From contig NC_083409.1 in assembly GCF_020745735.1 (NCBI RefSeq), positions 36,228,048 to 36,292,047 of the forward strand: a stretch of 64,000 nucleotides of DNA, given 5' to 3'. Shown one piece after another: positions 1 through 64,000 of the stretch. Position 1 is the stretch's first letter, and each line of letters opens with the position of its first letter. The notes under the pieces were generated by a model. The model saw only the letters and a list, made by a program, of their open reading frames with translations. It made no database searches and had not been told where the DNA came from. This stretch comes from Hemiscyllium ocellatum. Its lineage: Eukaryota. Made by a program: the position numbers and the translations under genes.

Positions 1-64
1 GTTTGATTTAATCCCTGCCTTCCCCTTCACTGTTTGATCATGCAGTCCTGCCCTTTGATGTAGT

Positions 65-380
65 GGGCGGCATGGTGGCACAGTGGTTAGCACTGCAGCC
101 TCACAGCGCCTGAGACCCGGGTTCAGTTCCCGACTCAGGTGACCGACTGTGTGGAGTTTGCACGTTCTCCCCGTGTCTGCGTGGGTTTCCTCCGGGTGCT
201 CCGGTTTCCTCCCACAGTCCAAAGATGTGCGGGTCAGGTGAATTGGCCATGCTAAATTGTCCGTTGTGTGTTAGGTAAGGGGTAAATGTAAGGGTATGGG
301 TGGGTAGCGCTTCGGTGGGTCGGTGTGGACTTGTTGGGCTGAAGGGCCTGTTTCCACACTGTAAGTAATCTAATCTAATC
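65..380 (+). mobile_element. HE1-type tRNA-derived V-SINE, full length
   Basis: tRNA-like head GGGCGGCATGGTGGCACAGTGGTTAGCAC...GGTTCAGTTCCC, V-domain core (GTGTGGAGTTTGCAC...GGGTTTCCTCCGGGTGCTCCGGTTTCCTCCCACAGTCCAAAGATGTG) and (TAATC)n tail; near-identical copies at 9043 and 26726. Confidence 0.9.
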
Positions 381-751
381 ATTGCTTGTCACTGGCCACT
401 TGAATGCTTCTTTTCTTCCTGGTGGTGGAAACTGAATAAAGATTTGTACACCTTGTGTCTTTCACTATGTCTCGCAATATATATAAAAAAAGAAATAAAC
501 AGGAGTGTCAGAGGTTCTGTTTACTCTAACAAAGAAAATAAAATACGAACGGGGAATCACGCAGCATTGCCCTTTGATTTAAAAAAAAGTTGGAAGTTGA
601 AGCATTCAAGGTGGGTTGGGTCAGGATTGGATTTTTCTTTGCACATCCTATCACCCCTCTTCTATCATTATGGGAGGGGGATAAGGAGGTATCATGACTC
701 CCTTCCCACTGATAGTAACTTTGATCCATTGCAATGAACTCAGGTTAAGTA

Positions 752-969
752 CAAGTCATTCTGCTTTAATACACATTTTGTTATCGCAGATACAGTGTTA
801 CGCAATTGACAAATTGGGGACACTGTTTCTAAAGCACAAACTTTAAAGCATGTGTTGATTGTAATGCAATTACATCGCCAACACTTTAAGCGCTGTTTCT
901 AAAGTGTGATTTTTCTATAATGCAGAGCTGCGCACGCACGCAACCACTGCATTATACAAGAACTACCTG
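752..969. mobile_element. Degenerate Tc1/mariner (Tigger/pogo-like) MITE
   Basis: TA-flanked imperfect terminal inverted repeats: TA-CAAGTCATTCTGCTTTAATAC at the left versus reverse complement of the right end TA-CAGGTAGTTCTTGTATAATGC. Confidence 0.45.
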
Positions 970-2764
970 TATAGCAAAGGTGCAGTGTCTGGTCACACAG
1001 AACTGTTGTTACTTTTGATTCAGTAAGTGTATGATTCCATTTTTAAAAAAAATCATTTCTGATATGATCACTCATGGCAAAAAGCAGCACTTAGTTGCCT
1101 TATCTAACTACTCTGAAGAAGATGGCGGTAATTTGCCTTCCTGAATTGCTGCAGTCCATGTTGTGATAGTACCCTCAAAATGCTCTTAACTAGGGATTCT
1201 CAGGACTTGGATGATGAACTTTGTACCATATGATATTTAATTTACCTCTATCCCTCATCTTTCTTTTCCTCTGGGAACGTATTCTTTTAAAAAATGTTTT
1301 ACACTTCACAAATCTTCCCTTACCTATATCTGACCTCTTCCCTCAGGGGCGAAATATTTTCTGCACATGTATTCCCTTATGCTTACACAGGAACTGTTTT
1401 GTGTTTTCTTACTCAGTAGGCCCAAAGAGTGAATGAAGAGTTAAATTGATTGATAAGTTCCCTCCTTATCCCACTGTGAGTGAAAGAATTTTGAGTGAAC
1501 TCTTTATTCATTTGTCATGTATGAAAACTAAAGTGCTTAGAGTTCTGGATAAACAATATAACACATTCAGAGTCAGATTTGCAATAAATTGGCATTTGAG
1601 GTCATTCTGCATAATGATGGACAAATTGTTGGACTAATTTGATGTGTGGTTGATTGCAAGAAATCCCATATAATTTCTAATTGTACATTGTAAAAGAAAA
1701 TTAAGCAAAGCTGCACAAAGATTTCGAAGTGTAGATCATTACCCATATATCTTCAGAATTCCTCATACAACTGCTTCCACATCAATGTGTTTAGTAATGA
1801 ATATAGGTTAATCATTTGGTTACATTACAAATGGGCATTTAATTATTCTGCTAAGTTTCAGTGAACAGTATGTGTATTCTTGTGATGATTAACAAAGGAT
1901 TCCCTTAGGATATCCCCAACCACCTCACGGTGGATTGAAGTACTTTTGAAATGAAGTCAGCCTAGAGACATTCGGAAGTCCATGAGTAACATCTGGCTAT
2001 CTAGCCCCTTGGTGTTGTCAATCATTTATTCTATTCTGATTAATCTTTTGAAACTAGGAGTGCACTTTTGGCAAGTGGTTGGAGATCCACTCCAAATGGG
2101 GTTTGGGTAGCCAAAACACCAAGGACAGAAGTGGCACCTCCCTGTGATATTGCCAGGAGGGCTTTGGTGGCCAATTGAGGACAGTGAGTTGGAATTCCAC
2201 AGCGCTAACCCTGTCAGAGGGCCAGCAGCGACAGAGTCTCAATGGTGCCACTGCTGAGGCAGCAAGGAGTACATGAGGGCCTAGCAGACAAGATCTCACG
2301 AACAGAGCTGGGAGTGGTGGGAGAGGGAATATTTCCCCCTTGAATGGCAATGTTGAGCTGCCAAGTATGTAATTTTCTGTTCACAACCCTCCTCTCTGCA
2401 CCGTGGAGCTCTTAGAATAGCTAGAGGTCTCCCCACATGCCATTAGGGTAGAGTGATTTTTTTTTCCACTGCTTGCTAAATGACATGGGAAAATTGCCCT
2501 TAAATTATTCACTATTCATTCAAATACCAAGCTGCCACCATTTCCATCGATGGGGACTTCCCCATTGGCAGGGGTCCACCACAATATGGCTCCAGGCATT
2601 TTACCTGGCAGTTTCTCTTCTGCCCACTCAACCTCAGTTCCTTGATGTTTGACCAGATTGAAGATACCGCTGCCCTAGGATGGGGAAGATGGAACATTGC
2701 TGCTCCAATTGCCTCTCCTAAGTCATTGAAGAAGCAGACAGTGACAGTGCAAAACAAAGGAACT

Positions 2765-3344
2765 GTGGAAAACCTCAGTTGACCAGAACCTAACTTTACT
2801 AGTTGTTTTAAGCAAGTGTAAGTCGAATGTTCCAGAAGTGGTGCAACTGGTCAGCCCACCTAGTTTTAAACAAAACAGAATTTATTTACAAGATTACCAA
2901 ATAAAACACAAACAAAAGAGAACAGAATACTGAATAACGTAACCTACCCGAAAACCCAACAAACTATCCCAACTTAACAATGCTGTCCAAATACTTGCAA
3001 CAATCCCCATAAACACCCCTTGGCACAAAAGGTAAAATCAAACACAAATTCTTACAAGATAGAAGGCAGAGAGAGTGTACCAGCCTGGACCTGCATCTTT
3101 GGGTCCAGCAGCTTTTTTCCACACTACTGCCAAACCAGAGAAAAGCTGAGCTGGGAGAACTGGCCACTCCCCTTTCATTGTCCAGGTGTTTTTGAAAACA
3201 TGAACGCCTTCTTCTTGAGGCAGCTATTATTAAATTGGCCCTAAAACCCTTTAACCCCAGGCTTTTTGGAGTCAGTGTTGTTTACAACCTCTGAAAAAAA
3301 AGCCAAAGACAGCATAACCTTGATAAAGGAGAAGCTTCATCACA
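2765..3344 (-). repeat. 3' LTR of the gypsy element
   Basis: Homologous to 10050-10608 (shared GGCACAAAAGGTAAAATCAAACACA...GAGAGAGTGTACCAGCCTGGACCTGCATCTTTGGGTCCAGCAGC); starts TGTGATGAAG on the minus strand directly after the PPT; left boundary uncertain. Confidence 0.85.
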
Positions 3345-3360
3345 CCTCTCCCCCTTAAAA
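3345..3360 (-). other. Polypurine tract
   Basis: Minus strand TTTTAAGGGGGAGAGG abutting TG of the 3' LTR. Confidence 0.8.
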
Positions 3361-3653
3361 AAAATCATCAATGTCCAAAGATGGCTTCATTTTAAAACCC
3401 CATAAACCTAAATTGTTAGTACTCAAAACACACATACATATTACATTGACTAAAAATGTGCAAATATGCATAACCGTTTCAATCTGTTGTACTCCTGCCA
3501 CCGAACGCCTCCATTTCTCATTAAAGTCTTGACAATGCATCAGCAATCACATTTTCTCGTCCTGCCTCATGCACAATTTTCATATTGATGGCTGTAACAA
3601 CAAGCTCCATTTAAAAAGTGTAGCATTTTTGTCCTTAAATTTCCTCACAAACC

Positions 3654-3893
3654 TCAATGGCATATGATCAGTATATACAATTGTTTCGATAATTCACTGG
3701 TAATATAAACTTCGAAATGTTGTACTGCAAACACCAAGCTCAAAGCATCCTTCTCAACCATCGAATATTTCTGCTGATGAATGTTCAACTCCCTGGAGAA
3801 ATACCCAATAGATCTTTCTATCTTCTTGTCTTCTTGGGAAAGCACAGCACTGATACTCACATCACTTGTATCGATAGCCACTTTGAATGGCAT
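3654..3893 (-). pseudogene. Gypsy RNase H remnant
   Basis: PFKVAIDTSDVSISAVLSQ...IGYFSRELNIHQQKYSMVEKDALSLVFAVQHFEVY matches the Ty3/gypsy RH pattern. Confidence 0.85.
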
Positions 3894-4259
3894 GATTAGG
3901 TGTGGTTAATACTGGGCTAGTGGTTAACACAGCTTTCAGGCTGTCAAATGCTTCTGACAGTCTGCTGTTGCTGTAAGTTCTTGCCTTTCTTTAGCAATTT
4001 GTTGAGTGGTGCAACCACACTGCTAAAATTTTGTATGAATTTTCGATAAAATCCACTCAATCCCAGGAGGCGTAGGACAGCTCTTTTGTCAACTACAACA
4101 AGTAGTTCTCCTCACTCAATTTACATTCAACTTGATAAGGTCCTCTAAACCTTGCTTTTAAAGGTTCATCTATTTCTGGAAGTAACAGTAACACCTTATC
4201 CCCGATAGCAAAATTGTGAGTTTTTGATTTCTTGTTTGCTTTCTGTTTCATTGGGAAAC

Positions 4260-4946
4260 TCCTCAGTTACCTTTGCTTTTGCATCCGGTGGGGCCATTTG
4301 TCCATGTCTGATAACATGGCCCAGGAATGTGACATGGGATTTGGCAAATTTACTTTTAGCCAGGTTTATCATCAAACCTGCCTTCCAAAGTCGATCGAAC
4401 CAGTCTGATAAATGTCATAACTGTTCCTTCCATGTGTGACTAAAACTCACCAGGTCATTGATAATACACGACACAGTTGGGTAGTGCGGCAGTGACCTTA
4501 TTGGTTGGCCTTTGAAATGTGGCTGGTGCATTTTTCATACCAAATGGCATGACTTTAAACTGATACAGTCCATTTGGCGTTACGAAAGTCAAAATTGCCT
4601 TTGCTCTTTCTGACAAAGGTACCTGCCAGTATCCCCTGAGCAAGTCCAACTTAGAAATATAAGTTGCTTGTTCCACCTTCTCAACACAGTCTTCCAAACA
4701 CGGAATCAGATGTGCATCAGTCTTTGTAACTGCATTGACTTTGCAATAGTCCACACATAACCATTGGGTACCATCTGGTTTTGGCACCATTACTGTGGGT
4801 GAGCATCTGCCACTGTAACTCACTTCGATTATGTTGTTTTGGAACATGTTTTCACTCTCTTTTTGAACTTGTGCCAACTTTAGAGGGTTATACTCCCAAG
4901 GATATTGGTAAACCGGAACAGCATCTTCTATATCTCCATCATGCAT
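4260..4946 (-). pseudogene. Gypsy reverse transcriptase remnant
   Basis: SPTVMVPKPDG..WLCVDYCKVN, KLDLLRGYWQVPL, MPFGMKNAPATFQR; catalytic YIDD reads YIND after a +1 frameshift. Confidence 0.9.
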
Positions 4947-5149
4947 AATTAGGTTAGTATTTCCCAGCCTATTTCCACTTATCTCCCCATATGAAAGTAA
5001 TAACTCTTTCAGGTCATTTCAATCTTCCTCTGGAAGGTAACTCAATAATTTATCCCAATTTTTGACAACTCCCTCATTGTCCAATTTAATTTGAGGAACG
5101 TCCAACTCAGAATCCTCTGACTTTGATTCTTCCCGCTGTGTTGTGATCA

Positions 5150-6260
5150 ATAACACCTTCTCCACTTTCCTTCCCTGTCACTATACTTTTTGAGCATATT
5201 CACATGATACACTCGGTGAGATTTCTTCTGTCTGGAGTCCCTATCGAGTAGTTCACCTCACTCAATTTAATCTCAATTTGATAAGGTCCACTAAACCTTG
5301 CTTTTAAAGGTTCATGTATCTCTGGAAGTAACAAGTAACACCTTATCTCTGATAGAAAAATTGCGAGTCTTTGATCTCTTGTCTGCTTCCTGTTTCGTTG
5401 TATGCTCTGATACTTTTAAATACTGTCTAGCCCACTCCCCAGCTCTATTTAAGTCATTCCCTAAAATTTGACACATAGTCCAAATATGGGATCTCTGAAT
5501 TCTGACTTCGCAATTTCACCTTTATCAATTTTAATGGCCCTCTCACCTCTTGCTCAAAAATTAATTCAAATGGACTGAATTTGATCAATTCGTTTGGTGC
5601 ATCTCTGATTGCAAAAAGTACAAACAGAACTCCCTTATCCCAATCATCTGACAGTCTTGACTATAAGCCCTCAGCATGGTCTTTAATGTCGGATATCACC
5701 TTTCTAGTGCTCCTTGTGATTCTGGATTGTACGCAGTAGATTTGAATTGTTTGATTCCTAAGCTGTCCATAACTTCCTTGAATAACTTTGATGTGAAATT
5801 TGTCCCTTGATCTGATTGTATCTCTGTCGGAAGTCTGTATCTCGTGAAAAATTTGAATAATTCCTCTCCAATCCCTTTGGCTGTGATATTGTGTAAGGGA
5901 ACAACCTTTGGAAATCCCGTGGACACATCCATTATTGCTAACACATATTGATGCACACTTTTTGTTTGAGGTAGGGGACTGACACAATCAATTAAGACTC
6001 TTGTAAAGGGTTCCTCAAATGCAGGAATAGGTATTAAAGGGGTGGGTTTTATTACTGCCTGTGGTTTTCCAATTACCTGATACGTATGACATATCTGACA
6101 AAATTCAACTACATCCTTGTGCAGTCCAGGACAGTAAAAATGTTTTTGTATTTCAGCTTGGGTTTTTCTCACTCCTAAATGACCCTCCAGAGGTAGCTCA
6201 TGTGTCACATGCAGCACTGCCCTCCTATAACATACTGGCAATATGATTTGATGAATGTCT
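5150..6260 (-). pseudogene. Gypsy integrase remnant (H2C2 zinc finger plus rve core)
   Basis: HELPLEGHLGVRKT...CQICHTYQ, VLIDCVSPLP, IQSDQGTNFTS, YNPESQGALER; continues frameshifted to a GPY-like C-terminus. Confidence 0.9.
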
Positions 6261-6667
6261 ACCGTTTCTCATCTGCCTGAATATATGATGGTCTCCATTT
6301 CCTCATCAAGACATCATTTTTAAGATAATAATGTTAAGGGATACATTCTGATTCTTTATCTGTATACACCTTTTGATATAATTGCTTTAAGTTTTCATCT
6401 TTCTGCTGTAACTCAGTTAATTTATCTGAGCTAAAGATGTCTGCATTGTCATCTGTTTTCCTGGCTTGTCTCAACCATTTGATTATACAGAGTCTGATTC
6501 CACATCAACTTTCTTATCTGTACTCTTTGATCTCTCCTGTTTCAGCTGGTGACTTTGTGACCTCGTTACCACACAGTTAGGAAACATCCCACGATGTATG
6601 TCCTGTAATAGTTCAGTTGCCTGAGTTTCCACTGGCTCATCAACCACAGTAGACAGCACTGCTACCT

Positions 6668-9040
6668 GTTTCTGGATTAGTGGTGCTGGAAGAGCACAGC
6701 AGTTCAGGCAGCATCCAAGGTGCAGCGAAATCGACGTTTCGGGCAAAAACCCTTCATCAGGAATAAAGGCAGTGAGCCTGAAGGGTGGAGAGATAAGCTA
6801 GAGGAGGGTGGGGGTGGGGAGAAAGTAGCATAGAGTACAATGGGTGAGTGGGGGAGGGGATGAAGGTGATAGGTCAGGGAGGAGAGGGTGGAGTGGATAG
6901 GTGGAAAAGGACATAGGCAGATAGGACAAGTCCGGACAAGTCATGGGGATAGTGCTGAGCTGGAAGTTTGGAACTAGGGTGAAGTGGGGGAAGGGGAAAT
7001 GAAGAAACTGCTGAAGTCCACATTGATGCCCTGGGGTTGAAGTGTTCCAAGGCGGAAGATGAGGCGTTCTTCCTCCAGGTGTCTGGTGGTGAGGGAGTGG
7101 CAGTGAAGGAGGCCCAGGACCTCCATGTCCTCGGCAGAGTGGGAGGAGGAGTTGAAATGTTGGGCCACAGGGCAGTGTGGTTGATTGGTGCGGGTATCCC
7201 GGAGATGTTCCCTAAAGCGCTCTGCTAGGAGGCGTCCAGTCTCCCCAATGTAGAGGAGCACGCATCGGGAGCAACGGATACAATAAATGATATTAGTGAA
7301 TGTGCAGGTAAAACTTTGATGGATGTGGAAGGGCCTTGGATGGAGGTGAGAGAGGAGGTGTGGGCACAGGTTTTACAGTTCCTGCGGTAGCAGGGGAAAA
7401 TGCCGGGATGGGAGGGTGGGTTGTAGGAGAGTGTGGACCTGACCAGGTAGTCACGGAGGGAACGCTTTTTGTGGAAGGCTGAAAGGGATGGGGAAGGAAA
7501 TATATCCCTGGTGGTGGGGTCTTTTTGGAGGTGGCAGAAATGTCGGCGGATGATTTGGTTTATGCGAAGGTTTGTAGGTGGGAAGGTGAGCACCAGGAGC
7601 ATTCTGTCCTTGTTACGGTTGGAGGGGTGGGGTCTGAGGGTGGAGGTATGGGTTGTGTTGGAGGGCATCTTTAACCACGTGGGAAGGGAAATTGTGGGCT
7701 CTAAAGAAGGAGGTCATCTGGTGTGTTCTATGGTGGAACTGGTCCTCCTGGGAGCAGATACGGCGGAGGCGGAGGAATTGGAATTACGGGATGGCATTTT
7801 TGCAAGAGGTAGGGTGGGAAGAGGTGTAATCCAGGTAGCTGTGGGAGTCGGTGGGTTTGTAAAAAATGTCAGTGTCAAGTCGGTTGTCATTAATGGAGAT
7901 GGAGAGGTCCAGAAAGGGGAGGGAGGTGTCAGAGATGGTCCTGGTAAATTTAAGGTCAGGGTGGAAAGTGTTGGTGAAGTTGATGAATTGCTCAAACTCC
8001 TTGCGGGAGCACGAGGTGGCACCAATGCAATCATCAATGTAGTGGAGGAAGAGGTGGGGAGTGGTGCCAGTGTAATTACGGAAGACCAACTGTTCTACGT
8101 AGCCAACAAAGAGACAGGCATAGCTGGGGCCCATACGTGTGCCCATGGCTACCCCTTTGGTCTGGAGGAAGTGGGAGGATTCAAAGGAGAAATTGTTAAG
8201 GGTGAGGACCAGTTCGGCCAAACGAATGAGAGTGTCAGTGGAAGGATACTGTTGGGGATGTCGGGAGAGGAAAAAATGGAGGGCTTGGAGGCCCTGGTCA
8301 TGGTGGATGGAGGTGTAGAGGGATTGGATATCCATGGTGAAGGGGGCCGGGGTAACGGAGGTCTTGGAGGAGGTGGAGGGCGTGGGTGGTGTCTCGAATG
8401 TATGTGGGTAGTTCCTGGACTAGGGGGGTTAGGACAGTGTCGAGGTAGGTAGAGATGAGTTCAGTGGGGGAGGAGCATGCTGCGACAATGGATCAGCCAG
8501 GGCGGTCAGGCTTGTGGATTTTGGAAAGGAGGTAAAACTGGGTAGTGCGGGGTTCCCGGACTATGAGGTTGGAAACTGTGGGTGGGAGATCTCCTGAGGT
8601 GATGAGGTTCTGTATGGTCTGGGAGATGATGGTTTGGTGATGGGGGGTGGGGTCATGGTCGAAGGGGCAGTAGGAAGAGATGTCCTTGAATTGGCATTTG
8701 GCTACAGCGGTGTAGATGTCAGTGCGCCAGACTACCACACTGCGCCCCCTTTATCTGTTGGCTTGATGGTGAGGTTGGGATTGGAGCAGAGGGATTGGAG
8801 GGCTGCGTGTTGTGAGGGTGAGAGGTTGGAGTGGGGGATGGGGGTAGACAGATTGAGGCCGTTAATGTCCCAGCGGCAGTTGGAAATGAAGAAGTCGAGG
8901 GCAGGTAATAGGCCAGCGCGGGGTGTCCAGGTGGATGCAGTGTGTTGGAGGTGGGCAAAGGAGTCCTTGGAAGGTGGGTGGGAATCCTAATTGTGAAAGT
9001 AAGCTTGGAGGCGGAGGCGGCAGAAGAATTGTTCGACGTC
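6668..9040 (-). mobile_element. Penelope-like element (RT plus GIY-YIG), 5'-truncated and frameshifted
   Basis: MDIQSLYTSI, KGVAMGTRMGPSYA, HYIDD (RT); LLYIGETGRLLAERFREH (GIY-YIG); hammerhead-containing 3' terminus at 6668-6770; interrupts the gypsy element between gag/PR and integrase. Confidence 0.92.
6729..6764 (-). ncRNA. Minimal type I hammerhead ribozyme in Penelope terminus
   Basis: Minus strand ATTC-CTGATGA-AGGGTTTTTGCCC-GAAACGTC-GATT: intact CUGAUGA and GAAA core, stem II, GUC cleavage triplet. Confidence 0.75.
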
Positions 9041-9042
9041 AC

Positions 9043-9385
9043 GGTGGCACATGGGCGGCACGGTGGCACGTGGGCGGCACGGTGGCACAGTGGTTAGCAC
9101 TGCTGCCTCACAGCGCCTGTAGACCCGGGTTCAATTCCCGACTCAGGCGACTGACTGTGTGGAGTTTGCACGTTCTCCCCATGTCTGCGTGGGTTTCCTC
9201 CGGGTGCTCCGGTTTCCTCCCACAGTCCAAAGATGTGCGGGTCAGGTGAATTGGCCAAGCTAAATTGCCCGTAGTGTTAGGTAAGGGGTAAATGTAGGGG
9301 TATGGGTGGGTTGCGCTTCGGCGGGTCGGTGTGGACTTGTTGGGCCGAAGGGCCTGTTTCCACACTGTAAGTCTAATCTAATCTA
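9043..9385 (+). mobile_element. HE1-type SINE with tandemly repeated 5' end
   Basis: Full HE1 body and (TAATC)n tail; 19-bp unit CACGGTGGCACRTGGGCGG repeated at the head; GTCAC on both sides (9038-9042 and 9386-9390) as candidate TSD. Confidence 0.9.
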
Positions 9386-9390
9386 GTCAC

Positions 9391-9950
9391 TGTAAACTAG
9401 CAATATCATTAGCAAGGACAACTTGTATTCCTGGAGCTGAAGGTTTGTCCAGTACTTCTCCCACGACTTCCCCACTCTTCTCTGGACACTTTAACCCCAC
9501 TCTACATAATTGAGCGCTTCTTGTCTTACCATGAATTCCTGTTACTAGTACCTTTTAGGCAGTAATCCTGCAGAAATACATACCAGTAATTCAAACTGCA
9601 TCATTTCTGTTGCCCTTTCCTTGTCTTTTGCTTATAACTCAATCTGTTTCATTTTCAATTGAATTTTAGCCATCTCTAAAGTTTCTGATGGCATTTCCAG
9701 CAAATTCAAATGCTGAGCAATGGCTGTAATTATCTGCCCTTCCCTCATGGAAGGCAGCAGATCCAACCCCAGCTTGTCTGTTAATTCCAGCACCTTGTCA
9801 TTAATCAACTTTCATAAAGCCCCCAAGGTCACTTCTTCCACCTCCAGAAAACTCTTGGTGATTGAAAGAGCCATTGCTATCCCAAGCAGTGTTTAGACCA
9901 ACCGAATTCAACACCCGGAACAAAAAACACAAACACATACCACTCACTGC
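9391..9950 (-). pseudogene. Gypsy gag/protease-region remnant
   Basis: Lies between the PBS and the Penelope/SINE insertion; reading GNDIASLQ continues as VAVLSTVV on the far side of the insertion (6667 downward). Confidence 0.6.
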
Positions 9951-9995
9951 CTTTAAGTGCAACAAGCAGAATCCCAGTTTGGAACGACAGAACAA

Positions 9996-10013
9996 ATCCC
10001 GGACAAGCTCCCA
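9996..10013 (-). other. Primer-binding site, tRNA-Pro type
   Basis: Minus strand TGGGAGCTTGTCCGGGAT, 16/18 match to canonical tRNA-Pro PBS TGGGGGCTCGTCCGGGAT, next to the 5' LTR. Confidence 0.8.
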
Positions 10014-10016
10014 ATC

Positions 10017-10608
10017 TAGTATGGACCAAGCCTGAACCCTTACAACATTTCAAGAAGGTAGCCCAGACCCTAACTTTGCTAGATGTTTTTGAAGCAGGTG
10101 TAACACCATTACTTCAGGAATGATGCAGCTGGTCAACCCACTTAATTTTAAACAAAACAGAATTTATTAACAAGATTACCGAATGAAACTGACACAAGAC
10201 AGAACAGAACACCGAATATCTTATCCTATCCGGAAACCCAACAGGCTGTCCCAATTTAATGATGCTGTTCCAAGTACTTGCAACAATCCCTGTAAACACC
10301 CCATGGCACAAAAGGTAAAATCAAACACAGGTTCTTACAAGATAGAAGGCAGAGAGAGTGTACCAGCCTGGACCTGCATCTTTGGGTCCAGCAGCTTTTT
10401 TCCACATTACTGCCAAACCAGTGAAAAGCTGAGCTGGGAGAAGTGCTTTTCTTTTAAAACTTGAAAGCCTGAGGCAGCGTCTGTTAGCTATTGTTAAATT
10501 GGCCCCAAAACCCCTTACCCCCAGACTTTTCAGAGTCTGTGTTGTTTACGATCTCTGAAGAAAAAGCCAAGAACAGCAAAACCTTGTTAAAGGAGCTGCT
10601 TCATCACA
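10017..10608 (-). repeat. 5' LTR of the gypsy element
   Basis: Homologous to 2765-3344; plus strand ends CTTCATCACA like the other LTR; followed by PBS on the minus strand. Confidence 0.85.
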
Positions 10609-11589
10609 AATGAATTGCAAATACGTCCTGTAATTGGATGGAAGATAGGTCATGAAGAATCTTCAAGGCTGGCACATATTGGATGTGCATGGGTAAGGGG
10701 TGCATGTGGCTAATGCCCATGGAGTTTGTCTTGAGATGTTAGTGCCCAGTGACCAACATGGGCATTGATTTGAGCAAGCGGTGAGCTGAATTTGTCAGAT
10801 ACATATAATTTTTTGCTCAACATTTGCCTTGTTTGGCGAATTTGGTAAGATAGGAAGCTAAATATTAATGAGGCAAGTTGAGGTATCAATAAGACATTTC
10901 ATAAATGATCAACCATTTAAATGGCAACTGAGTGCCACTTGTCAAAAGCATAGCCCACATCACTCAGATTCCAATGAGATCTGCCCCTTGTATTGATATA
11001 GATATTTCTGTGAAAATAACTCTGAAGCCTACATAAATTATTTTCAAGTGGAATGACTGTTACATCGCTAGATTCAAAAGTTATTTTACAGTAGCCTCAA
11101 CTCACAAATATCAGTGTGATGATGACCGTCTGTTGCATGTTCACCCGGCTATAGAAAAAGCCAAATGGTGCCATTTTAACATCCAGTTGAGGCTTAATCT
11201 CACATGTAAATGAAAGTGCCTCTATCAAAGCAGTGATCATAGAGTACTATCAGACACTTCTGATGAAGAATCACTGGATACTGAGTGCTAATATTTGAGC
11301 CCTATCACCATGGCAATGCTGCAGAATTAAACTACCCCCTCCGTAATTTTTCAATGTTAAACATATTGCCATATCTCTGACAATATAATGAGCGCACACC
11401 ATATTTACAGTGTCCACTGACCTCCCCACTCTCCTGTGATTTGTACAGCCAGAGTCAGGCAGTCAAAAAGTGGAGGTGAGCAATATGAGTGATTCCATCT
11501 CCACAAGAAATAGGTCAATGAGTGGAAAGTGTATGGGAAAAGAAAATAATTAACTTTAAAAGGTTGCATCACTCAGCTAGGGAGGCAGC

Positions 11590-12800
11590 ATCTGTACAAA
11601 ATGCAGGGTCACCAATACTCCAGGATTACCCTGAAATCTCCAAGAACTGAAGATTAATCTCTTAGAAGCGCTCCAGCGAAATTATTGGAAAATGAGGAGA
11701 TGGCAAAGACATTGAACAAATACCTTATGCCTGTCTTTATGGTTGAAAATGCTGCACACCAAAAAGAGAGGGTAACTTAGGCATCGAAAGGAATAAAGAA
11801 TATTAGTGGAGAAAAGAACAGAAATAACTTAAGGGGTTAGAATCTGACAAATTGCAAAGGTTTCATTGTCTCTGCACAATAGTTGTAAAAGAGATGGCAG
11901 GTGGAATTTTGCCAGAAATCAATTCAGTCATTTTCCCCCCTCTGTGGAATGATAACTGATTTGCTTTGTCTCATCTCTATGCAGATTGAAGTCACCTGAT
12001 TCTTGAAGTCAGTGACTCTTGATCATAATTAGAGCTGTCTCAAATTGCCTGTTTAGTGCCTTCCATGTATACAGTTTAGTCGGGTCTGTATACATGAACT
12101 GTCAATTTCTGTCCCTTGGTTTTCCTAAACTCTACCCAAATAGACTCCACTTCACCAGAACTGATATCTGTTTTCATTATTATATTAACTTTACTCTATA
12201 ACCAGCAATGCTAATCCACCTCCTTCTTATTGTCTATCCTTCCAGGAAACTGAAAATCCCTGGAGCCCAGCTTCAAACAGAATGGATGTGTTGGTTTCCA
12301 GTTTACCAAAATACCCTGGATTCTGGAAAGGTCTGAGTGGAGTGGAAGTTAGCAATGTAACACTGCTAGTCAGGCAAGAAGGGAGAGTGAAAATAAGGAA
12401 CTAAGGCCAGTTATCATGACATCAATTAATTGGGAAAGAGTTCAATAAAGTTCCTTAATTAAGTATGTTTCAACAATGTGCTTTAAAAAAACCCCATGGT
12501 TTCATCCAATATAATCAACATGGTTTTAGAAAAGGGAAATCACGTTTGACAAATTTACTCCTTTATGAGGGTCAAACTAGGGAGGTAGTTAAGAGGGAAC
12601 TAATAGCTGCATTATATCTGGATTCCCAAAAGGCATTCTGTATGGTGCTATACTGATGGCTAATAGGTAAGGTAAGGGCTGTGCAACTGAAGATAATGTA
12701 TGAGCATGAATAAAGGATTGGTTAACATACAGGAGATAATAACTCAGTACTGTTGTGACTGTGACAAGAGGAGTGCACTGATAATCAAGCCCCACTATTC
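11590..12800 (+). mobile_element. Highly degenerate CR1 LINE fragments
   Basis: Residual QHGFRKGKSRLTNLL and LYLDSQKAF motifs (12465-12656) similar to CR1 RT; interrupted and rearranged. Confidence 0.55.
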
Positions 12801-14607
12801 TACACTGTTCACTAGTTACACTGCTAATATAATATCAATTTTCTGATTCAATTACCATGATGATCAATTGCTTTTCTATGATCATATTATCCAGCATAAA
12901 ATAAATATTCACCAGGCTTCCTTAATGAAGTCAAAGGAATTCATTTATTGGGAACAGACATGTTTAAAGCTCTGAAGAAGAGTCACTGGACTTGAAACAT
13001 TAATTCTCCTTTTGCTCCAATGATGCTGCCAGACCTGTTAAGTATCTCCAGTAATTTCTGTGTATTATCAGATTTCTTTTTGTCATAGTCCTTTTTGCTT
13101 TTTGTTTTAAGGCAAGTAGCAAATATTGACTAACAGTAAAGATGTGATATAGAATTAAAACTATATTCAACTGATAGATACATGCACACACTACAAAACG
13201 ATACATCTCAGCAGAGTTTCTTTTCCAAATGACAAATTAGTAAATACAATTGTTTGGAAACAAAGAATAACATGAGCCTCACAAACTCATGCGATATTCT
13301 AATTTAAATGTATTATGTTAATAGGTTTGGTTCCACTCACCCACTTAATCTGGCATTTGGAATTGTGTCAAAAATATTAGAAGTATGGTATATCATATCT
13401 AGTAAAACATGGGACTAGATTTTAAGGATGGGGTAAGTTGCCTATCTTTGGGCAGCTTGCCCCTCCACAGCTGAATATCTACAAGGACATAAGGCACTCT
13501 TTTGCACCATTAGGGAGAAAAACTAGTCTTCTACATTTGCCAGTCAGTCTAATAGCTGGCCAATACCTGGTCCCGGCAGTGCTCCCAGGAAAGGTGGCCA
13601 TGCCTGATGCTGCAGTCAATCCAGAAGAAGATATTCCATGATGGAAGCAGGACAGGTGTGGGTAAGTCCAAGGTCGCCCTGGCCTCAGGCTGGCAGACCT
13701 CAGCAAGGGAAGAGTGAGGGGAGATAAGGTTGGACAGGATTCAGAATGGGTGGGGAAATACAAAATTGGTGGAGGTGAGATGGCAGCGGTTCTAATGGAC
13801 ACAAGGGGTGATAGCTGACCAGCCTGCCCAACCACAAAAACAATTAATGGGCATTTTGATCACCTGTGGACAGACCTTCAGGCACGTTCATTCTCACTAG
13901 CAAGATTGAAAGGAGGTTGTTGGGGGAAGTGCAAATCTGTGTCCATGTTACCAACAGACCCTCCCCACATGACGACCATGTTAACAGTGATGAGGTGGAA
14001 AGCAACAGGTAACTACTTGAGCAGACTTTGTGACCAGTCTCTCAAGGTTTACATTTAATGACAATAAAGTCCAATAATCTCATAATGGTCTATGACCATA
14101 TGAATCAGTAACCATGGAAACTGTTTTGACAATACTGACAACCAGAAAGGATAGCTGCTGTGTGTCCCATTTCATATTGATACAACGTGAAGTAGACTTT
14201 TAGTTCTGCATTTTCAAGTGTTGTCTTCAAGAGTCTTTTTTTTCTTTCCCTTGCTGGTATAAGTAGAACTAATACCAATTGAAGCAGAGAGAAAGGAGCT
14301 ATACCTTTGTGGTAACACCCTCGATTGTGAGAAGAGTTTTGAGATAATTTCACATCAATTTGTAGAATTTGTAAAGAAATGGGATTTTAGTCCACATTTC
14401 AGGGGCAGGAGAATTGGAAATATGGGGATAACCTTATTGAATTGATGTCTGTATACAGCACTTGGCAATGATGCCAACTCTTGCCCCAGCCAAAATGAAG
14501 TTGACCAATTTTTATGTAAAAAATGAGGTCTGCAGATGCTGGAGATCACAGCTGAAAATGTGTTGCTGGTCAAAGCACAGCAGGCCAGGCAGCATCTCAG
14601 GAATAGA

Positions 14608-14645
14608 GAATTCGACATTTCGAGCATAAGCCCTTCATCAGGAAT
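14608..14645 (-). ncRNA. Minimal type I hammerhead ribozyme
   Basis: Minus strand ATTC-CTGATGA-AGGGCTTATGCTC-GAAATGTC-GAAT; stem I ATTC/GAAT pairs fully. Confidence 0.72.
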
Positions 14646-14777
14646 GAGAGAGAGTAGCCAAGCAGGCTAAGATAAAAGGTACGGAGGAGGGACTTGGGGG
14701 AGGGGCGATGGAGGTGGGATAGGTGGAAGGAGGTCAAGGTGAGGGTGATAGGCCGGAGTGGGGTGGGGGCGGAGAGG

Positions 14778-17049
14778 TCAGGAAGAAGATTGCAGGTTAG
14801 GAGGGTGGTGCTGAGTTGAGGGAACCGACTGAGACAAGGTGGGGGGAGGGGAAATGAGGAAACTGGAGAAATCTGAATTCATACCTTGTGGTTGGAGGGT
14901 TCCCAGGCAGAAGATGAGGCGTTCCTCCTCCAGCCGTCGTGTTGTTATGTTCTGCCGGTGGAGGAGTCCAAGGACCTGCATGTCCTCGGTGGAGTGGGAG
15001 GGAGAGTTAAAGTGTTGAGCCACGGGGTGGTTGGGTTGGTTGGTCCGGGCGGCCCAGAGGTGTTCTCTGAAGCGTTCCGCAAGTAAGCGGCCTGTCTCAC
15101 CAATATAGAGGAGGCCACATCGGGTGCAGCAGATGCAATAGATGATGTGTGTGGAGGTACAGGTGAACTTGTGGCGGATATGGAAGGATCCCTTGGGGCC
15201 TTGGAGGGAAGTGAGTGTGGAGGTGTGGGCGCAAGTTTTACATTTCCTGCGCTTGCAGGGGAAGGTGCCGGGGGTGGAGGTTGGGTTGGTGGGGGGTGTG
15301 GATCTGACGAGGGAGTCACGAAGGGAGTGGTCCTTGCGGAACGCTGATAGGGGAGGGGAGGGAAATATATCCTTGGTGGTGGGGTCCGTTTGGAGGTGGC
15401 GGAAATGACGGCGGATGATATGTTGTATGCGGAGGTTGATGGGGTGGTAGGTGAGAACCAGTGGGGTTCTGTCTTGGTGGCGGTTGGAGGAGCGGGGCTC
15501 AAGGGCGGAGGAGCGGGAAGTGGAGGAGATGCGGTGGAGGGCATCGTCGATCACGTCTGGGGGGAATCTGCGGTCCTTGAAGAAGGAGGCCATCTGGGCT
15601 GTGCGGTGTTGGAACTGGTCCTCCTGGGAGCAGATGCGGCGGAGACGAAGGAATTGGGAATATGGGATGGCGTTTTTGCAGGGGGCAGGGTGGGAGGAGG
15701 TGTAGTCCAGGTAGCTGTGGGAGTCAGTCGGTTTATAATAGATGTCTGTGTTGAGTCGGTCGCCCGAGATAGAGATGGAAAGGTCTAGGAAGGGGAGGGA
15801 GGAGTCTGAGACAGTCCAGGTGAATTTCAGGTCGGGATGGAAGGTGTTAGTAAAGTTGATGAACTGTTCAACCTCCTCATGGGAGCACGAGGCAGCGCCG
15901 ATACAGTCATCGATGTAGCGGAGGAAAAGGTGGGGGGTGGTGCCAGTGTAGTTGCGGAAGATGGACTGTTCCACATATCCTACGAAGAGGCAGGCATAGC
16001 TGGGGCCCATGCGGGTGCCCATGGCAACTCCTTTAGTTTGGAGGAAGTGGGAGGATTGAAAAGAGAAGTTATTCAGGGTGAGGACCAGTTCAGTCAGTCG
16101 AAGGAGGGTGTCAGTGGAAGGGTACTGGTTGGTGCGGCGGGAAAGGAAGAAGCAGAGGGCTTTGAGTCCTTCGTGATGGGGGATGGAGGTGTACAGGGAC
16201 TGGATGTCCATAGTGAAAATAAAGCGTTGGGGACCGGGGAAGCGAAAATCCTGGAGGAGGTGGAGGGCGTGGGTGGTGTCCCGAACGTAGGTGGGGAGTT
16301 CTTGGACTAAAGGGGACAGGACCGTGTCGAGGTATTGGGAGATGAGTTCGGTGGGGCAGGAGCAGGCTGAGACAATGGGTCGGCCGGGACAGGCAGGTTT
16401 GTGGATTTTGGGCAGGAGGTAGAAACGGGCGGTGCGGGGTTGTGGGACTATGAGGTTGGAGGCGGTGGATGGGAGATCCCCTGAGGTGATGAGGTCATGG
16501 ATGGTCTGGGAGATGATGGTTTGGTGGTGGGAGGTGGGGTCGTGGTCAAGGGGGCGATAAGAGGAGGCGTCCGCGAGCTGGCGTTTGGCTTCAGCGGTAT
16601 AAAGGTCAGTGCGCCAAACTACCACCGCGCCTCCCTTGTCTGCGGGTTTGATGGTGAGGTTGGGATTGGAGCGGAGGGAGTGGAGGGCTGCACGTTCTGA
16701 GGGTGAGAGGTTGGAGTGGGTGAGAGGGGTGGACAGGTTGAGTTGGTTAATGTCACGGCGGCAGTTGGCTATAAAGAGGTCGAGGGCGGGTAGGAGGCCA
16801 GCACAGGGTGTCCAGGTGGATGGGGTCTGTTGGAGGCGGGAGAAGGGGTCGTCAGAGGGTGGGCGGGAGTCTTGGTTGTGAAAGTAGGCACGGAGGCGAA
16901 GGCGGCGGAAGAATTGTTCAATATCTCGGCGCGTGTTGAACTCATTAATCCGAGGGCGTAGGGGAATGAAGGTGAGGCCCCTGCTGAGGTCTGATCTTTC
17001 ATCCTCAGAGAGGGGGAGATCTGGAGGGATGGTGAAAATCCGGCAATGT
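14778..17049 (-). CDS. Penelope-like RT / GIY-YIG endonuclease polyprotein (no start codon, 5'-truncated)
   Basis: Listed 615-aa ORF (YIDD, CKRRKCKTC linker, IIYC...LLYIGETGR) reads open upstream through IKPADKG, RRLRLRAYF and LSRGLTF to about 17049 when translated by hand. Confidence 0.85.
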
Positions 17050-17970
17050 GTCTACTCTTTAAACTAAAAGAAAGCTGAAAGTTAGTAAGTTTGCAGATGG
17101 CACCAAAATTAGAGGTACAGAGAGCGAAGTAGGTTACCTCCGAGGACAAACAGGATTTTGATCAGAAGGGCCAATGGGCCAAAGAGTGCCAAATGGATTT
17201 TAATTTTGGTGAGGCAGATCAGGATTTAGGCACTTAATAGTAAGGTCCTGGGGAGTGTTACTGAACAAAGAGACCTTGGAGTGCAAGTTCATAGTTCCTA
17301 GAAACTGGAGTCGCTGATAGATAGGATAGTGAAGAAGGCGTTTAGTATGCTTTCCTTCTTTGGTCAGAACATTGAGTATAGATGTTGGGGGGGGTCATGT
17401 GGTGGCTGTACAGGATGTTGGTTGGGCCACCTTTGGAATATTGTGTGCAATTCTGGTTTCCTCTTACACGAAGCATGTCGTGAAATTTGAAAGGGTTCAG
17501 AAAAGATTTACAAAGGTGTTGCCAGGGTTGGAGGATTTGAGCTATAGGGAGAGGCTGAAAAGGCTGGGATTGTTTTCCCTGGAGCTTCTGAGACTTAGGG
17601 GTGACCTTATAGAGGTTTATAAAATCATGAGGGGCACGGAGAGGGTAAATAGACAAAGTCTTTTCCCTGGGGTCGGGGAGTCCAGAACGAAAAGGTATAG
17701 GTTTAGGGTGAGAGGAGAAAGAGACCTAAGGGACAACCTTTTCACATTGTGTACAGTGTGTGTATGGAATGGGCTGCCACAGGAAGTTGTGGAGCTGGTA
17801 CAATTACATTTAAAAGGCATCTGGAGGGGTATATGAATACGAAGGGTTTAGAGGGATATGGGCCAAGTACTGGCAAATGGGACTAGATTAATTTCGAATA
17901 TCTGGTTAGCATGGATGAGTTGGACTGAAGGGTCTGTTTCTGTGCTGTACATCTCCTTGACTCTATGATT
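17050..17970 (+). mobile_element. CR1 LINE 3' fragment, degenerate
   Basis: SKFADGTK, VKFERVQKRFTKVLPGLEDLSYRERL, LRGDLIEVYKIMRG and CR1 3' UTR. Confidence 0.88.
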
Positions 17971-18159
17971 CCAGAATTCTCTCAACATAGTCCCCAGCAA
18001 ATAGTCCAGGACTTTATTCATTCCTTAGTGGTTTAGTGCGTTCGCCATCTTGTCACACTACTGTCCTTTTTTTGTGTCAAAATTAAACTTCGCCAAAAGG
18101 GAACTGGTCTTCTGGTCTTTGCCAGAGATGTCATTATCAGGAGAAAATGTTAATCTTGG

Positions 18160-18345
18160 ATGGCCGTACGATTCCATTATCCCAGCGATTCAAAGAAAAG
18201 CAGTGGAGCTCACCCTTGCACTTTGGCCAATATTTATCCCTCAACAAGTGCAATTTTGCTAAAATGGAAGGGCTAGTCATTCACCTTGTTATGAAAGCTT
18301 GCTGTGTGCACATTACCCAATGCCTTTCCTACTTTACAGCAACCT
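18160..18345 (+). mobile_element. Ancient DeuSINE/SacSINE1-like relic
   Basis: GGCCAATATTTATCCCTCAAC...AGCTTGCTGTGTGCACATT...TTTCCTACTTTACAGCA resembles the Deu-domain; a paralogous copy lies at 25620-25800. Confidence 0.55.
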
Positions 18346-18390
18346 GTTGAAGGAGCAGCACTTTGAAAACTAGTGCTTCCAAACAAACAT

Positions 18391-19035
18391 TAGATTCTCT
18401 ACAGTATGGAAACAGGCCCTTTGCCCCAACAAGTCCACACCACTCCTCTGAAGAGTAACCCCACCCATTCCCCTTCCCCTTCCCCTTCCCCTTCCCCTTA
18501 TTTACCCCTGACTAATTCTCCTAATACTATAGGCAATTTAACATGGCCAATTCACCTGACCGGCACATCTTTGGGTGGTGGGAAGATGGGCAGCACAGTG
18601 GCTTAGTGCTTAGCACTACTGCCTCACAGCACCAGAGACCTGGGTTCAATTCCCACCTCAGGCAACTGTCTGTGTGGAGTTTGCACATTCTCCCCGTGTC
18701 TGTGTGGATTTGCTCTGGTTTCTTTTCACAATCCAAAGATGTGCAGGTCAGGCGAATTGGCCATGCTAAATTGCCTGTAGCGTTCAGTGGATTAGTCAGG
18801 GGTAAATATAGGGGGGCGGGGTTTCTCTTTGGGGGGGTTGGTGTGGACGTAGCTGGGCCGAAGAGCCTGTTTCCACACTGTAGGTAGTCTAATCTAAACC
18901 AGAGCACCCGGAGGAAACCCAAGCAGACACAGGAGAACATGCAAACTCCACACAGTCACCCAAGGCTGGAATTGAACCCAGGTCCCTGGTACTGTGAGGC
19001 AACAGTGCTAACCACTGAGACACCATGCTGCCCCT
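18391..19035. mobile_element. HE1 SINE (+, 18584-18898) inserted inside an older HE1 SINE (-)
   Basis: Minus-strand 3' half at 18391-18583 and 5' half at 18899-19035 join across the plus-strand copy; (CCCCTT)n microsatellite near 18470-18500. Confidence 0.85.
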
Positions 19036-21475
19036 TTTTAATTAGATTGTGTTTGACTTTAACCTTGTGTTGCATGATTTTTAACTTTGTCCATCTCAGT
19101 CCAACACCGGCTCCTCCACATCATACTTTAAAGCAATAAGTGAAATCAAGGAAGTACCGAGGAAGTGTAAAGCTCTCTGGAAAACCTTTTCAGGTTATGC
19201 AAGGTGTTTTATATGCATGGGTAAAAGCTTTGTTCAGTTTCATTTTGACTGACATGAAATATCTGATGGCTGACGTCTTGGGCTGCTCAGTGGCATTTAA
19301 AATTTTACGTTTTCCAAGAAAGGGCAAGGAGATATTGAAGGGGCAAATAAATAATTGATGGATGTAATTACACTGCAGTCTTTCTTTTTTTGTGTTTAAG
19401 TTTGACATGAATGTTATTTTCATTTATCTTTAGGTTTTTTGCGTATATTGTCATAGCCATCTTGAAGAAACAACTCAATGTCTGCAGTGCAGTTTTGAGG
19501 CAGAAAGGTATATGCATCCTCAGTTTCTTTACACACAGCAAACTCCAATCAGTTGATGACTTGTTCCCCAAATCTCTACATCCAATCACCCATTTACTCT
19601 TTAACTCACAGAGAGATTTTGCCAGGACCTTCATTCCATTTGGTCACATACACATCTGATATAATCTATGAGGTGGGAGCAGCATTGTTACATTCCAGCA
19701 GTGAAAAGTAGTTGCTGTCAGGTTTGCACCAATGGCAGCAGTCTCACCTGAGAGTCAGACATTTATCAGTTGTAGTGATACTGAGAATAAAATCATAGCT
19801 GGCAAATATTGTCCAGTACTGAGCAGGTATTGCACTGTCAGAGCTGTCAGCTGTCAGAGAGGATGCCAAACTGAGCTCCTGGTTTGCTTACTCTACTTAG
19901 ATGTTGTGGCCTTCTATAAAGAGGAATGGTGGATGTCTGCCTAGTTCCTAGCTAAAACATGCAAGTCCAAAAAAAATTCATAATAACAGTGAACAGTATC
20001 TGGTCATTATCATTCAGCATTGTTGAAGTTTTCTGTGTACAAATGGTCAGCCATATTTCTTATAATGCTAAAGATCCTTTAGTATGAGGTTTTTTGAGCA
20101 GGCTCCTCAGTTGCATAGGGTGCAATTTTTAAATCAACGTTTCCCTGTGTTGCACTTGGTGCGGCCTGCTGAGGTTTCTGAAAGATTAGTTCTGATGCAC
20201 ACTGAGTTGGTATGTTTTCCTTTCTTGTGACATTTTAACTATTATTTCAAATCACAAAGGAATGGCACAAAGATAGGATTATCACACAGTCTATACTAAA
20301 TGGTTCAGTGAAAAACTGCAAGAAAAGAGAAAGAAGTTGTCTTATATTATCACCAATGAAAAGAGATTCGTCCCAGATTTCATTTTCGTAACCAATTACA
20401 TTACAATTACCTCCACACAGATCAGACACCATAGGATGAATGACAAAGATTGTGAACACCAACCCCAGAGTCAGCTGTCTACTTTTGTTCTCAGTAGTGT
20501 TGGTGGAGTCTTTTGAGACTCCAAATGACAGTGTCTGTGCTGAGCTCAATGGTAGAGGGTTGTAGATTTATCTGCTTTTTAAGGAGTTTGAGGACGGATG
20601 TGACCACCCATCCACTTGACAGCTGACCAGCCAGCCCAACCTCAAAAATAACTCATCAAGTTTTTATTCAGATGTGGGTGTGCCTCCTGGTATTTTCAAG
20701 ATTGCAGGGAGGGTGTTGGTGGAGATGGGGAACTGTACGTACCCAGGATATGGTGCCCAACTTTACCAACAGACCCACACCACATGACAACCATGTAAAG
20801 AGTGATGAGGTGGAAAACAACAGATAACTGCCGAAGCAGTCTTTGTTGCCCCTCATGGAAAGTTTTCTTTTGAAAAGGGTGGGTTCAATGACTTCATGAT
20901 GGTTTGACTACGATGTCATAAATCAGTAACCATGCAAATGTTTGACAACAAAAAATGATAAACAATAACTGCTATGTGTCCCCATTTCATGTTGAGACTG
21001 TAGAGTGTTAGTTCTGCATTTTCAGGTGTGTTTTTTTTTCTCTCTCTCCCTCGTTTGTCTGATTAGAACTAACACTAATTGAAACAGAGAGAAAGGATAC
21101 CTTTGTGGTATTACTCTTGGTTGTGAGAAATGTTTTGATGTAATTTGAAATCATTTCTATTGGGCAGAATTTGTACCAAAATTGGATTTTAATTCATGTT
21201 TCACAGAAAGAAAAATTGGAAACATGAATGTAAATATGAGGATAACTCAACTGAATTCATGTGTGAATGTTACAGTTGGCAATGGCTCCCATCCTTCCCA
21301 CAATAAAGATTAAATTGGCCACTTTTTATGTGTCTACTGTTTGAAAGTAAATTTCCATTGACATTGATTCCAGCAAAATATTTCTGTGTTAGAGACAGCT
21401 AAATATTCAATCATTCGAGGCACGGTGCATTTACCATAGCACCACTCTGCTGTGCCATTACTGTGTTTAAACTAA

Positions 21476-21662
21476 GGAGAAAGTGACGACTGCAGATGCT
21501 GGAGATCAGAGCAGAAAATGTGTTGCTGGAAAAGCGCAGCAGGACAGGCAGCATCCAAGGAGCAGGAGAAGGGCTTCCTGAAGAAGGGCTGATGCCCGAA
21601 ACATCGATTCTCCTGCTCCTTGGATGCTGCCTGACCTGCTGCGTTTTTCCAGCAGCACATTA
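21476..21662. mobile_element. Inverted Penelope termini forming a long hairpin around a hammerhead core
   Basis: Arms 21517-21570 and 21608-21661 match 51/54; loop contains CTGAAGA-AGGGCTGATGCCC-GAAACATC. Confidence 0.8.
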
Positions 21663-24600
21663 TCAGCTGTGTTTAAACTAAACCAATTTTAAGAGATTAG
21701 TGTCAGACATCCTTTTCAGAATCACATGGGAGCAATGGAGCACTGCTACATAGAGAAAATTGGACTGAGTTTGGGTGGAGAGATTGGAGTTATTGATTAT
21801 GAAAATATGCATGGATAAGCATTAATGGTTTAGTGGACATTGAGTAGACAGGTGAATAATAGCAGAAGAGAAAAAAATGTTTGAAATTTATTGATCTAGT
21901 ATTAAAAGTTGCCTGCAGTATTCCACCTTTTGTGTTTAACTGGGGTTTGACTCGAATGATCTCCTCACTTGTATTACAAATTTGACTGTATCTCATATTC
22001 GAAGACAACTTGTGGCAGAAAGTTGATTATCTATTCCCATTGTTGGCTCACTGTTTTGTTGATTGTCTATCCCCATTGTTGCCTCACTGTTCTGTCATAG
22101 ATAAAAAAACACCTATAGATCATGTTGACTGGAACAAGGTGGCGCAATGTTTTAATCTGCGAAATCGTGTTTCTGCTTGTATGCTTTATGGATGCAGCAA
22201 AGGCATTCTGTACTCACATTAGTAGTCAGCCAATATTTATGATCCCACAAATGGAGTTTTGCTTAATTTTACCTAATGAGTGAGCACAAGAGACAAAGCC
22301 AGAAATACAGTATGGGCTATGTTGTAATGTTTTGTGGACTTTTAAGAAACATTCGTACAGATCAGACACTCAGGATGATTGACAAAGATTGTAAAGCACT
22401 ATACCCAGAGCTAGTCGCCCACTTTTATCCTCATGTACAAATCAAACAGTGTTAATGGTGTCTTTTGAGGCATCAATGGTCAATGTATGAGCTGACCTCA
22501 ACAGTAAAGATTTATCTGGTTTTTGAGGGACTTTGGGGACTGATGTGACCATCCATCCTCTTGAGAGCTAACTAGCCAGCCCAACCACAATACCAATGAC
22601 TTGATGTTTTAGTCACGTGTGGCAGGGCATCCTGGCACCTTCACCCAACTGGCAAAGGGGAAGTGGGGGTATTGTATCCATGACATGATGGCCAAATTTA
22701 CCAACAGACCCTCCCTCTCCACATGACCATGTAAATGGCAATGAATTAGAAAGCAACAGATAACTGCTCAAGCAGACTTTGTGTTCCTTCTCAGAAGGTG
22801 TTCTTTTGAAAATAATGAGTCCAGTGACTTCACAATGTTTTGACTATGATGTCATCAATCAGTAACCATGGAAACATTTAAAAACAGAATAAACTAATAT
22901 ACAATAACTGCTGTGCCTCCCCATTTCAGGTTGAGACAACGTGGAGTGAACACTGGAGAATTTTATTTCTGCATTTTCAGGTGCGTATTGTTTTTTTCTC
23001 CCCTCTCCCTCATTATTCTGATTAGAAATAACACTAGTTGAAACAAAGAAAAAGGATACTTTTGTAGAATTACTTTCGGTTGTGAGAAATGTTTTGATGT
23101 AATTTGAAATCATTTGTACTGGGCAGAATTTAGAACAAAATTGGCTTTTAATCCACGTTTCACAGAAAGGAAAATTGGAAACATGAATGTGAATATGGGG
23201 AGAACTCTATTGAATTCATGTGTGAATGTTACAGTTGGCAATGGCTCCCATCCTTGCCAAAATAAAAATTAAATTGGCCGCTTTTTATGTGTCTACTGTT
23301 TGAAAGAAAAGGAAATTGAAAGCCAAGTTCTGTTGACATTGTCCCCAGCAAAACAATCCCGGGACAAGGACAGTTAAATTTTAAATCCTTTTGAGGCATT
23401 GAAGATTTATCTGGTTTTTGAGGGACTTTGGGGACTGATGTGACCAACCCATCCTTTTGAGAGTTAACCAGCCAGCCCAACCACAAAACCAATAACTTGA
23501 TGTGTTTAGTCATGTGTGGCAGGGCATGCTGGTGATTTCAACCTGATTGGCAAGGCAGAGGTGGGGGTATTGTATCCATGACATGATGGCCAAATTTACC
23601 AACATGACCATGTAAACGGCGATGAATTAGAAAACAACAGATGACTGCTCAAGCAGACTTTGTGTTCTTTTTTGGAAGGCTTTCTTTTTAAAATAATGAG
23701 TTCAGTGACTTCACAATGTTTTGACTATGATGTCATAAATCAGTAACCATGGAAACATTTGAAAACAGAATAAAAATATACAATAACTGCTGTGCCTCCC
23801 CATTTCAGGTTGAGACAACGTGGAGTGAACACTGGAGAGTTTTAATTCTGCATTTTCAGATGCGTATTGTTTCTTTGCCTCTCCCTCAATTGTCTGATTA
23901 GAAATAATACTAGTTGAAGCAGAGAGAAAGGATACTTTTGTGGAATTACTCTCGGTTGTGAGAAATGTTTTGATGTAATTTGAAATCATTTGTACTAGGT
24001 AGAATTTATAACAAAATTGGAATTAAATTGGCCACATTTTATATTTCTTACAATGCAACTGGTAAAGATTCTTTAGTATGAAGTTTTTTGAGCAGGTTCC
24101 TCAGTTGCATAGGGTGCAATTTAAATCAATGTTTCCCTATGTTCCACTTGGTGCGGCCTGCTGAGGTTTCTGAAGGATTAGTTTTGATGCACGCTGAGTT
24201 GGTATGCATTCCTTTCTTGTGACATTTTAATTATATTTCAAATCACAAGGGAATGACACAAAGATAGGATTATCCCACAGTCTATACTAAATGGTTCAGT
24301 GAAAAAACTGCAAAAGAGAAAGAAGTTGTCTTATATTATCACCAATGAAAAGAGATTCATCCCAGATTTCCTTTTCACAACCAATTACATTACAATTACC
24401 CCCACACAGATCAGACACCATAGGATGAATGACAAAGATTGTGAACACCAACCCCAGAGTCAGTTGTCTACTTTTGTTCTCAGTAGTGTTGGTGGAGTCT
24501 GTTGATGTAATTTGAAATCATTTGTACTGGGCAGAATTTAGAACAGAATTGGATTTTAATCCACGTTTCACAGAAAGGAAAATCGGAAACATGAATGTGA

Positions 24601-26725
24601 ATATGGGGAGAACTCTATTGAATTCATGTGTGAATGTTACAGTTGGCAATGGCTCCCATCCTTGCCAAAATAAAAATTAAATTGGCCGCTTTTTATGTGT
24701 CTACTGTTTGAAAGAAAAGGAAACTGAAAGCAAAGTTCGGTTGACATTGTCCCCAGCAAAACAATCCAGGGACAGGGACAGTTAAACTTTAAATCCTTTC
24801 GAGGCATTAAAGATTTATCTGGTTTTTAAGGGATGCTGGGGACTGATGTGACCAACCCATCCTTTTGAGAGCTAACCAGCCAAGCCAGCCCAACCACAAT
24901 ACCAATAACTTGATGTGTTTAGCCATGTGTGGCAGGGCATCCTGGTGATTTCAACCTGACTGGCAAGGCAGAGGTGGGGGTATTGTATCCATGACATGAT
25001 GGCCAAATTTACCAACAGACCCTCCTTCTCCACATGACCATGTAAACGGTGATGAATTAGAAAACAACAGATAACTGCTCAAGCAGACTTTGTGTTCTTT
25101 TTTGGAAGGCTTTCTTTTTAAAATAATGAGTCCAGTGACTTCACAATGTTTTGACTATGATGTCATAAATCAGTAACCATGCAAACATTTGAAAACACAA
25201 TAAACAATGAACAATAACTACTGTGCCTCCCCATTTCAGGTTGAGACAACGTGGAGTGAACACTGGAGAGTTTTAATTCTGCGTTTTCAGGTGCGTATGC
25301 TTTTTTTTCCCTCTCTCTTATTAGTGTGATTAGAAATAATACTTGTTGAAGCAGAAAGAAAGGAAGAATACCTTCATGGTATCATTCTCGGTTGTGAGAA
25401 ATGTAATTTGATGTAATCTGAAATCATTTGTACAAAGAAATTAGATTTTAGTCCATGTTTCACAGAAAGGAAAACTGGAAATGTGAACACAAATATAGGG
25501 GTAACCCTACTGAATTCATGTGTGTATGTTGCAGTTGACAATGGCTTCAACTCTTGTCAGTACTAAAATTAAATTGGCCACATTATTGGGTCAGCTTTTT
25601 GATATTAATCTAGCATGACCATAAGATCCCATTATCTCAAGAATTTGAAGAAAATCAGTGAAACTGTCCCTTGCACATTGTCAAATATTTATCCCTCAAT
25701 CTTAAATGGAGGAACTAGTTATTAATACTCGGATATTGGATATTCATGAAACTTTACTGTATGCGCACTATCCAGTGCCTTTCCTACTTTACAGCATAGT
25801 CGAGAACAACTAGATATAGAAAGCCTTAAGGAAATCCTTCCAGATGTGGAAGGTGGTCTGTTAGAGTGAAGCTCTATTGAGTTTCATTTTGACGTGAAGT
25901 ATCTGAAGGATAATGCCCTTGGCTGGTCAGTTGACAAATTAAACTTTTAATTTTTCTAAGGAACGGCAGGTAGATATTGAAGGGGCAAATGAATAATAGA
26001 CAGATGTAATTGCACTAATGTCAGCATATCATATGTTTTGGTCCGATATTTAAGTTTGATGCCAGTCTTTGTATTTTTGTGTTGAATCTCGTTTTGACTC
26101 ATGATGTTTTCAAATTTCTTTTCAAACTCACTACATTTCAACGAGTGATCTCGCAGCATCGCACTTCTATTTTGATTCAGAAAGGTAAGAACTATCCTTA
26201 GTTCTTCACACTCATCAAACTCCAATCCAGTGGTATCTTGTTCACCGTGTCCAGGCATTCTTTAACATATTCATTTAAAAATGATTTTAATTTACATATA
26301 ACTTTGCATGCTACTTTGAGCCATTTTCTGACACTCTCATCTCTGCCATATCCAACTGGATAATAACATCAGTGTTGCAAGACACCTGTGAAAAGGAATA
26401 ATTGTCAGCCTTGCATCACTGGCAGCAGTGTGTCTCCAGTGTCAGACATTTCTCAGTTGTAACAATGAGGACTGATATGGCCACCCCTTTGAACAACCTA
26501 AACATACAGGGTGAGCAATGAATGATCGGGCATCCAACTGTTGTCTCTACAGTTTCCCAGCTATGTTCTCCCAACTCCCCAGGCTGGTTTCAGTCATCCA
26601 CTTGACTGACCATGACGCAGTAACTGACCTGCAGAGGTATGGATTCCAAGAACCTGACTGCCTCTGATGGCCAAATGTCAGTGCCCCCACCCCTGGATTA
26701 CTGCTCTTGACTAATCCACTAAAAT

Positions 26726-27039
26726 GGGTGGCACGGTGGCACAGTGGTTAGCACTGCTGCCTCACAGCGCCAGGGACCTGGGTTCAATTCCCGCCTCAGG
26801 CGACTGACTGTGTGGAGTTTGCACATTCTCCCCGTGTCTGCGTGGGTTTCCTCCGGGTGCTCCGGTTTCCTCCCACAGTCCAAAGATGTGCGGGTCAGGT
26901 GAATTGGCCATGCTAAATTGCCCGTAGTGTTAGGTAAGGGGTATATGTAGGGGTATGGGTGGGTTGCGCTTCGGCGGGTCGGTGTGGACTTGTTGGGCCG
27001 AAGGGCCTGTTTCCACACTGTAAGTAATCTAATCTAATC
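26726..27039 (+). mobile_element. HE1-type SINE, full length
   Basis: Near-identical to 65-380 and 9043-9385. Confidence 0.9.
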
Positions 27040-30000
27040 AATCCTGAATGTACGTTGTCTCCCTACTTCATCTGTAGGTTACCCTCTTTAGAAGTTGGGA
27101 TAATGCTTCCAGGATGTGCAAGACATATATATATATTTATTCACAAATATGTTAAAGTGAAAGCTTTGTGAATTTTAATTTTGAATAGCAAACTATGACT
27201 TCAGCATTGAGATATTTTTAAGGAAGAGCAAAATGATATCGAAAGACCAATATAATCATGGACACATGTAATTGCTTTGAAGTTAGCAGTTGATAATTAT
27301 TGGTCCAGTATTCTAGTTTAATGGCATTTTTTTCTCTTTTTATGTTGAATTTTGTTTTGACTGTCACAATGTTTTCATTTCACTTGTAGAACTCACTTTC
27401 AATCATCTGAATGATCTCACTGAGACACTCTGATTCCTATACTTCTATTTTGATTCGGAAAGGTAAGAGCTATCCTTAGTTCTTCACATACCACAAACTC
27501 CAATCCATTGATATCGTGTTCTTCATATCCCTCATTTGGTCACGCACTCAGACAATTATATTTTAATTCACATATAATTTTTGCCTGCTCTTTTGATCTA
27601 TTTGCTGACTCTCATCTCTGCCATATCCTACTAGACAATGACACTAGTGTTGCATGACATCTGTGAAAAGGAGTAGTTGTTGGACTTGCAGCAGTGGCAG
27701 AAGTTTGCCCCTCCCCAGAGTCAGACATTTCTTAGTTATAATAATGCTGAGCACAATGAGGACTGATAGTGAAAGGTTTGTTGAGTTTCATTTTGAGGGA
27801 TCTCAAGTGTATGAAAGTTTGAGGTTCTGGTCTGCTCAGTTGGCCTGTTACATTTTCCATTTTTCTCAGCAAGAGCAAGTTGATATTGAAAGTGTAAACA
27901 AACATTTATGTTTACCACGGAGGATTGTCCTTCTCAATCTCTGCCCTCGCCTGACCCTCAGGTTAAACAACCACCAGTTGGCGACATTGGCGACTTTATA
28001 TTTGAGAAATGTTGGTCATTTTGGCATAAACATGCTGTTTTTTTTAATAATAGCTTTAGATCTGGAAATAGCTGTAGCTGAACATTTCAAATTCGAGCTA
28101 TGTCAGTTAGGTGAAATCCCGAGATAGATATTTTAGCCAAACTTTTGTCAAGTGCAACTTCTGAAGACTATCATTCAAAATTTCAAAACTGTCATTTTAG
28201 TTGTGTCAGTGTATTAATGGTAAATGAATAAAAGATGAGTAATTGGAGTTGAGATAGAAATGGGTCGTGATACAATTCTCAAGTGGCCTTATTCATATGA
28301 ATTCAAAAAATATAGTTTGTGTGCTGAGACTTTAGCAAGCAAAATGTAAGACAAACTGAGTAACAAATGTATACCATGTACTAGGGTAGAGATCCATTAA
28401 AATGTTCCCACTTAATATTAATTAAATAACTGGTAAATGTATTGTTTTATTTTTGATTGAAGACTGATATAGAATAATGATCTAATTTCTGTCCACAATG
28501 AATGCAAAACGACTATATAATCATCAAAAGGAATTGGGTCCCTTGATGTAACATAGTGGATGTGGTGAAGATAACTGTCAGGTCTTTAATAAATTTTTAA
28601 TAATCACCATGACTGGGAATGAACTTGTAACCACAAAGTGCAATGTTTTAATCGGGTTTAACTGTGGACCTTAGATAGTGTTTCATTCACTGGCCAAATT
28701 TTGCTGCTCTTCCATATGCAAGGCCTGACAACCTTCAGTCAACGAAATCCAAATTTGAATCAGGTTTGCAAACCAATTCCTAAATTCAAAACAAGAAAAG
28801 AACCTGTCGTCATCTGTCAGGCAATCCTTCTGTTCACTAGCATGTTGTAGTATTATGACTATTAAAGGAAAACCGAACAAGTTCATGTGGAACTCTACTT
28901 AATTTTTGAAACCTGAATGTGCACACTTTAATTGATTTTCTTCACTGTGTAATTAACTTTATTAGCGCCTCCAGTCTGCTTTACTTGAAATATTAATATC
29001 ACCTTCAAATATTTCCTCCATCCCTGTTGATTGCTTATTTATTCCAACTGTTTAATATGGTGGAAAGCACATGAGTTTTCATTTATCTCCACACATGCTA
29101 TGCATTGAGCTACTGTGACTTATTGCATTTGATTATGTGTTTTTCATTTTTCTGGCATTGTAACAACTTAGAAATACTGGAGGGCAGATCCTTCCATAGC
29201 CTATCCTTCCCTGTCTTCTGTTGCACCATGCAAGGCATGGGAAGGAAAGGCGTGAGAAGAAGTCTAGAGGAATGAGGGAAAAACTCAGGGAGGGAAGATA
29301 TCCAGAATGTCCATTGTGTGACCCTTAGATATACAGCACAGCACTAGATTTCTGAACAGCTCTTTTGAGAACCTAGGATCGTTAAGGTGGAAGGCTTCTA
29401 TGTTGTTACCTGGAAAGTTAAAAATTTATATGACACGAATTGACTTGATGGTAATTAGGGGAGTGAGTATGACGAGTCAGGGATTCAACAGCCTAGTTCT
29501 TCCATGGCAGAACAGATGGAAAGAACCATAAATAGTGTGAGAGTGGAAGGAACAGAGGTTTCATGCATTTAAAGGGTCAAAGCAATGTATTCACAGCTGG
29601 TTGCCATTATCTTAGTAATGTAATAGTTTTACTTTAATAGTTTTACTTTTTTATTGTTTAGGCATGGACATTACATAATTTTTCTTACTGAGCTTGTCAA
29701 TATGGTTGTAAAATATCAATTTATTTTATGTTATTTGTCTTATTAGATTAAAATGATATATATAAACATATATAAACAAATAGAGCATTAGTGCTTTTAC
29801 TTAACAAGGAAGTGAGTGAAAATTGGGGGCAGGATTGAGGTGGTAAAGCAAAACAGCACAGACAAAAGTTAAAGGCAATAATTACGGATTTAAGTCACCA
29901 TGATAACATTATGTTTGGAGGCTGACTTAGGATAGGATGCCAGAAAGAACATGGCCTAATTTCTGCTGAAACCAATTAAAATACAAGTACATAGTTAGTG

Positions 30001-31649
30001 GTTTTCTGTGACATGCAATTGTGCCATATCTGGACACTCACTGAGATTTCAATTTACTCACTGAGACACTCACAGGAAGCTTGTTGCCTGTAGTTAGTGT
30101 CCAGCCATTTGATAGACTGCACTGATATTGCCTTTCAGCCAGATTCACTTCTGGGAATAGATGGGCATAAGCTGGCTGCCACTTTCATAAATATTATGGA
30201 CCACACATCAAAATGCATGTCATTGGCTGTAAAAAACATTGGAATGTCTGCATGTTGCAAATGACAATTTTATAAATACTGGACCCTTTCTCAATTTAAA
30301 AGGCAATGTTACAGGATTTCCACTGCCTTTTGAGGGTTATCCAGTGACCTGCAAAATGTATTAGCAACTTTTTAATGCAGCAACATGTCCCAAATGTTTC
30401 AGAGTTGTAAAGTAAGGCAAGAGTGAGAAGTTGTTCAGACTAAAAAGGCAAATATATATCTGCTGAGTTAACTGCTGTCTACACAAATGACAATAAAATA
30501 TTAGAATTTCCCTTGGTGTCTCTGCATAAGGGAGCAGGATATTGGTCAGGAAACACGGTCATTTGACATTCCATAGACCTCCTGCTTGACTTACTAACCT
30601 CTTCTGTTCAAGGTAATCCAGGCAATTTGATTGATATTAATGGATGTTCCCTGCAGACCCGTGTTGCACAAAAGAAAAATGATATAGGATTTAGATATTT
30701 CACTTGAATATATTACCTCATTGACTAAGTTACATACCTAATTTTCAATTTTACTTTTCCTTTATATACAATGCAAAACATGTGTAAATTGGATGCTAAA
30801 GTCAAATCAAATCAGGTATTTTGTTACACTTATCATGAAGCTTTCTGATTTAACAATTAGGTGTAGTTCGATTTGTCTTTATTGCTGTAATAGCAGACTC
30901 TTATTAAATTACTATAGTCATCTGAACTGTCTATTTGAGGAGACATGGGAGCCTTTGTGATGTGAATTATTCATGACAAGTGACCAAATTGTCAAAGACA
31001 CTCACAAAACAATTTTTAATCTAAATGCTTGCTTAGGGAGCAACCATCACTGCTGTTTTGATCAAACTCTAGAAAAATTCATTATTTTTGATTCAGCATT
31101 TCAGTTGTAAAGTGTCATATGTTTGCCTGCCATTGTCTCCTCAATAATTTTCAATGTGTTTCATTGTCAATCATGCTATGACAATAGATGGCATTCTACC
31201 AACCTTGTTGCACAAGGGCACAGATATGTGCCAATGTAACTACTGTAGATGAGTAATCTAGACTTATGAGCCTGTTGTTTGAGTGACACAAATTCAAATC
31301 CCAGAACAGCAGCTAAGAGTATTTAAATTCAATTAATTAGTATATTCAGAATGAAAAATGGTCTTAATAATAGTGACTACAAGCTACTCAATTGCTGTGA
31401 AAACCTAGGAGAAAAGCTATCTATTGCACAAATGTCCTTCAAAGTAAGAAATATGCTATCCCTTCATTTTGTTGAATCTATTGTGGTCCAGAATCACGAC
31501 AATATGGTTATCTCTTAACTGCCCACTGAAATAACTGAGAATGCAACTGTATGGGATCATAACAAATGTTAATAGGAGTAAAACTGGACTGACCACCTGG
31601 TATGTATCTGTGCATCAGATACCACAATGGCACATCATGACAATTCCGT

Positions 31650-31930
31650 CCTTTCAGTTCTGACTTACTGTTATCCTGGATTTACATCAACATTAGAGGA
31701 GCAATAGTCTGATATAGTCATGTTCGCTGAATCATATCTTACAGATTCCAGACTCCCACCTCACTACCTTGCTTATGTTCCTCCCCACCAGCAGGACAGT
31801 TCCACCAGAGGTGGTGGCACGTGGGTGTGCAGTCACAAAAAAATGGTTCAATAGTTCACAGCACTAACTCTGACCTCGAATCAGTCTCATGGTATCAGGT
31901 CAAATATGGAAAAGGAAACATCCTACCAAT
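31650..31930 (+). mobile_element. Degenerate LINE APE-endonuclease fragment (CR1/L2 group)
   Basis: Residual DIVMFAESYLTD, QQDSSTRGGGT and SHGIRSNMEK-like segments typical of LINE endonuclease. Confidence 0.45.
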
Positions 31931-34855
31931 TTCTCTCAGCTGATAGCTCCAAAGTTCAGTGAATCTTTAAGAAATATACAATTACAAATTAGGAACAGAA
32001 AGAAGATATTCACCTCTTTGAATCTACTCCAACATTCAATAACTATTTGTGTTCTGACTTGTAACTTGCCCTCACCCTCTACCCCTAATAGCCATTGATT
32101 CCATTGACCAACAGGAATCTACTTATCTCTATCTTAACAAGAGTCAATTAATTATTAATCGCAATTTGTTACTCTAGTCATGTTATACAATGCCAATTCT
32201 AATATAAACTATTCTCTGATTAGTTCCAGAATGTGCTGTTCTGAACAACTATTTTGAAAATATTCTATTCGTTCGCCATCAAGGTAACTCCTGTTACCAA
32301 TCCAATGTTTTCAGTTTATGTGTAGGTTAAAATTATCCAAGCTTATTCCTGTCCCTTTATCACAAGCTTTGAATATTCTATTGCATATATGTCCCCTACA
32401 TTATGGATATTGTTCAGGGACCTGTGGATCATTCCCATGTGAGTTCTGTAGGTCTGCCAACCTGAACAGGTAGTGATGTTAACAAGGGTAGCAGGTGCAT
32501 GGGAACACCACTGTCTGTTTATTCACCTCCAAGATATCACTGCCCTGTCTTTGAAGTACATTTTCATTCTTTCACTCTGTCAAAATTCTGGAACTCTATC
32601 TCTCTCAGCTCCATGAGTGCACCTCTACCACAAAATTACTTCTGGCATCCTCCAATGTACCCCTCACTTAAGCTGCAGGATGGGGGTTACAGGTTGTTGT
32701 TGAATTCAGTTCCACATATGCTGATGACCCACTGGGCCTTATCAGTCCCCAACTTTTATACTATTGAGCTACTTGGTGAGGGACATTGAAGATCCCATCC
32801 AAAGTACCTTTAACCCTGAATGCTTCATCCATGTGGTATTCAACATGGAGATAAACTGATAAGTTGAAAACAGGGTGGTGGTGGAGGGTGGGGGGAAAGG
32901 TGGTAATCAGCATGCTCATGTTTGACCCAATGCCTTGAAATGTCAGATTGTTCAAAGTCAAAGTAGAGGAATCTCAGGACTCTGACAACCTCCTGGCTGT
33001 ATACCTTTGATCCTCCCCAGCTCTGTTGTGTCTACTCGCCAGTGGGACAAGAATGTTGATGGAGGAGGCTGAAGCATTGGCTAAAAGGTATGATATATGA
33101 TATGACTAAGCCAGGCAGTTTCTTGAGTTGTTTGTTGGACAGCTCTCCAAATTTTGGCACAATTCCCCGTTGATGTTTAGGAGGATATTGCAGGGTCAAC
33201 TGAGCAAGATATGCTTTTGTTACTTCCTGATTTGATTTTGGATGGTCCATCCAACTTTATTCTTTATCTTTTTATGACAATGACATACTGGGCCATTTCA
33301 GAAGGTAGTTAATAAAGAATTCATAACATTGCTGTGGATCTGGAGCCATATTTAGGCCACAGTAAGTAATGATGTCAGATCCCTCCCCTGAAGGCCATAT
33401 GGGGATGAAATGGTTTTCCATTTGTCCAACTCTTTGTCCTGCTTGTTCCATTATGATTATTAGTGTCTAAAATCCTAGTCCAAATGTATTAGTTAATTAC
33501 ATTGAAATTCCTTTAGCATTGTGATGGTATTTGAAATAATGATTCCAGAGCTACAAGTCTGAACTTCAGAATTTCATTTGCTGGTACCATTAGCACAATG
33601 TCACCATTCCCAATTTTACCAGACAACATGAATAATTTAGGATGGTATTGAAAACAAATAATGCAGTTGGAAGTGTGATGAGTATGAGTGAAGAGTTCTG
33701 AAAAAGAGCCATGCAAGACTCGAAACATTCACTCTATTTCTCCATTCACAGATGTTGCCAAACCCAGCACTTTCTGTTGGTATCAACTTTGATGGCACCT
33801 GTTTAATTTGTGGGGGAGGGGTAAATTTTCAGAACTCTTCACTCTTCACTCATACTAGGATGGTAGCAGCAACTTTTGTTTTCACTTGAATTCCTGCATT
33901 CATTTGCTCTATTATATTTTTGTGCTGCTCATAACATACCATCAACAGAGCCAAACTAGTGCAGACACACCAGGTCTGATGTGCCACATTGAACAAAACA
34001 GTGTAGGCTCTGATTTTTGCAAAAGGTATCTGCATGCTTAATCCTTATGTGTTCATCGGAATAAAACCTTTTTCAAAGTGATATCAAAATACGACTAATT
34101 AGATTCATAGTCATACGGCATGAGCAGTTTAAATGCTTTACAAAGAACTACTGTGCATTGGTTAAGGTGTAGTCAACATTACCTTTTACATAATACCACA
34201 GTCAATTTGTTTGTAACCTTTATTATTATTATTTTTATTGGATTTCTTTGAGGGATAAATGTTGGCCGCAGAAAGAGCAGAGTTTCTTCATTTTTGTTCA
34301 AAAGTGCCATTGAATCTGATGTCCAACTAAGCAGGCAGTTTAAAGTCTTGTACAATGCAATTTTTTTTAACTGTAATTGGGGAGTTTGGGTGAAAGTTTG
34401 AACCAAGACTCAATCTGATTTTGAGATAGGTACAAAGGATCCCATGGTACTATTTCAACTGTCCTTGGCATTTTACCTTTGGCAAAGAGCATTATTCAAA
34501 GGAAATAATAGATTATCCGGTCACTATCACATAGTTTTGCATTCCAACAGTAAATACACTTAATTAATTAGAAAGTGCATTGGAATTTCTTGAGTTTGAA
34601 TGTGCTATCTAATGGCAGGTGTGGTGTGTCTCTGTTGTTGTAAAAGACAACACCTGAAAGAATTTGCTGATCTTAGGAAATAAGCTCTACCTATCAATAT
34701 CTAAAGGAGTGCTCCTGGTCGGTGTGAACCAGTGAGTTGAAGTTGCTCAGTTGTCTCTAAGTTGTATACTAGAATGTTGCAGTAGGGAAAATGTGTAATT
34801 ATTCATAAATAAAGCCTGAAGTCTCACAAAAAACAATCAAAGTCGAAAAAGATAG

Positions 34856-34975
34856 CGCTGTAAAAGCACAGCAGGTCAGGCAGTATCAGGAATATGATGA
34901 AGGGCTTATGCCCAAAACGCCTACTCCCCTGCTCATCGGATGCTGCCTGACCTGCTGTGCTTTTCCAGTGCCACC
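34856..34975. mobile_element. Inverted Penelope termini with decayed hammerhead core
   Basis: AAAAGCACAGCAGGTCAGGCAGTATC ... GATGCTGCCTGACCTGCTGTGCTTTT inverted arms around ATGATGAAGGGCTTATGCCCAAAACG. Confidence 0.7.
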
Positions 34976-35799
34976 CGTTTCGATTAGAATTGTGTAAGGC
35001 AGTTAACAAAACTAAATATTGCTCTTCCACTTTAGAATCCAAGCTTTCAAACAATAAAAAAAATACTATGAGCCTTAATCACAGAATGAGGCAAGTCTCC
35101 TCTTTTTAAATAAATAATTTGGGCTGCAGCAAATATTTTGAATTTTTTTAGTCTTTAGCTAGACCTACCCCAATAACAATAACATGTGCTAGTTAAACAG
35201 GATGGAACATGGTACCAATTATAAGCAAGAGTCTTTCAGTTTAGGCTTTTATTAAACTCTATTTATTACATAATTTCAAACCATACATAGTAATCTGAGA
35301 TTGACTAGGTTCTGAACTTATTGTTACAATGTTAAGAGACAGTTGTCTATATGTCCATCTGTCTTCAATTGGTCTGTTTAGTTCCACCCATGCTTTGCTA
35401 TTTATGCCATGTAAGAAGTTGCTCAGTGATGTCATAAAAAGATTGCTCCAAGGTCCTGAAGCCCTCATTCAGTAAGGTGCTCTTTAGAGATTGAATTTAA
35501 CATGGTTTCTATGCAACTAGCCATACTCAAAGTGTTCAGACCAGATTCGGGCTTCACTTCACAGCAAGTTATCATCTCCTTTTAATGGGAAAATAAAGTC
35601 ATCTTAAAGCCAAGGAAATAATTCTGACATTAAATAGATATTTCCAATAACTTAAATAATCTAATAAATAATAGATATCTTTCACAATTTTAAGTGGAAC
35701 TCTCAAGCTAAGACTATTGTAAAGTTGTTTAAAACACAGGAAATTGCAATTATATTAACATGGGAACTGCAATGACATTAACGTGACTAAAAAAAGTCC

Positions 35800-36375
35800 A
35801 AATTGGAGGAGGAAGGTGGCTGAGAGATAAATAGAGGGGTGGGAAGGGGTGCTGGTGGGGAGAAAGTGATAAGTGGATGCTGGTGGGAGGTAATTGTGAT
35901 TGTTCAGTGGGGAGGGTGGAGTGGATAGGTGCAAATGGAGACAGACAGTTAGGACGTTGGAGGGTTGGATCTGGGATGAGGTGGGGGCGGGGAAATTTGA
36001 AAATGAGTGAAGTTGATATTGATGCCGTGTGCCTGACGGGTTCTAAGGCAGAAGTCATGACGTTCTTCCTCTAGTTGGTGGTGGCTTTGATTTGGCAGTA
36101 GAAGAGGCTCAGGACTTGCATGTCCCTGGAGGAGAGTGGGAAGAGAAGTTGAAGTTATCGACCACAGTTTGGTACATGTGTCGTAAAGATATTCCCTGAA
36201 ATACTCTGCGAGTTGGCGTTCTGTCTCCCCGATGTAGAGGAGACCACGTCGAGTGCAATAAACGCAGTAGGGGTGAGGTGGGTGGATGTCCAAAAAAATC
36301 TCTGGATGTGAAATTATCCTTTAGGACTTTGGACAGAGGTGAGTGGGGGAAGGTGTGGACGCAGGTTTTATCACT
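35800..36375 (-). mobile_element. Degenerate Penelope GIY-YIG fragment
   Basis: YCVYCTRRGLLYIGETERQLAEYFRE; homologous to the 14800-15240 region. Confidence 0.8.
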
Positions 36376-37932
36376 GATCTATCACGATGCACCTTTTTTT
36401 AAAAATGCACCGTTTATTTCTTGTCTAGTATCTCTGTTGCAGTCCAGCCCTTAGATCATTGAATCAACTGTACAATGTTGTTTGGTACTTACGACATGAT
36501 GTCTTTTGTTTATTTGTGAATTTCCTCTGCTATCCAGGAAAGTAGTGTAGTGTTGGCCATAGACCAAGATAGAACCTTTAATAATTTCCTCAAATGTATT
36601 CAAATGGAATTATTTGCATATAGCTAGAAGAAAGAAGATGGAAGGTAAACTAGACAGGGCTAGGTTCAGCAGCGGGGCAGTGGGATCTGCTCGATGGGTG
36701 AGGAGAAGGCAAGGGGAGTAGCTGAAAAGATATGAACTGGAAGGTTCTCAAACTTTATTAAGGACTGTTTTATGTTAGTAACAGTGCATTAATGTCAATT
36801 TTATTTGTTCAATGCAGACAATTAGTAGAAATGATATTAGTAGAGAAGATTTAATTCCAGTTTTGAAAATGTTAGTTAAAACTCCAAAGAATTAGGTATA
36901 TAAAAAATTTAGCTTTTTTAGTGTGCCTATCAATTTTTAAACTATCTATACAGTAGTCTCATGGCTACAGACTTTCAGATTAGTGCTACCATTCTGCATA
37001 GGTAAGGTACAATCATTTCTGAATATCTCCTCCTCGTAGAGTGTGTACTTCATGGCTGCTTGTCTCTCTTGAGTCCACAAGACACAATGTAGTGGAAAAG
37101 ATATCACATTTCTGAGGCATGTTAGCGCAGGATAGAGAGAGCAACAGCTTGAACAGCAGACATTATTGTACTGTGCTTGGTGTCAGTTCAAACCATAATG
37201 GTTGTTCTCCTAAAAACTGATCATAAATTATAGAATTTTGCTGCATCACATCAAGAATGTGTAAAATTAAAAAAAACACAATATAGGCAATATAATGAAG
37301 CATGAAAAATGAAGTCAGTAATGTGAAATAGATTTGTGTGAGGAATAGAGGTGTGTGCATTTGGAAAAAGGTGTAGGTAACAATCTGTATTGACAGGTGC
37401 TGAAACAAAGTGATAACTCATTGCAATACCTCTAACCTTAATAAGCTTACTTTGTTGACATGATATTCAATTATTGTCAGAAACTGTGATGAACTGTGCA
37501 TAGCTGAATGAGATTGAACAAATAAAACAATGATTGCATTGAATATGACTAACAACTGAATTCTAAATGTTGTGAGCACAAATTGATTGCACTAGTATAT
37601 TGCCTGCAGCAAGTCTAGTGAACCAATCAGTCTGGATTAGCTGCCCTCCATTTATCTCTCGAATAACTAACTACACTCAAAGAATCAAGACCTTGCAGCT
37701 TGAGTGTTTGCTGACTTCATGAGCAGATTAAGGTTAGATTTGGCAAGAAAAAGAGTTCAGGTTAAAGCTACTATCTGGAATCAGAGACAATGGGACTGTA
37801 CCAAAAAAAAATTCAGACCTTTTATCGTCGTTACCATGTTAATGTAAATGTAATTTCCCTGTCTTTTAAACAACTTTATAATAGTCATAATTTGACAGTT
37901 CCACTAAAAATAGTTGAACGAGGTTGACAAAT

Positions 37933-37999
37933 TTTATTATACATTCCATTGTACTTCCTGCACAGAGCTTATGAAAAAGCAATGACAGTGGAATTTATT
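37933..37999 (-). promoter_or_regulatory. Candidate APOBEC4 polyadenylation signals
   Basis: AATAAA on the minus strand at 37994-37999 and 37933-37938, about 90 and 150 nt after the stop codon. Confidence 0.45.
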
Positions 38000-38087
38000 G
38001 AAACAATTAGTAGACCTTACTCCTGTTTAAAAGTGATTTCATTTTCACTCAGAAACTCAACCAGTTTGGAAGAGCTGTTTTTGTCAG

Positions 38088-39194
38088 CTAATTCCTTCTT
38101 GTAGGTTTTTTTCTCTTCCCTGTCTTCCTCTGTTGCTTTGATTTCGTTCTTTTACCCATTGGAGATTCCAAAATTTTAACTGTTTCGGTTACTTGAATGT
38201 CACGTGGTGTTGATCTTGTTGATGTTTCCCCTTTGCATATGTTAGGCATGTTGAGATGTCTCACAACATTCTTTGGTTTAGTGTCCTGTTGTTGATGTGT
38301 CTGTACATACAAAGGTGATGGTAGCTTGTTGGTAAGATTCATGTATGGCTGAAATAATTGGTATGGAGCCATTAATGTCATTTGATTCACAGCTGGAGAT
38401 GGTACTTGTGAACTAGGATACACGTCCATCTCTGGTGGCTTAAGATGTTGCATTTGATATTGCTTTGCTTGGGGTACTACATCTATGTAAGAAGGATGAA
38501 CACCAGTAATGGCAGCTATCTGATGGGCATTGCTGAGGTCTGCAAAAGCTCTTTCAGGCAAAATTGTGTTGTAAAGAGTTAGCCGTGGCACACCATTCAC
38601 AAACCTGTGAAGAATTGTCAGCCATGTTTCACTGCTGATGGGATTGAGGGTCACTCTTGGCCAAAGTGAAGCCAAGTTATGGAGAGCTTCTCTATTCCAC
38701 CCAGATTCGGAAAAGTGATCATCCGTATGGTAGAGTGCAGAGAAATATATGTCCAACCTTGTGCTGGGAAAATCAAACAAGAAATCATTTATTTTGGTTA
38801 TGCAGCAGTGAGCTCTTTCATTACAAGGGGTGTAGTTGGAATAAATGGTAATGTAAGCAATGTCTTCATATGAGTACAACAGTGCATCCAGGTAGCCATC
38901 CATGTCAAAGAAGATAGATTCTGGATGAAGTTGATATAAAGTGCAGTTAGTTACTTGTCCTTTTTGCACTATAGTACCAGATGATAATTTCAGTTCATAG
39001 AAGATCAGATGCCTGTCAGACTGTGGTTGAGCATACGGAAATCCAAATGTTTCATAAAATTCAATGTAGGAAACTCGTGCTTCTTCTCCAGTTTTGATGT
39101 GATAGGGACATTTTGGGCATCTTTCAGTGGAATACAGCCAGTAGTAAGGTTTCACCAGTGTTCCTTGAGGAGCAATATATTCTTCATAAGTCAT
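38088..39194 (-). CDS. APOBEC4: APOBEC4 (putative C-to-U editing enzyme), single coding exon, 368 aa (382 aa if ATG at 39236 is used)
   Basis: Collinear with the vertebrate APOBEC4 sequence as I recall it: YEEYI..GTLVKPYYWL, CPYHIKTGEEARVS, FYELK, HPE (38919-38927), SNYTPCNERAHCC (38802-38828), WNREAL..LASLWPRV, KPKNVVRHLNMP, basic C-terminus; no stops. Confidence 0.96.
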   Translation of the reverse strand: MTYEEYIAPQGTLVKPYYWLYSTERCPKCPYHIKTGEEARVSYIEFYETFGFPYAQPQSDRHLIFYELKLSSGTIVQKGQVTNCTLYQLHPESIFFDMDGYLDALLYSYEDIAYITIYSNYTPCNERAHCCITKINDFLFDFPSTRLDIYFSALYHTDDHFSESGWNREALHNLASLWPRVTLNPISSETWLTILHRFVNGVPRLTLYNTILPERAFADLSNAHQIAAITGVHPSYIDVVPQAKQYQMQHLKPPEMDVYPSSQVPSPAVNQMTLMAPYQLFQPYMNLTNKLPSPLYVQTHQQQDTKPKNVVRHLNMPNICKGETSTRSTPRDIQVTETVKILESPMGKRTKSKQQRKTGKRKKPTRRN

Positions 39195-39259
39195 TGTTAT
39201 GATGGTTGCTTCACTTTGATTTTGTTGCAAAATCATAACCACTTAAGGATAATATATTC

Positions 39260-39275
39260 CTGAAAGAGATAATAA
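39260..39275 (-). promoter_or_regulatory. Splice acceptor of the APOBEC4 coding exon
   Basis: Minus strand ATCTCTTTCAG|GAATAT with exon starting at 39259; in-frame TAA at 39245-39243 shows coding cannot begin in an upstream exon in this frame. Confidence 0.6.
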
Positions 39276-39659
39276 AATAGGTGTTGACTATAAGCAGAAG
39301 AGGAGTCTCTGTATGAAGGAAAAACTATAAATTTTCCAAATTTGGGATATAAACAGATAGTGACAGATCAGATCTTCTTTCAGCATATCTTTATTTCATT
39401 ATTTCAGATTTTTTAATATATCAGATTTCCAGCATCATTTTATATTGACTATAAATAGAAGATAGAGATAATTGCAGTGGGGAACTTAGAAATTGCTTTT
39501 GTGGTTAGAATCTGAAAAATATTTCTGCAGTAAGTGTAAATAGCTTGGATGCTTTCAAATGAAAGCAGCAAATTGGAAAAGAATACGGGGTATACCAGTA
39601 AAAAGGGATGAGGGCAATGGAATTAGAGGGGGCACACCAGACAGAAAGATGACAACTGG

Positions 39660-41578
39660 TTAGAACATAGAACATAGAAGGATACAGCGCAGTACAGGCC
39701 CTTCGGCCCTCGATGTTGCGCCGACCGAATCCTACCTAACCTATACTAGCCCAATAACTTCCAAATGCCTATCCAATGCCCGCTTAAATGACCATAAAGA
39801 AGGAGAGTTCACCACTGATACGGGCAGGGCATTCCATGAACTCACAACCCGCTGTGTGAAGAATCTACCCCTAACATCGGTCCTATACCTACCACCCCTT
39901 AATTTAAAGCTATGTCCCCTAGTAACACCTGACTCCATTAGCGGTAAAAGGTTCTTAGTATCTACCCTATCTAAACCCCTAATCATCTTATATACTTCTA
40001 TCAGATCTCCCCTAAACCTTCTCTTCTCCAATGAGAACAGCCCCAAGTGCCTCAGCCTTTCCTCATAAGATTTTCCTACCATTCCAGGCAACATCCTGGT
40101 AAACCTCCTCTGCACTCGTTCTATAGCTTCCACATCCTTCCTATAGTATGGCGACCAAAACTGCACACAATACTCCAGATGAGGCCGCACCAGAGTCTTA
40201 TACAACTGCAACATGACCTCAGGACTCCGGAACTCAATTCCTCTGCCAATAAAGCCCAGTACACCATATGCCTTCCTCACAGCACTATTTACCTGGGTGG
40301 CAACTTTCAGAGATCTGTGTACATGGACACCAAGATCCCTCTGCTCATCCACACTACCAAGTAGCCTACCATTAGCCCAGTAATCCATCATCTTGTTATT
40401 CCTACCAAAGTGAACGACTTCGCACTTAGCTACATTGAATTCCATTTGCCACATTTCCGCCCAGCTCTGCAACTTATCTATATCCCGCTGTAACCTACCA
40501 CTTCCTTCCTCACTATCCACAACTCCACCGACTTTTGTGTCATCCGCAAACTTGCTTACCCAGCTTTCAAGTCCTTCCTCTAGATCATTTATAAAGATAA
40601 CAAAAAGCAATGGTCCCAAAACAGATCCTTGTGGTACACCGCTAGTAACTGCGCTCCAAGATGAACATAATCCATCAACTACTACCCTCTGTCTCCTTCC
40701 AGCCAGCCAATTCCTAATCCAAACCTCTAATGTATCCTCAATGCCATACCTCCGAAGTTTTAGCATTAGCCTACCATGGGGAACCTTATCGAACGCCTTA
40801 CTAAAATCCATATACACAACATCTACTGCTTTACCCTCATCCACTTCCTTGGTCACCTTCTCAAAGAACTCAATAAGGTTTGTGAGGCACGACCTGCCCT
40901 TCACAAAACCATGCTGGCTATCCCTGATCACGTTATTCCTACCCAGATGTTCATAAATCTTATCCCTTACCATTCTCTCTAAGACTTTGCCCACCACTGA
41001 AGTCAGACTCACTGGCCTATAGTTGCTAGGGCTATCCCTACTCCCTTTCTTGAACAACGGGACCACATTCGCTATCCTCCAGTCCTCTGGTACTATTCCT
41101 GTTGACAACGACGACATAAAAATCCAGGCCAATGGCTCTGCTATCTCCTCCCTAGCTTCCCATAGGATCCTGGGGTAAATGCCATCAGGCCCAGGAGACT
41201 TATCTATATTCATCCTTTCCAATATTCCCAAAACCTCTTCCCTGCATATTTCCAGGGCATCCATTCTAATTATTTGTGATTCCATATTCACATCAGCAAC
41301 AGTGTCCTGTTCCTGAGTGAATACTGATGAAAAGTACTGATTTAATGTCTCTCCAATCTCCTCCGCCTCCACACACAACTTCCCACTACTATCCTTGACT
41401 GGACCGATACCTACCCTAGTCATCCTTTTATTCTTGACATACCTATAGAAAGCCTTTGGGTTTTCCCTAATCCTACCAGCTAAAGACTTTTCATGTCCCC
41501 TTCTCGCTTCTCTTAGCTCCCTCTTTAGCTCCTTCCTGGCTACCTTATAACTCTCAATCGCCTCTACTGAACCTTCAC
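39660..41578 (-). mobile_element. Young 5'-truncated CR1 LINE
   Basis: Uninterrupted RT frame plus 3' UTR and (ATGTTCT)n tail at about 39660-39680. Confidence 0.95.
39741..41423 (-). CDS. CR1 ORF2 reverse transcriptase portion (560 aa, truncated copy)
   Basis: KSPGPDGIYP, NYRPVSLTS, QHGFVKGRSCLTNL, DFSKAFDKV, GVPQGSVLGPLLF, KFADD; no stops. Confidence 0.9.
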   Translation of the reverse strand: MTRVGIGPVKDSSGKLCVEAEEIGETLNQYFSSVFTQEQDTVADVNMESQIIRMDALEICREEVLGILERMNIDKSPGPDGIYPRILWEAREEIAEPLAWIFMSSLSTGIVPEDWRIANVVPLFKKGSRDSPSNYRPVSLTSVVGKVLERMVRDKIYEHLGRNNVIRDSQHGFVKGRSCLTNLIEFFEKVTKEVDEGKAVDVVYMDFSKAFDKVPHGRLMLKLRRYGIEDTLEVWIRNWLAGRRQRVVVDGLCSSWSAVTSGVPQGSVLGPLLFVIFINDLEEGLESWVSKFADDTKVGGVVDSEEGSGRLQRDIDKLQSWAEMWQMEFNVAKCEVVHFGRNNKMMDYWANGRLLGSVDEQRDLGVHVHRSLKVATQVNSAVRKAYGVLGFIGRGIEFRSPEVMLQLYKTLVRPHLEYCVQFWSPYYRKDVEAIERVQRRFTRMLPGMVGKSYEERLRHLGLFSLEKRRFRGDLIEVYKMIRGLDRVDTKNLLPLMESGVTRGHSFKLRGGRYRTDVRGRFFTQRVVSSWNALPVSVVNSPSLWSFKRALDRHLEVIGLV

Positions 41579-42929
41579 GGTTGTGCTGAATGGCCTGCTA
41601 CAATACTGGAACAGGGGCCAAAGCACCAGAAACAAACCTATAATTGCAGAAAGTTTATGAAGTAAAAACAACACAAAATGGCATGAGTACAGTCAATAAA
41701 TTCATAATATTCTTTGCACTTTGTGCATGACTAAATTGGGATAGTTGTGCTTGTGTTGTTCCTCAGTATGAACTTTTCCAGACATTTCCAGGGCACTGAA
41801 GAAGTTGAGAAGCTGTTTGATAGTTGAAAGTAGGCATTTCTGTGGTGAAATCTTCAGGAATATATGCATACAGAGTTGGCAAACCTTTATCTTCATCCCC
41901 ATTGAGAAGCGAATTAAGTGATCAGTGGCCATGCCGTTTTTAAATGCAGACTTGCACTCTCAGCTACATAAATTTTTACATGCAGCTGCAAGAGGAAGTA
42001 TTTTATTCAACTGGAATTTCTGATACAAGGTTCCAACACTGAAATACAAAATTCACTAAACAAACATTGGAAGCAAACTATTGTAATTACTCAATACATT
42101 GTTGCTAGAATTCAGACCAGTTGTGCTCCATAAATATTACTCAATGTACTAAAATTCATATATAATTATAAAGCCTAGAATCATAATAAGCTCATTCCTG
42201 TGAAAACATTGTGATTGAACATAAAACTATTGGATACAGAGTAAGAATAATACGATTAGGCATTCAGGTGTAAATGTACATTCTCCACACATGCAGTATA
42301 TATTGTAAGTGTTTACCTGTAACCAGGAGGCCCGACTAAGGTGGTTCATCATTGTTTTTCCAGCATTTGTTGTATTTTTGATTAATCTGAACTATGGAAT
42401 TTATTCCAAATGTTGGTGCAAATCTACAGTAGATCACACAAACATATTTTTCTTCCACCGGTGATTCTGTTCATGTGCTTGATAACTTGTTTGTTGCAGA
42501 GGGTGGGGCAGTTTTGTTTATGGGCAAAGTGAATGGATACAGACTCCATGGCAATAGTGTTTCTTTGTGCTGGGTTACTGTTCCTCACGTAGACTATAGG
42601 TATTCCCCATACGTCTGGCAAGTTTTCTGAATGTAATTTAATCATCATCATAAAAACCACAGTGCTGCATTTATTATAATCACTGAAGTTTTCAAAGCCA
42701 GAATGGCAACATTGTATCCAACAAAGATCATGGAATAATGTGTGTTAGATATTGTCAGGCTGATCCTTCAGTTACAAAAGACTGACAGGCAAGTGAAAAG
42801 ATATTGAGAAATAGTGAGGACAAATGATTGAGTGGGTTACATCTAGTATTGAATATGAAGATTTGGATTCATCCTTTCTTTTTCTGCTGTAGCTTTTGTC
42901 TTCTGCCTTAAAAGATCCAAAGTTACATA

Positions 42930-43385
42930 ATACCATGTCATAGTCCTACAGGTTTATTTGAAATCACAAGCTTTCAGTGCATAACCCCTTTGTCAGCTGA
43001 AGTGAAGAGAGAAGCACAGAAATTTATAGGCAGAGAGATTAAGGGCAGAGAGATCAAAAGATCATACAAATAGTGTGAGTAGAGTGTTGAATAATAAATC
43101 TTTACAGGTGATCAAAAGTGTCAAGTGAAGAGATGATCTATAATATGATTAAATGAGGCAGAGAGAGGTTTACAAAAAATTAAAAATAAAGTTGTGCTGG
43201 AGACAAACCAAATGACTGGAATAACAAGATAGGTATAAGAGTAATAAATTCATAAGTAATCCAAAATTGTACAAATTAACTAAGGTAGAGAGATCATAAC
43301 AATTTAACAAGGTGATGGTATCAAAACAGGACAGTAAGGAAGATTTTCCAGACACAGAACAGTGTGGTTAGGGTCTCATGTTGTG
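42930..43385 (-). mobile_element. Penelope-type 3' remnant with decayed hammerhead
   Basis: Minus strand CTGACAAAGGGGTTATGCACTGAAAGCT followed by AAATAAACCTGTAGGACTAT, same terminus family as 44645 and 48414. Confidence 0.55.
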
Positions 43386-44539
43386 CGACATGATCCCAAG
43401 AGCATCTTAAAAGGTGGCAACATTCACACTGAGTCAAAGGATTTACTAAAGTGTGACAGAAAGTAAAGTACTTATAAGAACTATGTGCCTTCTGCAGAAA
43501 GGTTATTTCAGATACATTACTATCATTTCTGTTTTTGAATTGGTTACTGTAAAAGCTGTCGTTTTTTGGATGGCGTTGTTCAATCACTTGTAATTAGTGC
43601 AATGCTGAATCTGAATGATTGGTATTGGGCAAAGATAAATCCAATAATCTTACTAAGCTTTAGTAAATTATGGGGTAGTATTGGCATAGTATATGAAGGT
43701 ACAGATATTCAATTTTATTTCAACTTAAAATCTACATTGGTTCTTGAAAGTAGAGTTGTAGGAAATGTAATAGCCAATCGTCCATGGTCCCATCAACTGA
43801 AATGAGCAGATAGTCTTTAGGTTGGGATAATTATTCATCTGCAGAACTCTCCTTCTCTTTGCAATCAGAGACAGGGACTTTATTTAATGTATTGTTTGAA
43901 ATATTGCACACTTGATAGTGCGTGCAGTACAGGTTGGCACAGTAATGTCAGCTGAGATTATGTGCTGAAGTCTTTGAAGTAGGACTGCAAATTTGAAAGT
44001 CAGGCAAAAATGTTATCCACTAAGCCAAATCTTGTAACTGACAGATGTTTGCATGACATTTGATGAATTCATTATTGTGCAAGTGTTATAAAGGTCACCA
44101 GTGGTGGAATGTTAAAATTAGCTGCTTTTCACTCAGAAAATTTGTATGCTTTTGCCATAACACTGAGTAAACATGCAAAATGTTTGAATTGGGATGGCAA
44201 AGGTGTTTCAGCATTTTTGCCTTCAGTAGTTCTTTGATACCCATTGGCTGTGGGGGTGCTGCTCAATTGTAAACTGATTTAATTCATGTGCTGGCTTTTG
44301 GCCTTTTGGAGATTTCAGTTGGAGCACAGCTATGTTAATATACAGTTTATCAGCCTGTTTCTTTGATAATTTATCTGAACTCAACATTAATTTTAAATCC
44401 CGGCATTGATCTGTGACAAAGTGGTGAGATACAAGTGGAGCACAGTGACCTTTTGCATAAACAAATACTGGGAAATTGGCCAACTGTTGTAAAAAAAGAC
44501 TCACTGGTTTCCCCTGTCAATAAGAGTGACGTTCTATTT

Positions 44540-44728
44540 GTTACAAATCACATAACACCAGGTTATAGTCCAATTGGCAGGTTTAATTGGCAGCACACTA
44601 GCTTTCGGGGTGCGCTCCTTCATCGGGTGATACCAATTCATCACCTGATGAAGGAGCGTCGCTCCGAAAGCTAGTGTGCTGCCAATTAAACCTGTTGGAC
44701 TATAAACTGGTGTTGTGTGATTTGTAAC
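44540..44728. mobile_element. Palindromic pair of Penelope-type termini, each with a hammerhead core
   Basis: About 90-bp inverted arms around loop TACCAATTCA; right arm has an intact core, left arm a mutated one. Confidence 0.85.
44641..44677 (+). ncRNA. Minimal hammerhead ribozyme with intact core
   Basis: TCAC-CTGATGA-AGGAGCGTCGCTCC-GAAAGCTA-GTG: 5-bp stem II (GGAGC/GCTCC), palindromic AGCT stem III, CUA cleavage triplet. Confidence 0.75.
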
Positions 44729-45739
44729 TTTGTACATCCCAGTTCTATTTGTTGGATGCCATTCAGAAAAGTGTGTGTGTCATTCACATTTCATATACTA
44801 GATGCTTGCAATATTAAAAGTTAAAAGCAGCTCACTTCAATAATGGGCCTTACTGGCTTCTAAGGAATTGGATCGCCTTCAATCATGTGCTGAACATATT
44901 AGGCAAAACAGAGAACTAAGTGTTCCAGCTGGTATTTATTATAGACAGAATCTGTTACAGCAATCTGTAAGTTAAATAGGTTGGTACATGATTGTGAGTA
45001 ACAGAAGAATGCAGTTCTGTAATCTTATCCCATCAACAATTTGTGATTTGCAGGATTAAAATATTAACATTTACAGGAATCAAAGCTGAGATGAAATAGT
45101 AAGGATATTTGAGGGTTAATAAGCTCGCAGAAGAAATATTTTCATGCCTAGAGCAAACCTAAGAAAATATTTAATGCTATTTAGAAGCAACAAGCTAACT
45201 GCCATTTCGAAAATTAATGCATGTAAGTATTCTGCTCTGTGGATGTCACATTTTGATGTGGGGCCTTCAACTGGCTCAAATAATAGTCATTTAGCTTTTT
45301 CTCTTTTTTTTTGACTTTGGCTGGTGAAACTGCTACCCTGTCAGAAGAGGTGGATAATATTTATTATTTGATTATCCAGGTTGATTTTGTATGGTAGATT
45401 TGATGTTTTTTAGAAGCAGTGTTAAGTGTTAGTGTGTTGCCTTACCAGATTGACTATTAATGGGTTATTCTCACTGTAATGTTGCTCATTTCTTGAATTA
45501 AGTTGGGTCAATGTGTTGCAGTTGTTCCTCTCCCTTCCCCTGCTGTTCTAACCTTTTCCTTCAATATCGGAAGCCTCATGTCTTTCCAAACATCTTGCTT
45601 TGTTTTTGCACAAGATCCCTGCTGCATCCCCATTGCACTGCCCTGACTATTTAGAGTCACCTTGACTGATATGAATGTAATCAGCTAACTGGGAGTCAAC
45701 CCGTAACCCATCTTGCTGCATCTTCATACCAAACAGTCC

Positions 45740-46440
45740 ATCAAAAATACAGGCACATGGTGGACAAATTCACTGCAGGAAATGATATTATTGATCCCTG
45801 AAAATTGCAGGGCAGTTATATGGTAGGTGTATGGGATACTTACCTTTATTAGCAGAGGCATAGAGTACAAGAGCAAGATGGTTATACTGGAATTGTATAA
45901 AATGCTGGTTAGACACCAACTGGAAAACTTGCTGCAATTCTGGTCACCACATTATACAAAGGATGTATTTGTACTAGAGAGAGGGTGTGCAAGACATTTA
46001 CAAGAATGCTACCTGGTCTGCAGGGTCTGAGCTATGAAACTTTGGAGAGGCTGGATTTGTTTTTCTAGAAGCAGCAAATTTTGGGAGGGGTCATAATCGA
46101 GGTGGAAAAGGTTTTGAGCGACATAGATACTGTGGGTAGGAAGGAACCTTATCCATTAATAGAGGGGTCTATTATGAGGGACAATGGCTTAAAGTGAGAG
46201 GGAAAGCGCTGAGAGGAGAGTTGAAGAGAAATACTTTAACTCAAGAGGGCGATGCAAGTCTGGAAGTCACTGTCTGAAAAGGTGATTGAGACACAAAGGC
46301 TCATTCCTGTTGTGCAGCACTTGTATATTCACTTGAATTGCCATAATTTACAGGGCTAAAAATAGAAAATGGGATTAGTGCAAACAGATCATTGATGATG
46401 AGTGTGACACAACTGGCATCCTTCTGTGTTGTAATGTCTT
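45740..46440 (+). mobile_element. Degenerate CR1 3' fragment
   Basis: YGILTFISRGIEYKSK..LELYKMLVRHQLE..QFWSPHY. Confidence 0.75.
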
Positions 46441-46758
46441 TGAGTCTATGAGTCAAAATAGTGGTGAAGGAGTTGACACAATTCTTCATCCTGTATCATC
46501 TGCCAACATAGATCCAGTCAGATGACGATGCAAGTTTCAAGTCCAGCATATTTCAGGAAGTCATTATTAAGATGGGTGTTCACAGTATTCCCACTAAGTT
46601 CCTTTTTTTGGTGTGACCAGGTTTTTGATTGTCAGACCTAATATTTCTGATTGTGTCTCAGTGTCAGGTTTTGCTTCTAATTCTCCCGGCAAGTGCCTTG
46701 GGATTTTTGTTTGTCACTTTAAGCCATTACATCACAATAGTTGTTGATTATTTAGACT

Positions 46759-47066
46759 GGGTGGCATGGTGGCTCAGTGGTTAGCACTGCTGTCTCGTAG
46801 TGCTAGGAACCTGGGTTCTATTCCAGTTTTGTGCGACTGTCTGTGTAGAGTTTGCATATTCTCCCTGTGTCTGCATGGGTCTCCTGAGTGCTCTCGTTTC
46901 CTCCCACAATCCAAAGGTGTGCAGGTTAAGTGAATTGGTCATGCTAAATTGCCCACATTGTTAGGTGCATTAGTTTGGGGAATAGATCTGGGTGGGTTAC
47001 TCTTAAGAGGATTGGTGTGGACTTGTTAGGCCAAATGGCCTGTTTCCATACTGTAGGGGATCTAAA
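46759..47066 (+). mobile_element. Older HE1-type SINE
   Basis: Diverged but collinear with the other HE1 copies. Confidence 0.85.
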
Positions 47067-48287
47067 CTAGTACTGATCATATTACTAAGTTATAAGTGGA
47101 GTGCAACTTGGCAATGGTTATGTTGATGAGCAACTGAGCAGAACTTTACAGCATAGAGTTTTATAGCATAGAAGAAAAACTTTAGACGATTATGTCTGTG
47201 GCAATCATCAAATACCTCTCAACATCGAAACCCATTTTCCAGCATTTGGTCTTGTTGTATGCTATGCCATTTCAATTGTTCATCTAAATGTTCCCAGCTC
47301 AATTACTCTGAGGCAGTGAGCCCCCTCTGGGTGAAAAACAACTTATTCCTCTAAAACTCCCGTCCCTTTCCTTAAATCTACAGTCCCTGGTGGTTTACCC
47401 TGGTTATTGAAATTGCAAAGTTTAAACTGTTGGGAACTTGAAAGCTCAAGTCCCAGTGGTGATGATGACGCTGTATCTGGAGTATGGTGTACTGTTTTGC
47501 TGCTCATGTTTAAGAAAGGATGTACAGTGCTGGCATTGGGGGCAGTTCAAAAGAGATCCACTAGGCTGATTCCAGGGACAAAGGGGGGTTGGTTTATCAA
47601 GGACAGCTAAACAGCTTAGAATATTTGCTGTCAATTCACTTCGTGATTTTTGGTCACTTCGATGAAACCTATGCCCCGCCTGGTCTGTTTTCAGTTTCGT
47701 AAACTGCCATTCTGTTGCCTGCTCTTTGAAAAGCATGAACCCGTTGCAACTGTGTGGTAGATACAGACTAAACCATACAAATAAAAAATCTTGTCCATTT
47801 TCATTTTGGTATCCTTTCTAAGGGTATACCAGGAAGATACCTGCGTTCTCACAAGAACTCTCAGGGGTGTCATGATTGTCGTGGTCACTTTAAGAAAGCC
47901 AAGTTCCACTCGCCCATTTGAAATCTCCGTCCAGCTTTTTTTTGTGTGGTGCTGGATGTTGGGGACGGGATGTGTACACCTTGAACATGCGGCTGGATGT
48001 TGTGGGGAGTAGGTGCAGTGTGGAAGTGAGGGTGAGGCAGGGAGGGAAGTAAGATGCGGATCCAGGAGCCGGTGGCTGAGGAGCAGAGTAGGAAGCGAGG
48101 AAGGTGGTGGCAGCGAGGGAGAAGGATAACCCACCAGTATCTGGCCAGCAGCTGCTGCTCCTTGGTGATCCGAGGTTACCAGGCAATGAAAGACAACTGG
48201 AGAGCTGGGCGAAAGTCCCTGCAGGAGTTCACTTGGTATTTTAAAAAAAAAGTTTTGTGATTTACATATGAAAGAACTGATACATGG

Positions 48288-48500
48288 TCATTCTAAAAGA
48301 TGAGAGATGTAACAAACAATCGGGTCTTTTTTTCAATATATCATTTCAGTTACATCACACTGGAAACTTTTGCTGTAAATTCTGAGTCTTGCAATCTTAT
48401 ACTCCACAACTACCTGATGAAGGAGCGGTGCTCCAAAAGCTAGTGCTTCCAAATAAACCAAGTTGGACTATAACCGGGTGTTGTGTGATTTTTAACTTTT
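48288..48500 (+). mobile_element. Penelope-type terminus with hammerhead (GAAA mutated to AAAA)
   Basis: CCTGATGAAGGAGCGGTGCTCCAAAAGCTAG...GGACTATAACCGGGTGTTGTGTGATTTT, same family as 44645. Confidence 0.7.
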
Positions 48501-49584
48501 TAAGTGAAAGCACTGGATCATGATTAAGTAAAGCTGGTGGATTATTTTTCTCCTCTATCTGCCTGCCTCCTTTCTTCCCTCAGATTCTTTTTTCTCTCTC
48601 CTTCCTCTTTTGGCAGCTTCTCCCCTTCCCCCACACCTCCCATTGATATCTCTGGACTATGCTGCAAAGAAAAATCCTCCTTTTCTCCACCACATTCTCT
48701 GCCCCTTCTCCTAACAGTGCTCTGCTTTCTTGAAAACCGACTGTGTTAGTTTGACAAACAAAAACATCGATCGCAGTCTGAACATGAGCTGCAATACCGA
48801 ACGCAAAGCCTTCAGCCATTCAGACAGCTGGCACACAATTGCAGATGGAGGCACATACAAGTATAAATGATTAAATTTATACTTGTCTGATCAATTACAG
48901 GCCTAGAAAACTTGATTGTCCAGACTGCAAAGGGGATCGAGAACTCTGCACTGCAAAATCTGAGGTGGCCATGAAAAAGTAAGTTTGACACAATGTGACT
49001 ATCTATGATCTTGTTTCATTCAGTGTATGAGAAAGCCAAAGGAAATTGTTCATGAGCTAGCAGTTATTGTATGATAACCTAGGGACCCTATCATGCAAGG
49101 GTGTAGTGAATAGCATTCCAGACCACAGTAGTTTCCTTTTCACCTTTTCGCCCTTATCACTAGCTATAGTGACCTTCAAACCGATGAGAGGTCTTTAAGA
49201 AAAAAAATCACTATCTATTTTTCAAATGTTTGCAAGTTGTTTGTAGATGGAAGCCCTACATTTAATTTGTGCTACATGATCATTGCCGGTGCAGACATTG
49301 AGGCAGTCCACATTGTCAGGAGGATGGGAATCAAAGTTTGGAACACACGAGTGCAACCATTAGGAAGCACTGTGATGTGATTTTGATGTGGTTTAATGCT
49401 GCATTCCAAAGGAATCATAAACGTGAAAATGAAATGTTGGAGAACCATTGATTCCTTCATTTTTTTTTGTGCAACGCAATAAATACCACTCCAGACTCCA
49501 GCATTCCCATTAAAGAGGCTGCTGGACTGCCTCCCTCAAATTAGAGAGAGTTGGCTTAATTAATAGTCTAAATATTGAAGCATC

Positions 49585-50235
49585 CAAAACACTTCAAATG
49601 TAAAGAAGGCGTTTGGTATGCTTTGCTTTATTGGTCAGAGTATTGAGTACAGGAGTTGGGAGGTCATGTTGTGGCTGTACAGGACATTGGTTAGGCCACG
49701 GTTGGGATATTGTGTGCAATTCTGTTCTCCTTCCTATCGGAAAGATGTTGTGAAACTTGAAAGGGTTCAGAAAAGATTTACAAGGATGTTGTCAGGGTTA
49801 GAGGATTTGAGCTATAGGGAGAGGTTGAATAGGCTAGGGCTTTTTTCCCTGGAGCGTTGGGGGCTGAGGGGGGTGACTTTATAGAGGTTTACAAAATTAT
49901 GAGGTGCATGGATAGGATAAATAGACAAAGACTTTTCCCTGGGGCGGGGGAGTCCAGAATTAGAGGGCATATGTTTAGGGTGAGAGGGGAAAGATATAAA
50001 AGGGACCTACGGGGCAACTTTTCACATAGAGGGTGGTACGTGTATGGAATGAACTGCCAGAGGTTGCTACAATTGCAACATTTAAAAGGCATTTGGATGG
50101 GTATATGAATAGGAAGGGTTTGGAGGGATATGGGCCGGGTGCTGGCAGGTGGAACTGGATTGGGTTGGGATATCTGGTCAGCATGGACGTGTTGGACCAA
50201 AGTGTCTGTTTCCGTGCTGTGCATCTCTATGACTT
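49585..50235 (+). mobile_element. CR1 LINE 3' fragment
   Basis: IEYRSWEVMLWLYRTLVRP..YCVQF.SPSYRKDVVKLERVQKRF and 3' UTR. Confidence 0.88.
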
Positions 50236-50419
50236 TGATGGGAAATTGCTTGCTGATCAATGTATATTTCTGAACAATGTGGCTATAATGAAAATACTAA
50301 AGAAATGGGTTCCTCTCCTCCACCCCACCTAATTGCTTCTCTTCCTTTTTCCTGCTTGCATGCACCTTCTCCACATCCCTCCCCCTGCAACCACCACTAC
50401 CACCCGAACTTCCTCCAAG

Positions 50420-51165
50420 TTTATTGCTGTGTCATAGAGTCCAACAGCATGAAGATAGACCCTTTGGCCCAAACTGGTCCATGCTGACTAAAATGTCCAT
50501 CCATGCTAACCCCATTTCCCTGCATTTGGCCCATATCCTTCTAATTTTTTTCTATCCATGTATTTGTTAAAATGCCTTTTAAATGTTGTTAATGTACTTG
50601 CCTCAACCACTTCCGGGGGCAGCTCATTTCATACATGTACCGTACCATCTGTGTAAAAAACGTTGCCACTCAGGTTCCCTTTTATTCTTTCCCCTCTAAC
50701 CTTAAACTGATGTCCTCTCGTCCTCAATTCCCCAACCCTGGTAAAAAGACTTGAGTGTATTCAACCCTATCCATACCTCTCATGATCTTATATACACTTC
50801 TATAAGATTCCCTCTCAGTCTTCCAAGCTCTAAAGTAAAAAGTCCTAGCTTGTCGAACATCTCCCTATAACTCAGGCCCACTTTCCCAACAGATCAAGAT
50901 CCTGCTGCAATTTCTGAGAACCTTCCTCACTGTCCACGATACCTCCTATTTTAGTGTCATCTGCAAATGTACTAATCATGCCTTGTACATTCTCATCCAA
51001 ATCATTGATATAAATAACAAACAGTAAAGGACCCAGCACTGACCTCTGAGACACTCCACTTATCACAGGCCTCCAATCTTACAAGCATCCTTCCACTATT
51101 ACCCTTATCCTCCTACCATTAAGCCAATTGTGTCTCCAATTTGCCAGCTCTCCTGGATTCTATGT
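50420..51165 (-). mobile_element. CR1 LINE fragment, internally deleted
   Basis: SGVSQRSVLGPLLFVIYINDLD..STFADDTKIGG joined to CR1 3' end. Confidence 0.85.
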
Positions 51166-53639
51166 CCTCCAAATATCTGTGACGTTTGAAGAAATATGAC
51201 TACAATTAAGACCTGATCTTGGTGTCCTAACCTTGGTATATCTCGCACACAGCCATTGAATGCTTTGCATTTTTAAAAAGAATTTTACAGAATGTTCTAT
51301 CTCTCCAGCAATTCTTCTCACATTGTTAAATTCCAAGTTAACAATGCAATTTAGCCAGACCTCAGACCAAACCTACTTCTGTATCATTGCTGTCTTTCCT
51401 ACATGATCGACACTACCGTTGCTGCAAATGTTCGATCTTTTAAACTGCATGTTTCTGTAAAATTGATCATAAACCACAAAATTAAAATGGTTTTTGGGTC
51501 TATAATTGGTTATCAGACATTTAAAAAATAACTTGAGTCTCAAAACTCAGCATTTCAGGCCCCAATCAACTAATTTTATGAAATAAGGTCATACTCCAAA
51601 TGTAAAATTGTACAAGAGAACAAACCAAACAGTCACTGCAAATAGAGAGGCAGGAAACAGTCCCCGTGGGGGTCTACCCAGATGTGGAGGGACTGGGTAG
51701 ACCCCCACCTACAAAATGAAGAAGCTATGAAGCAGTGTTCTGTGACGAAGGGAACAGTAGAGACAGAGGTACAGTTAAAATGGGAAAGGAGTGAAGAAGA
51801 CGAGATTAAACAGAGGGAAAAAAGAGATAAAGAAAGAAAGGGAAGGCTCGAGGAAATAGAAGCTATACAACGTGAGCAGGAGGAGCTGAAGTCTGCGTGT
51901 GATGTGCTGAATTCACTAAGAGGAATACCGGGAGTACAGGAGGAGGATTGAGCAGGGAAAAAGTGGGAGTAGGAAAGGTAGATAAACGAGAAAAAAGAGA
52001 GGCTCCGAGGGGTTAGCAGGCATGGGATGGAAATAGAATTAAAATCAGAGTCCAATGGGGAATTATTGAGTGGTCTCAGTAGGGAAAAAGATCCCAACAG
52101 GACAAGATGTTACCACTACTCATAAAAAAATGAGGGGGGAGACACCTATAATATGTTCCTTGGGGAAATCAGGATCTGAAAGGGCTGAGAAATGCGCTGC
52201 CCAGCTTACCTGAGGAAGCGGGAAAGTGGATCAGGGTTTTTGAAGATGAAACCACAGGATGATTGTTGGCTATGAGAGACTGATAGGGTGAGGCTGATAG
52301 GGCTCCCAAAGTTAGGGGAAATAATGGACCGAGCCAGTTTGAAAAATGTAGTGGACAATCCGATGATTGATGGGGTCGGGTTTGATCAAATGAGACAGAG
52401 AGTATGGCAGGCCCTAAAAGACTGTTATCCAAACAAGATGGACCACAAATTCTGAGGGGGGACCCACTGGGAGATGACAAGAACCTGACCGCCTATTTGA
52501 AAGACAGTTAAAAAGTGGACGCTGGAAACAGGGCAAGACATAGAGGGCAATCAGTTGCTGACCACAATGTTCCGAAATACTATCATTGCGGCAATGTCCT
52601 CCCAAGTCAGGTCAAGGCTGGAGGAGGTGGTAGCACTGACATCATCAATGAGCCACTAGGAATTTAGAGACACGTAGCTCATGCAGTCAAAAGTTCTGAA
52701 AAGAGAAATTGTTTGAACAGCAGGAGAGAGGTGCAAAAGAAACTGATTGGCTTTCATTCAAAAAGTTGTTAAGTTGGTGTTGCAGACATTGAGAATCAGG
52801 GGTTTGTGTGTACGTATCATCCCCAGTCGCAAGGTATGGTGGAAAGGACCAATGGGACAATAAAGGTCAAATTAAGTAAAATCTGTGTGAGCACCAACCC
52901 TGATTGGGTTGATGTGCTGCTGCTAGCACTAATGAGTTATTACATGCAGACTAATCACATGACCAATTTAACATCACATAAGATGCTCACAGGCAGACCC
53001 ATGCCAGTGCCCAAGTGGAGGGGCCCATACGAAGGGCCCAGCAATTAAGCTTAGAGCTTAAGCAATAGATGCGGCAGCTTAACCATGGTACATGACATTA
53101 TCCATATGCAGGAAACACAAAGGGAACCAGAACCTGACAATGAGGAAGGACCTACTATAACTGGGAATCGTGTGGGTCTTCCAAAAATGCTGAAATGAGC
53201 CAAGGAGGGAGGGATCTTTCATAGTGACCAAGCAACCATCACCTACCGCCATCCAAGTGGAAGGACGAGACATGTATGGTATCACTTTAATCATTGTACT
53301 AAAGCTCTCCCACTGGCACAACCTGACTCTGAAGCTGAGGTAAGTGGAGCTGAGGCTGAGGAACTTGGATACGGGCAGGACATGCAGGAAGCTAGTACCC
53401 CACAGCAGGGTTCTGAAAAAGGTATAGGTGCAGCTCTTGGGGACACTGACCATTCTGGAAGTGATAGTGATGGAGATGTGAAGCATAGCCTTTTTCCTGG
53501 CAATGGGGCTAGGGGAGGAGTGATGCCCCCCCCAACCAATGGCTGGCCTGCATACTCTTACTTTGAAACCATTAACCTGGCAGATCAAATGTTGTATGGA
53601 TCAATTACATCTGCTACAACCAGCAGAGATTTATCAACT

Positions 53640-56600
53640 ATACTGATGGTGCCCTTTAGGAGAACAATTGGACAATCTGCTACCACCAAAATGACATGGC
53701 AAAATAGACAAACCTTAGACTGGATACTGGCATAGGAAGGCAGAGTTTGCATGATGTTTTGGGGGGGGAGCATTGTTGCTACACCTTCATACACAACAAC
53801 ACCAGCCCTGGGGGATCTTTTACTAATGTCCTGGGTGGGAGATTTGCTAGTTTGATTCTTGAGGGTTTAAACTAGTTTAGCAGGGGGGTGGGAATCAAAG
53901 CCATATATCTGAGAGTTGCAGATGGGGCAGTGACAGGATGTATTGAATCTATCGGGAAGGTTTCTCATGCGTCGAAACAAAGGGATCAGTTAAAATGTGT
54001 CTGCTTTAACACAAGGAGTGTCAGAAATAAGAGTGACAAACTTAGAGCATGGATCAGTACTTGGGGCTACGATGTTGTGACCATAACAGAGACGTGAGTT
54101 TCACAGGGACAGGAACGGTTGCTTGATGTTCCAGGGTTTAGAACATTTGGAACAAACAGGGAGGGTGGAAAAAGAGGAGGGGCTGTAGCATTGTTAATCA
54201 GAGAGTGCATCACAGCTACAGAAATGAAGGTAGTTGAGGAAGGTTTGTCTACTGAGTCAGTTTGAGTGGAAGTTAGGAACAGCAAGGGAACAGCCACCTC
54301 ATGGGAGGTGGGGGTGTGCGGGGTTCTATAGACCACTTAATAGCAGTAGAAAGATTGAAGAACTCATAGGCAAAAATGCATGCAGATGTACCATGGTTGT
54401 TGCTATGGGTGATTTCAACTTTCCCAATAGCGACTGGAACCTTCTATGTGCTGATGGTTTGGATGGAGCCATTTTTGTCAGGTGTGTTCAGGAGGGCTTC
54501 CTTACTCCGTATGTAGATAGACTGACGAGAGGAGAGGCCATTTTGGATTTGGTGCTCGGCAATGAGCCAGGACAGGTGTCAGATCTCGCAATGGGAAAAC
54601 ACTTTGGTGATAGGGATCACAACTGTCTCACGTTTGCCATAGCCTTGGAGAGGGTAAGGAGCAGTTACCGAGGGAAGATATTTAATTGGGGAAAGAGAAA
54701 TTACAACGCTATCCGACAGGAGTTGGAAAGTACAGACTGGGAGTAATTGTTCCACAGAAAGGGCACAACAGACATGTGGAGACTATTTAAGGAGCAGTTG
54801 TCGAGACAGGTAAGAAGAGGTATGATTAAGGAATCTTGGATGACGAGAACAAAAGAGCTTCTCATCAAAAGGAAGAAGGCAGCTCTGTAAGGTGGATGAA
54901 GCATGGATTTAGCACAGCTTTAAAGGATTCAGGCTTACTAGAAAGGAGCTCAGAAATGGACTGCGGAGAGAGCCAGGAGGGAGCACAATAAAGGCTTGGC
55001 AGGAATGATTACGGAGAGAACCCAAAGGCATTTTACTCATACGTGAGGAATAAGAGAATAATCAGGGATAGTGGAGGGAACTTGTGTGTGGAGTCTGAGC
55101 AGATAGGGGAAGCCCTAAATGAATTTTTTGCTTCGGTTTCTACCAAGGAAAGGGACCTTATTGTGATTGAGAACTTTGAGGAGCTGGAATACGGGCTTGA
55201 CCAGATCAAGATTGAGGAAGTTGATGTGCTGGAAATTTTGGCAAACATTAAGATTGATAAGTCCCCAAGGCCAGACCAGATTTATCCTAGGCTGCTCCAG
55301 GAAGCGAGAAGGGAGGTTGCTAAGCAAGCCCCTGGCGAAGATCTTTGCCTCCTCACTCTCCACGGGAGTCGTACCAGAGGATTGGAAGGAGGCGAATGTT
55401 GTTCCACTTTTCAAGAAGGAGAATAGGGAAATCCTTGGCAATTACAGACCAGTCTGTCTCATGTTTGTGGACAGCAAAGTTTTGAAAAGAATTCTAAGGG
55501 ATAGGATTTATGAGTATTTGGCAAAGCATAGCGTGATTAAAGGCAGTCAGCATGGCTTTGTGAGGGGCAGGGCATACCTCACTCATCTTCGTGAGTTCTT
55601 TGAGGATGTGACAAGGTCGATGAAGGTCAAACAGTGGATGTGGTGTGTATGGACTTCAGCAAGGCATTTGATAAGGTTCCCCATGGTAGGCTCATTCATA
55701 AAGTCAGAAAGTATGGGATACAGGGAGATTTGGCTATCTGGATGCAGAATTGGTTGGCTGACAGAAGGCAGAGAGTGGTTGTAGATGGAAAGTATTCTGC
55801 TTGGAGGTCAGTGGTGAGTGGGCTCCCACAGGGCTCTGTTCTTGGGTCTCTGCTCTTTGTAGTTTTTGTAAATTACTTTGATGAGGAGCTTAAGGGGTGG
55901 ATTAGTAAGTTTGCAGATGACACAAAGATTGGAGGTGCCGTTGATAGTATTGACGGCTATTGCAGGCTGCAGTGTGACATAGACAGGATACAGAGCTGGG
56001 CTGGGATATGGCAGATGGAGTTCAATCTGGATAAATGCAAAGTGATGCATTTTGGAAGGTTGAACTCAAATGCTGAATATAGGATTAAAGACAGATTCTT
56101 GGCAGTATGGAGGAGCAGAGGGATCTTGGTGTGCAATTGCATAGACCCCTCAAAGATGCCTCCCAAGTGGCTAGGGTTGTTAAGAAAACATATGGTGTTT
56201 TGGCTTTCATTAACAGGGGGATCGAGTTTAAGAGCCGCAAGGTTCTTCTACAGCTGTACAAGTTCCTGGTGAGACCACATTTGGAATGTTGTGTGCTGTC
56301 TTGGTCTAGGAAAGAGACAGAGGTTTTAGAGAGGTTGCAAGGAAGGTTTAGCAGGATGTTGCCTGGACTCGAGGGCTTGCGTTATGTAGAGAGGCTGAAT
56401 AAGCTCGGACTTTTCTCTCTGGAAAGAAGGAGGAAGAAAGGAAGAAAGATCAAGACGTATACAAGATAATGAGAGGAATAGATAGAGTTAATAGCCAGAC
56501 ACTTTTCCCAGGGCAGGATTGACTGGTACGAGGGGTCATAGTTTTAAGATATTAGGAGAAAGCTATAGAGGAGACATCAGAGGTAGGTTCTTTGATTAAG

Positions 56601-57040
56601 GAGTTGTGAACGCTTGGAATGTGTTGCCAGTGGTGGTGGTGGAACCAGAGACATAATGGACATTTAGGCACCTGCTGGACATGCACATGGACAGCAGTGA
56701 GTTGAGGGGTGCGTAGGTAAAGTTATTTTAGTTTATGTTAGGATTAACCCTCGGCACAATATCATAAGCCAAAAGGGTCTGTTCTGTGCTGTACTTTTCT
56801 ATGTTCGAAAGCAATGGAAAAACTAAAGAATCTGAGGCAGGAATTAAAGGACAATGCAGGTTTTGGTCATCAGGCTTTTAATTGGTTGAATAATATGTTG
56901 GGGTCTTGGGGAGCATGATTCATCAAGGTTGGTCTTATTGTAGGTGCTGTGTTACTTGTCATTGCCTTTGTCTTTTGTTGTGCCTTACCTTTTTTTTAAG
57001 TCTTTTCTAGTTTGCGTCACTACACGGCCACTCGTAGTCA
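53640..57040 (+). pseudogene. ERV env transmembrane subunit split by a CR1 insertion
   Basis: ...FIHNNTSPGGSFT (ends about 53823) resumes as KAM..LKNLRQELKDNAG...WLNNMLGSWG and a hydrophobic anchor VGLIVGAVLLVIAFVFCC from 56807. Confidence 0.8.
53824..56806 (+). mobile_element. CR1 LINE with endonuclease and RT, multiply frameshifted
   Basis: CVCFNTRSVRNK, YDVVTITET, MGDFNFP, AILDLVLGNEPGQV, DFSKAFDKV, KFADD, 3' tail ending TTCTATGTTC. Confidence 0.92.
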
Positions 57041-57398
57041 CGTCAACAACCCCCAGATGTACTTACTCTTCTGACGGAGCCTCACCACTCTATTGTTACA
57101 ATCTGACAACTGCCTCGGTGCAAGGAACATGTCCGCATGAGAAAATTGATGTTACTTCTGAAGAACGCGCATGCTGTAGATTGTGAGGGACCTTGGGTCT
57201 TTTTCCCTGTCCTGGTTATTGGAGGACAGGTTTTTGGCCCAAGGGATCCCAGGAATGGAGGAAGAACCCTTTAAGAATCAGACCCCGAATTCTTTGTGTC
57301 TGTTTTGGCACCTACAATGTTTTTAATTGGGCATCAGGAGGTCTGCACTTATTGTCTTCTTTCTCTAAAGTGAGACCAGTAGGTCTCAAATGGGGAAA

Positions 57399-58851
57399 TA
57401 TGGAAAACAAAAGAGCATAAGGGCATATGTGACAGGTTAAAGCATACAGGCCAAGACCACTGGTGGAATGTTTCAAGAGGTCTGTGAAATGTTACATTAA
57501 TCAAAATACTACATTGAAGGATTGATGGAATGCTACATTGGAGTGCTACATCAATTAGTTAGAGTCAGCCTGGGGTTGAAGACCATTGTGACAGCAGATG
57601 TGATAGTAAGGGGAACCTGGATTATCCAAATACCAATTATAAGGAAATCGGATTATCCGAAGGAGATCTCGAGGTCCCGACAGAACCATTACATCAAAGA
57701 CATGTGACCAACACTGATCGCATCTTTTGTTTAAAGTGATTACAAGTGCTGCTGAGAACAGTCCTGGACTGATGGGAGCGCAGGCATCATCTCTAAATGA
57801 CTGACCTCCCCACCACCCTCCCTCTCTCTTCCCACACTTTCCCTGGAGTTCTGCACATGCTTGTGACCTAGACCCACCCCCCTTCCCCTGATAATCTCTC
57901 TAACATTGTCCTGTACCGGGCAAAGGTGGAACCTGTCAAAACGTTTCAGTAAAAAGTTGTGTGTCTGGCTGTGTGTGTGTGTGTGCTATTTGGAGACTCA
58001 CCCCACAGTGGCAGCAGCAGTCTTGTTTGTTGTTGGTGTCCAGTCCAGCTGCCCCCAGAGAGTGGGTGGGGATGGACGGGGGGGGGGGGGCGGGGAGGGG
58101 GTGATTGGGGGGGTAGCGGTGGGAAACACAGAGGTCCTGCAGAGGGTGAGGGTGGACAGGGTGGCAATGTTGAACGGGGTTTGGGGGGGGGCGGGCGTGT
58201 GGGGGGCCAGGTTGGATAAGTTTTGGGGGCGCAGTGGGGGGGGGGGCAGAGTTGGACAGGGTTGGGGGGGGCGTGCGGGGAGCGGTGTTTAAAACAGTTT
58301 GGGGGCGGGTGGAGGGCAGGTTTTGGGGGGGCGGGCAGGGAGCGATGTTTGATGGGGTTGGGGACAGGTGGGGGGAGGGGATGGGTGGGTGGTGATGGTG
58401 GGCTCACGCGCGGTGTGCTGCTGTCTCGTCTCCTGAATGAGGAGCAGACTTAACAGAAAACTCTGAGCCCCAGAGGAAAGGCATTGAATCGATAAACCGA
58501 ATAATCAATTATCTGAATGAAATAGTGCCTGCCCATCTTGTTCAGATAATTAAGGCTCCTCTGTAGTAGAGTAAAACAAAGTTCAATATAGGAAATACCA
58601 TAATGGCAGAAGTAGAGAGATAACATGAACTAACATCATTTGTTTGTGACATGTCTGTAGTAAGGTTTCACTAACACAGTCAGACATATTGATAAGCCTG
58701 AAGAAAGCATGATAACAAAAAGATATTAAAAAAATGGACCCTGAGGTTCGGGGGCAGCCAGGAATTTGTATATTGATTGTCATGGCTTTCGTTTTTGCAA
58801 ATAAAAGATCATCTTCTTGAAGAACTCTGTGTCTCCTAGTAATTCTTTACA
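57399..58851 (+). repeat. 3' LTR of ERV 1, interrupted by a DNA transposon
   Basis: 57399-57606 and 58566-58851 align in order with LTR 61704-62257 (TATGGAAAA start, GGACCCTGAGGT, GCAAATAAAAGA, CTCCT..ATTCT.TACA end). Confidence 0.78.
57609..58563. mobile_element. Tigger/pogo-like non-autonomous DNA transposon with G-rich interior
   Basis: TA-flanked TIRs: left TA-AGGGGAACCTGGATTATCCAAA, right reverse complement TA-CAGAGGAGCCTTAATTATCTGAAC; interior has (TG)n and long G runs at 58050-58400. Confidence 0.65.
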
Positions 58852-59354
58852 ACACTGCCAGGCTGAAATCCTTAATTTGAACGCAACTCCACCAAGCATT
58901 CTCATAATTGGCCACTGCCAGCAACTTTCTAAACCAGGTCCCAGTTTTGTCCAAAGTTGGGTTACTTCCTTTCAGAACGAGGGCCAAGAGAGTTGCCATT
59001 CCCACCAAAACTCAACCCTGGTGCTGGTGACTGAAGTGTCTGATTCCAGGAAAAATATTATTCACTCATCGAGTGAAAACTGACTCTTTCTTTGAGCAAT
59101 GCAAGTTTGCCTTATTTTGATGAGATATTTTATATAACTTTTTAAAAAAGTACAAAGGAAGCTATGCATTTGACTTTTTTTTTTAAAGATCTTTGCACTC
59201 ATAACCAAAATATTTTATCTTTAATTTCTAACAAATTTTAATTATGACATGGTAAATTTTAGTGCATGGGGCATTTCTGTAGCAGCTTGAAATGCACAGT
59301 CCACAAAAACAGGACTTTGGAGTATTCTATGTTAGCTTGATCTTGATCTAGCAA

Positions 59355-59460
59355 CCTGAAACATCGACTCTCCTGCTCCTGGGATGCTGCCTGACCTGCT
59401 GTACTTTTTCCAGTGCCACTCTCTGACTCTTCCAGCATTTTGCAGTCCTCACTATCTCTT
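59355..59460 (+). mobile_element. Penelope terminus fragment (3' half of hammerhead region)
   Basis: GAAACATCGACTCTCCTGCTCCTGGGATGCTGCCTGACCTGCTG, same family as 21600-21660. Confidence 0.65.
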
Positions 59461-59867
59461 TGATAAATATTTATGTAAGCATGTTCAAATACAGCAAACT
59501 AAATTCCCAAAGGGTTTATCTGACAAACTTAGAACTGAAGCACCGGTTTACATAGTCAAGTGAAATGACCGCAATTCTTTTGTGCTTAAAGAAACTAGCT
59601 TAGACATTTATGGACATTCTAAGTCAGCTTAATGGCTAATAAACGTGAACAGGAGTATAATTCCTCAGAAGTGATCTTTAGTGGCAGAGGAAGGAGCGAC
59701 AAGTAAAAGATTTCAGAAGAGAACAACCATCAAGAAATCATGCATCACTTCCCGTTCACGCAACTGAGCTGTTGTGTGCACAATGAGGACAGCAGGACAG
59801 CACATTTTGTGGACTAATAACTGGGAAGAGGGAACTATCTAATATCTAACAATTGGCAAGTCTTTTT

Positions 59868-61570
59868 TTTTAAAGATATTTTTATTAGAAATTTAATATT
59901 TTGACAGATTTACAAAAATAAACAGAACTTTCAAGCACAAACATTAATATAAAAATAGATCTTAAATATATAATCATCAAAATTCAAAGGAATGATACTA
60001 AAGAAGAAAGAAAAACAATGAAACTCAGTTAACTACTAATCTAATCCACAATTATCCAGAGTGTATAGTTGAGTCACTTACATCCTTCAAACAAGAGAAA
60101 ATGTTCTCTAATACACTCATAACAGTATAATAAAAAGGAAACTATTTCCAAACAATAAGAACAAAAAAAATAAAACATGTTTGAATGGAGATCCTCCCCC
60201 TTGTTCTCAGGGGGCCTTACTTCCTTTCTAAAGGTCTACCATATCCTCTCCCAAACAGTGTCCCACCCTTGACCCGGGCGCTCCTTAATAGGATTTAGAT
60301 ATAATACCGAGCTAGAGTTAACAGTGAGCGCCCCACCCCCACCCCTCCCCACCCATACCTGAGTATATCTGATAGCATCAATGCCACGTACAAACACACA
60401 TAACTATAAAATTACAACTCCAACAAATTACAGTTAAGTATAATAACATAAAATAGCAAGGGAAGACAACCCTGCTCCCAGAAGCAAAAGTAAAGTAAAG
60501 TATCCATTTCTCCCCACGAAGTGTGGAAGAGGCAAGCCAACATAAATTGTCTCTTACGATTTATTTAAACGAGTCTAAGAGTTCCTTAGCCTCTTCTGGT
60601 GATCTAAAATTATACTCGGATCCTTCGTGGTTAAAGCATAACGTCGCTGGGTAGCGTAAGGTGTATTGAATATTTAAGTTCCTTAGACATTTCTTCACCT
60701 CATCAAACGCCTTCCTCCTTCGTGCCAAAGCCGGGGAGAAGTCCTGAAATAACATAATCTTGGATCCTTCATGAATCATAGCTTTAGGATCCTTTCCAAG
60801 CTTTCTGGAGGCGTCCAGGAGTATCTGCCTCTCCCTATAACTCTGCAGCTGGAACAGGACCGGGCGTGGGCGCTGGTTTGGGCCAGATCCACGTACTGCG
60901 ACCCGGTAGGCCCACTCTACCCTTACCCGGTCAGTTTCAGCCCCCAGGTTTAAAAGCTGGGGCAGCCATCGCTCCAGAAATACTACTAACTGTCCCTTCT
61001 CTTCTTGTTCAGGGAGGCCCAGAAGACGGATATTCTTTCTCCGATTTCTATTATCCAAGTCATCCATGTAGATTTCAAAGGCCCGGACTCTCTGCTCCAG
61101 AGCTCTCACCTGTTCTGCAGCTGTTTGTGCTGCAGCCTCGGAGGTCGTGGCCTTTAGCTCCGCCCCCTCCACTCGGCCCTGTAATTCCTCGAGAGCCTGG
61201 CTGTGCTTTTGTAACTTTTCTTCGAATGAGTTCCATCTCTGTCTGGATTCTGCGATGAAATTGACGAGTGTTGTTTCCAGCCTGGCGATCATCTCTTCAA
61301 GGCCTGTTTTTACATCAGCTGCAGCCGGAGGAGGAGAGGAGGGTGGGGGAGGGGTCTTTGTTTTCTGAGAGCTGCGGGATCCCTTTGGTTTACTCATTAT
61401 CCACTTAATATTAAACTGCTTAAATATAATAGTAAGCAGCTAATTAAGGTTAGAAAATTTTTTTGGGTGGTTTGGTAAGTGTGGTGGGGTTAAGTAACTC
61501 ACTTTACCCAGGTTTTGGGAAGAGCACTGTAAACTCAGACTTGCTGAGTCGCCGCCATCTTGGATCTCCC
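59868..61570 (-). mobile_element. ORF1-only L1-derived retroelement (HAL1-like), full length
   Basis: 13-bp TSD GGCAAGTCTTTTT (59855-59867, 61571-61583), TT|AAAA-type target, AATAAA (59881-59886) plus short A tail, YY1-type CAAGATGGCGGC at the 5' end, intact ORF1, no recognisable ORF2. Confidence 0.85.
60561..61397 (-). CDS. L1-type ORF1 protein (coiled coil plus RRM/CTD), 278 aa
   Basis: Heptad-rich N-terminal half, DDLDNRNRRKNIRLLGLPE, EWAYR, RPRPVL, IMLFQDFS, YPATLCF, FRSPEEAKE match L1 ORF1p motifs; ATG start and stop intact. Confidence 0.92.
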   Translation of the reverse strand: MSKPKGSRSSQKTKTPPPPSSPPPAAADVKTGLEEMIARLETTLVNFIAESRQRWNSFEEKLQKHSQALEELQGRVEGAELKATTSEAAAQTAAEQVRALEQRVRAFEIYMDDLDNRNRRKNIRLLGLPEQEEKGQLVVFLERWLPQLLNLGAETDRVRVEWAYRVAVRGSGPNQRPRPVLFQLQSYRERQILLDASRKLGKDPKAMIHEGSKIMLFQDFSPALARRRKAFDEVKKCLRNLNIQYTLRYPATLCFNHEGSEYNFRSPEEAKELLDSFK

Positions 61571-61703
61571 GGCAAGTCTTTTTAACAAAATAATTATTGC
61601 ACAGCCATTAAAACCCATTTACACCACCTCCAACAGTAGGACAACATCTTAAGCTTCTTACTATGTGCTGAAATCTCGTAGGCGAATTTACTCAGGCAGC
61701 TAC

Positions 61704-62257
61704 TATGGAAAATAGAGAGCATGAAAGCATGGGAAGGGTTAAAGCATAAAGACCACTGGCAATCTGTGGTCTGTGGAAGGCGAGATGGGATAAGGATAGT
61801 AGAATATTATCCCATAAAGTAGTAGAATAAATATTTGGGACATGACATTAAAATATCTAATTAATAGTTAGTAGAGTCAGCTTGAGACAGGTAATAGATG
61901 GAACAGTTAAATATCTATCATGACAGGTTAGTCTGGAATGGAAGATCACTGTAGCAGAGGTGATAATAAATATCTAAGCATGAAATAAAATAACATCAAG
62001 TAGAATGTACAACTAAAGAGATATTGGGAACTAACATTATTGGTTTATTGTGTAGCTAGAGTGAGATATTTTGATCATTATAGTTGGACATGCTGGTAAG
62101 CTAACAGAAACATGATAAAAAAAAAGATATTAAAAACCATGGACCCTGAGGTGCGTGGGCATTTGAGAATCTGCTTTTGCACTGTCACAGTTTTTTGTTT
62201 GCAAATAAAAGACCTACTTCTTGAAGAACTACCTGCGTCTCCTGGCGATTCTCTACA
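61704..62257 (+). repeat. 5' LTR of ERV 2
   Basis: Homologous to split LTR 57399-58851; contains AATAAA (GCAAATAAAAG) and ends TACA. Confidence 0.78.
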
Positions 62258-64000
62258 TTTTCCCCACGACGAGCAGGGTCGTACAGAGACCCACCTGGAC
62301 AGAGGGCGGCAGTAACAGGGTGCTTCTCGGTCCACCGGGGGCACTCCTGAGACTGACAGAATCAGGGTACCCAACAAAAAAAGCTCAGCATTTTTGCTGT
62401 GAATTCAGACTATATTCTGCTGGCTTGGAGTAGTCCTTGGGGACTTGGAGGTGTGGGAACCTGCCGGAGGGTGTCACTGATCCAATATCCAAAGGCGAGG
62501 GGTAAATTGCAGCTGAAGGAGACGTGGAGAATTGGTCAAGAAAACTATGCAGTGGGGTAAGGGGTGAGTAAGAATAGAGTGTAGCAATTGTCTGAGTAAA
62601 ATTCCACATGGTGAATATAAGACTCGATAGATAGATACAGCAGAATAAATAAGGGGAAATTGTTTTACTAAAAGCATAATGAAATTCTTTGTGGTGAATA
62701 TAAGACCTTATAGATAGATAGGGCAGAAAAAATAAGGAGAAATTGTTTTACTGAAAACGCTGATAGACCTGTTTAGAAAGCCAGCAGATTGATAGTGGAT
62801 GATTAAAAGTAAAATAGCAGAGAATAGACATAGTTTTATAGTGTTACTAGATTGTTAAATGTTTTAGATAAGGCCTGTAGGATAATTAGACTTTTGGAAA
62901 TGAACAATGGGTCTGTTTAAGTAAGGCTCTGCCCAAGACAGAGAGAGAGGTTTTGGTTAAATGTTTGCGTTTTGTTTCCCTGGAGATTTTATTTTGCACT
63001 ATAAGAATTTAAGATTTCTTTTGAGAGAGAATTTTTTTCAAGAAACCGTTAGTGATTGGTGCATTTTGAGGCTGCAGTGTTAGATTGGTTTAGGCTGAAT
63101 GAATGAGCATAGCTTGTTTGTATTAACTAGCTGCAATTCAGGATGTTTAGGAATTGGTAGATTGGTAAGGGGCAATTGCAAGTTATAAAGTTAGGGATTG
63201 CTTATACAGTTGACAAAGCCCTACCGGACTTGAATGGTATGAGAAAGTGATTTATGAGAGCAAAGATAATACATTAGCTGGACTGAAATATATGTTAGGG
63301 TGGATAAAGGGACTGCACTTGGAGATACTGAATAAGAAATTTCCAGTGGCAAGAAATTATATTGTAAAAATTTCTGAGAAATGGGAAAAATGAACTCTGG
63401 ATTTATTGACTAAATGGTCAAAAGAAGGTACCTTTGATATATATATATATATGCAATGAGATGGAAGGATTATTAAGATCTATAAGCCGAAAGATAAATC
63501 TGAAAATAGAAACCAAAAGAGGGATCAGGAGATGGAAATATTAAAACTTTTCAGGGAAGAGGCTGAGGAACTGAAGGTAGCTTGTCAGGCACCTGTGGTG
63601 ACTAGGAAAGCTGCAAAAGAACAAGCTGAGGAGTTATGGGAACAGAAAAGCAGGAATCAGCCTCCCCTCTCTACCCAGATGTGGAGGAGCTGAATAGACC
63701 TCCTCCCTACTCGAATGAAGAGGCATTGAGAAACAGTGTCCAGTAATAAAGGGAACAGTAGAAATAGAGGTACAGATCGAATGGGATGGAAGTGCGGAAG
63801 ACAAAAATGAACTGAGGGAAAGAAGAGAAAGAGAGAAAAGGGACAGGCAAGAGCAAATAGAAACTATACAACGAGAGCAAGAAAAGCTGAAACATGGGAT
63901 TAGTGTACTGTGTGGGCTAAGGGAATAAAAAGCAATTGAGGAATACTCATTGCAATACAAAAGAAGGGCTGAAGAGAAAAGCAGTGAAGGTGACACAGAG
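61704..64000 (+). mobile_element. Endogenous retrovirus remnant 2: 5' LTR, leader and gag N-terminus (runs off window)
   Basis: gag-like KISEKWEK..KWSKEGTFD, YKPKDKS, LYPDV, RPPPY; 63640-63960 is homologous to 51640-51950. Confidence 0.8.

What the first reader, a model, noticed from the sequence alone, without database searches (positions are those of the whole stretch)
13790..25585. Unassigned 0.9-kb unit duplicated at least five times in a shuffled mosaic
Seen: the same ordered modules (GATTTATCTG..CCAGCCCAACC..ACCAACAGACCC; CAGTAACCATG..CTGCATTTTCAG; CACAGAAAGGAAAATTGGAAAC..AAATTGGCC) recur at about 13790-14520, 20560-21400, 22505-23400, 23400-24010 and 24505-25585. Extra modules are shared by 20070-20560, 22355-22505 and 24062-24500. 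The 22.5-25.6 kb copies look much closer to each other than to the 13.8 and 20.5 kb copies. I recognise no TE hallmarks (no TIR, LTR, A tail or TE protein motif). Inference: repeated unequal crossing-over over a long period, a pattern more typical of gene-family, promoter or small-RNA arrays than of neutral DNA.
Basis: partly seen in the sequence, partly recalled or inferred. Interest (0 to 1): 0.7.

Follow-up and report, generated by a model that had tools for sequence, protein, structure and literature searches.

The report
Old nested duplication in shark DNA
A 0.9-kb piece of non-coding DNA sits in six whole or partial copies between two genes of what is likely a shark, shuffled among scraps of old jumping elements; it likely arose by repeated copying accidents and shows no clear sign of doing a job, so it looks ordinary.

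Summary
The repeat is real. The 0.9-kb unit (U) occurs as four near-full and two partial copies, 67-98% alike, inside a larger shuffled array (13.2-27.9 kb) in a gene gap between a COLGALT-type gene and APOBEC4. Read contigs match individual copies letter for letter, and two related species carry the older copies. U is not a dispersed transposon: genome searches found it at three loci only, and the outside copies bring flanking DNA with them (up to about 4 kb, old transposon scraps included), as segmental duplications do. Two co-duplicated modules are decayed copies of a common old repeat. Four of four clean junctions carry 4-7 bases of microhomology, and copies are chimeric. No coding signal, protein homologue, Rfam family or shared RNA fold was found, and U diverges from relatives no slower than its flanks. 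One hairpin in a side module weakly resembles miR-92, below threshold and with an altered seed. Best reading: a mostly neutral complex tandem segmental duplication, built in at least four rounds by microhomology template switching plus unequal exchange or conversion, with slices copied to other chromosomes. Expression is untested.

The parts
10610..12951 (+). Block A: left flank shared colinearly with G000:C189:16.037-16.042 Mb (69-74%); holds old dispersed-repeat pieces, including a decayed reverse-transcriptase fragment near 12400-12800
13221..13776 (+). Module V: flank of U1 shared with G000:C50:80.976-80.977 Mb (70%)
13776..14520 (+). U1, the most diverged copy (67-72% to the others); its 5' end is of the C50 type; cut on the right by a Penelope-type insertion
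14520..17051 (-). Younger Penelope-type retroelement (757-aa ORF with RVT_1 and a weak GIY-YIG hit) inserted between U1 and X1
18120..18342 (+). X1: decayed copy of an old dispersed repeat, duplicated with the block
   Evidence: E 7e-19 to a profile built from 25 copies elsewhere
19215..19790 (+). Y1; its first half is also present in several copies at G000:C2:109.197-109.215 Mb
19703..20068 (+). Second decayed copy of the same old dispersed repeat
   Evidence: E 3e-21
20060..20420 (+). Z1; holds a hairpin at 20090-20178 with a sub-threshold likeness to mir-92 (22.4 bits, cut-off 47)
20417..20560 (+). Zend1, the lead-in to U2
20560..21430 (+). U2, full copy with long tail
21672..22357 (+). W (21672-21940, shared with C189) and W2 (holds a Y-like piece at 21881-21990); preceded by a palindromic high-copy repeat at 21461-21702
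22357..22505 (+). Zend2, the lead-in to U3
22502..23400 (+). U3, full copy with long tail
23400..24039 (+). U4, 5' two thirds; internal deletion between two AAATTGG words, then joined to Z2
24041..24505 (+). Z2 (92% to Z1); second mir-92-like hairpin at 24084-24170 with a further change in the seed-equivalent bases
24502..24806 (+). U5, 3' third and tail, 93-99% to U3
24806..25600 (+). U6, chimeric: 5' part 93-98% to U4, 3' part about 80% to U2, U3 and U5 and followed by X and Y as U1 is
25600..25862 (+). X2, decayed old dispersed repeat, paralogue of X1 (69%)
25865..26470 (+). Y2
26533..26714 (+). Module T, which lies upstream of the Y head here and at C2
27161..27902 (+). Y3 (27161-27755) and Y4 (27769-27902, head only); right end of the array
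38088..39242 (-). APOBEC4-type coding exon (384 aa open frame), nearest gene; its 3' end faces the array from 10 kb away

Best explanation
This is a complex local tandem segmental duplication of non-coding intergenic DNA, likely neutral, and likely built in several rounds by microhomology-guided template switching together with unequal exchange or gene conversion. Shown: six U pieces in at least four identity layers (67-72, 75-79, about 85-92, 93-99%), chimeric copies, short shared words at the module junctions, dead repeat fragments carried inside the duplicated block, and paralogous slices with flanks on three other contigs. Inferred: an ancestral 2-3 kb block (U, spacer, Y, Z, Zend) was duplicated head to tail long ago; slices of that early array were copied to C189, C50 and C2; later polymerase or repair jumps at 4-7 base microhomologies made U3|U4, U4|Z2 and Z2|U5; the homology so created then allowed exchange that made U5 and the 5' part of U6 nearly identical to U3 and U4. 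Young retroelements inserted afterwards. It remains recognisable probably because sharks mutate slowly.
For: Low copy number: U was found at 3 loci with a window copy (10 matches on C9, C189, C50) and at the same 3 with the C50 copy apart from CT-microsatellite hits; a U profile hit none of 12 control windows. The outside copies carry flanks: C189 shares 10610-12951, Zend, U and W in order, C50 shares V and U, and the shared flank contains old repeat pieces that must predate the copying. X1, X2 and 19703-20068 match a repeat with 40 of 40 scored genome hits on many contigs and 15 hits in 600 kb of control DNA. Junction words: GAGGCA (U3|U4, repeated at U5|U6), AAATTGG (U4 deletion), CCA(C/T)ATT (U4|Z2, 6 of 7), TTGA (Z2|U5); chance of an exact shared word at a random junction is 0.021 for 4, 0.002 for 6 and 0.0007 for 7 bases. 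Sliding identities and sub-trees disagree along the unit. No frame shows coding constraint (pN/pS permutation p 0.24-0.82; stop depletion p 0.06-0.27). Divergence to relatives: U 5.2% vs flank 4.2% in run X11 (p 0.21), 6.1% vs 4.4% in run X9 (p 0.052). Consensus fold only -5.9 kcal/mol over 457 columns with no covariation gain. Among-site rate variation (gamma alpha 3.0) lies within that of four old-repeat control sets (2.1-3.8).
Against: Conservation along U is patchier than a uniform-rate model: best 30-column window 21 vs 14.6 +/- 1.7, reached by 0 of 60 realigned simulations, and 0 of 150 for six copies. In three-way inter-locus tests it mostly fades (2 to 122 of 150) and the best window moves, and missing rows inflate it, but short constrained motifs are not excluded. 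The old-repeat control may itself contain constrained domains. The mir-92 likeness covers both hairpin arms. Splice-like AG and GT words recur in U and Y, not tested against chance. Both blocks that left this locus multiplied again where they landed (U twice at C189; T/Y pieces at least four times at C2), which neutrality does not predict. The species comparison spans only 4-6% divergence and about 0.75-1.0 kb of U, so its power is low. Genome searches score only the best candidates, so copy counts are lower bounds. Junction parents are old, so microhomology lengths are approximate.
Confidence: 0.72

Rival explanations
1. The array is, or once was, a non-coding RNA or regulatory array: a spliced lncRNA with repeated short exons, a host of small RNAs such as the miR-92-like hairpin in Z, or a set of enhancers acting on APOBEC4 or the COLGALT-type gene.
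For: Patchy conservation; mir-92 model hits at both Z copies, E 0.095 and 4.3 over 14.7 kb; 22 of 28 identity to the 3' arm of two true mir-92 loci; donor- and acceptor-like words in U and Y; re-multiplication at other loci.
Against: Score 22.4 vs cut-off 47 bits, three 5'-arm pairs broken and a longer loop; the bases matching the seed differ from all three true loci in Z1 and more so in Z2; fold z -1.6 and -2.4 vs -3.6 and -3.9 for two true loci; no flank homology to the three true mir-92 loci; the hairpin is not in U. GT/AG words are lost in several copies. U is no slower than its flanks.
Confidence: 0.13
2. U with its flanks is the worn remnant or cargo of a very old, low-copy mobile element (Helitron-like or another capture-prone element) that tends to form tandem copies.
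For: Copies on three contigs, tandem at two; four outside loci each share a different slice with this one; an old mid-copy repeat sits at the left end of the shared block.
Against: No terminal repeats or A tail; no transposon protein in six-frame read-through or among 1.84 billion proteins; outside copies begin and end at different places and include embedded older repeats; only three loci found.
Confidence: 0.1
3. U is a decayed protein-coding exon set from an extinct tandem gene family.
For: One + frame is open for 66 codons in the C50 copy and reads through U1 with an in-frame 15-base deletion; stop depletion borders on significance (p 0.06-0.07).
Against: pN/pS no lower than column-shuffled controls; most indels are not multiples of three; the profile of that frame gave 1 hit in 1.84 billion proteins, a 21-residue match summed over 7 internal repeats of a 3,138-aa protein; no Pfam hit; no trace in 244 kb of C9 of the GPCR family that flanks the outside loci.
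Confidence: 0.04
4. The near-identical copies at 23.1-25.4 kb are an assembly duplication.
For: U3/U5 and U4/U6 reach 97-99% in places; the U3|U4, Z2|U5 and U5|U6 junctions are not bridged among the listed contig pieces, and no piece spans the array (table cut).
Against: Overall identity of 23094-23995 to 24502-25433 is 91.6%; copy-specific contigs from two same-species runs of two studies match U3, U4, U6 and Z2 separately with 0-3 differences, and the U4|Z2 and U6|X2 junctions are bridged. One of the runs may be the assembled sample.
Confidence: 0.01

Closest known systems
Microhomology-mediated copy-number changes (MMEJ, FoSTeS, MMBIR, serial replication slippage); PMC3597517, abstract read
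   Same: Short shared words at junctions between unrelated segments; several jumps within a few kb; all pieces on one strand.
   Different: That work concerns fresh human deletions with known parental alleles. Here the junctions are fixed, old and overwritten by later exchange, so the mechanism is inferred.
Primate mosaic segmental duplications and core duplicons (PMC5088589, PMC2323237: search listing and start of abstract only)
   Same: Mosaic of modules, local and inter-chromosomal copies, transposon fragments as passengers. Three of the four outside loci lie within 12-30 kb of members of a very large single-exon GPCR family, two of them within about 4 Mb of a contig end.
   Different: Modules here are 0.15-2.3 kb and 60-98% alike, mostly below the usual definition of at least 1 kb and at least 90% (recalled). 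No gene was found in the core.
Deu-domain SINEs of sharks (SacSINE1; PMC5499810, passages read) for modules X and 19703-20068
   Same: An old, abundant repeat whose copies are about 70-80% alike; the paper reports about 74-75% identity to consensus in other cartilaginous fish.
   Different: U itself does not belong to it.
mir-92 precursor family (Rfam RF00464) for the Z hairpin
   Same: Hairpin with a similar 3' arm and a short match in the 5' arm.
   Different: Less than half the cut-off score, altered seed-equivalent bases, weaker fold, no cluster or flank homology; three true loci lie elsewhere.

Membership tests
Complex tandem segmental duplication | Several same-strand copies of non-repetitive DNA within a short interval | tested here: met
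Complex tandem segmental duplication | Copies include flanking DNA and embedded older repeats, with no fixed element ends | tested here: met
Complex tandem segmental duplication | At least 1 kb and at least 90% identity (operational definition, recalled) | tested here: inconclusive
   only the youngest pair comes close: 932 bp at 91.6%; the older layers do not
Microhomology-mediated template switching (FoSTeS/MMBIR-type) | Microhomology at junctions above chance | tested here: met
   4 of 4 junctions with both parents at hand show 4-7 bases; U5|U6 repeats U3|U4 and is not counted; W2|Zend2 lacks a left parent
Microhomology-mediated template switching (FoSTeS/MMBIR-type) | All junctions formed in one event | tested here: inconclusive
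   pieces differ in identity to their parents (Z 92%, U5 93-99%), so several events or later conversion
Dispersed transposable element | Many dispersed copies | tested here: not met
   3 loci; 0 hits in 600 kb of controls; lower bound
Dispersed transposable element | Terminal repeats, A tail or transposon protein | tested here: not met
Dispersed transposable element | Match to a Dfam or Repbase consensus | not testable with these tools
mir-92 precursor (Z hairpin) | Rfam gathering score of 47 bits | tested here: not met
   22.4 and 17.4 bits
mir-92 precursor (Z hairpin) | Seed region identical to true loci | tested here: not met
   true loci read GTATTGCAC or ATATTGCAC, Z1 GTGTTGCAC, Z2 ATGTTCCAC
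mir-92 precursor (Z hairpin) | Processed small-RNA reads from both arms | not testable with these tools
   no RNA run could be laid
snoRNA or other structured ncRNA array | Rfam family or conserved covarying structure across copies | tested here: not met
Protein-coding gene array | Conserved open frame under purifying selection, with homologues | tested here: not met
Promoter, enhancer, lncRNA or piRNA-cluster array | Transcription start sites, open chromatin or mapped RNA | not testable with these tools
   needs expression and chromatin data
SacSINE1 / Deu-SINE (modules X and 19703-20068) | Old high-copy dispersed repeat | tested here: met
SacSINE1 / Deu-SINE (modules X and 19703-20068) | Match to the Deu domain and tRNA-like head of the published consensus | not testable with these tools
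   supplement unreadable; name recalled

The most novel reading that the evidence does not exclude
This gap holds an ancient shark core duplicon: a transcribed non-coding block that seeds fresh tandem duplication wherever a slice of it lands (C9, C189, C2), sits at a rearrangement break beside APOBEC4, and carries a seed-shifted miR-92-like small RNA of its own.
Probability: 0.08. Interest if true: 0.6.

Novelty: new member of a known kind. Interest (0 to 1): 0.2.

Why it matters
If the best reading holds, it matters little: it is a tidy example of how duplications nest and shuffle, kept readable in a slowly evolving genome, and a caution that such low-copy DNA escapes repeat masking and can look like a functional array. 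If the novel case holds, it would give a non-primate example of a core duplicon and a lineage-specific small RNA next to a poorly understood deaminase gene, both testable with existing shark RNA and genome data.

Tried and rejected
Expression: no RNA holder listed among 23 runs; this says nothing either way. In the two related species, bins 23431-23683 and 24443-24695 had little cover, which might mean the youngest copies are absent there, but missing cover is not evidence. Tandem Repeats Finder sees no array of U (period limit 500). RSS-like, C/D-box and H/ACA-box words noticed by eye are not kept across copies; not pursued. A hairpin scan of both strands found no strong hairpin shared by U copies. 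Rfam on six stretches of the outside loci gave 1 weak SCARNA7 hit over a TG microsatellite. The idea that the array lies in an RGL1 intron (human gene order, recalled) failed: no RasGEF or RA exon near the window among 39 and 15 matches, and the ARPC5-like hit on C9 is 17 Mb away. A GPCR-cluster remnant was rejected for this locus; the family is so large (10,857 candidates, 146 scored) that its nearness to the outside loci is weak evidence. A first second-round repeat profile was contaminated by neighbours and rebuilt. One search was swamped by a common repeat. A genome-wide profile search with U was not available for this genome, so the copy count rests on two single-sequence searches. Absolute dating with 7e-10 per generation (PMC10587355, passages read) gives about 30-380 million generations, too old to be credible, so only relative ages are used. 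Earlier findings of the scan: none near, none by words, none by sequence; three unrelated ones in the genome. Paper searches listed nothing on this locus; they cover open-access full text only.
Full report
Observation. Self-BLAST and a nine-row alignment confirm the repeat. There are six pieces of the unit U on the + strand: U1 13776-14520, U2 20560-21430, U3 22502-23400, U4 23400-24039 (5' two thirds), U5 24502-24806 (3' third and tail) and U6 24806-25600. U1 is 67-72% identical to the rest, U2 75-79% to U3, U4 and U6, those three 85-91% among themselves, and the U3 tail 95.5% to U5. Other modules are duplicated with it: X, Y, Z and Zend, so the array runs from about 13.2 to 27.9 kb, interrupted by younger insertions such as a Penelope-type element at 14520-17051. 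In 12 arbitrary 50-kb windows non-transposon local duplication covered 0-1,604 bp, against 7,560 bp here, so the array is uncommon.

Is it real? Logan contigs of two same-species DNA runs from two studies were laid on 19130-26700. Of 16 listed pieces, 13 match with no difference and the other three with 0-3 substitutions and 2-4 gap letters; they cover U2, U3, U4, U6, Z1, Z2, X2 and Y2 separately and bridge W2|Zend2|U3, U4|Z2 and U6|X2. Three junctions (U3|U4, Z2|U5, U5|U6) are not bridged among the listed pieces, the table is cut, and one run may be the assembled sample. Runs of two related species cover U2, the start of U3 and U6-X2-Y2 at 3-8% difference, so the older array predates those splits.

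Setting. The repeats and the flanking genes point to a shark (my inference, partly from recalled repeat families). The array lies in a gap of about 68 kb between a + strand glycosyltransferase whose last exon ends in RDEL 30 kb left of the window (Glyco_transf_25 hits are weak, the name COLGALT is recalled) and an APOBEC4-type exon on the - strand at 38088-39242. Peroxiredoxin-6-type exons lie 120-130 kb to the right of the window start. In human, as I recall, RGL1 lies between COLGALT2 and APOBEC4 and those two genes share a strand; here they converge and no RasGEF or RA exon was found nearby. The gap may therefore contain an old rearrangement break; this is an inference from recalled gene order.

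Not a dispersed element. Searching the genome with U3 gave 10 matches on three contigs: this array, C189 (two copies, about 70%) and C50. The C50 copy as query returned the same loci plus microsatellite hits. Counts are lower bounds. The outside copies carry flanks. C189 shares 10610-12951, then Zend, U, W and a second partial U in order; C50 shares V and a U1-type copy. C2 holds several copies of T and the head of Y inside its own mosaic of local duplications, and C115 shares 2035-2778 and 10609-11040, the two sides of an LTR element in the window. The shared flank includes old dispersed repeats and a decayed reverse-transcriptase piece, which is what copying of a genomic segment gives and what insertion of an element does not. 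This locus has every slice while the others share few with each other, so it, or its ancestor, is the likely donor (inference). U has no terminal repeats or A tail. X1, X2 and 19703-20068 match a profile built from 25 copies of an old dispersed repeat (E 7e-19, 2e-7, 3e-21; 15 hits in 600 kb of controls); I take it for SacSINE1 by recall, untested.

Mechanism. Where both parents of a junction survive, short shared words mark it: GAGGCA between the U tail and Zend (U3|U4, inherited by U5|U6), AAATTGG for the deletion in U4, CCA(C/T)ATT from the U end into the repeat tail before Z, and TTGA from Zend into the middle of U. Random junctions share 4, 6 and 7 bases with probability 0.021, 0.002 and 0.0007. 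Such junctions are attributed to MMEJ, FoSTeS, MMBIR or slippage (PMC3597517, abstract). Copies are chimeric: U6 is 93-98% like U4 over its 5' part but about 80% like U2, U3 and U5 at its 3' end, where it continues into X and Y as U1 does, and trees of sub-regions disagree. That needs unequal exchange or conversion on top of the switches. At least four layers can be told apart; the youngest is about as old as the split from the two relatives, the oldest roughly ten times older in distance.

Function. Protein: no Pfam hit at E below 0.09 in six-frame read-through of 10.6-14.5 and 18.0-28.5 kb; no frame beats shuffled columns in pN/pS (p 0.24-0.82), though stop depletion is borderline (p 0.06-0.07); a profile of the best-looking frame found 1 protein in 1.84 billion, a short match summed over internal repeats. 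RNA: no Rfam family at threshold in the window; no consensus fold for U. The one lead is a hairpin in Z that scores 22.4 bits on mir-92 (cut-off 47) and matches 22 of 28 bases of the true 3' arm, but its seed-equivalent bases differ, its fold is weaker, and it has no flank homology with the three true loci. Constraint: U differs from relatives by 5.2% and 6.1% against 4.2% and 4.4% for its flanks, and its rate variation matches old-repeat controls. Against this, conservation is patchier than uniform-rate simulations for six or seven copies; the signal weakens and moves in three-way inter-locus tests and is inflated by missing rows and local conversion, but short constrained motifs remain possible. 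Transcription and chromatin were not testable.

Verdict. A real, old, layered local segmental duplication of intergenic DNA with a few inter-chromosomal slices, most likely neutral (0.72). It is a new example of a known kind. Papers: PMC5499810 and PMC10587355, passages; PMC3597517, abstract; PMC5088589 and PMC2323237, listing only. The supplement of PMC5499810, which may hold the SacSINE1 alignment, could not be read.

Noticed in passing
window 38088-39242 (-): APOBEC4-type deaminase exon, 384-aa open frame, converging on a COLGALT-type gene across 68 kb with no RGL1-like exon found between them; differs from the human order as I recall it.
   Followed up: partly
window 14520-17051 (-) and 6680-9043 (-): Two Penelope-type elements, 77% alike; the first has a 757-aa open frame with RT and a weak GIY-YIG hit.
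   Followed up: partly
window 2783-10608: Old LTR retrotransposon (LTRs 81% alike, RT and integrase remnants) with a Penelope-type element and a SINE nested inside; the DNA on both sides of it is shared with G000:C115:1.769-1.785 Mb.
   Followed up: partly
window 51600-64000 and L025: ERV-like remnants (gag-, pol- and possibly env-like frames, repeated ends) with a related copy at G000:C2:109.174-109.181 Mb; broken into many short frames; observed only.
   Followed up: no
G000:C2:109.165-109.232 Mb (L077-L079, L061-L064): A second, larger mosaic of old local duplications, including about seven copies of a short LINE-endonuclease-like fragment (family name recalled, no Pfam hit) and the T/Y block of this locus.
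   Followed up: partly
G000:C189:16.046-16.053 Mb (L015): Another local array of a 0.5-1.6 kb unit (66-77%) next to a single-exon GPCR gene; unrelated to U by profile search.
   Followed up: partly
L015:8465-9250 (-) and genome-wide: A very large single-exon rhodopsin-type GPCR family: 10,857 first-look candidates, 146 of 146 scored matches at 50% identity or more, many near contig ends and on small contigs.
   Followed up: partly
window 21461-21702, 44540-44734: Palindromic high-copy repeats that fold as long hairpins and draw spurious microRNA model hits (mir-2756, 46 bits, below cut-off).
   Followed up: partly
window 39661-41597 (-): CR1-type LINE with a 618-aa open frame; its 3' part is 99% identical to a copy on C189, so the family is young.
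   Followed up: no
window 60561-61439 (-): 292-aa open frame without a Pfam hit that reads like a LINE ORF1 (recalled likeness).
   Followed up: no
L019:1217-1380 (-): Weak SCARNA7 hit (29 bits, cut-off 65) over a TG microsatellite inside the insert between V and U at C50; probably chance.
   Followed up: no
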